Part shown: piece by piece, positions 1 to 64,000 of the stretch
How positions within the stretch are numbered: the stretch's first letter is position 1
Layout of the letters: each line of letters starts with the position of its first letter
DNA from: an uncultured Chloroflexia bacterium
GTDB lineage: Bacteria > Chloroflexota > Limnocylindria > Limnocylindrales > CSP1-4
DNA: 64,000 nt
Reading direction: 5' to 3'
Assembly (NCBI GenBank): GCA_963842695.1
Contig: CAWJHK010000011.1
Span: 52,952 to 116,951 of the forward strand
Program-made: the position numbers and the translations under genes
Notes under the pieces: generated by a model
Databases searched by the model: none
Seen by the model: only the letters and a program-made list of their open reading frames with translations
What the model was told of the DNA's origin: nothing

Positions 1-97
1 TCCTGTCGAGCGCCTCGTCCCAGGTCGCGGGTCGGAGCTCGCCACCCTTCGTGTCGCGCACGAGGGGCTGGGTCAGTCGCACGTAGGGCTTCGCCAC
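1..97 (-). CDS. molybdopterin-dependent oxidoreductase, N-terminal fragment (formate dehydrogenase / YdeP-like); gene runs off the left edge
   Basis: Reverse strand reads GTG-AKPYVRLTQPLVRDTKGGELRPATWDEALDR, preceded by AGGAGG 6 nt upstream. The '...RLTQPL...WDEAL' pattern matches the N-terminal region of molybdopterin oxidoreductases. Confidence 0.35.
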   Translation of the reverse strand, partial: MAKPYVRLTQPLVRDTKGGELRPATWDEALDR

Positions 98-172
98 GCG
101 GTGGCCTCCTGCGGTTGACGACCGGGGAGTGTAGCGCCGGGCTCTGGAGAGCCGACCCTCCGGGCCGTTCTG

Positions 173-2264
173 TCAGGTGGCCCGCGCCGACCGGCGGGCT
201 CGCGGAGCGGCCGCCTCCGGTCCGACCTGGACCCGGCCACGGCCGAAGGCGTCGATCCGCCCCCAGCGACCGGGGATGTCGAGCAGCTCGAGGTGGCCGA
301 TCGATGGCCGGGAGCGCCGGGTCGACGATGAGGTGGTCGCCGATCGGCTCCAGCCCGAGCATCGTGCGGAGGAGGAGCAGCGGCGCCCCGGTCGACCAGG
401 CCTGCGGACCGCACGCCGTCGGGTACTGGACGGGGTACTTGGTCAGCGCCCGGTCGTAGCCGCCGAAGGCCTCCGGCAGGCGACCGTCGAACAGCGCGGC
501 AGCGTCGAGGATGTCCGAGGCGATCCGTGCCGCCTCCTCCTTGAACCCGTACCGTCGCAGGCCCCACGCGATGAACGAGTTGTCGAACGGCCACACGGTG
601 CCGAGGTGGTAGCCGATCGGGTTGTAGCGCGCCTCGCCCACGGCGAGCGTGCGCACGCCCCAGCCCGAATACAGGCGTGGCCCCATCAGGTGCTCGACCA
701 CGGACTTGGCCTTCGCCTCGTCGACGATGCCGCTCCAGAGCAGGAGCCCATTGTTCGACGCCAGCGAATCGACCTGCGCGCCGTCGGCATCGAGCGCCAG
801 CGCGAAGTACCCGCGATCGGCGACCCAGAAGTCGCGGTTGAACCGCTTCTTGAGGTCGTGCGCCTCCTGCTCGAGCCGGTCGGCGTACGCCGGGTCGTTC
901 CAGATCGTGCGCGCGAGCCTGGCGCCACGGAGCTTCGCGTCGTAGGCGTAGCCCTGCAGCTCGCAGGTCGCCCGCGGGAAGCCGGGCAGCCGGCCGTCGC
1001 TGTAGGAGATCGAGTTCCACGAGTCCTTCCAGGACTGGTTCTCGATCCCGGTCTGCTCGTTGCGACGCTTGTAGGAGATGTAGCCGTTGCCCATCAGGTC
1101 GGCGAACTCGTCGATCCAGTTGAGCGCCGCGCGAGCCTCGTACTCCAGGTCGCGGACGAGCTTCCGGTCGCCGGTCCAGCGCTCGTACTCGTCGAGGAGG
1201 ACGACGTACAGCGGGCGTCGCGTCGACCGAGCCGTAGTACGGCGAGTGCGGCCGCTCCTCGAAGGCCGCCATCTCGCCGTAGCGCATCTCGTGAAGGATC
1301 CGGCCCGGATCCTCGTCGCGGAAATCATCGCGGCGGCTGCCCTGCCAGTCGCCGAGCACCCGCAACGTCGTGGCCGCCAGCTCCGGCGTGAACGGCAGCG
1401 TCTGGAGGCTGGTCAGGATGCTGTCGCGCCCGAACATCGTCATGAACCACGGCAGGCCGGCGGCCGGCAGGCTCTTGCCACCGGCGACCGGTGGCGAGAA
1501 CCGGAGCGCGGCGAGGTCGACCAGGCTGCGCCGGTAGGTGGCCATCAACGGGGCGAGATCGCATTCGAGGCGGGGCGCGTCCGCGATCCACCGCTCGAGG
1601 CTCTGGCCCATGTTCGGTCGCGCCCGCTTCTGGCCGCGGTCGTACTTCGGCCGGGCGTAGGTGCCGCCGCACCGGCCCGGGAGGTCACGACGTCGAGGTC
1701 CGTGGTCCAGCTGCCGTGCGGCTCGATCCGGACGGCGAACGTGAAGCCTCCCTCGTCGATGCTGGCCGGCGCCGACGACGAGATGATCGTCTCCCGCACG
1801 AACGTCTCGCGTGAGTAGCGGAGGTGCAGCCGGCCGTCATCGATCCGCGAGTCGTAGCCCCCGACCTTCTTGAGCGCGTCCTTGACCTCGAACAGGTCGG
1901 CGAAGTCGCTGGCCGCGTCGATCCGGACCGAGAGCTCGACCGGCTCGTCCTGGTGGTTGAGGATCGTCAGCTCCTCGTGGAACCCGTTGCCGACCGCGCG
2001 CTCGCGGATGACCGACAGCTTGGCGTCGATGTAGACCGTGCCTGTCCCGGGGACGAGGAAGAAGCGCGACTCGAAGTACTGGAGGTCGTCGATCGAGAGC
2101 GAGTTCAGCTTCTGCCCGTCGATCGTCAGGACCCACTTCGACAGGAAGCGGGTGTCGAACGAGAAGAGCCCGGTCGGCTCGGTCGGCGAGGCTTCGACGT
2201 CGCCGCGTTCGTCGCAGACGATGAACGTGTTCCCGTCGAGGATCCTGACCGTCTGCTGCGCCAT
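173..2264 (-). CDS. glycogen debranching enzyme / amylo-alpha-1,6-glucosidase (GDE_N + GDE_C), with at least 3 apparent frameshifts
   Basis: N-terminal part MAQQTVRILDGNTFIVCDERGD...; catalytic-domain motifs LPWFMTMFGRDSILTSLQ and HEMRYGEMAAFEERPHSPYYGSVDATP; C-terminus ...LLDIPGRWGRIDAFGR, stop TGA at 173-175. GGAGGGG RBS upstream of the ATG at 2264. Reading frame breaks near 1215 and 1550-1610. Confidence 0.75.
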
Positions 2265-2289
2265 CGTCAGCCCCTCCGCTTGCCGACGG

Positions 2290-2648
2290 TGCGAGCGGAC
2301 GCCGTCATCTTGCGTCCCGTGGGTGCCGGGAACAGCCGCTGGAACCGGATCAGGAGACGCCGGATCGCCTTCGATCACGACCTTGCCGCGCAGGATCGAC
2401 GCCATGGCGTTGGCCCGGCCGCTGACCAGGTCGTCGAAGAGGCCCGGCGTCCGTCCGGACGACGCAGTCGGCCGTCGCCGCCCGCGTGCGAGACCGTGAC
2501 GTCGCCACGGCGAACGTCGACCCGCCACTGCTCGCGCTCGCTCGTCGTCGTCGAGGTCGAACCGGATGCTGCCGGTCGCCCGCGCCAGTCTCGGCTCCCG
2601 GCCACGCTCGGCCAGCGCCTCGAAGAAGTCGGACGTCGGATCAACCAT
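2290..2648 (-). CDS. SCP2 (sterol-carrier-like) domain protein, frameshifted
   Basis: Segments DFFEALAERGREPRLARATGSIRFDL, WRVDVRRGDVTVSHAGGDG and LVSGRANAMASILRGKVVIEGD lie in different frames. Together they are typical of small actinobacterial SCP2 proteins. Confidence 0.4.
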
Positions 2649-2866
2649 GGTGTCTCCCCCACATTCCTGTCGGCCGGCCCTCGTGCCGGCGCGGCCTCAG
2701 CGGTATTCGTCTCGCGCCTTCGGGTCGGCGCGAAGAAGACCCGGAACAGGACGACGAAGCTGACGATCAGCGTGATGCGCGAAGGCGATCATCGCGATGT
2801 AGGCGACGCCCTGGAACTGCTCGAGCTCGGGCTGGAGCAGGACCGCCATCACGATCGCGGTCCCGA

Positions 2867-4480
2867 TCAGCTGGCCGACGACGATGATCCCGACCGTCGC
2901 CTGGCGGCCGATGTCGCTGACACGCTCGAGATCGACGTCTCGAGCCCCTTCGTGTCGACCTCGACCACGAACTTGCCCTTGTTGAACTGGTCGATCCAGC
3001 TGAGAGTGCCGCGCCCTCGAGCGACGGCACCTTGCGGGCGAGCTCCTTGCCGATCCGGACGGCGCTCGCCTGGAGCTGCTTCTGGATCTTCTCCGGGCGT
3101 GAACGAGTCGAGCAGCGCCGCCCGCGCCTCGGTCACGGCCGCCTCGCCGAGGTCGATGTCGAACGACAGGGCGCGCGCCGTCTCCTCGGCCTGGATGACG
3201 GCCTTGATCGCCAGCGTCAGCTGGCTGTCGAGCTGGAGCGCCGTTGTCGAAGACGGCCGACAGGAACGCCCCGAGCGCGTCGCCGAGCGACGTCGCCTTG
3301 CCGTAGATGAGGTACTGGCGGGCGAGCCGGTCGATGTCGTCGCGGTAGCGCGGCCTCGTCGAACCCGCGGGTCGTCTTGCCGAGCGCGAGCAGCCCGTCG
3401 CCGATGCCCGGGATGTCGACCTCCTTGATCGAGTAGATCAGCCCGAGCAGGTCGACCCGCTGCTGGGCGTCGAGCTGCCCGACGAGCCCGAGGTCGAGGA
3501 AGATGATCTGCTTCGAGATCGGGTCGGCCAGGATGTTGCCCGGGTGCGGGTCGCCGTGGAAGAAGCCGTCGACGAGGACCTGCTTGATGATCGAGCGGAT
3601 GAACACGGTCCCGAGCTCGGTCGTGTCGAAGCCGGCCTCGCGCAGCTCGTCCGCCTTCGAGATCTTGATGCCCTTGACGAACTCCATCGTGATGACGCGC
3701 TGGCCCGACAGCTCGTCGTAGACCGAGCGGGACGTGGATCTCCGGGAAGCGCTGCATGCCGTCCGCCAGGCGGCGCGCGTGGTAGGCCTCGTTGCGGTAG
3801 TCGAGCTCCTTGAGGACGCCCTGCCGCGAACTCCGCGACGATCGCCCGGAGGTTGACCTTGCGGGCGACGGCGAAGCCGCCGCTCGGCGACCTTGGCGAG
3901 CTCCTGGATGACGCCCGAGGTCGGCCTGGGTCTTGGCCAGGATCCGCGGTCGCTGGACCTTGACCGCGACCAGCGTCCCGTCGTGGAGGCGTCGCCTGGT
4001 GGACCTGCGCGGTCGACGCCGCGGCGAACGGGACCGGGTCGAACGTCTCGTACAGCGCCTCGGGCGGCGCGCCGAGCTCCTTGGTGACGATCGCGACGAC
4101 GTCCTCGTAGGCGAACGGCGCCGCCTCGCTCTGGAGCTTCGACAGCTCCGCGATCCACTCGGGCGGCAGGATGTCGCCCCGGCTCGCCATCATCTGGCCG
4201 ATCTTCACGTAGGTCGGCCCGAGCTGCTGGAGCATCGCCACGATCCGCTCCGGCCCGGTGGCGTCGCCGTCAGCTCGTCCGTCGTCGCCGAGGACGCGCC
4301 GCGCGAACCAGCGGCGGACGTCGCCGATCGGCGTGTCGGCTCGAGGGCGATGTCGAGGCTCGTCGTGTAGATCAGGTTGTAGACCTGCTGGAGGCGCAGG
4401 TTCTCGATGATGACGTTGCGTCGCGGCGTCGGCAGCGATTCGAGGAAGCCCCAGATGCCGCGGCTCCGGTCGGCGCTGAG
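2867..4480 (-). CDS. ABC1/UbiB-family atypical protein kinase, with at least 3 apparent frameshifts
   Basis: Segments across three frames: LGPTYVKIGQMMASRGDILPPEWIAELSKLQSEAAPF, VITMEFVKGIKISKADELREAGFD..., FHGDPHPGNILADPISKQIIFLDLG and C-terminal ...NKGKFVVEVDTKGLE. Stop at 2867. Confidence 0.7.
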
Positions 4481-4489
4481 GTCCGGCCG

Positions 4490-4901
4490 GTTGAGGCCGA
4501 GGACGGCGTCGATGACCGTCGACAGGACCGTGTAGAGGGCCGCCGCGACGATGACCCAGAGGAGCGTCGGCTGCGGCGACGTCGGCGATCTTGATCGGCG
4601 CGATGAACGAGGTGATGTAGATCGCGATCGCGTTGATGATCACGACGAAGAAGCCCATCGTCGAGAACAGGAGGCGGCCGGTGAGCGCGACGAGGACCGG
4701 CCGCGCGAACCGGTTGACGAGCACCAGGACGGCGGCCCACGACGACGAAGCCGACGATGCCGGCGCCGCGGAGGGCGATGATCGGCGCCGAGTTCGGCGC
4801 CGAACGGGAACGGCTGCTCGACGCGTGATGAGTCCGAGCACCAGGACGATGACGAGGAGGATGAGCGCGTCGAGCACCACCTCGACGATGAAACGGCGCA
4901 T
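4490..4901 (-). CDS. DUF360 / 4-TM membrane protein (phage-holin-4 superfamily-like), frameshifted; possibly continuous with the downstream kinase
   Basis: MRRFIVEVVLDALILLVIVLVLGLI..., PVLVALTGRLLFSTMGFFVVIINAIAIYITSFIAPIKI and LWVIVAAALYTVLSTVIDAVLG. No stop was seen before the kinase N-terminal segment in the stitched frame. Confidence 0.4.
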
Positions 4902-5007
4902 CGCGACCCTCCTCGAGCGATCCGGCCCGATGACGCGGCCATCGGCGGCACTCGGTCATTGTCCGGTCATCGCGCCGGCACGGCGCGCGACGGCTGCCGG
5001 ACGGCCG

Positions 5008-6081
5008 TCAGGCGCAGGGCGACGCCTCGGCAGGCGATGCCGGCCGGCGTCGACGACCTCGCCGATCCACCAGTGCTCGACGCCGGCCGCATCGAACGCG
5101 GCCTCGACCGCGGCGACGCTGCTCCGGCGGGACCGCGGCGAGCAGGCCGCCCGAGGTCTGCGGGTCGTGGGCGAGGGTGACGAGCTCCGGCGGCACGCCG
5201 GCGCCGACGTCGAGCGAGTCCGCGACGAAGCGGCGGTTGTGGGCCGCGCCGCCGGTCTCGACGCCGGCCGCGGCGAGCTCGAGCGCGCCGGGCAGCGCCG
5301 GCAGGGCGGCCGCCTCGAACGCGAAGCGCGTGCCCGACGCGCGGGCCATCTCGAGGCCGTGGCCGAGCAGGCCGAAGCCGGTGACGTCGGTCGCGGTCCG
5401 GATGCCGGCCGCGACCAGGGCGTCCGCGGCGGCCCGGTTCAGGCGGCGCATCCCGTCGATGGCGGTGGCCAGGTCGGCCTCGCTCGTCCGGCCCTGGCGG
5501 TGACCCGACACGAGGAGCCCGGTGCCGAGCGGCTTCGTCAGGACGAGCCGGTCGCCCGGTCGGGCGCCGCCCTTGCGCAGCAGCTGGTCGGGATGTGCGG
5601 CGCCGATGACCGCCAGCCCGTACTTCGGCTCCGGGTCGCGGATCGTGTGGCCGCCGGCCAGCGTGCCGCCGGCCTCGCGGACCTTCGCCGAGGCGCCCGC
5701 GAAGATCTCCGCCAGCACGTCGCGCGGCAGCTCCTCGGGGAAGGCCGCGATCGACAGGGCGAACAGGACCCGGCCGCCCATCGCGAACACGTCGGACAGC
5801 GCGTTCGCGGCGGCGATCTCGCCGAACGTCCGCGGGTCGTCGACGAGCGGCGGGAAGAAGTCGAGCGTGCCGATGATCGCGAGGTCGTCGCTGACCCGGT
5901 AGGCGGCCGCGTCGTCGGGCGGGTTGAGGCCCGGCGATCAGGTCGTCGGGCGCGGCCGCGGCGTCTCGGCGCCCAGACCGGCCAGCGCCTCGGCCAGCAG
6001 GTCGGCGCCGAGCTTCGCGGCGCAGCCGCCGCAGTCGGTCAGCTCGGTCAGGCGGAACGGCGGCGGTTCGAGCGCGGTCAT
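5008..6081 (-). CDS. selD: selenide, water dikinase (selenophosphate synthetase); Cys version, frameshift near the C-terminus
   Basis: MTALEPPPFRLTELTDCGGCAAKLGADLL (both Cys codons are TGC); ...RLVLTKPLGTGLL..., TDVTGFGLLGHGLEMA and AHDPQTSGGLL. C-terminal AFDAAGVEHWWIGEVVDAG lies in another frame. Confidence 0.8.
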
Positions 6082-6144
6082 GACTCGATGATAGGCGCAT
6101 CGCCGCGACCGCGACGCGCGACCGTCCCGCGCTACCATCGCGGC

Positions 6145-6241
6145 GGGAGCGGACGGGTCCCGGTGGGTCCCCTGGTCTTCAACACCAGTGGCGCGGCGCT
6201 CGGCGCGGCGCGGTGGGTTCGACTCCCACGCGTTCCCGCCA
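6145..6241 (+). tRNA. selC: tRNA-Sec (selC), anticodon UCA, 97 nt, 8/5 cloverleaf
   Basis: Acceptor GGGAGCGG pairs with GCGUUCCC (7 bp + 1 mismatch), then discriminator G and CCA. D-arm GGGUCC-CGGU-GGGUCC (6 bp, 4-nt loop). Anticodon arm CUGGU-CUUCAAC-ACCAG gives anticodon UCA. Long GC-rich variable arm. T-arm GUGGG-UUCGACU-CCCAC. Sits between divergent selD and selA. Confidence 0.8.
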
Positions 6242-6252
6242 CGGAGGCGTCA

Positions 6253-7650
6253 TGTCGTGCCGGATCGCCCGCGTCCCCCGAGCGTCGAGCGGCTGCTCGC
6301 CGCCGTCCGGCCGCAGCTGCGCCGGCGCGGTCCGACGCGGACGCGGTCACCGAGGCGGCCCGGGCCGTGGTCGCGACGAACGGGCCCGGCTCGCGGCCGG
6401 CGAGGCGCCCGACCGACGTCGACCAGGCTCGCCGACGACGTCCGGACCCGGCTCGGCGCGTTCGCCGGATCCGCCGGACAGGGCTGACTCCGCGTCATCA
6501 ACGCGACCGGGCGTCGATCCTCCACACGAACCTCGGCCGCGCGCCATGGCCGGCGCCGCGATCGAGGCGGCCGCCGCGCGCGGCAGCCGGCTACTCGCTG
6601 CTCGAGCTCGACCGCGAGACCGGCCGCCGCGGGCCGCGCTTCCGCGCCGCCGAGGAGCACCTCATCGCCCTGACCGGCGCCGAGGACGCGCTGGTCACCA
6701 TCAACAACGCCGCAGCCCTCGCGCTGGCCGTCGGGCTCGCCGGCCGCCGCGGCGTCGCCGTCTCGCGCGGCGAGCTCGTCGAGATCGGCGGCGGCGTCCG
6801 GATCCCGGAGATCGTCCGGCGGGCCGGGGCGCGGCTGGTCGAGGTCGGGACGACGAACCGGACGCGCGCCGCGGACTTCGAGGCGCCGCTGGCCGACGGC
6901 CGGGCGAGCCGTCGTCCTGCGCGTCCACCCGTCGAACTTCGCCCAGACCGGCTTCGTCGAGGCGCCGGACCCGACCGAGCTCGCCCGGCTCGCCCACGCG
7001 CACGGCGCGATCGTCGTCGACGACCTCGGGAGCGGCGCGCTGCTCGACACGGCGGCTTCGGGCTCGCCCACGAGCCGATGCCGGCCGAGCGGCTGGCCGC
7101 CGGCGCCGACCTCGTCACGTTCAGCGGCGACAAGCTCGTCGGCGGGCCCCAGGCGGGACTGGTCGTCGGCCGGGCGGACCTCATCGCGCCGGATCCGGCG
7201 GGACCCGCTGGCCCGGGCGATGCGGCCGGACAAGGTCGACGCTCGCGGCGCTCGCCGCGACGCTCGGGCTGTACCGGGCCGGCCTGGCGACGACCGAGAT
7301 CCCCGTCTGGCGGATGATCGCGAGGCCAGCCGCGGACGCTGCGGGCCCGCGCCGAGCGACGTCCTGGCGGCGGTCTCGCAGGCCGAACCGCGACGCGGGT
7401 CGAGGTCGGCGATCTGACGTCGACGGTCGGCGGCGGGTCGCTGCCCGGCGAGACGCTCCCATCGGTCGGGCTGCTCGTCGGCGGCGCGGGGCGGCGGCAC
7501 TGGCGGCCCGGCTGCGCGCCGGCGACCCGGCCGTCATCGGCCGGATCGAGGACGGAGCCGTCGTGCTCGACCTCCGGACGGTCGACCGGACGTCCGACGG
7601 CGACCTCGGCGCGAGCGCTCGACGGCGCGCTTGGCGGAGCGCGCTCCGGA
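6253..7650 (+). CDS. selA: L-seryl-tRNA(Sec) selenium transferase, multiple frameshifts
   Basis: N-terminal [15 protein letters not shown]. Core [27 protein letters not shown]...[25 protein letters not shown]...[19 protein letters not shown] site [25 protein letters not shown]-terminal [11 protein letters not shown]...IPVWRMIA...[17 protein letters not shown]. Confidence 0.8.
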
Positions 7651-9490
7651 TGACCGTCGTCGTCGGCACGGCCGGCCACATCGACCACGGCAAGACGACG
7701 CTGCTGCGGGCGCTGACCGGGATCGACGCGGACCGCCTGCCCGAGGAGCGCCGGCGCGGGCATGACGATCGACGTCGGCTACGCCCACCTGGCCTTCGCC
7801 GACGGCACCGAGCTCGACTTCGTCGACGTCCCCGGCCACGACCGGCTCGTCGGCAACATGCTCGTCGGCGCGGGCGAGATCGATGCGGCGATGCTCGTCG
7901 TGGCCGCCGACGACGGGCCGCGCGCCCAGACGCTCGAGCACCTCGCGCTGCTCGACGCGCTCGGGATCCGGCACGGGCTGGCGGTCGTCACGAAGGCGGA
8001 CGTCGCCGGCCCGGACCGGACGACGGAGGTCGTGGCGGCGACGTCGGCGGCTGCTCGACAGGGACGTCGCTCGCCGGCTCGCCGATCGTCGCGGTGTCGG
8101 CCGGTCGACGGTGGCGGGATCGACGCGGTGCGGGCGGCGCTCGACGGTTCCGCGATCGGGTCGCTCGCCGACGCGCCCGCCGGCGATGCGTCGCGGCCGT
8201 CGCGCCTGGCGATCGACCGGGTCTTCGCGGTCAAGGGCCGTGGGGTCGTCGTGACCGGCACGCTGCGCGGCGGGTCCGTGAGCAAGCGGCGCGACGCTCC
8301 GGCTCGTGCCGGGCGACCGGTCCGTCCGCGTCCGCGAGGTCCAGGTCCACGGCCGGACGGTCGAGTCCGCCGGTCCGCGGCCGGACCGCGCTGAACCTCG
8401 CCGGGGTCGAGCCGGCCGAGCTCCACCGCGGGCTCGTCCTGACCGACGACCCGGCGGTCGTGGCGAGCGACCGGCTGCTCGTCCGCGCTCCGAAGCCGCC
8501 TCCCGGACCGGACGCGGGCGCGGCTCCATCTCGGGACGGCCGCGGTCGATGCCGCGGTCGGCCGGAGCGGGCGCGACGCGCTCGACCTGCCCGACGGGTC
8601 ACTCGGGCGGCGATCCTCCGTCTCGCCGCGCCGGTCGCGGTCGCGATCGGCGACCGGCTCGTCCTCCGGCGGCCGGCGTCGCGCGATCCGATCGTCGGCG
8701 CGGTCGTGCTCGATCCGATGCCGGCGCGCGGCATCTCGCGGCGTCGCCAGACGGCCGAGCGCGTCGGGCCGGCTCGCCGCCGCGGTATCGGCGCACGACG
8801 AAGCCGGCATCGAGGCCGCGCGGCTCGACCTCCACGGAGCAGCTCGTGACGGCCGGACACGAGGCGCGCCTCGCGCCGGACGTCGCCGAGGCCGCAGCCG
8901 CCAGCGTGCTCGGTGCGGTGGCGACCGAGCCGACGCTGGCGGCCGCCCGGACCGCCGGAGCGCGTGCCATCCGGCGGCTCGCGACGGTCGACCGCAGCGT
9001 CGCCGCCGGAGGCGGCCGCGAGGGTCGATCGACGACCTCGTCCGGGATCGGCGCCTCGAGCGTGATGGTGCCGGTCTCGGCATCCCGGGCACGATCGCGA
9101 CGTCGCCCGCGCCCGACGCGGCGGTCGACGGCGCGATGGACCGGCTCGAGGCTGCGCTGGCGACCGCGGCCCGCCCGAGCCTCGCCGACGCCGCCCGCGT
9201 CGGCCGGTTGCCCGCCGGACGGCGTCCGCGAGCTCGAGCGACGCGGCCGGATCGTCGTGCTCGAGCCCGACCTCGCCTACGCCGTCTCGACCTACCGGGA
9301 GATCGAAGCGACGGCGCTGTCGATGGCCACCGCGGGGCCGCTGACGCCGGCCGCGCTGCGCGACGCGACCGGCACGAGCCGCAAGTACGTCATGGCCATC
9401 CTCGCCGACCTCGACCGCCGGGCGTCCTCCGCCGGACTCCGGACGGACACGTGCCCGGACCTCGCGCGAACGCGTCGGGTCCGCGACACG
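7650..9490 (+). CDS. selB: selenocysteine-specific elongation factor, multiple frameshifts
   Basis: [37 protein letters not shown]|[30 protein letters not shown]... A G insertion in a GGG run breaks the frame at about 7758. C-terminal winged-helix [27 protein letters not shown]. Confidence 0.8.
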
Positions 9491-10077
9491 ATGAGGGACG
9501 GGCGTCCGCTGAGCGCCGTGATCCTCGCCGGCGGACGGTCGTCCCGCTTCGGTCGCGACAAGCTGGCCGAGCCGATCGAGGGGCGATCGCTGCTCGATCG
9601 CGCAGTCGACGCCGTCGCGCCGCTCGCCACCGAGGTCCTCGTCGTCTCCGCACCAGGGGCCGAGCTCACGACCCACCTGGGCGCGCGGATCATCCACGAC
9701 CCGGAGCCTTCGAAGGCCCGCTGGCGGGAACGCTGGCCGGGCTCGCGGCCGCGACCGGTGACGCCGTCCTCGTCGTCGGCGGCGACATGCCGACGCTCGT
9801 CCCGGATGTGCTCGAGTCGATGGCGAGCGAGCTCGACGACCCGGCGATCGAGGCGTGCGTCCTCGACCACGACGGTCGCGCGAGGCCGTTGCCGATGGTC
9901 GTCCGCCGAGCCCCGGCGATCGCCGCTGCGCGGACGCTGCTCGATCGGCGTGAGCGTCGCCTGCGCGCATTGATCGATGCGCTCGAGACGCGATCGATCC
10001 CCGAAGCGACCTGGCGCCGCCTCGATCCCGACGGCGAGACGCTCCGCGACATCGACACGCCGGCAGACCTCGGCTGA
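9491..10077 (+). CDS. MobA/MocA-like molybdenum-cofactor nucleotidyltransferase, one frameshift near 9715
   Basis: MRDGRPLSAVILAGGRSSRFGRDKLAEPIEGRSLLDRAVDAV...GPLAGTLAGLAAATGDAVLVVGGDMPTLVPDVLESM. Follows selB with no intervening stop in the stitched frame. Confidence 0.65.
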
Positions 10078-10102
10078 TCGCGCGGGCCTGCGCGGCGGGC
10101 GC

Positions 10103-10140
10103 CACACGAAACCCCGCGGACAGACGAAAACCCCTGCTGG
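10103..10140 (-). terminator. intrinsic terminator: GC hairpin CCCCTGC-TTCCTCCA-GCAGGGG followed by TTTTC on the minus strand
   Basis: Perfect 7-bp stem with a U-rich tail immediately downstream of the 10194..10400 minus gene. The hairpin is also read after mobA on the plus strand, but without a U tail. Confidence 0.55.
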
Positions 10141-10193
10141 AGGAAGCAGGGGCTCTCGCGTATTGGGAGGGAAGAGCGGTGGCTGAGGAGGAG

Positions 10194-10400
10194 TCAGCCC
10201 CCGTACGGGTAGTTCTTGAGGTTCGGAAGCGTGGGTCCGCTGGGCTCGAGACCGAGGGTCCGACGAACCTCGGCGGCACCCGATCCGATACGCGACCGAA
10301 GGCTGCGGCGCTCGGCCAACGAGGCCAATCGACGATCCTTGGCCTCGGACCGCATGTGCTCCAGGTGGTCGTTGACGTAGATGACGGCGACGGCGTTCAC
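10194..10400 (-). CDS. small hypothetical protein (68 aa), possible ribbon-helix-helix DNA-binding fold
   Basis: GTG start with AAGGAG 6 nt upstream; intrinsic terminator downstream. Sequence MNAVAVIYVNDHLEHMRSEAKDRRLASLAERRSLRSRIG... shows a beta-strand plus two helices pattern. Confidence 0.5.
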   Translation of the reverse strand: MNAVAVIYVNDHLEHMRSEAKDRRLASLAERRSLRSRIGSGAAEVRRTLGLEPSGPTLPNLKNYPYGG

Positions 10401-10427
10401 TGGTCTCTCCTTTCCGCTCCCTCGGAC

Positions 10428-12189
10428 TCAGTTCCGTGGTGCATGGCCATCATCGCCCTGCGGCCATGGCCGGCGAACACCGACATCCGGCGCCGAATCG
10501 GCATCGTCATGCGTCCATGCGTCAGCCCTCGAGCTCGGGCCTCTCGTGCACGGCATGCCATCGATGAACGTGGCGACGACGCGCGCGTCGCCGATCGCGC
10601 CGGACCCGCGGTCGAACAGGTCCCGGTCCAGGATGACGAGATCCGCCGACTTGCCGACCTCGATCGAGCCGACCTCGTCGTCGACGTGATTGACCCAGGC
10701 GGAGCCGAGCGTGAACGCGGTGAGCGCGTCGGTGAGGTCGATCCGCTGCTCGGGCAGGAACGGCTCCTTCTTGCCGCGGTGCTCGACGCTCACCCGGTTG
10801 ACCGCCACCTCCATCTGGGCCAGGGGATCGGCGGTCGAGACGCTCCAGTCCGAGCCCATCGCCAGCCGCGCCCCGGCCCGCACGAGCGATCCGAACGGGT
10901 ACATCCGCGCGACACGCTCGGCCCCCAGGAACGGGATGGTCAGCAGCTCGAGCTGATCCTCGAGGGCGGCCCAGTCGGCCTGGGCATTGGCCGCGACGCC
11001 GAGCTCCCGGAACCGCCCGAGTCGTCCGGGTGGATCAGCTGGATGTGGGCGATGTGGGGCCGCGTGTCGGTCGGACCGTTGACCCGCCGGGCGGCGGTCG
11101 ACCGCGTCGAGCGCCTCGCGCACCGCCCGGTCGCCGATCGCGTGGACGTGGGTCTGGAAGCCCAGCGCGTCGACCGCGGCCACGGACGCGCCCGAAGGCC
11201 TCCGGGTCGATCATGCTACGGCCCGTCTCGCCGTGATGCCGCCCTGCCCGTCGAGATACGGCTCGAGCAGCGTCCCGCTGAAGTTCTCCAGCACCCCGTC
11301 GGCGATGAACTTGACGCTCGTCGGGGCATAGCGCGGCGCGGTCGTCCGGCTCCGCCGCTCGATCGAGCTCCCCGATCTGGGCGTCGTCGCGCGTCTCGTC
11401 CCATCCAAGAGCCCCGACGACGCGGGCCGTCAGCTCGCCGCGGGCGGCCAGCGTCGGGTAAGCGACGTCCTCCATCGCGGGCCGGACGATGGGCGTCCTG
11501 CCATCCGGTGATGCCGAGGGCATGAAGCTCGGCCTGGGCGAGTCGCAACCCGGTGACCCGACCTCCGTCGGGGATCGTCGGGAGCAGGCCGGTGACGAGG
11601 TCGCAAGCCGCCCTCCTGGAGCGTGCCCGAGGGCTCGACCGTCGGTCTCGCGCTCGATGCGGCCGTCGAGCGGGTCAACGGTCCTCGCGGTGATCCCGGC
11701 CAGCTCGAGCGCGCGGCTGTTGACCCAGCCGCTGTGCCCGTCGCGGCTCTCGAGATAGACCGGCCGATCCGGCTCGATCCGATCGAGATCGTGCCGGGAC
11801 GGGATCCCGCGTGCGAAGTCGGCCATCGACCAGCCGCCACCGCGGATCCAGGACTCGTCGGGATGAGCGCCCGCGTAGAGCGGCGATCCGCTCGAGGTAG
11901 ACGTCCAGGCCCCGCAGCCGCGTCAGGTCGCAGCGAAGCATCTCCACCCCGGACGACACGGGATGGACGTGCGCATCGATGAACCCCGGCGTGACCGACC
12001 TGCCGCGGAGCTCGACGACCCGCGTCCGCGGTCCGATCCGCGCCGCGACATCGACATCCTCACCGACCGCCACGATCCGCCCGCTCGCGACGGCGATCGC
12101 CGATGCGCGCTCCGGGCCGGATCCATCGTCACGACGCGGCCGCCACGCAGGACCAGGTCGGCGGGACGGTCGGGGGATCCGGCGCTCAC
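10428..12189 (-). CDS. Amidohydro_3 (YtcJ-like) metal-dependent amidohydrolase, 3-4 frameshifts
   Basis: ADLVLRGGRVVTMD...; GRSVTPGFIDAHVHP; SVKFIADGVLENFSGTLLEPY; HVHAIGDRAVREALDA...; GSDWSV...; C-terminal VGKSADLVILDRDLFD. Confidence 0.7.
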
Positions 12190-12284
12190 CCGCCGAGGAT
12201 GCCAGCCCTGTCCACTGGCCGGCCCGGCATCCCGTCCGCCGCGACGGCCTGACCCGCCGTCGCGCGGCCGTCTAGCATCCGGCG

Positions 12285-12834
12285 GTGACCTCGGTCCATC
12301 TCCTCCACGCCGGCTATACCGGCGGGCACGTCGGCAGCACGCGTCGCGCTCGTTCGCGATGGCGACGCCCTGATCGTGGTCGACCCCGGGATGGTCGCGC
12401 GCCGCTCGCTGATCCTCGATCCGCTGGCCGAGCTCGGGGTCCGGCCCGAGGCGGTCACCCATGTCTTCCTGAGCCACCACCACCCCGACCACACGATGAA
12501 CTGCGCCCTCTTTCCGAACGCCGAGGTCGTCGACTTCTGGGCCCGCTACATCGACGACCTCTGGCTCGACCACGACGGCGACGGCCATCGCCTGGCACCG
12601 AACAGCGAGCTGTGGCTGACGCCCGGTCACAGCGAGGAGGACGCGACGCTCGTCGTCACGGCCGACGACGGCGTGTATGCCATGACCCACCTGTGGTGGC
12701 ACTCGGACCGGACGCCGGTCGTCGACCCGTTCGCGTCGGATCAGTCCGCTCTCGAGCGCGGCCGTGCGCGGGTCCTGGCCGTCGCCGATGTCGTCATCCC
12801 GGGCCACGGGGCTCCGTTCCGGGTCCGCGACTGA
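12285..12834 (+). CDS. MBL-fold metallo-hydrolase, one frameshift near 12345
   Basis: MTSVHLLHAGYTGGHVGST|VALVRDGDALIVVDPG...THVFLSHHHPDHTMNCALF...LTPGHSEEDATLVV...VIPGHGAPFRV. Confidence 0.6.
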
Positions 12835-12840
12835 CCTCGG

Positions 12841-14432
12841 TCAGGCGGGTCCGGGCGGCTCCGCGGTCGCCGGGGCAGGACCCACGGCCGGTCTCGTGCG
12901 TCGCTCGCGCAGACCCACCCACGACACGGCCGACCCGACGGCCAGCAGCACGGCACAGATGATCATCGCCAGGTGGAAGGCGTCCATCGACGCCGCGTTC
13001 GCGGCCGCGACCTGGTGGGTGGGGACCCCGGCGGGTGGCGGATTGAGCGGCTGGAAGGCGTGCCGGACGTCCGGGTCGCTCGTGTCGAGTCCGGTCGGCG
13101 GCCCCAGCGACGCGTAGTACGCGGCGCTGATCGCGATGAACACGAGCGCCCCGATGAGCGGCTGGCCGACCCGGGAGATCGAGTTGTTGATCGCCGACCC
13201 GAGCCCCGAGAACCGGCCGGGGACCGAGCCCATCAGCGTGCTCGTCAGCGGCGCGACGACGAACGAGATGCCCAGGCCGAACAGAAGCGTGTAGGGCAGG
13301 ACGTCGATGAACGCGTCGGTCGGCGGGACGAGCGACGACGGCCTGTCGATCGATGCCAGCCACGGATCGGAGTCGACCGGCAGGCGGGCGTACCAGAGAA
13401 GGGCCAGCGACATCAGGATCGGGCCGGTCACGAGGAACCGTCGCGCCCCGATCCGCCCGGCGACCGTGCCGATGCGCGTCGAGAGGAGCGTCAGCATGAT
13501 GCTGGTCGGGATGCCGATCAGCCCGGCCGCCATGGCCGTGTAGCCGAGCACACCCTGGAGCACGACCGCCGTGTAGAACTGGGTCACGTACAGCCCGCCG
13601 TAGATGAAGAACGTGGCGAGGTTGACCGTCGCGAACGCACGCGAGCGAAACAGGTCCAGCGGCACCAGGGGGTTCGGACGGCGGGCCATCAGGACCGGGA
13701 AGGCGATGAGGCAGACGGCACCGACGGCGATCGCGATCCACGCCCCGGGATCCGCCCAGGCGTTCGCCTGGCCACGGATGAGGCCGAACGCCAGCCCGCC
13801 GACGGCCAGAGCAGCGACGAACGCGCCCAGCCAGTCGAAGCGGCCGGTCGTCTCGGTGTCGCGGGATTCGGCGACGTGCCGGAGCGTCGCCCATACGGCG
13901 AAGGCGAGCAACGGGACGTTGATGAGGAACGCGAACCGCCAGCCGATGGTGTCGACCATCGTCCCGCCGACGACCGGTCCGAGGAGGATGAGGGCCGACG
14001 TCGACGCCGCCCAGATGCCGAACGCCCGCCCGCGCTCCGGGCCGTCGAAGGCGTGGGTGATGAGCGCCAGCGAGCCGGGGATCAGGAGCGCCCCGGCTGC
14101 GCCCTGGGCGAGCCGGAAGACGACCAGCCATTCCAGCGTGGGAGCCAGCCCGCAGAGGGCCGACGTCGCGGCGAACCCGACGAGCCCGATGACGTAGATC
14201 CGCCGCCGGCCGTAGTGGTCGGCCAGGGCCGCCGGACAGGATCAGCAGCGCGGCAAGGACTGCGAGATACCCGCCGACGACGTAGGCCTGGCCCTCGAGG
14301 ACGCCGATGAGCGACGCCGGCAGATCCTGGCCGATGTGCTTGAGCGCCGCGTTGACGATCGTCCCGTCAAGGAACACCGCGCCCGACCCCATCACGGTGC
14401 AGATGAGCGTCCAGCGCTGGCGCGAGGTCATA
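12841..14432 (-). CDS. MFS transporter, DHA2 (EmrB/QacA, 14-TM) family, frameshifted
   Basis: MTSRQRWTLICTVMGSGAVFLDGTIVNAALKHIGQDL... (N-terminus); C-terminal two-thirds intact in the 12841..13959 frame, with typical DHA2 TM pattern. Confidence 0.75.
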
Positions 14433-14460
14433 GCGCGGCAGTGTCGCATAGACTCCCGCC

Positions 14461-15171
14461 ATGCCCGGACCCGTGGCGCTCGTCGGCGCCGGAGAGTTCC
14501 TACCCGAGATGGCGGAATTCGACGCCGGCCTCCTCGCAGCGACCGGCCGCGCCCGGCCCCGAGTGGCGATCCTGCCCACCGCGTCCTTCCCGGACGGCGA
14601 GGAGGTCTTCACCCGCTGGGCGACGATGGGCGTGTCGCATTTCGGCGAGCTCGGCGCCGAGGTCGAGCCCGTGCTCGTCCGCGACCGGATGGGGGCCGAC
14701 GACCCGGCAGCGGCCCAGGCGATCGGCGAGGCGGATCTGGTCTACCTGTCGGGCGGCAAGCCCTCGTACCTGATCGGGGTGCTCGACGGCAGCGCGGTGG
14801 GCCAGGCACTCGTGGACGCCCACCACCGCGGTGCCGTCCTGGCGGGCTGCTCGGCCGGCGCGATGGTCCTCGCCGGTCATGCCTTCGACTTCCGGGTCCG
14901 GATCGCTCCCTGGCCGCTGCGCTGGCGGTCGGGCCTCGGGTTCGTCGCGGGCGCCTCGGTCATCCCGCACTACGATGCATGGCCGGAGCCTCTGTCGGCG
15001 CTCATCGCCCTCCAGGCGCCGCGCGGGTCGCACGTGCTCGGCATCGACGAGGAGACGGCCGTCGTCGGGCGCGACGGGTCGTGGCAGGTCCACGGCCGCT
15101 CGCGGGTGACGGTCTGGCGCGGGCGACGACGCGACCGCTATCGCGCCGGCGAGATCTTCCGGATCGACTGA
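14461..15171 (+). CDS. S51 peptidase family protein (peptidase E / cyanophycinase-like, type-1 glutamine amidotransferase fold)
   Basis: Intact 236 aa; RVAILPTASFPDGEEVF..., DLVYLSGGKPSYL and AGCSAGAMVL (Ser nucleophile motif). Confidence 0.7.
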   Translation: MPGPVALVGAGEFLPEMAEFDAGLLAATGRARPRVAILPTASFPDGEEVFTRWATMGVSHFGELGAEVEPVLVRDRMGADDPAAAQAIGEADLVYLSGGKPSYLIGVLDGSAVGQALVDAHHRGAVLAGCSAGAMVLAGHAFDFRVRIAPWPLRWRSGLGFVAGASVIPHYDAWPEPLSALIALQAPRGSHVLGIDEETAVVGRDGSWQVHGRSRVTVWRGRRRDRYRAGEIFRID

Positions 15172-15179
15172 ATCTGAAC

Positions 15180-15200
15180 GGCGCCCCGGATGGGGGCGCC
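15180..15200. terminator. bidirectional GC hairpin GGCGCCCC-loop-GGGGCGCC between convergent genes
   Basis: Perfect 8-bp stem in the 55-bp gap between the S51 gene end and the zinc-ribbon gene end. Confidence 0.45.
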
Positions 15201-15226
15201 GTGGATGAGTGCGTCTGGTCGCGCGA

Positions 15227-15566
15227 TCAGTCGGGGCGGACGGTCCGGAAGCAGTCCGAGCAGTAGACCGGGCGGTCCATCCGCGGCTTGAACGGGACCT
15301 GGGCCTGGCCGCCGCACGACGAGCAGATCACCGCGAAGTACTCGCGCATCGGCCGGTCGTCACCGCGCTCGTAGCCGCGCGGGCCACCGATGTCGCGGGC
15401 GTCATAGCCACTGTCGCGGCTCGCGCGTCGGCTGGCGCGGCAGCTCGAGCAGCGCTTCGGGTCACTGACGAACCCCTTCTGCTGGTAATACTCCTGGTCG
15501 GCAGCGGAATGGATGAATTCCACCCCACAATCGACACAGCTCAGGGTTCGATCTAGGTAGGTCACG
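15227..15566 (-). CDS. double zinc-ribbon protein (two CxxC...CxxC modules), 112 aa
   Basis: The best start is a GTG with GGAGGA 6 nt upstream, not the upstream ATG in the track (which is preceded by CCTCCTCC, an anti-SD-like sequence). Repeat 1 CVDCGVEF...KRCSSC; repeat 2 CSSCGG...VYCSDC. Confidence 0.6.
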
Positions 15567-15814
15567 AGTGCTCCTCCGGGATGCGTAATCGCTGTCGAGT
15601 GCGCCTCGTGGGGCGACCGCATCGAAGGTCGGAGGAGGGTGCGAGACTGGCGCTAGCGGCCGGGACGCATTCCACGATTCACGATGTCGGCTCCCCGGCC
15701 AGGGCGCACCGGTTCAGTGGCTGGAGCATACAACGGGTCTCGGAATCCGTCCGGCGCCGAGGTTCCACGCACGGAGTCGGCCATCCGACACTGTCTTTCC
15801 GGTGGCTGGCGACC

Positions 15815-15833
15815 GTGACAACGAACCTGTCAC
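15815..15833. promoter_or_regulatory. inverted repeat GTGACA-N7-TGTCAC upstream of the sbcD-like gene
   Basis: Perfect 6-bp arms about 160 bp upstream of the sbcD start, in a 367-bp intergenic region. Confidence 0.25.
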
Positions 15834-15989
15834 AATGGCGCCCGATCATCGGAGTCGGCGAGCGGGGAGTCATGGGGGCGCCTCGCTCGCGCCATGCCGG
15901 GGCCATCACCGTCGAGCCCGGTCGTGGGCGATCCGTGGCTGACTCCGTCCGTCCAGGCGCGTCCGAGAGGGGAGGTCAGCAGCAGCGCG

Positions 15990-17192
15990 ATGCTCAGGAT
16001 CATCCACACCGCGGACGTCCATCTCGGCGCACGGCACGACGATCTCGGCGAGCAGGCCGCTGCCCAGCGTGAGCGGCAGTTCGGCGCGTTCAAGGCAGCC
16101 GTCGATCTGGCGCTGGCCGAGAAGGTCGACCTGTTCCTGGTGGCCGGCGACCTCTTCGATTCGAACGTCCAGCCGCGGCGCTCGGTCGAGCGGGTGGCGG
16201 CCGAGCTCAGGCGCCTGGCCGACGCCCGGATCCGCTCGGTGCTCATCCCGGGCACGCACGACTGCTACGACCGTGCGTCGGTCTACCGTGCCTACGACCT
16301 GGCGGCGATGGCCGGCAGCGCGGCGGGCGACGAGATGGTCACGGTCCTCGATCCCGATCACCCGTCGATCCACCTGACGGCGCTCGACGCTGTCGTGCAT
16401 GGCCGGGTCTTCGCCACCAAGCGAGCGCCGTACAGCCCGTTGCGCGACCCGGTCGGGGCCGGTGGCGGGGCTGCTGGCGTGGCGCCGGCGGTCGGCCTGA
16501 CCCACGCGGCCACCTGGCACATCGGCATGGTCCACGGCTCGATCGCGATCCCGGGCAAGACCGAGGGCGACGAGGTCGTCATCACGACCGCCGAGATCGC
16601 CGCCAGCGGGCTCGACTACCTGGCCCTTGGGCACTGGCACTCGGCCCAGAGCGCGAAGGCCGGTTCGGTGACCTACGCGTATGCCGGCGCGCCGGAGGCC
16701 GTCGCCCTCGATCAGGATCGTGCCGGCAAGGTCCTCCTCGTCCAGCTCGACGACCAGGCCGGCCGGCGCGTCGTCAGCGTCGAGGAGCGGCCGGTCGGTC
16801 GGACGCGGTTCGACAAGGTCGAGATCGACGCGGCGACGGTGAACGGCCAGCCGGCCCTGGTCGGGCTTCTCGCGACGCGCGCCGACCCGGACCTCGTCCT
16901 CGACGTCCGGCTGGTCGGCGTCCGTCGTGACGACCTCGACCTCGACACCGCCGAGATCGAAGCGGCGCTCGCGCCGTCGTTCCTCAAGGTGCGGGTCCGC
17001 GATGTCTCCATGCCCGCCCTGACCGAGGGTCCGTTGCCGTCGTCCGACACGATCGCGGGCGCCTTCATCCGCGACCTCGAGGCACGGATCGCCGCGCTCG
17101 AGGCGGCCGGCTCGACCGCCGAGGCCGCCGAGCAGCGGGACGCCCTCCGCCTCGGCCGACTTCTGCTCGGTGGCCACGAGGTCTCCCTGTGA
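15990..17192 (+). CDS. sbcD: SbcD/Mre11-family DNA repair exonuclease (metallophosphoesterase)
   Basis: MLRIIHTADVHLGARHDD...LFLVAGDLFD...LIPGTHDC... (phosphoesterase motifs). Stop overlaps the next gene's start (GTGA). Confidence 0.8.
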   Translation: MLRIIHTADVHLGARHDDLGEQAAAQRERQFGAFKAAVDLALAEKVDLFLVAGDLFDSNVQPRRSVERVAAELRRLADARIRSVLIPGTHDCYDRASVYRAYDLAAMAGSAAGDEMVTVLDPDHPSIHLTALDAVVHGRVFATKRAPYSPLRDPVGAGGGAAGVAPAVGLTHAATWHIGMVHGSIAIPGKTEGDEVVITTAEIAASGLDYLALGHWHSAQSAKAGSVTYAYAGAPEAVALDQDRAGKVLLVQLDDQAGRRVVSVEERPVGRTRFDKVEIDAATVNGQPALVGLLATRADPDLVLDVRLVGVRRDDLDLDTAEIEAALAPSFLKVRVRDVSMPALTEGPLPSSDTIAGAFIRDLEARIAALEAAGSTAEAAEQRDALRLGRLLLGGHEVSL

Positions 17193-19330
17193 GGCTTCGC
17201 AAGCTCAGCGGCAACGACTTCCGCCGCTATCGCACGTTCGATGTCGATTTCGCACCGGGACTGACCGTGATCCGCGGGCCGAACGAGTCCGGCAAGACGA
17301 CCCTGCAGCGCGCGCTCGAGCTGGCGCTGACCCGCCGTGCCACGAGCACCGCCGGCGAGCTCGAGGCGCTCCGGCCGTGGGGTGCGCCACCCGAGGCGCG
17401 CTCGGTCATCACCGTCGTGTTCGAGCAGGACGAGGAGGACGGCCAGAAGGTCGGGACGCTCGAGAAGACGTTCGCCGGCTCGCGCGGCACGGTCCTCCTC
17501 GACTACGACGGCCAGTCGATCTCCGACCCGACGCTCGCGGACCAGGTGATGGTCGAGCTCACCGGGATCCCGACCGAGGGGTTCTTCCGGTCCACGGCGT
17601 CGATCCGCCATTTCGAGCTGAGCGACCTGTCGCGCGACGAGGGCGCATTGCGGGATCGGCTCCAGGCGTCGATCAGCGGCGCCGACCGCGGCACCAGCCG
17701 GGCACGACGCAAGCTCGACCGGGCGCTTCACGACCTGACGACCCGCGGCGATCGCAACCCGGGCCGCCTCAAGGTCGCCGAGCAGGCCGTCGAGCAGGCC
17801 CAGATCGCCGTTGAACAGGGCGAGCTCGCCCTGGCCCAGCTCGAACGTGACCGCGACACGCTGTCGACGGCGAGGGAGCGGCGGGCGACCGCGGAAGCCG
17901 CGCTGGCCGAACGGCGAAGCATGCTCGACAAGGCGCGACAGGCAGAGCGGATCACCGCCGAGCGCACGGTCGCGGCCGAACGCTTCGACCGCTATCGCGA
18001 GGCGGTCGAGATCAGCAGCCAGCTCGTCGGACTGGCGGACACGCATCCGTCCCCGAACCCGTTGCCCGTGCTGCGGACAGCGGTCGAGCGACTGCGGACG
18101 CTCGACGGCCGGATCCGCGAGCTGAAGGCGGCCCTGTCGGGCGAAGTCGCCGTCGAGTTCGACGTCGCTCCGGAGCCGACGTGGCGCCCGTTGTCGAGGG
18201 TGTCCATCGCCCTCGTCGTGATCGGCATCCTGATTGCCGCCGGGCCGGTCCTCCTCAAGGGCCTCGGCATCGCCGACCCCGGCTTCGCGGTCCAGGCCAT
18301 CGGCGGGATCGTGGCGATCATCGGGCTGGCCCTTGCGGCCGTTGCGCTCTGGCTGCGGCGCAGCGCCAGGCTGCAGGCCCAGCTGCGAGACGTGGAGATC
18401 GATCGCCGGCTCCGCGGCCGGTCCGACATGGAGGCCGAGCTCAAGGACGCGGAGGCCCGCGTTGCGTCGCAGCTGGCGGCGCTCGGGTTGCCGGGGATCG
18501 CCGACGCCGAGGAGCTGATGACCCGCGAAGAGAACCATGTCGCGCAGATCGAGCGGCTGACCGCGCAGCTGGAGGGCCTCGTCGGCAAGGATCCTCCCGG
18601 CGACCTGCAGACGGTCCGGGACGAGGCCGCCCTCGAGATCTCGCAGAAGACCAGCGCCCTCGAGGCGCTCGGACCCATCGCCAAGGAACCACGGGCACGC
18701 GAGCGACTCGAGGTCGAGGTCCGCGATCAGGAGACCGCGCTCGAGCACGCTCGCGATGACGAGGCCAACGCTCGCGCCCGGGTCGAGGCCAACGCGGTCG
18801 ATGCCGAGCAGGTCGCCGGACAGGCCGAGCGCCTGGCTGCGTGGCGCGAGCAGCTGGCCGCCCTGCAGCGCCGGCAGCGCGTCTTCGCGGCCACGCTGGA
18901 AGCGATCGATCGCGCCGAGCAGGCGACGATGAAGACCGCGACCCGGTACCTCGAGGAGCACATGGTCCGCGACCTTGCCGAGGCGACAGGTGGTCGCTAT
19001 CGCCGGGTCCGGGTCGACGATCGAACCCTCGACATCGAGGTCCATGCTCCAGAGAAGGACGACTGGGTCCCGGTCTCCTCGCTCAGCCAGGGCACCGTCG
19101 ACCTCGTCTATCTCATCGCCCGGCTCGGGCTCGTCCGGCTGGTGACCGGCGATCGGCGGCCGCCGCTGATCTTCGACGACCCGTTCGTCACGCTCGATGA
19201 CACGCGGGCGACGAACGCCGTCGCCCTGCTGCGGAAGATCGCTGCCGACTTCCAGGTCATCTACCTGACGACGTCTCCCCGCTACGACGCGAGCGCCGAC
19301 GCCGTCGTCCTGCTGGACGGCCCCACGGTC
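17189..19330 (+). CDS. sbcC: SbcC/YhaN-like AAA ATPase with central TM hairpin and coiled coils; 3' end uncertain because the ORF reads through
   Basis: Walker A GPNESGKTTLQRALELAL; central TM hairpin VSIALVVIGILIAAGPVLLKGLGIADPGFAVQAIGGIVAIIGLALAAVALWL; C-terminal LIFDDPFVTLDD (Walker B / D-loop). No stop before the EamA domain. Confidence 0.75.
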
Positions 19331-19356
19331 GTCGACGGCGGGGAGCCGGCGGTCGT

Positions 19357-20320
19357 GTCCGAGCGGCCTGCCGTTGGCTCGGCTGCGGCGTCGGCGGCGG
19401 CGGTCGAGGCCCACGCCCCTGCCCCGGCCGCGGCCTCGTGCGGGGCCGCGCGCCTGATCGACCTCGGGGGGCCGGCGACGGCGACCGTCGTCTTCGGCCT
19501 GGCGTCGGCGGTGGCGTGGGGGTTCGGGGACTTCGGCGGTGGACTCCTGACCCGTCGGACGGCGCTGTTCGGGGTCGTCCTCGTGTCGCAGCTCGTCGGG
19601 ATGGGGCTGGCGGTCGTCCTGACCCTGCTTCGCGGCGAGACCACGCCGTCCCCCCTCGACCTCGGCTGGAGCGTCCTCGGCGGCGTCGCCGGCGCGACCG
19701 GGATCAGCGCCCTCTACCAGGCCCTTGCGGTCGGGCGCATGGGGATCGTCGCGCCGGTCACCGGTGTCATCGCGGCGATCATCCCGGTGGGGGCCGGGAT
19801 CGTGCTCGAGGGCGTGCCGCCGCCGCTCGTGCTGGCCGGGATCCTGCTCGCGATCGTTGCCGTCGTCCTCGTCTCGCGCAGCGACAGCGGAGACGGCGGC
19901 CGCTCGGGTCTCGGCCTTGCGCTGCTGGCCGGGCTGGGCATCGGCGCCCTGAGCGTCTGCATCTCGCAGATCAGCGACGGCCACGTGTTCGGTCCGCTGG
20001 TCGTGATCCGGGCGACCCAGGCGGTCTTCATCGTCGGCGTCATCCTCCTGACCCGGTCGGCCTGGCGCGTCGAACGATCGCTCCTGCCGGCGACGGCGGC
20101 GGTCGGCGTCCTCGATATGGCAGGCAACGGGATGTTCATCCTTGCCGTCCAGTCGGGTGCCCTTGCGGTCGCCGCGGTCCTGTCCTCGCTCTACCCGGTG
20201 ACCACGGTGATCCTGGCGACGGTCGTGCTCCGCGAGCGGATCACCCGGTCGCACGCGGTCGGGATCGTGCTCGCGGCGGTCGCCGTCGCCGCCATCGCGG
20301 CAGGATCAGCCGCGGGGTAG
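19357..20320 (+). CDS. EamA/DMT-family transporter; in frame with the upstream sbcC-like ORF, start uncertain
   Basis: Ten predicted TM helices of EamA type: ...TVVFGLASAVAWGFGDFGGGLL..., ...LYPVTTVILATVVLRERI.... The only in-frame start candidate is a GTG at 19357. Confidence 0.55.
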
Positions 20321-20857
20321 GCGACGGATCCTCACGAGGTCGACCTCGGAGGCGTCGCGCAGGATCACGACGTCCGCGAACCCATCGCGCGCGATCGCGG
20401 GCTCCGGATCATCCAGCTGGAGCCGCAACCGTGCAAGGTGACGCACGACCACCTCCGCTCCGACCGTTCGCTCGCGGCGTGCGGCGCTCCGGGCGAGCAC
20501 GAGCTCGGGCGGCAGGTCGAGGACGATCGCGATCGCCGGGACGCCGGCGGCGGCGGATCGCTGGACCAGGGCGCGACGTGCCGCCGCCTCGATGCTGGTC
20601 GCGTCGACGACCGTCAGCAAGCCTGCCGCGAGCCGCCGGCTCAGCTCCCGGTGGAGACGACCGAACGCCGGGCGCGTCGCCCGCTGGTCCGCCGCGTCGC
20701 CCGCGATCAGCTCGCGGAGCCGATCCGACGACAGGATCTCGTCGGCGGCGAAGTGACGCGCCGCGAACGTCGACTTGCCCGACCCGGCTGCTCCGACCAT
20801 CACGACCAGGCTCGGGTCGGGGACGACGATCTCGGGCACGAGGGCATCATGAGGCAC
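20306..20857 (-). CDS. P-loop NTPase/kinase (AAA_33 / zeta-toxin / PNK-like fold)
   Basis: Intact 183 aa; Walker A VVMVGAAGSGKSTFA; Walker B LLTVVDAT. Confidence 0.65.
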   Translation of the reverse strand: MPHDALVPEIVVPDPSLVVMVGAAGSGKSTFAARHFAADEILSSDRLRELIAGDAADQRATRPAFGRLHRELSRRLAAGLLTVVDATSIEAAARRALVQRSAAAGVPAIAIVLDLPPELVLARSAARRERTVGAEVVVRHLARLRLQLDDPEPAIARDGFADVVILRDASEVDLVRIRRLPRG

Positions 20858-21773
20858 CCGTTCGGTGCCCCTCTATGAAGTGGTTCGTCGAACCTCGTAG
20901 CCGCCACCCTGCGGCGGCCTGGATCTCGTAGGCCGGCTGGTCATAGACCGTCGGGCCGCGGCGAGCACGGCCATCGGTCAGACGGAAGCGCGACGTGTGC
21001 CACGGACACTCGATGCAGCCGTCGACGACCGTCCCCTTGTCGAGCGGCCCGCCGGCATGGGCGCAGACCGCATGCATCGCGTAGACCGTGTCGCCCATGC
21101 GGACGAGGACGAGATCGTTGGTCCCGGCCCTCGCCTTCCTCGGCGTGGCCTCGGGCAGGGTCGCCAGGTCGGCGACGTCGCCCGTGTCGAGCTTGATCCA
21201 TTTCGTCCCCGCCCCGCGGAACGCGTGGCGGCTGACCATGTTGCCGAGCAGGTAGACGACGTCGCCGCCGATGTAGGCGCCGGCCGTGACGATCAGGAAC
21301 CCGATGATCGACAACCCGATGGGGATCGTCCGGTCGGTCGGATTGCCGGCGCGCAGGCCGAGCGACACCAGCAGGACGACGAGGGCGATCACCATCAGCG
21401 TCGAGTGGGTGGTGGCTCGGACCCGGGCCGTCCCGTCCGTGTCGCTGTAGTCGGCGGCGCCGGTCACGGCCGCGGCCAGCATGAACAGGATCGTCGCCAC
21501 CAGCGCGATGTCCGCGGCAGCGGGCTGGTCGAGGAGGTCGAGGACCACGGTCGCGAGGAGCGTCCCGATCGGGATGTCCGTGGCCGCGCTGTGCAGGGGG
21601 TGGCCGAGCCAGCCGCCATTGAGCAGGTCCTTGATCGGTCGGATCGGCCGGAACAGGGCGCTCAGCCAGCGGTGGTTGAAGTCACCCAGCGGCCGGGCCC
21701 AGGCGTCCTGCGCCGCGATGACGCGGGCGATCCATCGAGCCATGCGCGGTACCTCCCGGGCGAGTGTATCCAC
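20847..21773 (-). CDS. DUF2231 membrane domain fused to a Rieske [2Fe-2S] domain
   Basis: Intact 308 aa; N-terminal 4-TM DUF2231-like region; C-terminal CAHAGGPL...CPWH (Rieske ligands). Overlaps the start of the downstream kinase gene. Confidence 0.75.
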   Translation of the reverse strand: MDTLAREVPRMARWIARVIAAQDAWARPLGDFNHRWLSALFRPIRPIKDLLNGGWLGHPLHSAATDIPIGTLLATVVLDLLDQPAAADIALVATILFMLAAAVTGAADYSDTDGTARVRATTHSTLMVIALVVLLVSLGLRAGNPTDRTIPIGLSIIGFLIVTAGAYIGGDVVYLLGNMVSRHAFRGAGTKWIKLDTGDVADLATLPEATPRKARAGTNDLVLVRMGDTVYAMHAVCAHAGGPLDKGTVVDGCIECPWHTSRFRLTDGRARRGPTVYDQPAYEIQAAAGWRLRGSTNHFIEGHRTGAS

Positions 21774-21879
21774 AGATCGTCCACATGGGCATCAAGTTCG
21801 GGGATAACTTCCGCCCAATTCGCTGCAAGTTCGTGGACAAGCCCGTTGTGGAGTCGGGGCCCCGGCCCGTACATTTCGT

Positions 21880-21950
21880 CTTGCCCGAAGGGGCAGGTTG
21901 AACCGCCAGACCGGTTCGAGGAGTGATCCTCGGGACGGTCCCGGGAACCA
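21880..21950 (+). promoter_or_regulatory. candidate structured RNA element (weak resemblance to the guanidine-I / ykkC riboswitch core) inside a 650-bp low-coding region
   Basis: Segment GGTTCGAGGAG, hairpin GAGG-AGTGAT-CCTC, then CGGG-ACGGT-CCCG-GGAAC. This is analogous to the ykkC GGUCCGAGAG ... CGGGA-loop-CCCGGGAG core. Locally lower GC, no convincing ORF. Confidence 0.15.
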
Positions 21951-22163
21951 GGTTCGCAGGTCGCAAGGCCGGCGAGCGAGGAACCCGGCGACGACCAGGG
22001 ACTGCGGACTTGTTCGTAGCCTCAGGACCCGTCGAACGGAGGTCCCCACCAGTTCCTTCGGGCGCTTTCGTGTGTCCGGCGATCGCCACCTGCGAGGCGA
22101 TTGCAAGCGATCCACCGGTCGAGCCGCGCATCGGCAGGCCGCCCGGCCCGCGATGATCGGCGC

Positions 22164-22379
22164 ATGTGGCGCTTCCTCCTCCTCCGCTTCCTGCCGCGGC
22201 GGCTCATCCCGCTCCTCGCCCTGTACGAGATCGTCCAGCTGGTTCGCCGATTCCGGCGTGATGGCGACTTCCCGTGGCGCACCGACCAGCCCTGGAGCGA
22301 CGACGACCGGATCGTCGAGGGCCACGCGACGGTGGTCCCACCGCGGACCGTCGATCGGGGGTCGACGACCACGCGCTGA
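22164..22379 (+). CDS. small hypothetical protein (71 aa) just upstream of the MFS transporter
   Basis: ATG start, high GC3, no homolog recognised; MWRFLLLRFLPRRLIPLLALYEIVQLV... Ends 50 nt before the MFS start. Confidence 0.3.
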   Translation: MWRFLLLRFLPRRLIPLLALYEIVQLVRRFRRDGDFPWRTDQPWSDDDRIVEGHATVVPPRTVDRGSTTTR

Positions 22380-22428
22380 CGTCGACGGGTCGGCCGCGAC
22401 GACCCGCGCCTTCCGCTAGGCTCGGCGG

Positions 22429-23706
22429 GTGCCCACCATCGAACCGAAGGTCCCGACCGTGGCTCGCCCCGCCCAGGACTGGCGCATCCTCGTTGCGGTC
22501 TTCTGGGCCACCTCGATGGTCGAAGGCCTCGGTGTCAGCCAGATCTTCGCGCTGATGCCGACGTCCCTGCGCGAGATGGGGGTCGCGCCGCAGGACCGAC
22601 TGACCTTCATCGGGCTGTTCAGCGCGCTGATCTTCATCGTCGGCATGCCGCTCGTCCCGCTGTGGGGCGCGTGGGCCGACAAGTACAGCCGCAAGCTGGT
22701 GATCGTCCGGAGCGCGCTGGTCGAGGCAGCGGTCTTCGCCGCCGTGGCTCTCGCCCGCGAGCCGTGGCAGCTGGCCCTGGCGATGCTGCTCATCGGCCTC
22801 CAGCTCGGCAACACCGGCATCATGCTGGCCGGCATCCGCGACGTGACACCGCTCAAGCGGATCGGTACGACGATCGCCCTGTTCGGAGCGTCCGGGCCAG
22901 TCGGGTTCGCGGTCGGGCCGGCCCTCGCCGGGATCCTGATCGACGGCTTCGGCTGGGCCGTGTCGTCGGTGTTCTGGCTGTCGGCGGCCCTGTCGATCGG
23001 GACGGCGCTCCTGGTGACGTTCGGGTCGAGGGAGGTGCGCCCCGAGGTCGTGCCGACCGGCCGGACGGTCGACCTGGCATTCGCCTCGCTGCGCGGCGTC
23101 CTGACCGATCAAGCGACGCGCCGCATCTTCCTGATCTTCGGCATCTCGTACGTGGCGATCCAGATGAGCCGGCCGTACATCCCCGTTCTGGTCGAGGGGA
23201 TCACCGGGGTCGGCCCGGGTCTCGCCTCGGCCATCGCGCTGGTGATGGGTGCGGCCGCGCTGGTCGGCGCGCTCGTGTCGCCGCTCGGTGGCGTGATCGG
23301 GGACCGCATCGGCTTCCGCCCGGTCCTGGTCGCGGCGATGGCCGGGGCCGGCGTCGTCCTCGTCCTGATGCCGCTGGTCCCGTCGGTCGGCGGCCTGGCG
23401 CTGCTCGCGGTGGTCCTCGGCGCCTCGACGGCCACCGTGAGCGCGATGATCTTCGGGCTCCTCGCCACGGAGCTGCCGGCCGAGCGGCGGTCCGCCGCCC
23501 TCAACCTCGTGTACCTGCCCCTCTATGCCGCCGGGATCATCGGTCCGGCGGCCGGCGCGCTGGTCGCGTCGATCGGCGGGGTCCATGGCCTCTTCGTCGT
23601 CGGCGCGGCGGTGTACTTCCTCGGAGCCGTCGTCATCCTGCGGCGGCGCGGCCGACCGGTGACGGCGTCACGCGAGGTCCCGGCGACCGTCGCATCCGAG
23701 CTCTGA
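22429..23706 (+). CDS. MFS transporter (12-TM)
   Basis: Intact 425 aa, GTG start, typical MFS TM topology. Confidence 0.8.
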   Translation: MPTIEPKVPTVARPAQDWRILVAVFWATSMVEGLGVSQIFALMPTSLREMGVAPQDRLTFIGLFSALIFIVGMPLVPLWGAWADKYSRKLVIVRSALVEAAVFAAVALAREPWQLALAMLLIGLQLGNTGIMLAGIRDVTPLKRIGTTIALFGASGPVGFAVGPALAGILIDGFGWAVSSVFWLSAALSIGTALLVTFGSREVRPEVVPTGRTVDLAFASLRGVLTDQATRRIFLIFGISYVAIQMSRPYIPVLVEGITGVGPGLASAIALVMGAAALVGALVSPLGGVIGDRIGFRPVLVAAMAGAGVVLVLMPLVPSVGGLALLAVVLGASTATVSAMIFGLLATELPAERRSAALNLVYLPLYAAGIIGPAAGALVASIGGVHGLFVVGAAVYFLGAVVILRRRGRPVTASREVPATVASEL

Positions 23707-24656
23707 GCGTCAGCCCGGGACGCCGGCGCGAGACCACGAACGCCGAGAGCAGCAGCGCGACCAGGGTGCCAGCGCCGAGCACGAGCGCCTCGCGCGTCTC
23801 GACGAACCGGAAGCGCTCACCCGGCACCACGATCGACACGATCGGGTACTTGGGATTGCCCTCCTGGTCATACGGGTCGGCTCCGCCGAAGTAGCTGTAG
23901 TCGACGAGCGCTGCCGTCCGGGAGCACGAACTTCTGGGTGATGAAGAGGTCACCCAGGTGGCCGATGCCGTTGTCGTTGACGTCGACCGGGATCGCGACC
24001 GCCTCGCGTTCCAGGATCTCCTGGTGGACCCGCTCGCCGCCGGCGAGCCCGATGGTCACGATGACGGCGGTCAGGATGACGGCCGGCAGGGCACGGGCGA
24101 CGACCGCCCCGACGAGCACGGCCACGCCGAAGATGAACAAGGCCCGGCTGGCGATCAACAGCCCGCGGAACCCGAACGCCGTGAACGCGTTCGACAGGTC
24201 GACGCCGGGGGTCACTACCCCGACGAAGCGATCGGCCGCGATCCCCGCGACGAACGTGATCAGCGCCAGCGCGATGAGGATCGGCACCATCCGCTCCAGG
24301 AACCAGCGTGTTCGCGACGGGGCCAGCGACCAGGCGAGCCGGCTGGTCCCGCGCTCGATCTCGCGGGCGACGATCGGCACGCCGAGGAACAGTCCGGCCG
24401 CAAACGACAGGAAGATCAGCAACCCGACGCTCAGCCCGGCGGGACTGTACTGAGCCGAGTACCAGGCGTTCAGCTTCGCCTCGCATCCCGCCACGGGCTC
24501 GGCGGTGGCGACAAGGCACTCGGCCGGCGGGCGCATGGAGTCGATCCACGCTGCGGCCAGGATCGTGGCGACGATGAAGACGACGATGAACCCGCCGAAC
24601 GCCAGCAGCTCGAACCGGCTCAACCGGAGCGTGAGCCGCGCCCACGTCAGGCTCAT
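23633..24656 (-). CDS. ABC-2 type transporter permease (6-TM with large first extracytoplasmic loop), one frameshift near 23945
   Basis: MSLTWARLTLRLSRFELLAFGG... Start ATG overlaps the ATPase stop (ATGA). The sixth TM helix LVLGAGTLVALLLSAFVVSRRRP appears only after the frame correction. The 3' end overlaps the MFS gene convergently by about 74 bp. Confidence 0.65.
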
Positions 24657-25528
24657 GCCGCAGCCTCGACGGGAACGGCCGCCGGACGCGGCGCTCGCCC
24701 CGCGGCGAGGTGCCCGAGCACGACCTCCTCGAGCGTCGCCGGACGACCACCCGGCGGGGTGCCGCGAACCAGGGCGAGGCGCTCGCCGGCCGGACCCGGG
24801 AACACGCCGACGGTCGCGTAGTCCGGTGTCAGCCCGACGGCCGCCGTCGCATCCATCACGACGTGCTCCGCGATCGCGCCGGCGATCGAGAGGTCGAGGA
24901 GCGTCCGTCCGGCTCCCAGGACCAGGAGCCGGTCGCAGGCCTGCTCGATGTCGGTGATGACATGCGAGGACAGGAGCGCGGTCGCCCCATCGGCGCGGAC
25001 GGCGTCGACCAGGACATGGAGGAATTCGCGTCGAGCGAGCGGGTCGAGGCTGGCGAGCGGCTCGTCCAGCAGGAGGACCGGCGCACGTGCGCCGAGCGCG
25101 AGCGCCAGCCCGACCTGGGCCTGCTGGCCGCCCGACAGCTCCTCGGCACGCGAAGCCAGCGAGATCTCGAGGTCGTCGAGCCGCCGCCTCGCCAGCGTGC
25201 CATCGAACCCGGGCCGGAGGGAGCCGGCCAGCGCGACGTGCTGGTCGACGGTCAGCTCGCGGTACAGCGACGGCGCCTGCGGCACATAGCCGATCCGGCG
25301 GATCGCGCCACCCCGGTCGCGCCAGGGGTCGATCCCGTCGACCGTGAGGTGGCCCTCGGTCGGGCGCTCGAAGCCGACCCACGCCTTGAGGAGCGTCGAC
25401 TTGCCTGAGCCGTTCGGCCCGACCAGCGCCGTGATGCTGCCATCGGGAACCGACAGGTCGACGTGGCGGAGTGCCCAGCGCCGACGGCCGTAGCGCTTGC
25501 CGATGTCGTGCGTCTCGAGGATGGCCAT
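24653..25528 (-). CDS. ABC transporter ATP-binding protein
   Basis: Intact 291 aa; Walker A GPNGSGKSTLLKA, signature LSGGQQAQV, Walker B LLLDEP. Confidence 0.85.
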   Translation of the reverse strand: MAILETHDIGKRYGRRRWALRHVDLSVPDGSITALVGPNGSGKSTLLKAWVGFERPTEGHLTVDGIDPWRDRGGAIRRIGYVPQAPSLYRELTVDQHVALAGSLRPGFDGTLARRRLDDLEISLASRAEELSGGQQAQVGLALALGARAPVLLLDEPLASLDPLARREFLHVLVDAVRADGATALLSSHVITDIEQACDRLLVLGAGRTLLDLSIAGAIAEHVVMDATAAVGLTPDYATVGVFPGPAGERLALVRGTPPGGRPATLEEVVLGHLAAGRAPRPAAVPVEAAA

Positions 25529-25620
25529 GGTCCCTCCGGGTGCGTCGGGCCCACGGCCTTCGGGGTGGATGGTACGGGGCGCGACCGCTTGCCACGTCTC
25601 TCGGCGACTACGATGGCGAC

Positions 25621-26631
25621 GTGCCGAACCTCGCCTTCCCGCGCCCGCGCCCGCTGCCGAGGCCCCGCGGCCGCCGTCGCACCGCGGCCGACGACGGGAT
25701 CACGGCCGTCGATGTCGCCGCCCCCGACATCATCGAGTCGAGCGGCATCCGCTGGATCCACATCGAGTCGCCGCGGACGGTCGACCGCGACTGGCTCGAG
25801 GAGCATTTCGACTTCCACCCGCTCGACTACGAGGACGTCTACTCACGCAACAACCGGCCCAAGCTCGACCAGTACGACGACTACGTCTTCATCGTCCTGC
25901 ACTTCCCGATGTTCGAGAAGGAGACCGGCCGGATCCTGACGGCCGAGATCGACCTGTTCATGGGGCCGGACTACCTGATCACGCTGCCCAACATCCCGCT
26001 GCCACCGCTGACGGCGATGTTCGAGCGCTACCGGGAGAAGGAGGACCTCCGCGAGGCGACGTTCTCCAAGGGCAGCGGCTACCTGCTGTACAAGATCGTC
26101 GACACGTGCGTCGACGCGTCGTTCCCGATGCTCCGCAAGATGGCGCTCAAGCTCGACCGGATCGAGGACGACATCTTCGAGGGTCGCTCGTCTGAGATCG
26201 TTCGAGACATCTCCGAGGCCAAGCAGGAGATCATCAACTTCCGCCGGATCGTCCGACCGCAGACGGCCGTCCTGCGCGACCTCGAGCGGACCAAGCAGCG
26301 CTACCTCCAGGAAGAGCTGGAGATCTACTTCGACGACATCTCCGACGCGGCCGAGCGGATCTGGGACACGCTCGAGAACTACAAGGAGGTCATCGAGGCG
26401 CTCGAGTCGACCAACGAATCGGTCCTGTCGCACCGACTGAACGACTCGTTCCGGGTGCTGACCGCGGCCAGCGTCGTGCTGCTGCCGCTGACCCTCGTCG
26501 CCAGCATCTTCGGGATGAACGTACCGGTCCCGGGCGAGAACGCGGAGTTCGCGTTCCTGGCGATCCTGTTGCTGATGGCGCTCCTGCTGATCGTGCTGGT
26601 CGCCTACTTCCGGCGGCGCGGCTGGCTGTAG
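25621..26631 (+). CDS. corA: CorA-family Mg2+/Co2+ transporter
   Basis: ...IRWIHIESP...HPLDYEDV... cytoplasmic domain; C-terminal two TM helices with the GMN motif (FGMNVPVPGE). Start assigned to an in-frame GTG. Confidence 0.8.
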   Translation: MPNLAFPRPRPLPRPRGRRRTAADDGITAVDVAAPDIIESSGIRWIHIESPRTVDRDWLEEHFDFHPLDYEDVYSRNNRPKLDQYDDYVFIVLHFPMFEKETGRILTAEIDLFMGPDYLITLPNIPLPPLTAMFERYREKEDLREATFSKGSGYLLYKIVDTCVDASFPMLRKMALKLDRIEDDIFEGRSSEIVRDISEAKQEIINFRRIVRPQTAVLRDLERTKQRYLQEELEIYFDDISDAAERIWDTLENYKEVIEALESTNESVLSHRLNDSFRVLTAASVVLLPLTLVASIFGMNVPVPGENAEFAFLAILLLMALLLIVLVAYFRRRGWL

Positions 26632-26705
26632 CCACGGAGCCCCGCGGTAGGATGGACCGGTCCCGGGCCGACGGTGGTGCGGGTCGAACCGAGCAGGCTC
26701 CCGAC

Positions 26706-28355
26706 ATGGCGAACGAGGCGACGACCTCCGACGACACGCTGATCCGGGCCCGCGCAGCCTACGAGCGCCGCGCCTGGGCCGAGGCATACGACGCGCTCGC
26801 CGCGTCCGACGCCCGTGCGCCGCTCGACGGCGCGGACCTCGAGCGGATGGCGATCGCCGCCTACATGCTCGGGCGGCCCGACGACTCCACGGCCGCCGGG
26901 GCGCGAGCCCATCTCGAGGCCGTCCGCACGGGCGACCTCGGCCTGGCGATCCGCTCCGCGTACGGGCTCGGGATGGAGTTCATGCAGCGAGGCGACATGG
27001 CCCAGGGAGGCGGCTGGCTCGCCCGCGGAGCGCGACTCGTGGAGGAGACCGGCTACGACGGGGTCGAGCCGGGGTTCCTGCTGATCCCGCAGGCGCTCCA
27101 GGCACTGATGGCCGGCCGCGCGGAAGATGCGTTCGGCATCTTCGAGCAGGTCGCCGCCATCGCCGAGCGGTTCGACGACGCGGACCTCCGGACGTTCGGC
27201 CGGCTCGGTCGCGGGCAGTCGCTGATCGCCATGGCCGAGACTCGCCGTGGCGTCGCCCTCCTCGACGAGGCGATGACGGCGGTCATCGCCGGCGAGGTCT
27301 CGCCGATCGCGTCGGGGATCGTCTACTGCGCCGTCATCGAGGCGTGCCAGTCCATGTTCGACCTGCGGCGCGCGCAGGAGTGGACCGCGGCGCTGGAGCG
27401 CTGGTGGCGAGTCGCAGCCCGACCTGGTCCCGTTCCGGGGCAACTGCCTCGTCTTCCGCGCGGAGCTGATGCGCTTCCACGGCGCCTGGGCCGAGGCGAC
27501 GGACGAAGCCGAGCGCGCGCGCGAGTGGCTGTCGCGGCCGCCGCCCGAGCCGGCCGTCGGGGAGGCGATCTACCAGCTGGCCGAGCTGGACCGGCTGCGC
27601 GGGGCGTTCGACGCGGCGGCGGCCGGCTATCGCGAGGCCGGGACCTGGGGCCGCCTGCCGGAGCCCGGTCTCGCGCTCCTGCGCCTGGCCCAGGGCGATA
27701 TCGGCGCGGCATCGGCGGCCATCCGGCGTGCGATGGCCGAGGCGACCGACGAGATGGTCCGGGCGAGGATGCTCGAGCCCGCCGCCGAGATCGCCCTGGC
27801 CGCCGGCGACGTGGCCGCGGCGCGCGACGCAGCCGATCGACTCGGCGAGGTCGCCGACGGGCTCGATGCGCCGCTTCTCCGCGCCATGGCGGCCCGGGCC
27901 GACGGCACGGTGCGGCTCGCGGAAGGCGACGTGGCGGGTGCGCTCGCGGTGCTCAGGCGGGCGTGGGAGGCGTGGCGGGACCTCGATGCGCCCTACGAGG
28001 CAGCCCGCGTGCGCGTCCGGACCGCGCGAGGCCTGCCGCCAGCTCGGCGACCTCGAGGGTGCCGCCGGCGAGACCGAGGCCGCCCGCGAGGTGTTCGAGC
28101 GGCTCGGTGCGGCGCCGGATCTGGCCGGGCTGGACGGCCGGGGCCGACGCCGCCGCCCTGCCCGGTGGCCTGAGCGCGCGCGAGGCCGAGGTCCTCCGGC
28201 TCGTCGCGGCCGGGTTGACGAACCGGGCGATCGCCGAGTCCCTGACGATCAGCGAGCGGACCGTCGATCGGCACGTCAGCAACATCTTCACCAAGCTCGA
28301 CGTGTCGACCCGGGCCGCTGCGACGGCCTTCGCCTACGAGCACGGCCTGGTCTGA
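26706..28355 (+). CDS. large LuxR-family transcriptional regulator (N-terminal TPR/helical repeats + C-terminal LuxR HTH), frameshifted
   Basis: C-terminal LSAREAEVLRLVAAGLTNRAIAESLTISERTVDRHVSNIFTKLDV. The N-terminal and middle helical-repeat segments are found in three frames. Confidence 0.7.
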   Translation: MANEATTSDDTLIRARAAYERRAWAEAYDALAASDARAPLDGADLERMAIAAYMLGRPDDSTAAGARAHLEAVRTGDLGLAIRSAYGLGMEFMQRGDMAQGGGWLARGARLVEETGYDGVEPGFLLIPQALQALMAGRAEDAFGIFEQVAAIAERFDDADLRTFGRLGRGQSLIAMAETRRGVALLDEAMTAVIAGEVSPIASGIVYCAVIEACQSMFDLRRAQEWTAALERWWRVAARPGPVPGQLPRLPRGADALPRRLGRGDGRSRARARVAVAAAARAGRRGGDLPAGRAGPAARGVRRGGGRLSRGRDLGPPAGARSRAPAPGPGRYRRGIGGHPACDGRGDRRDGPGEDARARRRDRPGRRRRGRGARRSRSTRRGRRRARCAASPRHGGPGRRHGAARGRRRGGCARGAQAGVGGVAGPRCALRGSPRARPDRARPAASSATSRVPPARPRPPARCSSGSVRRRIWPGWTAGADAAALPGGLSAREAEVLRLVAAGLTNRAIAESLTISERTVDRHVSNIFTKLDVSTRAAATAFAYEHGLV

Positions 28356-28493
28356 GCCGACGGTACCCATCCCGCCCGCCACGCGGTTTGGGTACAACCG
28401 CCGATGCGCCGACCATGGTCCGCCCCTAGCGTCCGGTATCGGCGACCGGGCGATCCGGTCGCCTCCGAACCCGGAACGCAGAGGGACCCGGCC

Positions 28494-29631
28494 ATGGACG
28501 GAACGCAGACCATCGAACGGCTCGACACGATCGTCATCGGCGCCGGCCAGGCCGGACTGTCGGCCGGCTATCACCTCGCGAAGCGCGGGCTGCCCTTCGC
28601 GATCCTCGACGCCGACGCGCGCATCGGCGACCACTGGCGGGACCGCTGGGATTCGCTCCGGCTGTACAGCCCCGCCCGCTACGACTCGCTGCCGGGTATG
28701 CGCTTCCCCGCGTCGTCGTCCCACTGGCCGACCGCTCGCGAGATGGCCGACTACCTCGAGGTGTACGCCCGGCGGTTCGACCTGCCGGTCCGGAGCGGGA
28801 CGCGCGTCGATCGGGTCGAGCCGATCGAGGACGGCTTCGTCGTGTCGACCGCGGACGGCAGGCGCCTCGCGGCACGCCAGGTCATCGTCGCGACCGGGCC
28901 GTTCCGGGAGCCCAATGTCCCGGCGTTCGCCGCCGAGCTCGACCCGTCGATCCGGCAGCTGCACTCGCATGACTATCGCAATCCGGCCCAGCTCAGCCCG
29001 GGCCCCGTCCTCGTCGTCGGCCTGTCGCATTCCGGCGCCGACATCGCGTTCGAGGTCGCCAACGCCGGCCACCGGACGATCCTGTCGGGCAAGTCACATG
29101 GCCAGCTGCCTATCAGGGTCACCGATCGCGAAGCGCGCCATGCTCGGTTGGCCGGTCGTCGAGTTCGTGTTCGGACACGTGCTCACGATGCGCACGCCGA
29201 TGGGCCGACGGATGCGCCCGGAGATCCGCAAGGGCGGCGGCCCGCTCATCCGCGTCCGCCTGGGGGACCTGGACCGGGCCGGCGTCGAGCGTCACGACGC
29301 GAAGACCGTGGGCGCGCGGGACGGCCGCCCGATGCTCGCCGACGGCACCGTGCTCGACGTCGCGAACGTGATCTGGGCCACCGGCTACCGGCCCGACTAC
29401 TCGTTCGTCGCAGCGCCGGTCGTCGGCGAGGATGGCTGGCCGATCGAGAAGCGTGGCGTCAGCCCGACGGCGCCGGGCCTGTACTTCCTCGGCGTCCCGT
29501 TCCAGTACGCCTTCTCGTCGATGCTCGTCGCAGGAGCCGGCCGCGATGCGCAGTACGTCGTCGACCGGATCGCGGAGCGCGTCAAGGCGCGCCGCGGGGC
29601 GGGAAGCATGACGGCGGCCGTCGCGCGCTGA
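28494..29631 (+). CDS. flavin-containing monooxygenase / CzcO-like FAD/NAD(P)-binding oxidoreductase, frameshift near 29100
   Basis: TIVIGAGQAGLSAGYHL (FAD GxGxxG); VLVVGLSHSGADIA (second Rossmann motif); C-terminal ...ANVIWATGYRPDYSF... Confidence 0.7.
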
Positions 29632-29768
29632 GGGGGGATCGGGGAGGGCAGTGCACATGACGGATCGAGCGATCGCGGTCCCGGCAACGAACGTCGGGCA
29701 TTGGACACTATCTGGCCACGGAACGGCGACTATGGGATGCCTACGACCTGGCACCGACCGAGCAGTTC

Positions 29769-30668
29769 GTGCAGCTCGACCAGCCGCGGGCGACGCTCCG
29801 GATCCTCGAGGTCGGGAGCGGCCGGCCAGTGCTGTTCCTTCACGGCACGATCGGGCCGGGCGGATGGGCATCGCTGGTCGGACAGATGCCCGGTCATCGA
29901 GCCCTCGTTCTCGATCGGCCCGGCTGGGGATTGAGCGACCCGGTCGACCTCCCGGGATCGGGTCTCCGCGCGGTCCTGGGCGACCTCCTCGCTGGCACGC
30001 TCGACAAGCTCGGGCTCGACCAGGTGGACCTCGTCGGCGGATCGATCGGCAACACATGGGCGCTGAGCCTCGCCGAGCGCCACCCGGATCGCGTCCGCCG
30101 CGTGGCCCTGCTCGGCGGCGGTCCGTTGATCGACAGCGTGCCCGTCCCGAAGATGATCCGGGCCATCGCTTCGCCGTTCGGCTCGCTCATCGTCAGGCTC
30201 AAGGTCGACCGATCCCGATTGGAGTCGATCCTGCGGGACAGTGGGCACGGCGCGAGCATCGCTGCCGATCGGATCCCGGACGTCTTCATGGATTGGCGGC
30301 AGGCCGCCCACAACGACACCGCGGCGATGCGCCACGAGCGATCCCTCGTCCACCGCGTCGTTCGAGGTTCGGGATGGCACCGGGGGATCACCTTCGATGA
30401 CGCCAGCCTCGGCACGATCGAAACGCCGGTGCTGCTCGTTTACGGCACCGCTGATCCGACCGGCGACGTCGACACTTGGCGAGCGTTCAGCGCCGCCTTG
30501 CCGGATGGCTCGCTCGAGCTGATCGAGGGCGCTGGCCACATGCCATGGTTCGACGAGCCGAAGCGCGTCGCGACGCTTGTCGCCGCCTTCCTGAGCTCGC
30601 CGGCGGCAGAGGTGGCGCCAGTCGCGGCCGGTTACGCCGGGAGGTCGCGCTCTGCGGGGCCGACGTAG
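29769..30668 (+). CDS. alpha/beta hydrolase; the N-terminus may extend to the ATG at 29657 across a frameshift
   Basis: ...VLFLHGTIGPGG...; nucleophile elbow GGSIGNTWAL; C-terminal GAGHMPWFDEP. Confidence 0.75.
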   Translation: MQLDQPRATLRILEVGSGRPVLFLHGTIGPGGWASLVGQMPGHRALVLDRPGWGLSDPVDLPGSGLRAVLGDLLAGTLDKLGLDQVDLVGGSIGNTWALSLAERHPDRVRRVALLGGGPLIDSVPVPKMIRAIASPFGSLIVRLKVDRSRLESILRDSGHGASIAADRIPDVFMDWRQAAHNDTAAMRHERSLVHRVVRGSGWHRGITFDDASLGTIETPVLLVYGTADPTGDVDTWRAFSAALPDGSLELIEGAGHMPWFDEPKRVATLVAAFLSSPAAEVAPVAAGYAGRSRSAGPT

Positions 30669-31738
30669 TTGACGTCGGGCCGGATGAGCCGGTTGTCGGC
30701 GGCCTGCTCGAGGGCGTGGGCCGTCCAGCCGGCGTGGCGCGCCAGCGAGAACGTGGCCGGGAAGAGGTCGGGCGTCAGGCCGACGCCCATCAGCACCGGG
30801 GCCGCGTAGTACTCGACGTTCGTCTTGAGCGGGCGCTCGGGATGCTTCTCCGCCAGGACCCGGAGGACGACGTCCTCGACTTCGATCGCCAGCTGGAGCC
30901 AGTCCGGCGGGTTGGGCATCGACTCGGCGACCTTGCGCAGCGCCGCGGCGCGGGGGTCGTAGGCACGGTAGACGCGGTGGCCGAAGCCCATCAGCCGCTC
31001 ACCGCGGCCGAGCGCGTCGCGGACCCAGGCCTCGGCGTGGTCGGCCGAGCCGACCTGTGACAGCTGGTCGACCACCTCGGACGGCGCGCCACCGTGCAGC
31101 GGGCCCTTCATCGTGCCGATCGCGGCGGCCACCGCGGACGCCAGGTCGGAGCGGGTCGACGTCACGACACGTGCCGTGAAGGTCGATGCATTGAAGCCGT
31201 GCTCGGCACCGACGATGAAGTACGCGTCGAGCGCGCGGGCCGTACCGGGATCGGGCAGGACGCCCTTGAGCTGGTAGAGGAAGCCCTCGACGAGGTCGAG
31301 CGAGGGGTCGGGCTCGATCGGTCGCTCGCCGGCCCGAAGGCGGGCGAAGGCGGCGAGGGCGGACGGCGCGAACGAGGTGATCGCCCGTGCCTGGTCGACC
31401 GTCGGCGGCCACGGCAGCGGCTGGGTCGCGCCCCAGGCCGAGATCGCGGTCCGGAGCGCGTCCATCGGCTTGGCGTTGGTCGGAAGCGCACGGAGGACGG
31501 TCATCACCGCGTCCGGCACGGGTGCGGTCGGCAGCCGGTGACCCGCGTCCCAGTCGCCGGTCCACAGCAGGTTGGCGATGGCCGGATAGGTTCCGTGGTC
31601 GACGAGATCGCCGATCCGGTAGCCGCGATACAGGAGCCGGCCGTGCTCGCCGTCGACATAGCCGAGGGACGTCTCGCCGGCGATGACGCCCTCGAGACCG
31701 GGGGAATACGGGCGCTGGGCGGTCGGCGCGTCGGTCAT
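30632..31738 (-). CDS. citrate synthase (type II, GltA/PrpC-like)
   Basis: Intact 368 aa; ...GFGHRVY... (catalytic His loop); ...AHALEQ... Confidence 0.85.
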   Translation of the reverse strand: MTDAPTAQRPYSPGLEGVIAGETSLGYVDGEHGRLLYRGYRIGDLVDHGTYPAIANLLWTGDWDAGHRLPTAPVPDAVMTVLRALPTNAKPMDALRTAISAWGATQPLPWPPTVDQARAITSFAPSALAAFARLRAGERPIEPDPSLDLVEGFLYQLKGVLPDPGTARALDAYFIVGAEHGFNASTFTARVVTSTRSDLASAVAAAIGTMKGPLHGGAPSEVVDQLSQVGSADHAEAWVRDALGRGERLMGFGHRVYRAYDPRAAALRKVAESMPNPPDWLQLAIEVEDVVLRVLAEKHPERPLKTNVEYYAAPVLMGVGLTPDLFPATFSLARHAGWTAHALEQAADNRLIRPDVNYVGPAERDLPA

Positions 31739-31760
31739 GCGTCGATGGTAGTCGCGTCCC

Positions 31761-32018
31761 TCAGCGTTCGCTTATCGCGTTCAGGACAAGCCGGACGACG
31801 AGCGATCCGAACACGGCGACGACGAGCGCCGCGATGAACCCCTGCACCGTCTCGAAGCCCATGGCGGTCGCCAGCCAGCCACCCAGCAGTCCGCCGAGGA
31901 CGCCGACCAGAATGTTCGGGAAGCAGCCACGGGCCGTCCGCGCACCGATCAGCGCCGCCGAGATCCAGCCGGCGAAGCCACCGACCACGATCCAGCCGAT
32001 CACGTTCATATCCAGCAT
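31761..32018 (-). CDS. GlsB/YeaQ/YmgE-family small membrane stress protein
   Basis: 85 aa; ...GWIVVGGFAGWISAALIG...ILVGVLGGLLGGWLA... Confidence 0.7.
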   Translation of the reverse strand: MLDMNVIGWIVVGGFAGWISAALIGARTARGCFPNILVGVLGGLLGGWLATAMGFETVQGFIAALVVAVFGSLVVRLVLNAISER

Positions 32019-32075
32019 GGGACGAATCTTGCACGAACGGCGTCGTGCGGGATGGCGCGGGCGTGCCCACGTCGG

Positions 32076-32886
32076 TCAGGCCAGGAATGCCTCGATGGCG
32101 GCGACGAACGTGTTGGGATGCGTGTGGTGCGCTGCGTGGCGGGCGCCGTCGATGACGACGATCCGGCCGTCGCCAAGCCGGTCGTCGAGGGCCTCCGTCG
32201 CGGACCGGAAGACGGGCAGGCTCGCGCCGCCGAGGACCTGGAGCACCGGCTGTCGCACGGCTCCGAGGCGCTCGACCGACGCGGCCTGGTCGGTTTCGGC
32301 CTCGAGCTCGCGCAGGATCGTGTCCGCAGCCGCGGCGCGAACCGGCCAGATCGGGTCTGCCCTGTAGGCAGCCAGCTCGGTGGCGGACATCCCGACGACC
32401 TCGCGCATGAAGGTCGCCAGCGCCCCGTCGCGATCGCCGCGGGCGAGGTGGTCGCGGAGGCGATCCTCGACGCCCGGCGGGTGGTAGCTCGGCCCCCGCC
32501 GGCGTCGGGGCGCCCTCGTAGCTCACCACGCGCCGGATCGCCGGGGTGAGCAGCGCAGCACCGAGCGCCGACCGTCCGCCGTACGAATGACCGACCACGT
32601 CGACCGGGCCACCATGCTCGGCGGCCAGCGTTTGGGCGATCGCAGCGACGTCCTCGAACTCCCGCTCGATCGCATAGGGCTGCGTGTCGCCGGAAGCGCC
32701 CCGGCCGCGCCGATCCACGGCGTGGACGGCATGGCGCGTCGCAAGGCGTGGCGCCACGACCCGGAACGTCGTGTGGTCGCCGGTCGTGCCATGGACGAGA
32801 ACGACCGGCGGGCCCTTGCCCGTTGCGAACACGGCGATCGACGTCCCATCGGCCGACGTGACAAGCCAGGTGGGCTCCGTCGTCAC
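32076..32886 (-). CDS. alpha/beta hydrolase, frameshifted
   Basis: VVLVHGTTGDH...; VDVVGHSYGGRSAL (nucleophile elbow); C-terminal ...GARHAAHHTHP... Confidence 0.6.
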
Positions 32887-32887
32887 C

Positions 32888-33675
32888 TCAGGTCGGGAGC
32901 GCCGACGCCGCGTCGGCGTCGAGGATCCACGTGGCGTTCGGGAGAACGGCCAGTTGGCCGGGCCAGCGGCGCGGGTCGCGGACGGGACCGAGGACGTTGG
33001 CCACGGCCTCCGCCTTGCCGGCGCCCTGGACGACCATCAGGACCGCTCGCGCGACGCCGATGACCGCCGGATTGAGGGTCACGCGCTCGATGTGGGGCTC
33101 GATGTGGGTCGGTGCCGGAACGGCGAGCGCGAGCTCCTTTGAGTCCAAGCCGGCGGAACCCGGAAACACGGACAGCAGGTGGCCGTCCGGGCCAAGTCCG
33201 AGAAAGATCAGGTCGAACACCGGCCAGCCGTCCTCCTGCTCCAGGTTCGCTGCCCGCAGCTCCCCGGCCAGGGCAGCGGCGCACCCGGCGGCGCCCACCC
33301 CCGACCCGATCGCCTCCGCGGTCCGGAACGGATGCAGGTTCTCGACCGGCAGGGGGACCCCGCGACGATGCGAGGCGTTCGGCGAGTTGCCATCGACGTC
33401 GTCGATCAGGACGTCGTCGAGCGCCTTGACGTTCGACGCCGGGTGGTCGCGCGGGACGAACCGGTCGTCCCCCCACCAGACATGGACGTCCTGCCACGGC
33501 ACCGCCGTCAGCAGCGGCGGTTCCGCGAGGCGTCGGTAGATCCCGACCGGGGTCGAGCCGCCGGTCGTCGCCCAGTCCGCGCGGCCGCGGCGAGCGACCG
33601 CGTCGGCGAGGGCCGTGGCGATCCGCTCCGCAGCTACCGCCGATGCTGCCCCTGCGTCCGCGACGACCGTCACGC
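32888..33675 (-). CDS. pgl: 6-phosphogluconolactonase
   Basis: ...WATTGGSTPVGIYRRLA...VHVWWGDDRFVP...FDLIFLGLGPDGHLLSVFPGS... Confidence 0.75.
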
Positions 33676-33684
33676 TCGTCTCCC

Positions 33685-34941
33685 TCACGCACCCCCCCAG
33701 TGCGGCCCCACGATCGCCGCGGCCGAGCGGAGCGCGCCGACCGACACGAAGTCCTGGCCGCTCGACTCGATCGCCTCCGCCAGGAGCTCGACGTCGGTGC
33801 GCCGCGGCGCCCGGAACTGGCGTTCCATGACTTCGACGCCGTCCTGCCAGACGCGGACGTGGACGGTCTCGGCCTCGGCGGTGACGTCGGCGCGCAGCTC
33901 CGACGCGCGTCGCTCGGCGAGGAGCTCGACGCGGAGGGTCGTCCCGGGCGGCGTCGGTGAGGCCACGGGTCGGACCACCACCGCCACCTCGGACCGGCCG
34001 TCCGACAGGGTCGCCGCCACGCCGCGGCTCATTGCGGGACGTGCGTTTCCATGCGCGGCACGGGCACGTGACGTGACGGAGGCGTGCATGCCGGTGACCG
34101 GCGAGAGCGGCTTCGAGACCGAAAGGTTCAGTCGGGATGCGAGCCACCCGACGTGGTAGATGGGCTTGACGACGTTGGTCGAGCCGGGCGCGCCGGTCTC
34201 GTCGTGGGTCGAGTACGTCACCGCGATCCGTCGCAGCGATCGCAGGTACGGCAGGAAGTCCGGGTCGTCGAAGATCGAGGCGATCGCCTCACGCCAGCGC
34301 GCCTGGCGCAGGAGCGCGAAGTCGCTGATCGCGAGGGACGAATGCTCGACGAGGTGCGCCATCTCGCGCAGTCGCGGGAGCCCGTCGCCGCTCCACGACG
34401 AGCCGTCGACGATGAGCCGATCGGCAGCCTCCAGCAGATCCTTCGCCGGCCGGCCCGTGAGCGGTGGCTCACCGGGCCACCAGATGGTGACCGGCAGGTC
34501 GTGCACGATCAGCGGCGTGGCGATCGCGGCGAGGTGCAGGCCGGCGTCGCCGCCGCAGGTCACATGGATGGTCTCGGAGCAGGTCTCCGGGGCGTCCTCA
34601 CGCGGCACCACGCAGTGCGCCTCGACCCGCGCGTCGAACCACGACGGGCCGTCCGGATCGGCGGACGACACGACGATCGTCCGTGACGGATGACGCCCGG
34701 TCAGGAGCTGCATCGTCGCCGCGCAGCGTTCCGCGATCTCCGGGCGGCGGACGATGACGATCAGGTTCATGACGCTCGTCCGGGCGGCGACATGGCGGCC
34801 CGGCGCACCATCGACGGTGGCCGTCAGATCCTGCTCGGACCAGATCCGCGCGAGCTGCGTCTCGATCTCGGCGATGCTGTGGGCACGCGCCGACCAGCGC
34901 AGGACGGGCTCGCCGACCACGATAGGCTCGGTGACGGTCAT
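33685..34941 (-). CDS. opcA: glucose-6-phosphate dehydrogenase assembly protein OpcA
   Basis: MTVTEPIVVGEPVLRW...TSVMNLIVIV...LPVTIWWPGEPP... Located between zwf and pgl as in actinobacteria. Confidence 0.8.
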   Translation of the reverse strand: MTVTEPIVVGEPVLRWSARAHSIAEIETQLARIWSEQDLTATVDGAPGRHVAARTSVMNLIVIVRRPEIAERCAATMQLLTGRHPSRTIVVSSADPDGPSWFDARVEAHCVVPREDAPETCSETIHVTCGGDAGLHLAAIATPLIVHDLPVTIWWPGEPPLTGRPAKDLLEAADRLIVDGSSWSGDGLPRLREMAHLVEHSSLAISDFALLRQARWREAIASIFDDPDFLPYLRSLRRIAVTYSTHDETGAPGSTNVVKPIYHVGWLASRLNLSVSKPLSPVTGMHASVTSRARAAHGNARPAMSRGVAATLSDGRSEVAVVVRPVASPTPPGTTLRVELLAERRASELRADVTAEAETVHVRVWQDGVEVMERQFRAPRRTDVELLAEAIESSGQDFVSVGALRSAAAIVGPHWGGA

Positions 34942-34951
34942 CGCGACCGGC

Positions 34952-36655
34952 TCAGAACCGTCGCCAACGTCGGCCGTCGCGGGCAAGCAGCTCTTCGGCG
35001 GCCTCCGGTCCCCAGGTCCCGGCGTCATAGTTCGGGAAGTCGGGCGGCCCTTCATCGGCCCAGGCCTCGATGACCGGATCGACGATGTCCCATGCCTCCT
35101 CGGTCTCGTCGGCGCGGGTGAAGAGCGAAGCGTCACCCTGGAGCGCATCGAGGATCAGGGTCTCGTAGGCATCCGGCGAGTCGACGCTGAACGCCGAGCC
35201 GTAGGTGAAGTCCATGGTCACCGCACGGATGTCGAGCCGCAGGCCCGGGACCTTGGCGCCGAACCGCAGCATGATGCCCTCGTCGGGCTGGATCCGGATC
35301 GCCAGCAGGTTCGCGCCGGGGCTGATGCCGGCCTCCTTGAACAGCCGATGCGGGACCTCGCGGAACTGGATCGCGATCTCCGTCGCCCGCTTCGGCATCC
35401 GCTTGCCCGTCCTGACGTAGAACGGGACGCCCGACCAGCGCCAGTCGTCGATCGTGAGGCGGGCGGCGACGAACGTCTCGGTCTCGGAGGTTGGGTCGAC
35501 CTCCTCTTCCTGGCGGTAGCCCGGGACCTTCGTGGCGGCCACCCAGCCGGGACCGTACTGGCCGCGGACCGCATCGACGGCTTCGAGCGGATCGCTGGAG
35601 ATCGCACGCAGGACCTTGACCTTCTCGTCGCGGAGCGCGTCGGCCTCGAACCGAGCGGGTGGCTCCATCGCCACCAGGCTGACCAGCTGGAGGAGGTGGT
35701 TCTGGACGACGTCCCGCACCGCGCCGGTCTGCTCATAGAACGACCCGCGGTTCTCGATGCCGATCGACTCCGCCACCGTGATCTGCACGTGATCGACATA
35801 GCGGCGGTTCCACAGCGGCTCGAAGATGCCGTTGCCGAAGCGGAAGACCAGCAGGTTGCGGACCGTCTCCTTGCCGAGGTAGTGGTCGATCCGATAGACC
35901 TGCGACTCGCGAAAGGTCTTGGCGACCTCGCGGTTCAGGCGGCGGGCCGAGTCTCGGTCGTGGCCGAACGGCTTCTCGATGACGATCCGTCGCCAGCCGC
36001 CGTCGTGCCGCTCGTGGTCGAGGCCCACCCTTCCGAGCTGCGCGACGATGTCGGCGAACTGCGATGGCTGGGTGGCCAGGTAGTGCAGCCGGTTGCCGCG
36101 AGTCCCGAACTGCGCGTCGAGCGTCTCGAGCCTGGCCGCAAGGTCGTCGAACGCGTCCGGATCCTCGAAATCGCAGCGCTGGTAGGTGATCCGCTCCGAG
36201 AACGACTGCCAGGCATCTTCGTCGAGCGGCAGCATCCGGCTGTACTTCTCGAGCGAGGCGTGGATCTCGGCTCGGAATGTCGAGTCGTCGTACTCCCGCC
36301 GGCCGATGGCCAGGACCTGGAACTCGTGCGGCAACAGGTCGGTCCGCCACAGCTGATAGAGCGCCGGGATGACCTTGCGATGGGCGAGGTCCCCGGTTGC
36401 TCCGAACAGCACCACCGTGCAGGGATCCGGGATCCGGGCCAGGCGCAGGCCTTCGCGCAGGACGTTCTCCACCGGACGCGGCTTCGAGGGCCGCCGTCCT
36501 GCTCGCGCCTCGCGCAGCTCCTTCATCGTCCGCGGGGCGTCCTTTGGCCGCGGCGCGGGGCGAGCCGGGATCGGCTGGTCGACCGGAGCCTCGACCGGTG
36601 CCGGATCCTTGACCGGGACCTTCGACGCCCGGCCCGAGGAGCGCGTCGTGGCCAT
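34952..36655 (-). CDS. zwf: glucose-6-phosphate 1-dehydrogenase with an N-terminal extension of about 60 aa (or an internal start at M44)
   Basis: Intact; VLFGATGDLAHRKV (NADP binding), RIDHYLGKE, DHVQIT... Confidence 0.9.
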   Translation of the reverse strand: MATTRSSGRASKVPVKDPAPVEAPVDQPIPARPAPRPKDAPRTMKELREARAGRRPSKPRPVENVLREGLRLARIPDPCTVVLFGATGDLAHRKVIPALYQLWRTDLLPHEFQVLAIGRREYDDSTFRAEIHASLEKYSRMLPLDEDAWQSFSERITYQRCDFEDPDAFDDLAARLETLDAQFGTRGNRLHYLATQPSQFADIVAQLGRVGLDHERHDGGWRRIVIEKPFGHDRDSARRLNREVAKTFRESQVYRIDHYLGKETVRNLLVFRFGNGIFEPLWNRRYVDHVQITVAESIGIENRGSFYEQTGAVRDVVQNHLLQLVSLVAMEPPARFEADALRDEKVKVLRAISSDPLEAVDAVRGQYGPGWVAATKVPGYRQEEEVDPTSETETFVAARLTIDDWRWSGVPFYVRTGKRMPKRATEIAIQFREVPHRLFKEAGISPGANLLAIRIQPDEGIMLRFGAKVPGLRLDIRAVTMDFTYGSAFSVDSPDAYETLILDALQGDASLFTRADETEEAWDIVDPVIEAWADEGPPDFPNYDAGTWGPEAAEELLARDGRRWRRF

Positions 36656-36775
36656 CCCGGCTACTCGGTCTTCACCGCATGAAACCTCGGGCCGACGGCG
36701 TCGAGGGCTCCGCCTCGGACCTCGGCGCGGGCTTCGTGGGTTGCCGGGAAGCTGCGTGCCGGGTTCACTCCGTCT

Positions 36776-37671
<896 letters not shown>

Positions 37672-37674
37672 TGG

Positions 37675-39471
37675 TCAGGCCTCCGTGGCTGTGAGGGCGG
37701 CGTCGAGCGCTCGCTCGAGCGCGGCCAGCCCGGCGTCGGGATCCGCCCCGAGATGGACGCGCAGGATGGGCAGGTCGTGCGCCTCGATGGCCGCGAAGTC
37801 GCCGGCCGCCTGGGCATCGATGAGCTCGCCGAACGTGTATGGCCAGCCGGGGATGCCGACGTCCGCGGGATGGTCGGACGTCAGCTGGAGGAACCAGCCG
37901 GTGGGCGGGCCGCCCTTGTGGAGCTGGCCGGTCGAATGGAGGAAGCGCGGTCCGTAGCCGGCCGTCGTTGCCCGACCGGTGCGATCCCGCAGGAGGGCCC
38001 GGATCCGGCCGAATGCCGCGTCGCGCCCCTCGGTCGGGGCGATGAATGCCTGGAGGCACAGGTACGCGTTCTGCCGCCGGCGCGCGAGGTGCCGGACCAG
38101 CTCGGCCACGACCCCGTCGTCGCCGCTGGTCAGGCGCAGCGGGGCGTCGCCGTACAGCGTGAGTCCGTCGCCGGTCGCGATCGGGTCCGGGGCGGTGGAC
38201 CCGGCGCCGTCCCGGCCGTTGTCGCCGCTCCGGGCGCGACCGGCCCCCTCGAGCAGGTCGCGGGTCAGCTGCTTGGCCTCCTCGACGTTCGGCTGGTCGA
38301 ACGGATCGATGCCGAGGACGGCGCCGGCGATGGCGATCGCGATCTCCCAGCGGACGAACTCCGCCCCGAGGTCGATCGGGTCGGCGATCTCGATCCGGAT
38401 CACGGGATGGCCCGCCGCCTCGAGATCGTCGGCCAGCGCGTCGAGGCCGGACGCCGCTGCGCCCGAGAGCGAGAGCCGGACGAACGCCCGGTCGGCCCCG
38501 TAGGCCTGGACCGCGCCGACCGGCTCGAGGTCGACCGGGACGATGCCGACGCCGTGCTTGCCGGTGCTCTCGGCGATGAGCTGTTCGGCCCACGCGCCGA
38601 ACGCGGCGATCTCGGCATCGGCCAGGAAGGTCAGCTTGTCGCGGCCGCCGCGAGCCAGGCTGCCGACAGCGAGGCCGAGCGACACACCGGGATTGATGCC
38701 GGGATCGGGCTCGCGGCACGCGCCGAGCATCGCCGATGCCGAGGCGAGGAGGGCGTCGAGATCGATGCCGAGCAGCGATGCCGGGACCAGGCCGACGTAG
38801 GTCAGCGCCGAGTAGCGTCCGCCGATGTCGGGCGGGTTCAGGAAGATCTCGCGGAACTCGTCGTGGTGCGCGATGCCCTCCACCGAGCGCCCGGGGTCGG
38901 TGATGGCCACGAAATAGGCGCCCGGGCCCTCGTAGCGGTGGTGGGGGATCGACTCGAGCGCGGCCTCGGCACGCGCCCAGGCGTAGGCGAGGAACGCGTT
39001 CGGCTCGGTGGTCGTACCCGACTTGGACGCGACGATGACGAGCGTCCGCAGCGGATCGAGGTCGTCGAACGTCGCGGAGACGGTCGCGGGGTCGGTCGAA
39101 TCGAGGATCCGGAGGGCGACGTAGCCCTCGAGCGAGCCGAACGTCCGGCGCAGGACGTCGGGTGCGAGGCTGCTGCCGCCCATGCCCGCGACGACCGCGG
39201 TCTCGTAGCCCTCGTCGACGATCGCATCGCCGAAGCCCTCGACGCCGGCGATCTGCTCCGCGAAATGCGCGGGGGCATCGAGCCAGCCCAGCCGCTCGGC
39301 GATGGCCTCGCCCACGCGCTGGTCGGTCGACCACAGCCTGACGTCGCGGGCGAACAGCTGGTTGACCCACTCCTCGGCGCCGGCCCGGTCGACCGCCGCC
39401 TGGTAGTCGGCCGCCGCGTCACCGAGCGCGAGACGGGGAGCTGACAGGGCGGTCGAAGCAGGGTCCGGCAT
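37675..39471 (-). CDS. pgi: glucose-6-phosphate isomerase
   Basis: Intact ~599 aa; ...VVAGMGGSSLAPDV...IVASKSGTTTEP...NPPDIGGRYSALT... Confidence 0.85.
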   Translation of the reverse strand: MPDPASTALSAPRLALGDAAADYQAAVDRAGAEEWVNQLFARDVRLWSTDQRVGEAIAERLGWLDAPAHFAEQIAGVEGFGDAIVDEGYETAVVAGMGGSSLAPDVLRRTFGSLEGYVALRILDSTDPATVSATFDDLDPLRTLVIVASKSGTTTEPNAFLAYAWARAEAALESIPHHRYEGPGAYFVAITDPGRSVEGIAHHDEFREIFLNPPDIGGRYSALTYVGLVPASLLGIDLDALLASASAMLGACREPDPGINPGVSLGLAVGSLARGGRDKLTFLADAEIAAFGAWAEQLIAESTGKHGVGIVPVDLEPVGAVQAYGADRAFVRLSLSGAAASGLDALADDLEAAGHPVIRIEIADPIDLGAEFVRWEIAIAIAGAVLGIDPFDQPNVEEAKQLTRDLLEGAGRARSGDNGRDGAGSTAPDPIATGDGLTLYGDAPLRLTSGDDGVVAELVRHLARRRQNAYLCLQAFIAPTEGRDAAFGRIRALLRDRTGRATTAGYGPRFLHSTGQLHKGGPPTGWFLQLTSDHPADVGIPGWPYTFGELIDAQAAGDFAAIEAHDLPILRVHLGADPDAGLAALERALDAALTATEA

Positions 39472-39600
39472 CGTGGCCTCCGGGCGACGGGGCGTCCATG
39501 GTACGCCCGCCCCGATGGTACGCGGCGACGGTCGGAGTGCCACCGGCCGTTGGTTATCGGGACGTTGCGTTCGTGTTTCGGGTCGCTCCGGGATCGGCGG

Positions 39601-41572
39601 TCAGCCCTCTGCGGTCGCCGGCTCCGGTCGGAAGCGGAAGTAGGACCACAACCCGCCGGTCGTCAGCATGAACGCCCCGAGGGTGAAGAGGACGACCCGG
39701 ACATTCGTCTGCTCGAACGCGCTCAGGTACGCGGCGCTCTGGTTCAGCAGGAGCTGCCACCACAGGAACGTCACGATCCCGAAGACGATCGCCCAGCCGA
39801 GACGGCTCCAGGCCTTGACCGTCGCCCCGTCCATGAACGTCAGCGGGATCATGGTGATGAACAGGCCCTCGAGGCCGCCGATGACGATCATCCCGAGGAT
39901 CGTCTCCGCCAGTGCCGGTAGCGGCTCGCCACCTGCCGCGGCGGCCCGCACCGGGCCGAGCAGCAGCCATGCGAGCAGGCTGACGATGAGGACCCCGAAC
40001 GCCGGGACGAGCACGAGGGTCGCGTCGTCCCGGCGAGCCAGCGCGACCGGGGCGACGATCACGGCCGACGCGATGAACCCGTAGACGAGTCCCGGCGAGA
40101 AGTCGACCAGTCGCGACATCACGACGGCCAGGATGGCAACGACGATCGCCGTCCCGTACAGCTTGATCGAGGCCTCCGCGCGATAGCGGTTGTGGGCCAG
40201 TCGTGTCGCCGACCCCTCCGAGAAGATCGTCAGGAAGCCGCAGCCGATGATCAGCGACACGATCAGCACGAGGCTCTGCGGGTTCCAGCCGAAGTCGGGG
40301 CTGAGGAAGCCGTAGATGATCCCGAGCAGGCTGAGGACGAGGAGCACACGGGCCATGCTTCCGATCCGTCCGGAGCCCGACAGCCGGCCGAGCGACGAGC
40401 CGCTGATGTTGAGCGCGGCGAGCGCCGTCAGCGGACGTCCGAAGATCCGGACCCACCAGCCGTGGACCTCGTCACGGTTGGCGTCCATGGTGCTGTTGAA
40501 GATCTCGGCAGTGAGTCCGAACAGGAACAGCACGAGAAGGGTCAGCAGGACGTTGGTCGCCACGACGGCCGGATCGATCGCGCCCGGATCCGGTCCACCG
40601 ATGGTCGACACGATCTGAGGCACGAAGCGATTCGGCGCCGACGACGCCGGAGGGACGATCGCGCCCTGGCCGGGCGACGCCGTCGGTCGGGGTGGGCTGG
40701 TCGCCCCGAGGACCGCCTGCGACGGCGGAGGGCTCGGCGGCTCGGATGGCGAGGAGGCTGCCGACGCGCTCGTCGACGGCGTGGGCGATGCCGTGGGCGT
40801 GGGCGACGCGGTCGGGGTAGCGGTCACCCTGGGTGTGCGGGTCGGCGTGGGCGTCGGGGTCGGTGTCGGCGCGGGCTTGACCGTGAACGTGGCCGACTTC
40901 TTGAATTCCTGGCACCCATCGCTGTTGCAGGCGATGGCGCTGACCGTGTGCTTGCCGGGGGCGTTGGGCAGCGGCACGGGCCCGAACTTGATGACGGCCA
41001 CGCAATTCGCATCCAGCGGCACGCGCGAGCCCTGTGGCGTGCCGTCCCACGAGAACTCGACCTCGGGCCACGCACCGCACGGATCCTCGCCGGTCGAATA
41101 CGTGACCGTGAGGCTCGTCGTGGCCAGGCCGGTCTTCTTCGACAGGACGAGTGTGGGCGTCGGATCGAGGTAGTAGTCGACGTCGGACCGGGTCGGCGCA
41201 CCCGCGAACGGCTGGCATTGGGAGCGGACGTAGTAGCACGCCGAGACCCGATGGAAGCCCGTGGTCGCACCGGATGGCGGCAGGAACGAGACGTTCGTTG
41301 CGATCTTCTCGCAGCCTCCTGCCACGGGGAGCGGTTCCGAGACGGTCGGTGCCGTCCCAGAGGAATGTCACGGTCGGCGGGCAGGTTCCGGCGCCCGATG
41401 GGTCCAGGAACGTATAGGCCGCGATGACCTTGACAGCGGCACGTCCATGGCTCGGATCGATCACGAGCTGGCCGTCCGCCATCGCGGTCGGCACGCGGCT
41501 CGAGGCGCCGACCAGTGCCAGCGCGATCGCCGCGCCGACCACGAGCGCCTGGCGCGCGCCAACCCGACCCAC
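39601..41572 (-). CDS. large secreted/membrane protein: signal peptide, two Ig-like repeats, Pro/Thr linker, C-terminal 8-TM domain of unknown function; one frameshift near 41330
   Basis: MGRVGARQALVVGAAIALALVGASS...; repeats ...CPPTVTFLWDGTDRLGTAP and ...WPEVEFSWDGTPQGSRVPL; PTPTPTPTPT linker; hydrophobic C-terminal half. Embedded between pgi and rpiB. Confidence 0.6.
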
Positions 41573-41646
41573 GTCGGGACAGCAGGCCCTCCAGCCGTGT
41601 CATCGAATGCGTCCCTCGTCCTCGCCCCGTCAGGGATCGCCGAACC

Positions 41647-41668
41647 CCTCAACGTCCCGGGACGCTTG
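41647..41668. promoter_or_regulatory. near-perfect palindrome TCAACGTCCCGGGACGCTTGA in the promoter / 5'-UTR of the large membrane protein gene
   Basis: 10/11-bp arms centred on CCCGGG, about 80 bp upstream of the gene start; a TTGACA -35-like hexamer lies nearby. Confidence 0.3.
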
Positions 41669-41740
41669 ACGGCTCGGCAGAGACGCAGTGTTGGATCGGA
41701 CGATCGGGGTGTCAATCGTCTTTTGTCAGGCCCACCGAGC

Positions 41741-42205
41741 CTACTCCTCGGTCGCGGCGGCCTCCATGGCGAGGACCTTGCCGAGCCGCCGGACGTGCCG
41801 CGGCTCGCCGCTGAACGAGGCCCGCAGGAAGGCGAGGACGCACTCGAAGGCCGGCTCGGGCCCGATCACCCGGGCGCCGAGGGTCAGCACGTTCATGTCA
41901 TCGTGCTCGACGCCCTGATGCGCCGAATAGGTGTCGTGGCAGACCGCCGATCGGATCCCGCGCATCTTGTTGGCCGCCACCGACGCGCCAACCCCGGAGC
42001 CGCAGATCAGGATCCCACGCTCGGCGGACCCGCCGGCGACGGCCTCACCCAGGCGCCGGGCGAAGTCGGGGTAGTCGTCGTTCGGGTCCGACCCGTCGCC
42101 ACCGAGATCGATCAGCTCGTGCCCGAGCCCCGCACCGGCGATCCGTCGCAGGAGCTCGTCCTTGAGGGCCGCGCCGGCATGATCGGCCGAGAAGGCGACA
42201 CGCAT
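41741..42205 (-). CDS. rpiB: ribose-5-phosphate isomerase B
   Basis: Intact 154 aa; [15 protein letters not shown]...[16 protein letters not shown]... Confidence 0.85.
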
Positions 42206-42223
42206 GACGGCAGGATAGGGCGG

Positions 42224-44346
42224 TCAGGAGTGGCCGGGGTCGTCGGCGCCGGACCTGGGCACGCCCGCATCGCCCGGATCCATGGTCGGGTGCCGGCCGA
42301 AGTGGCCGCCGTCGAGCGTGGCGACGCGGCCGCGGAGACCGTCACGCACGACCCGCCGGGCGACGTCGGCGACACGCTCGGTGGTGAACCCGAAGTGCTC
42401 GAAGATCGTCCCGGCCGGTGCCGAAGCGCCGAAGTGGTCGAGCCCGACGATCGCGCCCTCGTCACCGACCCAGCGCTCCCAGCCCAGCGATACGCCGACC
42501 TCCACGCTGACGCGCTTGCGGACGGCCGGCGGCAGCACCGAGTCGCGATACGCCTGGTCCTGCTCGTCGAACCGCTCCCAGCAGGGGAGCGACACGACGC
42601 GTGTCCGGATCCCGTCCGCTTCGAGGAGATCGGCCGCGGCGAATGCCAGCTGGAGCTCGGAGCCGGTCCCGATCAGGATGAGCTCGGGGTCGCCGCCCGT
42701 CGCCTCCCGAAGGATGTAACCGCCGCGCTTGACCCCCTCGCGCGCCAGTCGGTCCGTGCCGGCCAGGGTGGGGAGCTTCTGCCGGGTCAGGGCGAGCGCC
42801 ACCGGGCCGTCGGTCCGTTCGATCGCCATCGCCCAGGCGGCGACCGTCTCGTTCGCGTCGCCCGGCCGGACGAACCAGAGGTTGGGGATCGCCCGCAGTG
42901 CGGCGTAGTGCTCGACCGGCTGATGCGTCGGGCCGTCCTCGCCGAGACCGACCGAATCGTGCGTCCAGACGTACACGACATGGAGCCCGGTCAGGGCCGC
43001 CAGCCGGACGGAGCCGCGCATGTAGTCGCTGAAGGTCAGGAACGTTGCGACGTAGGGGATGAAGCCGCGATGCAGGGCGATGCCGTTGGCGATGCCGCCC
43101 ATGCCGTGCTCGCGAACGCCGAAGCGGAGATTGCGGCCCGCCTCACCGGCGCTGAAGTCGGGCTCCCCTTTGATGTCGGTCAGGTTCGATTCGGAGAGGT
43201 CGGCCGCTCCGCCGAACAGCTCCGGCAGCCGCGGCGCGAGGGCGGCGATCGCCTCCTGGCTGGCGTTCCTGGTCGCCAGCTCCTTGCCGGTCTCGTAGGT
43301 CGCCAGGCCGCCATCCCAGCCGGCCGGGCAGCCCCCCGTCGCTCTGCCGGCGCCGGATGCTCCGCCGCGGCTTCCGGGTACGCCCCGCGATACCGTTCCC
43401 AGGCCGCCTCCCATCCGTCGACCAGCTCCTCGCCCCGGGCGATCGCCTCGCGGAACCGTTCGGCGGCCTCCGGTGGGACGTAGAACGTCTTGTCCGGGTC
43501 CCAGCCGTAGGCCTCTTTGGTCAGCCGGACCTCGTCCGGACCGAGCGGTGCGCCATGGGCCTTCTGGCTGTCCTGCTTGTTCGGGCTGCCGAACCCGATG
43601 TGGGTGCGCACCGCGATCAGGCTGGGTCGGGGATCCGCATTGGCGGCCGCGACGGCCGCCTCGATCGCCGACAGGTCGTTGCCGTCCTCGACCCGCTGGG
43701 TGTGCCAGCGATACGCCTCGAAGCGGGCCGGGACGTCCTCGGAGAAGGCCATCGCCGTCGGCCCGTCGAGCTGGATGTGGTTGTCGTCGTACAGCACGAC
43801 CAGCTTGCCCAGCTGGAGGTGGCCGGCGAGGCTGGCCGCCTCCGACGCGATGCCCTCCTGCATGTCGCCGTCGGAGGCGATGACATACGTGCGATGGTCG
43901 ACGATGTCGTGGCCGGGCCGGTTGAACTCGGCTGCCAGCCGCCGCTCGGCGATGGCCATCCCGACCGCGTTGGCGAAGCCCTGGCCGAGCGGGCCGGTCG
44001 TGGCCTCCACGCCCGGGGTGAGGCCGTGCTCCGGGTGGCCCGGCGTCCTGCTGCCCCACTGGCGGAACGACCGAAGGTCGTCGAGCGAGACGTCGTACCC
44101 GGTCAGGTGGAGGAGCGAGTAGAGCAGCATGCTGGCGTGCCCGGCGCTCAGGACGAACCGGTCGCGGTCGACCCAGTCCGGGCGGGTCGGCGCGTGCCGG
44201 AGGAACCGCGTCCATACGCACGTAGGCCATCGGCGCCGCGCCCATCGGCGCGCCCGGATGCCCGGAGTTGGCCTGCTGGACGGCGTCGATCGAGAGCGTC
44301 CGGATGGTGTCGATGGCGAGCCGGTCGAGATCGGTGGCGACGCTCA
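42224..44346 (-). CDS. tkt: transketolase, at least 2 homopolymer frameshifts
   Basis: [43 protein letters not shown]|[40 protein letters not shown]...; middle and C-terminal thirds found in two further frames. A CCCCCC run lies at about 43333. Confidence 0.85.
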
Positions 44347-44420
44347 TCGGGATGGGCTCCCTGTGCTTCGACGGGTCCGTTGGGGCGTCGGGCCATTGTA
44401 CCGAGCACCCCGGGACACAC

Positions 44421-44451
44421 GGAACGACCGGCGACTGGCGCCGGCCGTTCC
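44421..44451 (-). terminator. strong GC hairpin (13-bp stem, 5-nt loop) between the sialidase-like gene end and the tkt start
   Basis: GGAACGACCGGCG-ACTGG-CGCCGGCCGTTCC, 12/13 complementary; no U tract. Confidence 0.35.
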
Positions 44452-44484
44452 AGGTCCCGGGAGAGCGCCGCGACGGCGCCGCGG

Positions 44485-46135
44485 TCAGGGGTTGCCGGCA
44501 GCCGTCCGCACGTATAGCCGATAGTTGCCGGTCGACAAGGTCCAGCCGTTCCAGACGATGGCTCGACGTCCCGCGGTCGGCCACACGATGGCCGGGGCGT
44601 CGTTGACCCGCGAGGCCAGCGATCCGCTCGACGGGCCGACGACCTGGGTCCCGAACCAGGTCAGGCCTTCGGTCGCCGACTCGGCCCAGACGAGGTCCGT
44701 CCGAAAGTTGTTCCCGGTGACGCAGTCCTGCCAGCAGGCGGTCCAGGCCACACCGACGCGTGCCGAGCTGTTGAGGGCGATGGCCACGCCGTAGCCGCGG
44801 ACGTATGGCTTGCCGTTGGCAGGCGGATGGAGCGTCGCGAGACCGCTCCACGATCCTCCGAAGCGGGTCCGGAGCGCGACTCCGTCACTCGTGGGCCAGG
44901 CGACCGCGACGCGGCCACCGAGGGCCGCGGTCGCGGGGGCGCCACGGGCGCCCTGCGCCAGGGTCCCGGGCGTCTGCCAGGTCGACCCGGAGTTGCTCGA
45001 TTCCCGCGCCTTGATGTCCCCGGCCCCGTTCGACACCCAGGCGACGATGACGTTCGAGCCGCTGACGGCGATCGACGGGATCCCGTTCCGGCCACTGCTC
45101 GAGCCCCGTGTCGTCGAACCCAGGGTCACGGCATGCCAGGTCGATCCGTGATCGCGGCTGATCTTGAGCCTGATGGAGCCCGTATTGGCGTCGGTGTAGG
45201 CGACATAGACATTCCCGCCGGAGGCCGCCACGTCCGGAGTCGACACCCGTCCGGTCGCCGACGTGAGGCGCTTGACGCTTCGCCAGCTCCCGGAGCCATG
45301 GTGGGCGTTCACGCGGATATAGAGGGCGCGGGGCGCGCTGGGGCTGTAGTGGATGTACTTCGTCTGGCTGATCCAGGCCCCGTAGACGTACCGTCCGCTC
45401 GCGGCGATGACCGCCTGGTCACCGTGCTGACGCGCCGGGTTGAGCCTGACCCGGCTCGACCAGGTGGCCCCGGTCGCGCTCGAGCTGCGGATGTAGTAGA
45501 CGCCCAGGTAAGGACCGTGGTCCGTGACGTTCTTTCCGCCCACACGATTGGTCGTGTACACGGCGTGCAGATAGGCGGCCGAGCTCGTCGTCGTCCGCGC
45601 GAGCTCGGACCCGTAGGACCAGGTCCGGCTCGCGCCGGCGGGATGCGTGGTCCCCCAGCTCACGGCGGACGCGGCCTGACCGGTTCCGTCGAGTCCGGAG
45701 GAGCCGATGATCGCCGGCGTCGCGTCCGACAACGCGACGCTGGCTTCGCGGCCGCCGGGCGCTCCCGGCGTGAAGGTGACGTCGACCTGGCACGTGGCAC
45801 CCGCGGCGATGGCGTTGCCGGTGCAGGTGTCGGCCGTGATGTCGAAGTCGGCCGCGTCCAGGCCGGACAGGGCGATCGACTGCACGGTCAGCGGTCCCGC
45901 GGTGATGTTGAGGAACGAGATGGACCGTGCGGGCTGGTCGACCCGACGGTCCATCCGCCGAAATTCGAAGGCTCGTCGGGCTTTGGAGGAACGGAAGGGC
46001 TGTGTCCGCGAGGCCGGCTGGTGACGGATCGGCCGGCGGCCGGTCGCCCGCGGCAGCGGGCAGGACGGATGCCGGGATCATCAGCGCGAGGGCAAGCCAG
46101 ATGGCCGCCCAGCGCCAGGCTCTCGTGCGGGTCAT
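44485..46135 (-). CDS. secreted BNR/Asp-box repeat protein (sialidase/glycosidase-like beta-propeller) with an N-terminal choice-of-anchor-like domain; frameshift near 45960
   Basis: Signal peptide MTRTRAWRWAAIWLALALMIPASVLPAAA. Asp-box motifs SSATGATW, SRDHGSTW and SNSGSTW. Confidence 0.6.
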
Positions 46136-46287
46136 GGAGACCTCCAGTCGTCCGGCTGCCGAGCGTCCGCCTTGGTTCGGCTCTCGCCGGGGATACGCGG
46201 TACTGACGGTCTTGCAGGAGTTCTGTTACATCACCGCGTCCGGAGGACCCGGTTGCGCGAACCTCGCGCGACGACGACGATCGGAGG

Positions 46288-47286
46288 CATGCCGAGCCTG
46301 CGCCCCCATCGCCCGCGCCCGCCCCGGCGGCCCCGTCGTCCGGGGACCGGTCCCCGTCAGGCCGACCGCCTTCGTGTCGTGGTCGTCGGCGACCTGATGC
46401 TCGACGTCGTCCTCGCCCCGACCCGCCCGCTCGAGTCCGGGACGGACGTTCCGGGCCGGATCGCGCTGACCCAGGGTGGCTCGGCGGCGACGACCGCGCG
46501 CTGGCTGGCCCGGCTCGGTGCCCGGTCGAGCCTGGTCGCGGCAGTCGGACGCGATGCCGCGGGACGCGCGCTTGTCGAGGCGATCCGAGTCGGACGGCGT
46601 GACCGCCCGGGTCGTCCGCATCGCGGGTGGCCGCACGGGCCGCATCGGCGTGCTCGTCGATCCGGACGGCGAGCGCAGCTTCGTGGCCGATCGCGGGGCG
46701 GCCGATCTCCTCGGTCCTGCCGATCTCAAGACGGACTGGTTCGCCGACGCGGAGGTCGTGCATCTGCCGGCCTATTCGCTGCTCGGCCGCCCGCTCGGCA
46801 CGGCCGGACGACGATCGATCGAGCTGGCACGGGCGGCCGGCGCTGCGGTCAGCCTCGACCTCGCCTCGACCGGGCCGCTGCTCGCCGAGGGCCGGGCGAC
46901 CGCGATCGAGCTGGTTCGCTCGATCCAGCCCGACTTCCTGTTCACGACGGCCGCCGAGGCCGACCGCCCTCCTCGGCGCACGGCCGGCAGACCGCCTGCT
47001 GGACCTCGCCCGGACCGCGATCATCAAGCGCGGAGCCAAGGGCGCGACCGTGCTGACCCGGTCGGACGCGGGGAACCTGCGTTTCGAGGTCGCGACCAAG
47101 CGCCTTCCGGCGACCGACACGACGGGGGCCGGCGACGCGTTCGACGCCGGGTTCCTCGTCGCCTGGCACGCGGCACGAGCCGCCGGCCACGCGCCGCCCG
47201 CAGCGCTGCAGCGCGGAGCGTTGGGTGGTCATCGGGCGGCTGCGCGGCAGATCTCGAGCGAGCGACCGGAGCTGTCGTTCGGCTGA
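46288..47286 (+). CDS. PfkB-family carbohydrate kinase (probable pseudouridine kinase), 2 frameshifts
   Basis: RVVVVGDLMLDVVL...; ...RIGVLVDPDGERSF...; C-terminal ...TTGAGDAFDAGFL (PfkB anion-hole motif). Immediately upstream of psuG. Confidence 0.65.
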
Positions 47287-47371
47287 CCCGCCGGCGGCGG
47301 CGCGTGGCGAGGACGCGCGCCCGTCCTGGAGCGGAGCCCACGCCTTGGAGACCGCTACGCTACGGCGACCG

Positions 47372-48319
47372 ATGCTTTCCCAGCGACTCGACGTCAGCCC
47401 CGCGGTCGCGGCCGCCCTCGCCGGCGGCCGGCCCGTCGTCGCCCTCGAATCGACCCTCATCAGCCACGGCCTGCCGTACCCGGCCAACCTCGAGGTCGCG
47501 ACCGCGTCGGAGGCGGCCGTCCGTGACGCCGGGGCCGAGCCCGCGACCGTGGCGATCCACGACGGACGCCTGCTCGTCGGGCTCGATGAGGCTCAGCTCC
47601 GGGCATTGGCGACCGCACCGCCCGGGTCCGTCCGGAAGGCCGCGCGGCCGAGCCTGGCCGCGGCGCTCGCCGGCGGCGGCTGGGCGGCGACGACCGTCTC
47701 CGCGACGATGATCGCCGCCGCCGCGGCCGGGATCCGCGTGTTCGCCACGGGCGGGATCGGCGGCGTCCACCGTGGAGCGCTCGCACCCGGCTCGAGCGAG
47801 GCAGCGCCGACGTTCGACATCTCGTCCGATCTCGAGGAGCTCGGTCGGACGCCGATGGCCGTCGTGTGCGCCGGCCCCAAGGCGATCCTCGACGTTCCGG
47901 CGACCCTCGAATACCTCGAGACCCGGGGGGTCCCCGTCCTGGCCGTCGGCCAGGCGGAGCTGCCCGGGTTCTACGCCCGCTCGGCGGGGATCACCGCGCC
48001 GGCCTCGGCACCGGATCTCGATGCGGCCGCGGCGGTCGTGGCCACGCATCTCGATCTCGGGCTCGGGACCGCGATCCTCGTGTGCGTTCCTGTCCCCGCT
48101 CCGGACGCCCTCCCCGAGGCGGAGGCCCGCGCCGCGGTCGACCGGGCGATCGCCGAGGCAGCGGCGGAACACGTGACAGGCCCTGCGCTGACGCCGTGGC
48201 TCCTCGCGCGGATCGCGGTGCTGACCGATGGCGCGTCCGTTCGCGCCAATACCGCGCTCATCGTCAACGATGCGCGGATGGCCGCCGGGCTCGCCGTCCG
48301 CCTCGGCCGAATGCCGTAG
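47372..48319 (+). CDS. psuG: pseudouridine-5'-phosphate glycosidase
   Basis: Intact 315 aa; ...VVALESTLISHGLPYPANLE...VFATGGIGGVHRGA... Confidence 0.8.
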   Translation: MLSQRLDVSPAVAAALAGGRPVVALESTLISHGLPYPANLEVATASEAAVRDAGAEPATVAIHDGRLLVGLDEAQLRALATAPPGSVRKAARPSLAAALAGGGWAATTVSATMIAAAAAGIRVFATGGIGGVHRGALAPGSSEAAPTFDISSDLEELGRTPMAVVCAGPKAILDVPATLEYLETRGVPVLAVGQAELPGFYARSAGITAPASAPDLDAAAAVVATHLDLGLGTAILVCVPVPAPDALPEAEARAAVDRAIAEAAAEHVTGPALTPWLLARIAVLTDGASVRANTALIVNDARMAAGLAVRLGRMP

Positions 48320-48427
48320 ACGAGGCGCACCGGGGTAGCCGCAGTTCCCTTTACGCCCCAACAGGGGCTCGCTACACTCGGCCGTGACCCGTCCGGCGGG
48401 TCCTCACCCCGGGGAGGGACCGACCGC

Positions 48428-48952
48428 ATGCGGATCTACGAGGGCAGCGCCCGCCAGGACTTCGAGGAGGTCTTCCGCTCCATCGGAGCGTTCCTCGACC
48501 AGCGTGGCATGAAGGACGTCCTGCTGCTCGAGGCGCCCGACGGGTTCATCGTCCAGGGGCTCGTCAACACGGGTAGCGCGTCGGGGACCTGGTCGGAGTC
48601 GGTCGGGACGCAGACCAAGGAGACGCTCACCTTCCTCGACGACGACATCGCCCGGTTCATGGAGGAAGCCTCGGCGCGCCGAGGGAGCGGGCTCAGCGCC
48701 GGCTCCGGCGGCGGGCACTACGAGACCGCGTTCCGCGTCATCGGGCGCTACATGGACGACCAGAAGCCCCGGGATGTCTTCTTCTTCGAGCAGGACGGCG
48801 CCTTCGTCCTGCGCCTGCTGATGAGCGGTCAGGCGGGCAACCGGCACGAGCTGGCCGAGTTCACCCGGGACGACATCACCGAGCTGGTGGCGCGAGGCCC
48901 GAGCCTCCGCCACACTGAGGCATCCGCGGAGCACGCCGAACAGCCGAGCTGA
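48428..48952 (+). CDS. hypothetical protein (174 aa) with an internal tandem duplication of a small domain
   Basis: Intact; GGGAGG RBS; repeat units FIVQGLVNTG...ETLTFLDDDIARFMEEA and FVLRLLMSGQAG...EFTRDDITELVARG. No family recognised. Confidence 0.5.
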   Translation: MRIYEGSARQDFEEVFRSIGAFLDQRGMKDVLLLEAPDGFIVQGLVNTGSASGTWSESVGTQTKETLTFLDDDIARFMEEASARRGSGLSAGSGGGHYETAFRVIGRYMDDQKPRDVFFFEQDGAFVLRLLMSGQAGNRHELAEFTRDDITELVARGPSLRHTEASAEHAEQPS

Positions 48953-48993
48953 AACCCGGCTCGGATCGCAGCCATCGAACCAGGAGGTCGACC

Positions 48994-49149
48994 ATGAAGG
49001 CTCTCAAGACCGTCGCCGTGGCACTGGGCATCACGCTCGCTGCCCTGATCGTCATCCCGCTCGCCGTCCTGGCCGGCCTGTTCGTCTGGCTGAAGGTCAC
49101 CGAGGAGGATGACGAGGAGCTCCTCGAGCTGGACCAGGACGGCGCCTGA
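48994..49149 (+). CDS. small single-TM membrane protein (51 aa), not in the ORF track
   Basis: AGGAGG 7 nt upstream of the ATG. MKALKTVAVALGITLAALIVIPLAVLAGLFVWLKVTEEDDEELLELDQDGA. Followed by a perfect 10-bp GC hairpin. Confidence 0.45.
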   Translation: MKALKTVAVALGITLAALIVIPLAVLAGLFVWLKVTEEDDEELLELDQDGA

Positions 49150-49180
49150 TCGACCCACCCACGTCGATCGACGCGAACGA

Positions 49181-49205
49181 GACGCCCGCCGGCCAGGCGG
49201 GCGTC
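49181..49205 (+). terminator. GC hairpin GACGCCCGCC-GGCCA-GGCGGGCGTC after the small membrane ORF
   Basis: Perfect 10-bp stem; no U tract. Confidence 0.4.
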
Positions 49206-49321
49206 GAAGTGTCCGGGCGCGACCAGCCCGTGGCCGATCAACCCGCTGACGCCGCCGTGACGCCGCCGCAGCCGCCGCACTCCGCGATCGCCGCCTCGCC
49301 GAGCTGGGCGTCCTCATCATC

Positions 49322-50201
49322 ATGGTGTTCTGGGCGGGCAACTTCATCGTCGTCAAGGGCGCGATCGGCATCCTCCCGCCGGTCGGCTTCACGTTCCTCC
49401 GCTACCTCGTGGCCGCTGCGACGCTGGTCGCCCTGCTCCGCTGGCGCGAGGGATCGATCAAGGTCCCGCACGGCGACCTGCTCAAGATCCTCGGCCTCGG
49501 GGTCATCGGCTTCGGCTGCTACCAGATCCTGTGGCCGGTCGCGCTCCAGTCCATCCCGGCCGGCGATTCGGCCCTGTTGATCGCGGCGACGCCGGTGATC
49601 ACCGCGCTGCTGGCGATGGCCACCGGGCGCGGACCGCCCGAACGCCGTGAAGCTGATCGGTGCGTTCGTGTCGTTCGCCGGCGTGGCGCTGGTCATCGCC
49701 GCGGGCCAGGGCATCGCGCTCGGCGTGTCGCTGCTCGGCGACCTGCTGACGCTCGTGGCGGCCGCGTGCTGGGCCGTCTACACCGTGTTCGGGGCGACGA
49801 TCCTCCGTCGTCACTCGCCGCTGGTGACGACGACCTGGGCGATCCTCGCCGGCACCGCGGTGATCGCCCCGATCGGGATCGCCCAGCTGGCAACGACCGA
49901 CCTCGCCACGGTGGCCCCGATCGTGATCCTCGCGATCATCTATTCGGGCACGCTCTCGGCCGGCGTCGCCAATGTCGTCATCTTCCATGCGGTCAAGCTC
50001 CTCGGTCCGACTCGCGTGACCGCGCTGCAGTTCCTCATCCCGCCGCTCGCCGTGGTGATGGCGGCGATCTTCCTGGCCGAACCGATCCGCCCGATCCAGG
50101 TCGTCGGCGGGGCGATCATCCTGGCCGGTGTCGCCCTGCTCCGCCGCGGATCCTGGCCGAGCCGACGAGCGGTCCGCGCCCTGGTCGGTCGCTCCGCGTG
50201 A
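49322..50201 (+). CDS. EamA/DMT-family transporter, one frameshift near 49640
   Basis: MVFWAGNFIVVKGAIGILPPVGFTFLRYLVAA... and ...AVKLLGPTRVTALQFLIPPLAVVMAAIFLAEP... (two EamA repeats). Confidence 0.65.
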
Positions 50202-50950
50202 CGGCCCCGCGCGATCCGGGCGCGCCGGACAACCTGCCCGCTCCGGGCGCACCGGCGCCACCGGTCGAGCCGCTTCGCCCCGGTGAGCCGCCGCTGGCGA
50301 TCCTCGTCGACTACGACGGGACCGTGGCCCTGACCGACGTCTCGGACACGGTGATGGCCGAACACGCACCCGCGATCTGGGAAGCCGAGGCGGCCGCCTA
50401 CGACGCCGGGTTGATGGGCTCGCGCCGGCTCATGGAGCGTGAGATCGCGATGTTCGACGCCCCGCAGGAGGCGCTCCTGGCGACGGCCGCCGCGCAGCCG
50501 CACGATCCGGGCTTCGTGCCGTTCGTCCGCCACGCGCAGGCGGCCGGGATCCTCGTCGAGGTCGTGTCCGACGGCTTCGGCTTCTTCATCCAGCCGGCCC
50601 TCGAGGCGCTCGGAGTGGGGGAGCTGCCCGTCGTCACGGCACGGACGACGTTCGAAGGCCCGAAGGCCTCGATCGCCTTTCCGAACGGCAATCCGTCGTG
50701 CCTCGTGTGCGGGACATGCAAGCGGGATCGTGTCCTCGCCCACAAGGCCGCCGGCCGCGCCGTCGTCTTCATCGGCGATGGCGAGAGCGATCGCTATGCG
50801 GCCGGGTACAGCGACGTCGTCTGGGCCAAGCGGGCGCTCATCCCCATCTGCGTCGAGGCCGGCTGGCCGTTCCGGCGCTGGACGGAGTTCGCCGAGATCG
50901 ATGCATGGCTGGCGGAGACGGTCGACGGCCTGGCAACGCGATCCCGTGAC
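50199..50950 (+). CDS. HAD-superfamily phosphatase, MtnX-like; 3' end uncertain because the ORF runs on without a stop
   Basis: LAILVDYDGTV (HAD motif I), ...VVSDGFGFFI..., CLVCGTCKRD and FIGDGESD (motif IV). Confidence 0.55.
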
Positions 50951-51095
50951 CCTGTCCGCGCCGCAAGCTCGGCCCGTTCTTCTGCGGCTCGGAAGTCTGG
51001 GGCGAAGGGCTGGCCGACCCACCACCGGGAGCGTGGCCACCTCCGCGCTGACATCGGTGTGGGACACTTCGCCACCCTCATCGCATCCATAGGGC

Positions 51096-51641
51096 ATGGT
51101 GGGCGAGCTCACAGCCTCGAGCGTGATCCCGGCGTCGACGGTGGCTGCCGCGGCAGCAGGCGACGCCGCGGCATTCGCACGGATCGTTCGAGCCCACCAC
51201 GACGACATGGCGAGGGTCTGCCTCGTGGTCTGCGGGGATCCAGATGTCGCCCAGGACGCGGCGCAGGCCGCCTGGCCGATCGCCTGGCGAAAGCTCGATG
51301 CGCTTCGTGAGCCGGCACGGCTCCGGCCGTGGCTGATCGCCATCGCCGCCAACGAGGCTCGCCAGATCCTCCGCCGCCAGCGTCGCGAGCGGATCGTGGA
51401 GATCGAGGTCGCCGACGTCGGGTCCGACCAGGCGGATCCCGCCGCGCGCCCCGCCGTGACTGACCTCGTTCACGCCGTGCGGCGGCTGCCCGCCGACGAT
51501 CGGACGCTCCTGGCCCTTCGGTATGTCGCCGGGTTCGACGCCACCGAGATCGGCCGGGCGCTCGACATGTCGCCGTCGGGGGTCCGATCGCGCCTGGCTC
51601 GGCTCGTAGTGCGCTTGCGAACGGAGCTCGGTGATGAGTGA
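51096..51641 (+). CDS. ECF (group IV) RNA polymerase sigma factor
   Basis: Intact 181 aa; sigma-2 region ...FARIVRAHHDDMARVCLVVCGD...; sigma-4 LPADDRTLLALRYVAGFDATEIGRALDMSPSGVRSRLARL. Confidence 0.8.
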   Translation: MVGELTASSVIPASTVAAAAAGDAAAFARIVRAHHDDMARVCLVVCGDPDVAQDAAQAAWPIAWRKLDALREPARLRPWLIAIAANEARQILRRQRRERIVEIEVADVGSDQADPAARPAVTDLVHAVRRLPADDRTLLALRYVAGFDATEIGRALDMSPSGVRSRLARLVVRLRTELGDE

Positions 51642-52824
51642 GCAGCAGTTCGACAGCCGCCTGACCCGCGAGCTGGGAGCCTACGCGGACTCGGCCGTCC
51701 GACCTGTCGACGTCGATCGGTTGGTCGACATCTCGGTACGGCGGAAGCGCACCCGATTCGGACCACGAAGCCCGTACGCGTGGCTGGCGGCGGCTGCCCT
51801 GGTCACGCTGCTGCTCCTGGCCGTGCTCTTCGCGATCGGCCCCGGCTCGACCCGTTTCCTCGCATCGGTCGAGCCGTCTCCGAGCCCTCCGGCCGAGCCC
51901 CCGACCGCCATCCCCGATCTCACGGGCTCGACCTGGCTGACCGACCAGCCGGCGAGGCAGTCGTTCGAAGGAGAGGCCGGGCAGCGGCGCCTGACCCTCG
52001 CCTTCGGTTCGGGTGGCACTGTCTCCGTGCGGACGACAGCCTTCCCGTTCTTCCCATCGACCGTCACGATCGCCGCCGACGTCCTGTCGCTGACGTCGAC
52101 AGCGCCCGGTAGCAGCGTCGTCTCCGACGGCCGCAACCTCGCCGGTTGTGCGACGGGCGACGTCGGCCAGTTCCGCGCATCGACGTCACCCGACAGGATG
52201 CTGCTGACGCTCGTGCCGATCCATGACGCCTGTGTCGCCCGACCGGTGGTGCTGGGCCGGACGTGGGCACGCTCCCTGACCGCAGAGAGTCTCGGGGGAC
52301 CCGGCATCGTCAATGCCTTCGAGCCGCGATTCGCTGTCACGCTTCCGGCGGGTCCCTTCTCGGCGGCCCGGACCTCCGACGCCGTGGAGATCACCGCCGC
52401 GGATGGGAGCGTGAGCCTTCTCGCGTGGAAGGACCCCCAGGGCTTCAAGGACCCGTGCGACTTCGGAGCCGGGCGATACGAGGTCGCCCCGGGGGCCGAC
52501 GCTTTCGTCGCCTACTTCCGCCAGAACCCGGCATTCACCGTCGTCTCGACCGAGGAGCTCGAGATCGACGGGCACCGGGCGGTTCGCCTTGTCATCGACG
52601 CGAGGACCGACCACCCGTGCCCGGCCGGGTTCGCGATCCAATGGCAGCCCAGGGCCGAGACGTCGGACCTGAGCTGGCACCTCCTTCCGGGGGACCGCGA
52701 TTCGCTGTATCTCGTCGAGCTCCCCGACGTGACGGCGATGTTCGAGGTCCTGCCGCTCCAGCCGACCGAGCGATCGATCATCGACTCGATCACGTTCCCG
52801 GACACCGTCCCGCCGTCACCCTGA
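51631..52824 (+). CDS. putative anti-sigma factor (single-pass membrane protein with a large extracytoplasmic domain)
   Basis: Start overlaps the sigma-factor stop. N-terminal cytoplasmic segment, then TM AWLAAAALVTLLLLAVLFAI, then a ~310-aa periplasmic domain. Confidence 0.55.
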   Translation: MMSEQQFDSRLTRELGAYADSAVRPVDVDRLVDISVRRKRTRFGPRSPYAWLAAAALVTLLLLAVLFAIGPGSTRFLASVEPSPSPPAEPPTAIPDLTGSTWLTDQPARQSFEGEAGQRRLTLAFGSGGTVSVRTTAFPFFPSTVTIAADVLSLTSTAPGSSVVSDGRNLAGCATGDVGQFRASTSPDRMLLTLVPIHDACVARPVVLGRTWARSLTAESLGGPGIVNAFEPRFAVTLPAGPFSAARTSDAVEITAADGSVSLLAWKDPQGFKDPCDFGAGRYEVAPGADAFVAYFRQNPAFTVVSTEELEIDGHRAVRLVIDARTDHPCPAGFAIQWQPRAETSDLSWHLLPGDRDSLYLVELPDVTAMFEVLPLQPTERSIIDSITFPDTVPPSP

Positions 52825-52844
52825 CCGACCCAAGGAGAACCTCC

Positions 52845-53468
52845 ATGCAGCCAAGGCTTGTTCGGATCGTGCCCGCGACGGTCGCGGCCCTTCTGTTCGC
52901 CGCCCTCGGCGTGGTGCCGGCCGCTGCCGGTGTGCCCGTGTCGACCACGCTCAATCCGCCCCCTCCGGACACCTATGCCTGCGTGCCGAACGGCGACGGG
53001 ACGGTGTGCCATGCCCTGACGTCGGATCCCTATGGACCGGCGCCGAGCGGGATCGAGTGCGACTCCGCAGCCGGGCCCTTCGAGGTGATGGACCAGGCCG
53101 TCCACGTGGTCGATGCAACGCGGTGGTACGACCGCGACGGCAACCTCGTGAAGCGCGTCCGTGACCATCGGTTCCTCGATGCGCGGCTGAGCCACCCGAC
53201 CAATGGGCGGGGGGTCGCCTACCGCCAGCACGACATCGACACGGATCTCTTGACGGTGCCAGGCGATCTCGATTCGGCGGTCTTCCATTCAGTCGGCTCG
53301 ATGGTGGCCACCGTCCCCGGCATGGGTGCAGTCGTCGTCGAGAAGGGCCGGGTCGAGGTCGGAAGCGACGGCACGCTCGAAAAGTCGACGGGTCGGCGCG
53401 ATTTCAGCCGGTACTTCGACGGCGATCCGGCGGCCCTTGCCGGCCTGTGCGCCGCACTTGCGGGCTGA
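52845..53468 (+). CDS. secreted hypothetical protein (207 aa, signal peptide, several Cys)
   Basis: AAGGAG RBS; MQPRLVRIVPATVAALLFAALGVVPAAAG; followed by an 11-bp-stem hairpin (53492..53535). Confidence 0.5.
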   Translation: MQPRLVRIVPATVAALLFAALGVVPAAAGVPVSTTLNPPPPDTYACVPNGDGTVCHALTSDPYGPAPSGIECDSAAGPFEVMDQAVHVVDATRWYDRDGNLVKRVRDHRFLDARLSHPTNGRGVAYRQHDIDTDLLTVPGDLDSAVFHSVGSMVATVPGMGAVVVEKGRVEVGSDGTLEKSTGRRDFSRYFDGDPAALAGLCAALAG

Positions 53469-53598
53469 CGCCCGACCGACGGATCCGCACGGCTGCCCGG
53501 CTCGCGACTCACCGCATCGTTCGGCCGGGCAGCCGATCCAGCTGATCGTGAACGTTTGTCCCCTGGCCGGCGCCGTTGATAGCACCACCCGAGGACGC

Positions 53599-54681
53599 AT
53601 GATGATCACCCGGTCGCGGATGCCCACATTGCTGACCGTGGTCCTGTTGGCAATCGCGGCTTGCGCAACGCCAGTCGCGACGTCGACACCTGCCGCCAGC
53701 AACCAAGGACCGAGCGCTCCATTGTCGATCGCCCCGATCGCAACGCCGATCGCGATCGCCAAGGGCGACCCCTGGCTCGTCTACAACTGGCCGTCGCCAA
53801 GCTCGGGCCGCTGGATCATCTCCCTCGTCCGCCCGGACGGGTCCGATGCTCACCCGATCCTGACTGGCCTCCCCGACGAGCTGCGCTCCCCGGCGTGGTC
53901 GGCTGACGGCAGCAAGCTCGCCTTCGTGTCGCGCGGTCCGACCGATCCTGCAAGCCCGGAGGGTGCGATCTGGGTGTCGAACGCGGACGGCTCCGATGCT
54001 CATCGATTCTTCGACGGCGGCGATGCCTGCGAGGCTGTCTTCCACCCGTCATGGTCACCTGACGGGACACGGTTGGCCATGGTCTGCTACGACAACGAGA
54101 AGGTCTCCTCGCTCGCGGTCCTGGACCTCGCGTCGATGTCGATGACAAAGCTCGCGAGCGTGACGTACCCGGAGTTCATGGATAACCCATCGACCTGGTC
54201 GCCAGATGGTGCTTCGATCGCGTTCGACATCGTCCGCTGGGGCCCGACGGATGTCTTCCTGGAGGGGTCCCTCGTCGCCACGGTCCCGGCGGCCGGTGGG
54301 AAGGTCAAGCGGCTCACGACGATGGAGACGTTCATGTCCCATCCATCCTGGCAGCCGAATGGCGGAGCACTCGTCATGAATTCGTACGACATCGCCAATG
54401 GCGCGGACCTGGACAAGCCATCGAACCTCTTCACGATCAAACCCGACGGGACGGGGTTGCGCCAGATCACCCACTCGTCGGTCGATGGCTTCATGCGGAT
54501 CGGCCTGCCGCGGTGGGATCCGGACGGTACCCGGATCTCGGTCACGGTCATGAGGTTCAGTCACCCGGATCGGGGCTTTGAATCGTCGCACCTGGGCTTT
54601 GCGGACGCGGCCGGCGGTGAGCCAGCCGTCATCTCGGAGGCGTTCGACGGCAAATACCAGGACGTACGTCCGACGCCATAG
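53599..54681 (+). CDS. lipoprotein with TolB-like / PD40 beta-propeller repeats
   Basis: Lipobox LLAIAAC; repeated ...DGS.A...SWSPDG... blades (WSADGSKLAF, SWSPDGTRLA, TWSPDGASIAF, SWQPNGGALV, RWDPDGTRIS). Confidence 0.65.
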   Translation: MMITRSRMPTLLTVVLLAIAACATPVATSTPAASNQGPSAPLSIAPIATPIAIAKGDPWLVYNWPSPSSGRWIISLVRPDGSDAHPILTGLPDELRSPAWSADGSKLAFVSRGPTDPASPEGAIWVSNADGSDAHRFFDGGDACEAVFHPSWSPDGTRLAMVCYDNEKVSSLAVLDLASMSMTKLASVTYPEFMDNPSTWSPDGASIAFDIVRWGPTDVFLEGSLVATVPAAGGKVKRLTTMETFMSHPSWQPNGGALVMNSYDIANGADLDKPSNLFTIKPDGTGLRQITHSSVDGFMRIGLPRWDPDGTRISVTVMRFSHPDRGFESSHLGFADAAGGEPAVISEAFDGKYQDVRPTP

Positions 54682-54793
54682 GTTCGCCGCTGATGGGCGT
54701 GCTCGTGAACGACGAGACAGTCCGGATCGATCCGTACGTCGTCGACCTGATCGAATTCGGCGAGCGGCGGTCAGCGCCTCGCCGCCAGGTCCG

Positions 54794-56263
54794 TCACGAC
54801 GCCGCCAGTCGGTCGGTCAGCCGCCGCCGCTCGCCATCGTCGAGACGCTCGATGAGGTCGATCGTCAACGCCGCCGTCCAGCCGAAGCCATCCGTCCCGA
54901 ACCCGCGTCCGTCGAACGGGTCGAAGTACTCGTGGAAGCCACTGCGCGCGACCAGGCCGAGACTGCTGGCGGCGATCTCCTCGGCCAGCTCCGCCTGTCC
55001 GTGCTGGCGGAGACCCGACCAGAGCATCCAGTTCGTGTTGATCCAGACCGGCCCTCGCCAGTAGCGACGCTCGTCGAAGCCCGCACCCTTCAGGTCGTAG
55101 CTCGGGACGACGTAGCCGTCGGGTCGATCGGGATGGAAGCTCGCCGATCGGAGGTCGCGCACGATCGCGTCGACGACCTCGGTCGACAGGTGGGGGTCGA
55201 GGAGCGGCGCGAACGAGACGATCGTGTCCTCGACACTGCGATCGGCACTGGTGACTTCGAGCGCGCTCATCCGACCCGTGGCCGAGTCCCAGAGCTCGTC
55301 GATGATCGCGGCGTGGATCTCCTGCGCGTCCTCGTGGTGTGGCGTCGGGTCCGCGCCGACGACCGATGCGATCTCCGCCAAGGCGGACAGCGACCAGACG
55401 AGGATGCCGTCGAACATCGGGCCGGCGATCAGGAACGGGGCGACATCGACGAGACGCGCGTCGTCGTAGCCCGAGTCGCGGTAGCGGGCGGCGAGATAGA
55501 CGAACCGGTCGTACGCCTCGTTCGTCGGACGATCCTTCGGGTCGCCATGGGCGAGGTCGCGCCGGACATACGGCGGCACGCCGCCGGGCGGGATCACGAG
55601 ATCGTCAAGGGCGCGATCCCAGGCCGGCGAGTTGTCGAGCCCGGACTCCCACGGATGGACCATCACCGCGAGGCGGGTTCCGGCTGGGCGCCGGGCGTCG
55701 AGCATGTAGCGGTGCTGGGCGACGAGGCGCGGGTACAGCCAGCGCAGGAAGGCTACCGACGCGTCCGGATCGGCCGCGTGGCGATGCATCTCGATCGCCG
55801 CCCGCGCGTGGATGGTCGGCTGCGTGATCCCGGACGTCTCCACGTCGCGCGGGGCGTTGGCCGATCGGGTCGACGACTGCCAGAACGCAGGACCCGGGAA
55901 GTAGGCGTCCTCACCGACCGACGGGTTGAAGACGATGTGGGGCACCATCCCGTTCGACCACTGCGCGCGGAACAGCGTCTCGAGCTCCTGCTGGGCGCGC
56001 GACTGGTCGTACCACGAGCGGCCGAGCGCGATGAACGCCGAATCCCAGCTCCATTGATGCGGATAGAGGGTTCGGGAGGGCAGGCTGGAGGCCCCGATCC
56101 AGGCGGCATCGAGCACGGCTCGAGCCTGCACGACGAGGTCGTCCAGGGTCGGGGCAATGTTCCGGCCCCTGCATTCACCACCGGATCCGAGGATCCGTCC
56201 ATGGAGCCATGATACGAGGCGGTCGCTCCGTTCGACGACGGTCACCGACGCTTCGATTCGCAT
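54794..56263 (-). CDS. GH63-family glycoside hydrolase (mannosylglycerate/glucosylglycerate hydrolase-like)
   Basis: Intact; ...YPHQWSWDSAFIALG..., ...VHPWESGLDNSP... and ...GFHEYFDPFDGRGFG... Confidence 0.7.
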   Translation of the reverse strand: MRIEASVTVVERSDRLVSWLHGRILGSGGECRGRNIAPTLDDLVVQARAVLDAAWIGASSLPSRTLYPHQWSWDSAFIALGRSWYDQSRAQQELETLFRAQWSNGMVPHIVFNPSVGEDAYFPGPAFWQSSTRSANAPRDVETSGITQPTIHARAAIEMHRHAADPDASVAFLRWLYPRLVAQHRYMLDARRPAGTRLAVMVHPWESGLDNSPAWDRALDDLVIPPGGVPPYVRRDLAHGDPKDRPTNEAYDRFVYLAARYRDSGYDDARLVDVAPFLIAGPMFDGILVWSLSALAEIASVVGADPTPHHEDAQEIHAAIIDELWDSATGRMSALEVTSADRSVEDTIVSFAPLLDPHLSTEVVDAIVRDLRSASFHPDRPDGYVVPSYDLKGAGFDERRYWRGPVWINTNWMLWSGLRQHGQAELAEEIAASSLGLVARSGFHEYFDPFDGRGFGTDGFGWTAALTIDLIERLDDGERRRLTDRLAAS

Positions 56264-56283
56264 TTCGGGGCACGTTTCGATAG

Positions 56284-58687
<2,404 letters not shown>

Positions 58688-58727
58688 TCCGCTGCCTCAC
58701 GGTGCGGCCGCGCGCCGGACCTATGGG

Positions 58728-58745
58728 TGGTGCGTCGACGCACCA
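58728..58745. promoter_or_regulatory. perfect 18-bp palindrome TGGTGCGTCGACGCACCA between the membrane protein gene and the first S8 protease gene
   Basis: Seen directly; 11/11 arms if flanks are included. Confidence 0.3.
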
Positions 58746-58824
58746 TACGGCCGATTCGGCTCCCTCGACGAATGGCGACCGCTGCGGCACCATGCGGGTC
58801 CACACGAAGGGGAAGACGGGCACC

Positions 58825-60108
58825 ATGCGCCGACTGGCGGTCCTCGGGGCCGCCCTCCTGCTGCTCGTGCCGACCGCGGTGTCGGCGGCCGAAGGGGCCG
58901 CCTTCGAGCCGGCCGAGGCGAGCGCGATCTGTGAAGGGTTCTTCGGCGTCGCGCCGGGGCCCGAGCCGCTGTCGGCGTGCCAGTGGGACATGCGCGCCGT
59001 CCACGCGAATGCCGGCGCCCGCGCCGCGGCGACGGGACGTGGCGTGACCGTTGGCGTCATCGACGGCGGCGTCGATCTGGACCATCCCGACATCGTCCCC
59101 AACCTGGACCTCGCGCGATCCTGCTCGTTCATCAACTCGACCACGCCGACCGCCGACCCGCAGGAGATCGCCAACGGCGACTGCTCGAACAAGGCCGCGG
59201 TCCAGGACCTGCAGGGCCACGGCACCCACGTCGCCACGACGATCGCGGCGCCGCTCAACGGGATCGGCATCGTCGGCGTCGCGCCGGAGGCGACGATCGT
59301 CGCGCTCAAGGCCTGCACGATCGTCGGGTACTGCTTCGCCGACTCGGTCGTGGCCGCCCTCCGGTATGCCGGCGACCAGCACCTCGACGTGGTCAACCTG
59401 AGCCTGTTCGTCGATCCGTGGCTGTACTACTGCGAGAGCGACACCGAGCAGAAGGCGATCCTCGACTCGCTCGACGACGCCGCGCGCTACGCGCAGCAGC
59501 GCGGGGTGGTCATCGTCGCGGCCGCCGGCAACGAGGCCCACGACCTCGGTCACCCGAGCAGCGACGACCTCAGCCCGGACTGGCCGCCCGGCTCGGCCGT
59601 GGAGCGCGACGTCACCAACGCCTGCCGGGTCGCCCCGGCCGAGCTGCCCGGGGTCGTGACCGTCTCCGCGACCGGCGTCCGGACGCTGGCGAGCTATTCG
59701 AATGTCGGCAGCCCCGTCGATGTCTCGGCGCCGGGCGGTGACGCGGCACAGACCGGCGGCTCGACGCTGGGTCGGATCCTTGCCGGGTGGTCGAGCGCCG
59801 ATGCGACGGGCACGTGGGAGGCCTTCGAGTCGGTCGGCCGCGGGGTCGTCGATCACGGGGGCCGTTACGTCTGGATCAGCGGGACGTCGATGGCGTCGCC
59901 CCACGCCGCCGGTGTCGCGGCGCTGGTCCGCGAGAAGCACCCGGACTGGAGCCAGGGAGCGGTCGCCGCGGCGGTCCGCCGGAGCTCGACGGCGATGGCC
60001 TGTCCGGTGCCGGGCGACCCGGCCCTCGTCCGCTGCTACGGCGGCGCCGGGGCGACGACGTACTTCGGCAGCGGGATGGTCGACGCGGAGGCCGCTGCTT
60101 CGCAGTAG
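58825..60108 (+). CDS. secreted S8 (subtilisin-like) serine peptidase, paralog 1
   Basis: Signal peptide MRRLAVLGAALLLLVPTAVSAAEG. Catalytic triad VGVIDGGVD, HGTHVATTIA and GTSMASPHAAGVAAL. Confidence 0.85.
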   Translation: MRRLAVLGAALLLLVPTAVSAAEGAAFEPAEASAICEGFFGVAPGPEPLSACQWDMRAVHANAGARAAATGRGVTVGVIDGGVDLDHPDIVPNLDLARSCSFINSTTPTADPQEIANGDCSNKAAVQDLQGHGTHVATTIAAPLNGIGIVGVAPEATIVALKACTIVGYCFADSVVAALRYAGDQHLDVVNLSLFVDPWLYYCESDTEQKAILDSLDDAARYAQQRGVVIVAAAGNEAHDLGHPSSDDLSPDWPPGSAVERDVTNACRVAPAELPGVVTVSATGVRTLASYSNVGSPVDVSAPGGDAAQTGGSTLGRILAGWSSADATGTWEAFESVGRGVVDHGGRYVWISGTSMASPHAAGVAALVREKHPDWSQGAVAAAVRRSSTAMACPVPGDPALVRCYGGAGATTYFGSGMVDAEAAASQ

Positions 60109-60280
60109 GCGATGCCCGCGGTCCACGTGGTGCCTGTGCGCACCACCTGAGCGCCGTTCGGATTCGACGCGGCACGGTGTCGTGGGCGAGGATAGGGGTC
60201 CTCACGGCGGTCCCATGCGTTCATCCGCGTATGCCCGGGGTGGACCGCCGCCGATCGTGACGCACGGAAGGAGACAGCCT

Positions 60281-61663
60281 GTGCGCAGATCATCGATCCT
60301 CGGCGCCCACGTCCCAGCAACGGGACTGATCCCACGCAGAGCGCTCGGGCGCGCGGCGATTGTCGCAACGTTGTCGGCACTTCTCGCCGTTGGAACCGTC
60401 CTCGCGGCACCACCTGGCACGAACAGCGCGGCGTCCGAAGCCGCTGCCTGCGCGTCGCTCTTCAGCGTGCCGGTCAACATCGGACCGGAACCGTTGAGCG
60501 CGTGCCAGTGGGACATGCGAGCGATCAACGCGACGTCGAGCGGTTCGTACGCCGTGAACCGGGGCGAGGGCGCGCGCGTCGGCGTGATGGACACCGGCAT
60601 CGACCTGACCAATACCGACATCATGCCGAACGTCGATGTCGCCGCGTCATGCGTGTTCATCTATGCGGACACGCCGACGTCCAACCCCGCGGAGCAGGTG
60701 ACCCGGGGTGATTGCTCGAACAAGGCCGCCCTCCAGGACCTGGCCGGGCACGGCACCCACACCGCTGGCACGATCGGTTCGCCGATCAACGGCATCGGGA
60801 CGGCGGGCGTGGCTCCTGACGCCACCATCGTCGTGCTCAAGGCCGGGACCGAGCAGGGATACTTCTTCACCCAGTCCGTGGTCGACGCCTTGCGCTACGC
60901 CGGCGACCAGCATCTCGACGTCGTGAGCATGAGCTTCTTCGCCGACCCCTGGCTCTTCAACTGCCGCAATGACAAGGAACAGAAAGCGATCGTCCAGGCG
61001 ATCACGAGTGCCGCGCGCTATGCCCAGCAGCGAGGCGTCGTGCTCGTGGCCGCTGCCGGCAACGAGGGCATCGACCTCAACCATCCGACGACCGATGAGA
61101 TCAGCCCGGACTACCCGCCCGGTGCGGCCGTCTCGCGACCGGTCAACAACTCGTGTGTCGTCCTGCCCGACGAGATCCCGGGCGTGGTCGTCGTGACCGC
61201 GACCGGGGCCGAGAACCTGCTGTCCTGGTACTCCTCCTACGGGATGCTCACCGACGTAACGGCGCCGGGCGGCTCCCGCTACCAGACGCCCACGTTCGAC
61301 AGCGCACGCGGACGTGTGCTGGCGACCTATTCCTCGACGGCGAGCGATCTCGACCTCGAGGCAGCCCTCGGGCGACTCGTTCAGGACGCCAGCGGCAACT
61401 ACTACGCCTGGTTGAACGGGACGTCGATGGCCGCACCGCACGCCGCGGGCGTGGCCGCCCTCATCCGGGCGGCGCATCCGGGCATGCCACGCGGATCGGT
61501 CGTGGCCATGCTCAAGATGACCGCAACGGGGCAGGCCTGTCCGGCCGCCCTCGATCCGGGCGTCGAATTCTTCGGTGCGCCGGTTCAGCATTGCTCCGGC
61601 GGCGTGGGGCACAACAGCTTCTACGGTGCGGGGCTCGTGAACGCCCTGGCGGCCAGCCACTAG
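60281..61663 (+). CDS. secreted S8 (subtilisin-like) serine peptidase, paralog 2
   Basis: GTG start with GGAAGGAG RBS. Catalytic triad VGVMDTGID, HGTHTAGTIG and GTSMAAPHAAGVAAL. Same N-terminal ...PEPLSACQWDMRA... motif as paralog 1. Confidence 0.85.
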   Translation: MRRSSILGAHVPATGLIPRRALGRAAIVATLSALLAVGTVLAAPPGTNSAASEAAACASLFSVPVNIGPEPLSACQWDMRAINATSSGSYAVNRGEGARVGVMDTGIDLTNTDIMPNVDVAASCVFIYADTPTSNPAEQVTRGDCSNKAALQDLAGHGTHTAGTIGSPINGIGTAGVAPDATIVVLKAGTEQGYFFTQSVVDALRYAGDQHLDVVSMSFFADPWLFNCRNDKEQKAIVQAITSAARYAQQRGVVLVAAAGNEGIDLNHPTTDEISPDYPPGAAVSRPVNNSCVVLPDEIPGVVVVTATGAENLLSWYSSYGMLTDVTAPGGSRYQTPTFDSARGRVLATYSSTASDLDLEAALGRLVQDASGNYYAWLNGTSMAAPHAAGVAALIRAAHPGMPRGSVVAMLKMTATGQACPAALDPGVEFFGAPVQHCSGGVGHNSFYGAGLVNALAASH

Positions 61664-61715
61664 ACACCACCACGGGCCGGCCACCTCGTGGCGGCCCGCA
61701 CATCAGCAGTCAGTC

Positions 61716-61742
61716 GGAGGGACCGCCATCGGCGGTCCCTCC
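61716..61742 (+). terminator. perfect 12-bp GC hairpin GGAGGGACCGCC-ATC-GGCGGTCCCTCC after the S8 paralog 2
   Basis: Seen directly; no U tract. Confidence 0.4.
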
Positions 61743-61820
61743 GTCATGTCCGCCCGGCACTCCATGGTCGGCGCGAGGACTAGAATCGCGGCCCACGCCG
61801 TCCCGCATGGAGCCACCCTC

Positions 61821-62483
61821 ATGAAGATCTTCCTGGACACCGCCGACATCGAAGAGATCCGGACAGCCGCCCGGTGGGGCGTCCTCGATGGCGTCACGAC
61901 CAACCCGACCCTGTATGCCAAGGTCGGTGGCTCCTACGACGAGATCCTGACCGAGGTCTGCAAGCTGACCTCCGGTCCCGTCTCGGCCGAATGCGTCAGC
62001 GACGACGTCGAGGGCATGCTCGAGGAGGGCCGCCACTTCGCCAAGCTCGCGCCCAACATCGTGGTCAAGGTGGCGATGTCGGAGAACGGCCTCGAGGCGA
62101 TCAACCGCTTCGCCGAGGAAGGGATCAAGACCAACTGCACGCTGATCTTCACGGCCAACCAGGGCCTGCTGGCGGCGAAGGCCGGCGCGAGCCTGATCAG
62201 CCCATTCGTCGGCCGGCTCGACGACATCAACCAGGACGGGATGATCGTCATCCGCGAGCTGGCCGAGATCTTCGCCATCCACGAGATCGAGTCCGAGGTG
62301 CTTGCGGCGTCGATCCGCAACCCGGTCCACATGACGCAGGCAGCGCTGGCCGGCGCGCACATCGCCACGGTCCCCTTCAAGGTCCTCCAGCAGATGGTCC
62401 ACCACCCGTTGACCGACAAGGGCATCGTCCAGTTCAAGAAGGACTGGGAGGGCGCCCGGGCGGCGGCTGCCGCAAAGGCCTGA
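61821..62483 (+). CDS. tal: transaldolase, short (Fsa/TalC-like) form
   Basis: Intact 220 aa; MKIFLDTADIEEIR...VTTNPTL...; Schiff-base Lys in ...IVVKVAM... Confidence 0.85.
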   Translation: MKIFLDTADIEEIRTAARWGVLDGVTTNPTLYAKVGGSYDEILTEVCKLTSGPVSAECVSDDVEGMLEEGRHFAKLAPNIVVKVAMSENGLEAINRFAEEGIKTNCTLIFTANQGLLAAKAGASLISPFVGRLDDINQDGMIVIRELAEIFAIHEIESEVLAASIRNPVHMTQAALAGAHIATVPFKVLQQMVHHPLTDKGIVQFKKDWEGARAAAAAKA

Positions 62484-62544
62484 GGGCCGGCTCGCCGCAC
62501 TGATCGGCGAAACGGGGCGCCCGTCCAGCGGCCGGCCGCTTCGG

Positions 62545-63687
62545 CTACGAGGTCGCGGTCTCGAACCACTCGCCCGCGCGCATCACTCGGCGGGGACGCA
62601 GGTCCTCGTCGAGCTCGACGAGATCGGCCTGCTGCCCGGGAGCGATCCGTCCGCGGTCGTCGATGCCGAGGAGCGCCAGCGGGTTGCGGCCGGCAGCGGC
62701 CGCGGCGTCCGGCACCCCGATGCCCGCTCCCACGAGGTTCCTGACCGCGGTGTCGAGGGCGATGACGGACCCGGCCAGCGTCGTCGTCCCCGCCAGCGTC
62801 GCCCGCCCGTCGACGACCTCGACCTCGAGGCCACCCAGGCGGACGCGGCCGTCGCCCGTTCCGGCGAGGGCGATCGCGTCGCTGACCAGCAGCAGTCGAT
62901 CGACCGGCTTGAGCCGCGCGATGAGCGGCCACAGCGCTGGATGGACGTGGTGACCGTCGGCGATCAGCTCGACCCAGACGGCGTCGGCCTCCAGCGCGGC
63001 GACGGCAAGGCCCGGCGTGCGATGCTCGATGCCGGTCATCGCATTGAACAGGTGGGTCGTCGACCGGGCCCCGGCCGCGTAGCCGGCACGGGCAGCGTCG
63101 AGGTCCGCCGCCGAGTGGCCGAGCGAGACCGCGATCCCGCGGTCGGCCAGCCAGCGGATCATGTCGAGCGCGCCGGGGAGCTCCGGGGCGATCGTGACGA
63201 GGGCGAGCCCGTCGGCCAGCCGCTCCATGACGGCCGCCGGCGCGTCGGCCGGTGCCAGGAGCCGCTCGGCGTCATGCGCGCCGCGCCGGGCCGGCGCCAG
63301 GAACGGCCCCTCGAGGTTGAACCCGAGCGGCTCCGCGCCGTCGGCCGGGGCGGCCGGTCGCCAGTCGCGGACCCGGTCGGCGAACCGCTCGAGCTCGTCG
63401 AGAGGTGCCGTCACGGCCGTCGGCAGGAAGGACGTGACGCCCCGCCGAAGGAGGGCGCGGGCCATCCCGTCGAGATCGGCCAGGCTGCCCATCGCATCGT
63501 GGCCGCCCCAGCCGTGGACGTGGACGTCGACGAACCCGGGCGCGATCAGCGGACCGGAGGCCGGGCCGTCGGCCTCCTGGGTCAGCTCGACGGATCGGAT
63601 CCAGCCGTCGTCGACGGTGATCGTCCCGTCGGCCACCCCGGTGTCGAGCACGAGCCGGCCGCGGATCGACGCGCCGGGGCTCGTCAT
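62545..63687 (-). CDS. nagA: N-acetylglucosamine-6-phosphate deacetylase
   Basis: Intact 380 aa; ...GFVDVHVHGWGGHD..., ...TTHLFNAM... and ...ADGHHVHP... Confidence 0.85.
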   Translation of the reverse strand: MTSPGASIRGRLVLDTGVADGTITVDDGWIRSVELTQEADGPASGPLIAPGFVDVHVHGWGGHDAMGSLADLDGMARALLRRGVTSFLPTAVTAPLDELERFADRVRDWRPAAPADGAEPLGFNLEGPFLAPARRGAHDAERLLAPADAPAAVMERLADGLALVTIAPELPGALDMIRWLADRGIAVSLGHSAADLDAARAGYAAGARSTTHLFNAMTGIEHRTPGLAVAALEADAVWVELIADGHHVHPALWPLIARLKPVDRLLLVSDAIALAGTGDGRVRLGGLEVEVVDGRATLAGTTTLAGSVIALDTAVRNLVGAGIGVPDAAAAAGRNPLALLGIDDRGRIAPGQQADLVELDEDLRPRRVMRAGEWFETATS

Positions 63688-64000
63688 CGGCCGTCTCCAT
63701 CAGCAGCGGCCGGGTCGTGGCCTTCGACGTCGAACGCCACGTCGAGGGCGTAGCGCGACGCCGCGTAGCGTGATTCGGTCGCCTCGAGGCGGTGTCCGTG
63801 CGCGTCGCTGATCACCCGTTCCTCGACGAGCACCGGGTCGCCGTGGCGGACCCCCAGCAGGCGTGCATCCTCGGCCGTCGCCGTGGCCGCCCGGATCGTT
63901 CCCTGGCCGCGCCGCAGGACATGGACCCGCGCGATACAGCGCCTCGTGGAGCGAGCCGCGTTCGAGATCGGCCGTCATCACGGCGTCGGCGCAGCCGATG
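63684..64000 (-). CDS. GntR-family (HutC/UTRA subfamily, DasR/NagR-like) transcriptional regulator, C-terminal part; gene runs off the right edge
   Basis: Reverse-strand frame gives ...IRAATATAEDARLLGVRHGDPVLVEERVISDAHGHRLEATESRYAASRYALDVAFDVEGHDPAAADGDGR*, stop overlapping the nagA start. Confidence 0.6.

Follow-up and report, generated by a model that had tools for sequence, protein, structure and literature searches.

Positions 5040 to 10077 of the window (the whole 64,000-nucleotide stretch analyzed) carry a complete selenocysteine insertion gene set together with a molybdenum cofactor gene, all of an ordinary kind. With the beginning of a formate dehydrogenase gene, fdhA, at the left edge, this is very probably the selenocysteine-decoding locus of a high-GC member of the Limnocylindria (Chloroflexota), in which the frame breaks, a false TGA in selD, and an apparent SelB-MobA open reading frame (ORF) are consensus indel errors. 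An earlier note on this DNA had described selD, selC, selA, selB and a MobA/MocA-family gene as contiguous; all the parts that it named were found at roughly its coordinates, and each either passed its family model or matched it best after stitching of the frameshifted pieces (Table 1). The locus, together with the TGA codons read in related genomes, indicates that soil Limnocylindria decode UGA as selenocysteine for formate dehydrogenase.

Table 1. Coordinates of the features discussed, in window positions
Feature	Positions	Strand	Basis and remarks
fdhA, catalytic (Mo/Sec) subunit, first 32 codons	2..97	-	GTG 97-95; runs off left window edge; tblastn
Shine-Dalgarno GGAGG, 9 nt upstream of fdhA GTG	107..111	-	Read from sequence
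Very-high-indel block	2300..12900	.	Frame tracker; MAFFT alignment with relative L067
selD, selenide water dikinase, Cys-type (TDCGGCAAK)	5040..6081	-	TIGR00476; ATG 6081-6079
selC, tRNA-Sec, encoded CCA	6145..6241	+	ARAGORN anticodon TCA (UCA); Rfam RF01852
Shine-Dalgarno GGAGG of selA	6243..6247	+	Read in sequence and alignment with relatives; directly after tRNA 3' CCA end
selA, L-seryl-tRNA(Sec) selenium transferase	6252..7653	+	TIGR00474, PF03841; ATG 6252, expected stop TGA 7651-7653
selB, Sec-specific elongation factor	7650..9494	+	TIGR00475, PF09107; ATG 7650, expected stop TGA 9492-9494
MobA-family nucleotidyltransferase	9491..10077	+	PF12804, TIGR02665; ATG 9491 overlaps selB stop

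Organization of the selenocysteine genes

The selD gene is read leftward and selC, selA, selB and mobA rightward, diverging from a common 60-nt intergenic region. About 35 Limnocylindria metagenome-assembled genomes (MAGs) keep the gene order amidohydrolase, [19 protein letters not shown], selD ... fdhA, and window positions 1 to 15858 are collinear with the relative L067 at 81% nucleotide identity.

The stitched products scored above the cut-offs of the NCBIfam equivalog models, with 355.6 bits for SelD against TIGR00476 (cut-off, 125), 393.6 bits for SelA against TIGR00474 (cut-off, 267.9; 349 bits for PF03841), and 301.9 bits for SelB against TIGR00475 (cut-off, 242.25). SelB contains both an EF-Tu-like GTPase domain (PF00009, 87 bits) and the winged-helix domain (PF09107, 47 bits, residues 555 to 597). 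According to ARAGORN and Rfam, the tRNA-Sec has the anticodon UCA and a long variable arm; it reached 61.9 bits against RF01852 (gathering score, 47) and is nearly identical to the tRNAs found at the same position in seven relatives. Judging from their families, SelD would provide selenophosphate, SelA would convert Ser-tRNA(Sec) into Sec-tRNA(Sec), and SelB would bring the latter to a UGA codon followed by a hairpin.

The genes of the rightward group overlap by their stop and start codons. Between selA and selB the sequence ATGA is present at 7650 to 7653, and the two genes also overlap in 14 relatives, the closest ones included; of 31 relatives, 25 have an NTGA in which the selB stop overlaps the mobA start, and the corresponding ATGA is retained in the window at 9491 to 9494. 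These overlaps imply translational coupling at both junctions. No consensus promoter or terminator was recognized at the locus; selC, selA, selB and mobA probably form one transcription unit.

The formate dehydrogenase gene at the window edge

The earlier note had placed a molybdopterin oxidoreductase gene from position 97 out of the window, and such a gene does start there: its 32 codons are identical at 31 of 32 positions to the N terminus of FdhA from L002, a related Limnocylindria MAG (tblastn). The proposed linkage of a complete selenocysteine insertion set to a molybdopterin enzyme is supported. The 36-amino-acid edge translation that contains these codons gave by itself only a weak match to PF00384 (22.4 bits; cut-off, 24) and 16.5 bits against TIGR01591, covering just model positions 51 to 75. 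The L002 orthologue matched TIGR01591 over positions 53 to 672 with 645.8 bits, falling below the cut-off of 666.25 because model positions 1 to 52 are absent. An N-terminal Fe4S4 (Cys-motif) domain has no place on the FdhA polypeptide of the window, where about 26 codons lie between the stop of the upstream gene and GTG 97; fdhA starts at the same place in the relatives, which carry the Fe4S4 domain on a separate Fe-S protein. Near their fdhA genes, the relatives encode FdhD, a NuoE-NuoF fusion, and an Fe-S subunit.

In all 30 orthologues from related genomes an in-frame TGA is present at the formate dehydrogenase alpha-subunit active site (SCNRT-U-HAPSV), 252 nt after the start codon, so that the TGA of the fdhA gene studied here would be expected about 156 nt to the left of the window. 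A hairpin, GUCGCC-GGUCU-GGCGAC, begins 15 nt after the UGA and is conserved in the relatives. Its sequence is invariant and so gives no covariation; in this GC-rich context it folded with no better energy than shuffled sequences (z = -0.63), and an Rfam search with it matched no family. We take its GGUCU apical loop to resemble that of the fdhF SECIS element.

The earlier note had offered two clients for the system. The FdhA-type selenoprotein is supported by the TGA of the orthologues and their match to TIGR01591, and the formate dehydrogenase catalytic subunit starting at position 97 is the likely client of SelB. The other option, a selenium-dependent molybdenum hydroxylase, is not supported, the neighboring enzyme being a bis-molybdopterin guanine dinucleotide (bis-MGD) protein of the DMSO reductase family. 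The practical value of these observations lies in annotation: at its UGA codon, fdhA will be cut in two by gene callers.

The molybdenum cofactor gene

The product of 9491 to 10077 is probably a molybdenum cofactor guanylyltransferase, to judge from its sequence matches. It contains a MobA-like NTP transferase domain (PF12804, 115 bits), its best PDB matches are all MobA proteins, and the LAGG..R.G..DK, GPLAG and D-x-P motifs align to Escherichia coli MobA (1FR9); NCBI and IMG annotate its orthologues as mobA or guanylyltransferase. TIGR02665 was the best NCBIfam match, with 89.2 bits, and the clean proteins of relatives gave similar values (92.6 and 95.8 bits). All of these products, in the window and in the clean relatives, score below every equivalog cut-off (89 to 96 bits versus 151.85), and their exact nucleotide specificity is therefore putative.

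It is very improbable that this transferase, instead of being a MobA that serves a formate dehydrogenase, belongs to the labile-selenium cofactor trait as a cytidylyltransferase of the MocA/YgfJ type or as some other accessory protein of a selenium-dependent molybdenum hydroxylase. The MocA/YgfJ model TIGR03310 did match (E = 8e-17), the MobA equivalog cut-offs are not reached, and SelD is common to all selenium utilization traits (PMC5322559). However, TIGR03310 gave 61.8 bits against a cut-off of 186.45, compared with 89.2 bits for the MobA model; MobA models scored 25 to 30 bits above MocA, and PucB reached just 24 bits. Moreover, the conserved neighbor is a bis-MGD enzyme, with FdhD close by in the relatives, and the protein shares with E. 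coli MobA the LAGG and GPLAG motifs, which Neumann et al. reportedly linked to GTP specificity. A reading by eye of stitched translations from the remainder of the window showed no xanthine dehydrogenase family, YqeB or YqeC genes.

As a guanylyltransferase, MobA would attach GMP to Mo-molybdopterin, giving bis-MGD for the formate dehydrogenase, as its family and the nearby bis-MGD enzyme suggest. Given the functions of the sel genes and of MobA, the operon would therefore provide one enzyme with both of its special ingredients. We consider it possible, but rather doubtful, that selC-selA-selB-mobA is a dedicated, coupled maturation operon for a single split, NAD-linked selenocysteine formate dehydrogenase without an Fe4S4 domain of its own, its divergent MobA being a specialized paralogue and not the housekeeping protein. 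If so, selenocysteine and bis-MGD would be co-delivered to a single enzyme. MobA is needed by all enzymes of the DMSO reductase family (PMC7759655).

Reading frames and the selB-mobA junction

None of selD, selA, selB and mobA is intact as an ORF in the given sequence. The frame tracker recorded about 3 frame changes in selD (the false in-frame TGA at 5938 among them), about 13 each in selA and selB, and one in mobA, near 9706, which amounts to about 30 together. Owing to the frameshifts, the 3' end of selD is uncertain by about 30 nt, and the tail and stop of selB were reconstructed. All four genes lie in a block with about 10 non-triplet gaps per kb relative to the closest relative, compared with 1 to 3 per kb beside it; UbiB, selD, the sel operon and an amidohydrolase lie within the block, and from 2 to 13 kb at least 8 unrelated genes are hit. 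Among the relatives, matches in several pieces were concentrated in "MFD" MAGs, which we take to be nanopore assemblies. The frame breaks would be indel errors of the consensus, in about 10 kb of poorly supported sequence within an assembly of long-read type.

No association of the indels with homopolymers was found, so they do not bear the classic long-read error signature. This, and the fact that selD, selA, selB and mobA are all broken, could suggest that the locus is truly decaying, the disruptions being real mutations and selenocysteine decoding having been lost in the strain. Such decay is nevertheless very unlikely, since the indel density is equal in unrelated neighbors (UbiB, an SCP2-like gene and the amidohydrolase) along one contiguous block, and frameshifts also affect transketolase and further housekeeping genes in other parts of the window. 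Furthermore, the pieces in the correct frame have no nonsense codons, amino acid identity to relatives is 70 to 90% within every piece, and the tRNA-Sec is essentially identical to that of the relatives. Indel noise also explains the junction that the earlier note had called unusual, mobA following selB without a stop. The absence of a stop is literally true, as a frame-3 ORF (8306..9973) runs from the winged-helix region at the SelB C terminus into the MobA N terminus, and a fusion-like protein of 804 amino acids is present in public data. However, a genuine SelB-MobA fusion protein in the source organism is hardly credible: the genes are separate in the relatives, with the NTGA overlap described above; the TGA of selB is hidden by two 1-nt deletions in the tail of the gene, and only two 1-nt corrections within its final 75 nt are needed to restore the tail of L067, ...[16 protein letters not shown]...R*; and the linker, in the fused ORF as in the public protein (P0025), is an out-of-frame Arg/Pro-rich stretch, not a conserved one.

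In the public "SelB-MobA" protein the same artifact of frameshifting is plainly visible. In noisy high-GC long-read assemblies gene callers will also produce false SelB-MobA fusions, of which this is one case already in the databases.

Comparison with known systems

In the mycobacterial (actinobacterial) selenocysteine locus, selD and selC lie upstream of selA-selB, with the selenoprotein gene fdhA nearby (PMC13449736). Both loci have selC between divergent selD and selA, with selA and selB together (PMC13449736), and in both a UGA lies in frame in the gene for the formate dehydrogenase alpha subunit, with a hairpin behind it, seen here in the relatives. The locus described here differs in its Chloroflexota host, in the joining of mobA to selB by a 4-nt overlap, and in its formate dehydrogenase, which is cytoplasmic and NAD-linked, with a split alpha subunit, and not FDH-O/N-like. 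The layout is that of mycobacteria; the one small addition is the conserved coupling of mobA to selB. This coupling is a neat co-regulation of the two rare cofactors of one enzyme, and leaves the understanding of both pathways unchanged.

The selAB, selC and selD genes of E. coli provide the same four components, and fdhF a client enzyme of the same type; the fdhF motif (...CARV-U-HGPSV) aligns with the active-site motif of the relatives. In E. coli, however, the sel genes are dispersed and mobA belongs to a separate mobAB operon, whereas the genes described here form a cluster with translational coupling. For its part, the MobA protein finds its best family and structural-sequence matches in characterized MobA proteins (TIGR02665; PDB 1FR9, 1E5K and 2E8B) and has the N-terminal LAGG..R.G..DK loop, but it is only about 30% identical to them, and no mobB is adjacent.

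The NuoE/NuoF-like and NuoG-N-like Fe-S modules and the FdhD encoded beside the catalytic subunit in the relatives recall the NAD-dependent formate dehydrogenases of the FdsABG type. In contrast to these, the alpha subunit is split here, the catalytic protein starting at position 53 of the Fdh-alpha model; the Fe4S4 domain is at the C terminus of the separate Fe-S protein, and the catalytic residue is selenocysteine in the orthologues.

Selenocysteine-decoding genes and a linked MobA-family gene

SelD, SelA, SelB and tRNA-Sec constitute the full bacterial set for decoding selenocysteine (Sec), and all of them were present in the window together with a MobA-family gene, as the earlier note had claimed. 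The left-part genes (those for the glycogen-debranching enzyme, an SCP2-like protein, UbiB and the amidohydrolase, plus selD, selA, selB and mobA) are frame-broken, and therefore all gene identifications were made on stitched translations, with coding frames traced by GC3 phase plotting and by a Viterbi frame tracker self-trained on codon usage. The stitched SelD, SelA and SelB proteins scored above their equivalog cut-offs and contained the expected Pfam domains, the SelB winged helix among them. The tRNA-Sec gene, the sole tRNA found across the window by ARAGORN, scored 61.9 bits against Rfam family RF01852 (gathering score, 47). At tRNA position 38, in the anticodon loop (window position 6183), it has a C where seven of seven aligned relatives have an A, which could be either a sequencing error or a genuine difference.

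Features of the left part of the window
Feature	Position	Strand	Remarks
fdhA start (edge gene)	GTG at 97	-	Runs off the left edge
Insert between selD and fdhA	175-4901	-	Glycogen-debranching enzyme, SCP2-like gene, UbiB/ABC1 kinase with N-terminal membrane domain
High-indel block	2300-12900		~10 kb; ~10 single-base indels per kb versus closest relative
selD	6081..~5040	-	Stitched; Cys-type, TDCGGCAAK; NCBIfam equivalog, 355.6 bits (cut-off, 125)
tRNA-Sec (selC)	6145-6241
selA	6252..7653		Stitched; NCBIfam equivalog, 393.6 bits (cut-off, 267.9)
selB	7650..9494		Stitched; NCBIfam equivalog, 301.9 bits (cut-off, 242.25)
mobA-like gene	9491..10077		MobA-like NTP-transferase domain, 115 bits

The Shine-Dalgarno sequence of selA starts immediately 3' of the tRNA-Sec CCA, and selA and selB meet at an ATGA (7650-7653), with NTGA at this junction in 14 relatives, the closest ones included. 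This layout suggests that selC, selA, selB and mobA may be co-transcribed as one unit with coupled translation. A scan for promoter and terminator consensus sequences between 5900 and 10700 found nothing. The mobA and amidohydrolase genes converge, and the 479 nt separating them (10075-10553) carry no coding signal; neither a terminator-like hairpin nor an Rfam family was found in this stretch. A search of the window for further selenoprotein genes yielded no in-frame stop within a coding segment other than the selD frameshift artefact and a gene boundary at 42224.

The top NCBIfam match of the MobA-like protein was TIGR02665 (MobA), at 89.2 bits, under the cut-off of 151.85; its score against MocA/YgfJ was lower (61.8 bits). 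Its top PDB sequence matches were MobA throughout, its LAGG..R.G..DK, GPLAG and D-x-P motifs align with E. coli MobA, and NCBI and IMG annotate its exact orthologues as mobA or molybdenum cofactor guanylyltransferase. These motifs presumably bear on MobA versus MocA specificity; a literature search for such specificity motifs gave nothing relevant. On these similarities, the predicted activity and nucleotide specificity would be those of an enzyme making bis-MGD. This cofactor, made by MobA, is needed by all enzymes of the DMSO-reductase family, formate dehydrogenase included (PMC7759655).

Conservation among relatives

When the GTDB representative genomes were scanned with selD, 80 loci were returned, of which approximately 40 belong to Limnocylindria (Chloroflexota) MAGs, with SelD identities of 73 to 92%. 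Over positions 1-15858 the window and its closest relative, L067, are collinear (81% nucleotide identity). Local tblastn showed that the order is kept in ~35 MAGs: the amidohydrolase gene, then mobA, selB, selA and tRNA-Sec read in one direction, and selD read in the other, towards the edge gene. In several relatives fdhA follows selD immediately; the UbiB/SCP2/debranching-enzyme insert is common to the window and L067 only. The sel cluster (window 5040-10077, and 10 relatives) lies 2 to 5 GC points above its flanks, in the window 77% versus 70 to 72%. Since both the gene order and the raised GC are common to all relatives checked, a recently acquired island was rejected.

An arrangement of selD beside selC-selA-selB near a Sec-containing fdhA is known from mycobacteria (PMC13449736), and the locus in the window resembles it. 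The linkage of selB to mobA, by contrast, is class-wide in Limnocylindria and was absent from the actinobacterial loci fetched. No report of this linkage was found in the searchable literature, and we regard it as a modest, logical addition to the known arrangement. The selC-selA-selB-mobA unit would provide the neighbouring Sec-formate dehydrogenase with both its special components.

The edge gene as a probable Sec-type formate dehydrogenase subunit

FdhA is the classic bacterial selenoprotein. The GTG of the edge gene, preceded by GGAGG with a 9-nt spacing, opens 32 codons (VAKPYVRLTQPLVRDTKGGELRPATWDEALDR) that weakly resemble the beginning of PF00384, the molybdopterin-oxidoreductase domain (22.4 bits), and are identical to the FdhA proteins of relatives at 31 of 32 positions, in agreement with the molybdopterin oxidoreductase previously proposed to start here. 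In relatives, the orthologue has ~637 codons and, with U replaced by C, scores 645.8 bits against TIGR01591 (Fdh-alpha; model positions 53-672). A TGA within SNNIDSCNRT-TGA-HAPSVAGL was present in 30 of 30 relatives' loci, and in all of them a hairpin, GUCGCC-GGUCU-GGCGAC, starts 15 nt past the UGA. This hairpin is essentially invariant, under protein constraint, and hence shows no covariation; its folding energy is unexceptional compared with shuffles in this GC-rich context (z = -0.63), and an Rfam bacterial SECIS search of the UGA region of one relative gave chance-level matches only. Sec is therefore better supported by the active-site TGA, universal in these loci, with ~550 more in-frame codons and the complete sel set adjoining.

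Through its orthologues, the edge gene is therefore supported as a predicted Sec-type formate dehydrogenase subunit, one of the two enzymes that the earlier note had considered. By analogy, its own TGA would lie 252 nt after GTG 97, some 156 nt to the left of the window. The other enzyme considered, a selenium-dependent molybdenum hydroxylase, was not supported: MocA scored under its cut-off, the linked enzyme in relatives is of the bis-MGD type, and no XDH, YqeB or YqeC gene was seen when the stitched translations for the remainder of the window were read by eye.

Further downstream in relatives are genes for a NuoE-NuoF fusion, FdhD and a NuoG-N-like Fe-S protein, none of which occurs within the window. 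The C terminus of the Fe-S protein is the Fe4S4 domain (TIGR01591 positions 1-51) absent from the catalytic subunit. This split of the Fdh alpha subunit, with the Fe-S protein encoded beside the NuoE-NuoF fusion and FdhD, is seen in the related loci L002 (3490-11398), L006, L009, L014, L022 and others.

The selB-mobA junction

The absence of a stop between selB and mobA had been noted as unusual. A frame-3 ORF (8306..9973) does join the SelB winged-helix region to MobA with no intervening stop; the fusion itself was rejected as an artefact. In relatives selB and mobA are separate genes. By a strict test, 23 of 31 loci have the selB TGA overlapping the mobA start (as GTGA, ATGA or TTGA), and two more do so on inspection. 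Five of the six exceptions were 'MFD' MAGs, the relatives bearing most multi-piece matches, with shifted-frame or multi-piece matches; in the sixth, L039, a spacer of 746 nt separates the two genes. The window keeps an ATGA at 9491-9494. Compared with relatives, a G is missing from the run at 9420-9422 and the frame shifts after ILADLDRR; compared with L067, a second base is missing between 9484 and 9489, and the tail leaves the TGA frame. Read against the relatives, the DNA points to two bases missing from the selB tail, which together would put the selB body in the mobA frame. That frame, in genomes of such high GC, is open for hundreds of nucleotides upstream, and therefore any such indel error yields a fusion ORF. 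P0025, a public NCBI/ENA record of 804 amino acids from an 80388-bp contig, is likewise a false SelB-MobA fusion from a frameshift, its 'linker' being out-of-frame Arg/Pro-rich sequence.

Consensus errors versus gene decay

The GC content of the window is 70 to 78%. In the GC3 plot and the Viterbi tracker the frame switches every 100 to 200 nt across the first ~15 kb, and in all-frame translation the protein hops between frames in every left-part gene, whereas long single-frame genes fill most of the other 48 kb. Non-triplet gaps in a MAFFT alignment with L067 number ~10 per kb at 2 to 13 kb and 1 to 3 per kb on both sides. The pattern points to a long-read consensus in which one stretch is very weakly supported.

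Real pseudogenisation of the high-indel block is the less favoured explanation. In its favour, the indels showed no enrichment in homopolymer runs, so that the classic error signature is absent and an interpretation as errors leans on other evidence. Decay would, however, have to affect at least eight unrelated genes while their in-frame pieces carry zero nonsense codons and remain 70 to 90% identical to relatives, and while the tRNA-Sec inside the block stays intact; moreover, housekeeping genes outside the block, transketolase included, are occasionally frameshifted too. On these grounds we favour consensus errors, probably where an assembly of long-read type had poor support.

The sparser frameshifts break the genes for transketolase (41744-44380), a sugar kinase (46376-47283) and a LuxR-type regulator (26629-28352). 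Judging from stitched translations, the minus-strand region 32488-44380 looks like a pentose-phosphate gene cluster, with pgl, opcA, zwf, a gnd-like gene, a tal/pgi fusion-like gene and tkt, among which lie two ORFs that seem to encode secreted or repeat proteins.

Follow-up and report, generated by a model that had tools for sequence, protein, structure and literature searches.

The closest described counterparts of the locus analyzed here are the selenocysteine (Sec) loci of mycobacteria, in which selC lies immediately upstream of selA-selB and selD occupies the opposite strand (PMC13449736). In these loci the encoded CCA end of selC is separated from the selA start by 11 to 75 nt, a GGAGG motif is present in the spacer, and co-transcription of selC, selA, and selB has been established by paired-end RNA-seq (PMC13449736). 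The Escherichia coli selC gene, in contrast to that of the present locus, is not linked to selA-selB and is found elsewhere on the chromosome (PMC13449736). A further comparison is offered by the selC* tRNA-Cys species, which carry U73, and by the allo-tRNAs, whose 12-bp acceptor/T branch is partitioned as 8/4 or 9/3 (PMC5389517). These tRNAs resemble the tRNA described below in their long variable arm, in a long D-stem capped by a tetraloop, and in some cases in a UCA anticodon (PMC5389517).

Our analysis of a 64-kb stretch of DNA (here, the window) from an uncultured Limnocylindria-type member of the Chloroflexota places a selC gene at 6145..6241 on the forward strand. We hold with high confidence that this is the functional selenocysteine tRNA gene of the organism and that the frameshifts in the neighboring sel genes are consensus errors. 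The gene is a canonical selC in an arrangement of a type already published. Its locus agrees with the mycobacterial one in gene order, in strands, in the GGAGG spacer, and probably in a linked formate dehydrogenase selenoprotein, and differs from it in belonging to the Chloroflexota, the evidence for co-transcription being mycobacterial only. Novelty is mild and limited to the C38 variant of the tRNA and to the mycobacterial-type layout in the Chloroflexota: the arrangement selD<- ->selC-selA-selB, known from mycobacteria, is found here in a second phylum that is unrelated to theirs. The gene indicates that selenocysteine is used by the organism and by its clade of uncultured soil Chloroflexota, the client likely being formate dehydrogenase-like; beyond correct annotation, the finding of selC matters little.

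ARAGORN reports a tRNA-SeC with anticodon tca (at tRNA position 35) at 6145..6241 on the plus strand, the sole tRNA that it finds in the 64 kb. In an Rfam search, the tRNA-Sec model RF01852 matches 6145..6237 over its full length (model positions 1-91) with 61.9 bits and an E value of 3.7e-10, which is above the gathering score of 47, and no other Rfam family is found in the window. The sequence-only reading had proposed a tRNA-Sec at 6145-6241 as something that tRNAscan-SE, ARAGORN, or an Infernal-type search should recover; both ARAGORN and RF01852 do call it, ARAGORN with identical coordinates. The same reading had described the gene as unannotated. It is indeed invisible to the track of open reading frames (ORFs), but the two standard tools find it at once.

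Read by hand from the sequence (raw numbering, in which position 1 is the first base of the tRNA), the 97-nt gene has an acceptor stem (1-8/86-93) of seven pairs, G5.U89 among them, and a G8.G86 mismatch. A linker of 2 nt (AC) leads into a D-stem of 6 bp (11-16/21-26, including two G.U pairs) with the loop CGGU. The anticodon stem (28-32/40-44) has 5 bp and a 7-nt loop, CUUCAAC, which contains the anticodon TCA (UCA, reading UGA; 6179..6181 on the plus strand, by sequence and by ARAGORN). The variable arm (47-67) is GC rich, with nine stacked positions, one G.G, and the loop UCG, and the T-stem (69-73/81-85) has 5 bp and the loop UUCGACU. The discriminator is G94, invariant across our alignment of orthologues, and is followed by the encoded CCA. 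Acceptor and T-stems thus form an 8/5 branch of 13 stacked layers; from the sequence alone, the alternative of an 8/4 branch with a bulge (G8-N85), as drawn in the Rfam alignment, can also be proposed. This anatomy coincides with the cloverleaf that had been read from the letters, from the 6-bp D-stem with its CGGU loop and the CUUCAAC anticodon loop through the long GC variable arm, the 5-bp T-stem with UUCGACU, the discriminator G, and the CCA; for the 8/5 partition with one acceptor mismatch, covariation (see below) agrees as well.

The UCA anticodon, the 8/5 branch, the 6-bp D-stem with a 4-nt loop, the long variable arm, G73, and CCA are all shared with E. coli selC and the RF01852 family, and we take the D-loop CGGU and the T-loop UUCGACU to be equal to those of E. 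coli selC. Compared with bacterial tRNA-Sec (RF01852; E. coli selC), the window's clade is set apart by a conserved G.G at the eighth acceptor position, and the window's tRNA has C38 where A is nearly universal.

Because selC*-type tRNA-Cys(UCA) and serine-charged allo-tRNAs, which act as opal suppressors used by EF-Tu, exist and are picked up falsely when genomes are searched for tRNA-Sec (PMC5389517), the gene might be a look-alike of this kind that does not take part in Sec insertion. The G.G at the eighth acceptor position would suit such a tRNA, as it leaves only 12 canonical acceptor/T pairs. However, the discriminator is G and not the U73 that defines selC* tRNA-Cys, and the branch is 8/5 with 13 layers rather than 8/4 or 9/3, the eighth position being a G-C pair in one related locus (L013). 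Furthermore, the T-stem has 5 bp and is fully paired in all 11 sequences that we aligned, and the RF01852 match exceeds the gathering score. Taken with the complete sel cluster around the gene and the client gene of its relatives (see below), these features render a look-alike very improbable.

Relatives of the locus were collected with a 106-residue in-frame piece of SelA as query against species-representative genomes, which gave 80 loci. The best 14 of the 80 show 75-90% identity and come mostly from metagenome-assembled genomes (MAGs) labelled Chloroflexia, Chloroflexota, or Candidatus Limnocylindria/Limnocylindrales, which assigns the window to this group and speaks against an actinobacterial origin. 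A tRNA-Sec is present at the same site, just upstream of selA, in 10 of these 14 closest reference MAGs. Scanning metagenome contigs with the tRNA core retrieved 32 further contigs that carry this core, three of which (L091, L094, and L102) have a selC that matches the window's at every one of its 97 nt (100% identity). Related loci in which selC stands between selD and selA-selB number at least 40.

In four related loci (L005, L008, L010, and L012), the Rfam search finds no tRNA-Sec at threshold. Only the 3' ~50 nt of selC are left next to selA in two of them (L008:5555-5658 and L010:5545-5648), namely the variable arm, the T-arm, the 3' strand of the acceptor, and CCA, with unrelated genes upstream; in the other two, L005 and L012, selC is absent within 6 kb. 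Rearrangement or insertion at selC is possible in these cases, as is misassembly.

The minimum-energy fold of selC is the cloverleaf. In folding energy, however, it gains nothing over shuffled sequences (z = -0.92), and this measure is uninformative here because shuffles of a sequence with 75% GC fold nearly as well; covariation was therefore used as the test. An alignment of 11 orthologues was scored on the 8/5 cloverleaf. Standard pairs occupy 95.3% of the pair cells, and both sides have changed at eight pairs, of which four belong to the D-stem and two each to the anticodon stem and the variable arm. The observed values were not reached by any of 500 shuffles, and in a control in which the 3' partners were slid by 1 to 3 columns, pairing dropped to only 40-57%. 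Across the 11 orthologues, pairing is 100% in the T-stem and in acceptor pairs 1-7, and the D-stem is paired in all cells with compensatory double changes in four of its six pairs; for the variable arm (47-67), which has two compensatory pairs, the figure is 93.9%. The G8.G86 mismatch (window positions 6152 and 6230) is kept in 10 of the 11 orthologues, the exception being the G-C pair of L013. It is thus a feature of the clade and not a sequencing error. The adjacent pair, the first of the T-stem, alternates between G-C and G.U.

These results also bear on the proposal that 6145..6241 is no gene at all but GC-rich intergenic DNA that folds into a cloverleaf by chance. While the folding energy, no better than that of the shuffles, would be in keeping with it, the proposal has to contend with the covariance-model E value of 3.7e-10, with compensatory changes in three helices, and with a conservation of selC of 88-100% against 74-82% identity in the flanking DNA. 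We regard its probability as negligible.

The neighbors of selC were identified from Pfam domains and, after correction of the reading frame, from TIGRFAM equivalogs. Divergent from selC lies selD (selenide, water dikinase; 5030..6081, minus strand, 3' end approximate), which has AIRS and AIRS_C domains, is of the Cys form (TDCGGCAAK), and contains three frameshifts; its frame-corrected product scores 355 bits on TIGR00476 (cutoff, 125). Downstream of selC on the same strand is selA (L-seryl-tRNA(Sec) selenium transferase; 6252..7667), with 14-16 frameshifts of +/-1 nt and pieces of PF03841 in all three frames; frame-corrected SelA scores 435 bits on TIGR00474 (cutoff, 268). The next gene, selB (Sec-specific elongation factor; 7650..9470, plus strand, 12-16 frameshifts of +/-1 nt), begins within the last part of selA. 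Its Pfam pieces (GTP_EFTU, Beta-barrel_SelB, and SelB-wing_3) are distributed over three frames, and a 210-aa SelB fragment has TIGR00475 (selB) as its best match (1.5e-41). Directly after selB follows a mobA-like NTP transferase gene (9491..10077, plus strand) with at least one frameshift, in which PF12804 profile positions 1-69 lie in one frame and 67-155 in another.

From the selD start codon (6081..6079, minus strand) to the selA ATG (6252, plus strand), the gap measures exactly 170 bp. Coordinates and Pfam/TIGR identities thus agree with the selD<- ->selC-selA-selB layout and the 170-bp gap of the sequence-only reading. The divergent selD and the position of selC just upstream of selA on the same strand recur in relatives, and the related loci, at least 40 in number, in which the tRNA is flanked by selD and selA-selB further argue against a look-alike tRNA. 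The spacer between the CCA end (6241) and ATG 6252 is 10 nt, or 15 nt if the alternative start GTG 6257 is used, compared with 11-75 nt in mycobacteria. It contains a GGAGG Shine-Dalgarno motif for selA (6243..6247, plus strand) that begins 2 nt past CCA and ends 4 nt before ATG 6252 and 9 nt before GTG 6257. An intrinsic terminator scan of 5900..6400 gave no terminator-like site. A scan for the sigma-70 consensus, which is not expected to work in Chloroflexota, gave no promoter-like site either. The short spacer with its Shine-Dalgarno motif and the lack of a terminator-like site suggest that selC, selA, and selB share one transcript.

As the sequence stands, selA, selB, and selD cannot be translated, and the window by itself does not display a working Sec machinery. 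Frameshifts were counted against intact relatives with a purpose-built frameshift-aware protein-to-DNA aligner; tblastn is unusable for locating frame breaks at this GC content, at which it yields long low-identity matches in wrong frames, and nucleotide alignments to the closest reference MAGs (about 74% identity), in which the gaps are mostly alignment noise, were replaced. All frameshifts in the three genes are of +/-1 nt, with +1 and -1 roughly balanced, and the aligner detected neither in-frame stops nor larger deletions in any of them. Gene lengths are preserved, that of selA to within 1 nt. In relatives, selA, selB, and selD are each a single ORF, and in L102, whose tRNA is identical to that of the window, selD and selA are intact.

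The frameshifts are not spread over the whole window but concentrated in 1..12.3 kb. At least seven genes are broken in 1..12300 (GDE-like, UbiB-like, selD, selA, selB, mobA-like, and amidohydrolase-like), with a peak at 6250..9470 that falls on the GC maximum of the window (77%, at 6-10 kb). From 12.8 to 64 kb there are many long ORFs, mostly intact. In this part of the window, pairs of long ORFs on the same strand overlap by 120-260 nt at 15819-20317 (plus), 33688-36775 (minus), and 56284-58684 (plus); in each pair, an isolated frameshift may have divided what is really one gene, which would suggest a low background rate of indels outside the hot region.

Two explanations for the broken genes can be compared. 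(i) The Sec machinery may be decaying, with selA, selB, and selD as pseudogenes and the intact tRNA as a leftover that no longer serves selenoproteins. The numbers of frameshifts (14-16 in selA, 12-16 in selB, and 3 in selD) and a density that peaks in exactly the Sec genes would fit such a relic, and loss of the Sec trait is reported to be common in bacteria (PMC1794560). (ii) The frameshifts may be local consensus (assembly) errors in the most GC-rich stretch of the window. The second explanation is the most likely one because indels are in excess without an excess of substitutions. Gap openings number 14.5-20 per kb in the window against a typical 2.5-12, with 8-10 extra openings per kb, and hardly any has a length divisible by three. 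After frame correction, SelA shows 73-78% identity to intact relatives, which show 66-76% to one another; the ratio of SelA to SelD identity spans 0.83-0.95 for the window and 0.83-1.02 for intact pairs, and nucleotide identity to relatives is 80.6-82.5%, compared with 75-81% among intact contigs. Decay is further contradicted by the balanced +1/-1 indels, the preserved lengths, and the missing stops and deletions noted above, and by the fact that genes without a role in Sec (GDE-like, UbiB-like, amidohydrolase-like, and mobA-like) are frameshifted in the same 12 kb. Moreover, the related locus L008, from a long-read MAG, switches frame at an even higher rate. We therefore judge a relic selC to be unlikely. 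Consensus error being preferred, its concentration in 1..12.3 kb probably reflects GC-dependent consensus quality, and the genes in the first ~12 kb, with their dense +/-1 indel errors, should not be called pseudogenes.

The tRNA itself carries one unusual base, a C at standard tRNA position 38 (window position 6183, plus strand; loop CUUCAAC). We compared 56 tRNA-Sec anticodon loops parsed from all fetched loci. The loop is CUUCAAA in 52 of them, including all 23 parsed from more distant phyla, and C38 is limited to four (the window, L091, L094, and L102). A rare substitution at an otherwise invariant position could again be taken as a mark of a relic; however, C38 is common to three independent contigs besides the window, one of which, L102, has the intact selD and selA genes. 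Since these contigs carry the identical tRNA, C38 is not a sequencing error but a real, rare, lineage-specific variant.

The variant might influence how the tRNA is modified or how it decodes. A review states that MiaA cannot isopentenylate A37 unless A36-A37-A38 is present, a motif that does not suffice by itself, that the resulting i6A37 is present on E. coli tRNA-Sec, and that an A38G change in a mitochondrial tRNA-Ser abolishes the modification (PMC5699536). Because C38 breaks the A36-A37-A38 motif, a tRNA-Sec with this base may lack i6A37. We put forward, tentatively and as a possibility that we rate somewhat below its opposite, that the sublineage comprising the window, L091, L094, and L102 naturally reads UGA as Sec with a tRNA devoid of i6A37. 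If true, the C38 tRNA-Sec would offer a natural experiment on whether Sec insertion can do without i6A37, and it would contrast with the E. coli and mammalian tRNA-Sec species, which carry the modification.

A candidate client selenoprotein gene begins a few kilobases from selC at the left edge of the window, where an fdhF-like molybdopterin oxidoreductase gene is represented by its first 32 codons (1..97, minus strand), the rest lying off the window. The gene has a GTG start at 97, with AGGAGG 7 nt upstream, and the peptide read from this start is VAKPYVRLTQPLVRDTKGGELRPATWDEALDR. In L081, the same protein continues to ...NIDSCNRT-TGA-HAPSVAGL... and is a molybdopterin oxidoreductase by PF00384 (7.5e-31). 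It aligns with E. coli formate dehydrogenase H (1aa6; E value, 2.5e-48) so that the TGA falls on residue 140, an X in the PDB sequence, which we take to be the selenocysteine of E. coli FdhF. Nine related loci (L002, L006, L011, L013, L014, L081, L085, L090, and L093) have a TGA at the Sec position within a conserved CNRT-TGA-HAPSVAGL motif. In all nine, an almost invariant hairpin core, GTCGCC-GGTCT-GGCGAC, is found 13 nt past the TGA; it presumably is similar to the apical portion of the SECIS of E. coli fdhF. This Sec-type TGA with its conserved hairpin in the neighboring gene of relatives is likewise hard to reconcile with a look-alike tRNA. In the window's own gene, the Sec codon is expected ~160 nt beyond the left end and is thus seen in relatives only. 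On sequence grounds, the fdhF-like formate dehydrogenase is the likely client of selC.

The fdhF-like protein aligns to FdhF from residue 61 only, and no in-frame N-terminal 4Fe-4S domain was found in the gene at six loci, a difference from the mycobacterial Sec locus. In L011, the gene has a clear ATG start (MARRYTRL). A 552-aa ORF upstream of selD in L002, considered as a UbiB homologue, is actually the post-Sec part of the fdhF-like gene and was excluded from the controls. A search for TGA codons between coding-like flanks gave no other in-frame TGA selenoprotein candidate in the window, its single hit, at 5940 (minus strand), being a by-product of the selD frameshifts. The mobA-like gene after selB plausibly serves molybdenum-cofactor maturation for formate dehydrogenase, and its position fits a molybdenum-cofactor-dependent selenoprotein of this type as the purpose of the cluster.

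On the model of the established bacterial Sec pathway, from which the following steps are drawn, selC would be transcribed as the 5' element of a single selC-selA-selB transcript, from which tRNA processing enzymes would cut out the tRNA. SerRS would then charge tRNA-Sec with serine by way of G73 and the long variable arm, and SelA would turn the serine into selenocysteine with selenophosphate supplied by the divergently encoded SelD. SelB would bring Sec-tRNA to UGA codons that precede a SECIS hairpin, the fdhF-like formate dehydrogenase being the likely client. We infer that charging and actual Sec insertion take place in the window's organism in this manner.

The fdhF-like start is separated from the UbiB-like gene by a glycogen-debranching-like gene at 300..2264 on the minus strand of the window (GDE_N_bis, 1e-51; GDE_C/MGH1-like), which is also frameshifted. 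This gene is absent from the corresponding site in L081, in which the homologous flanks lie only 33 nt apart.
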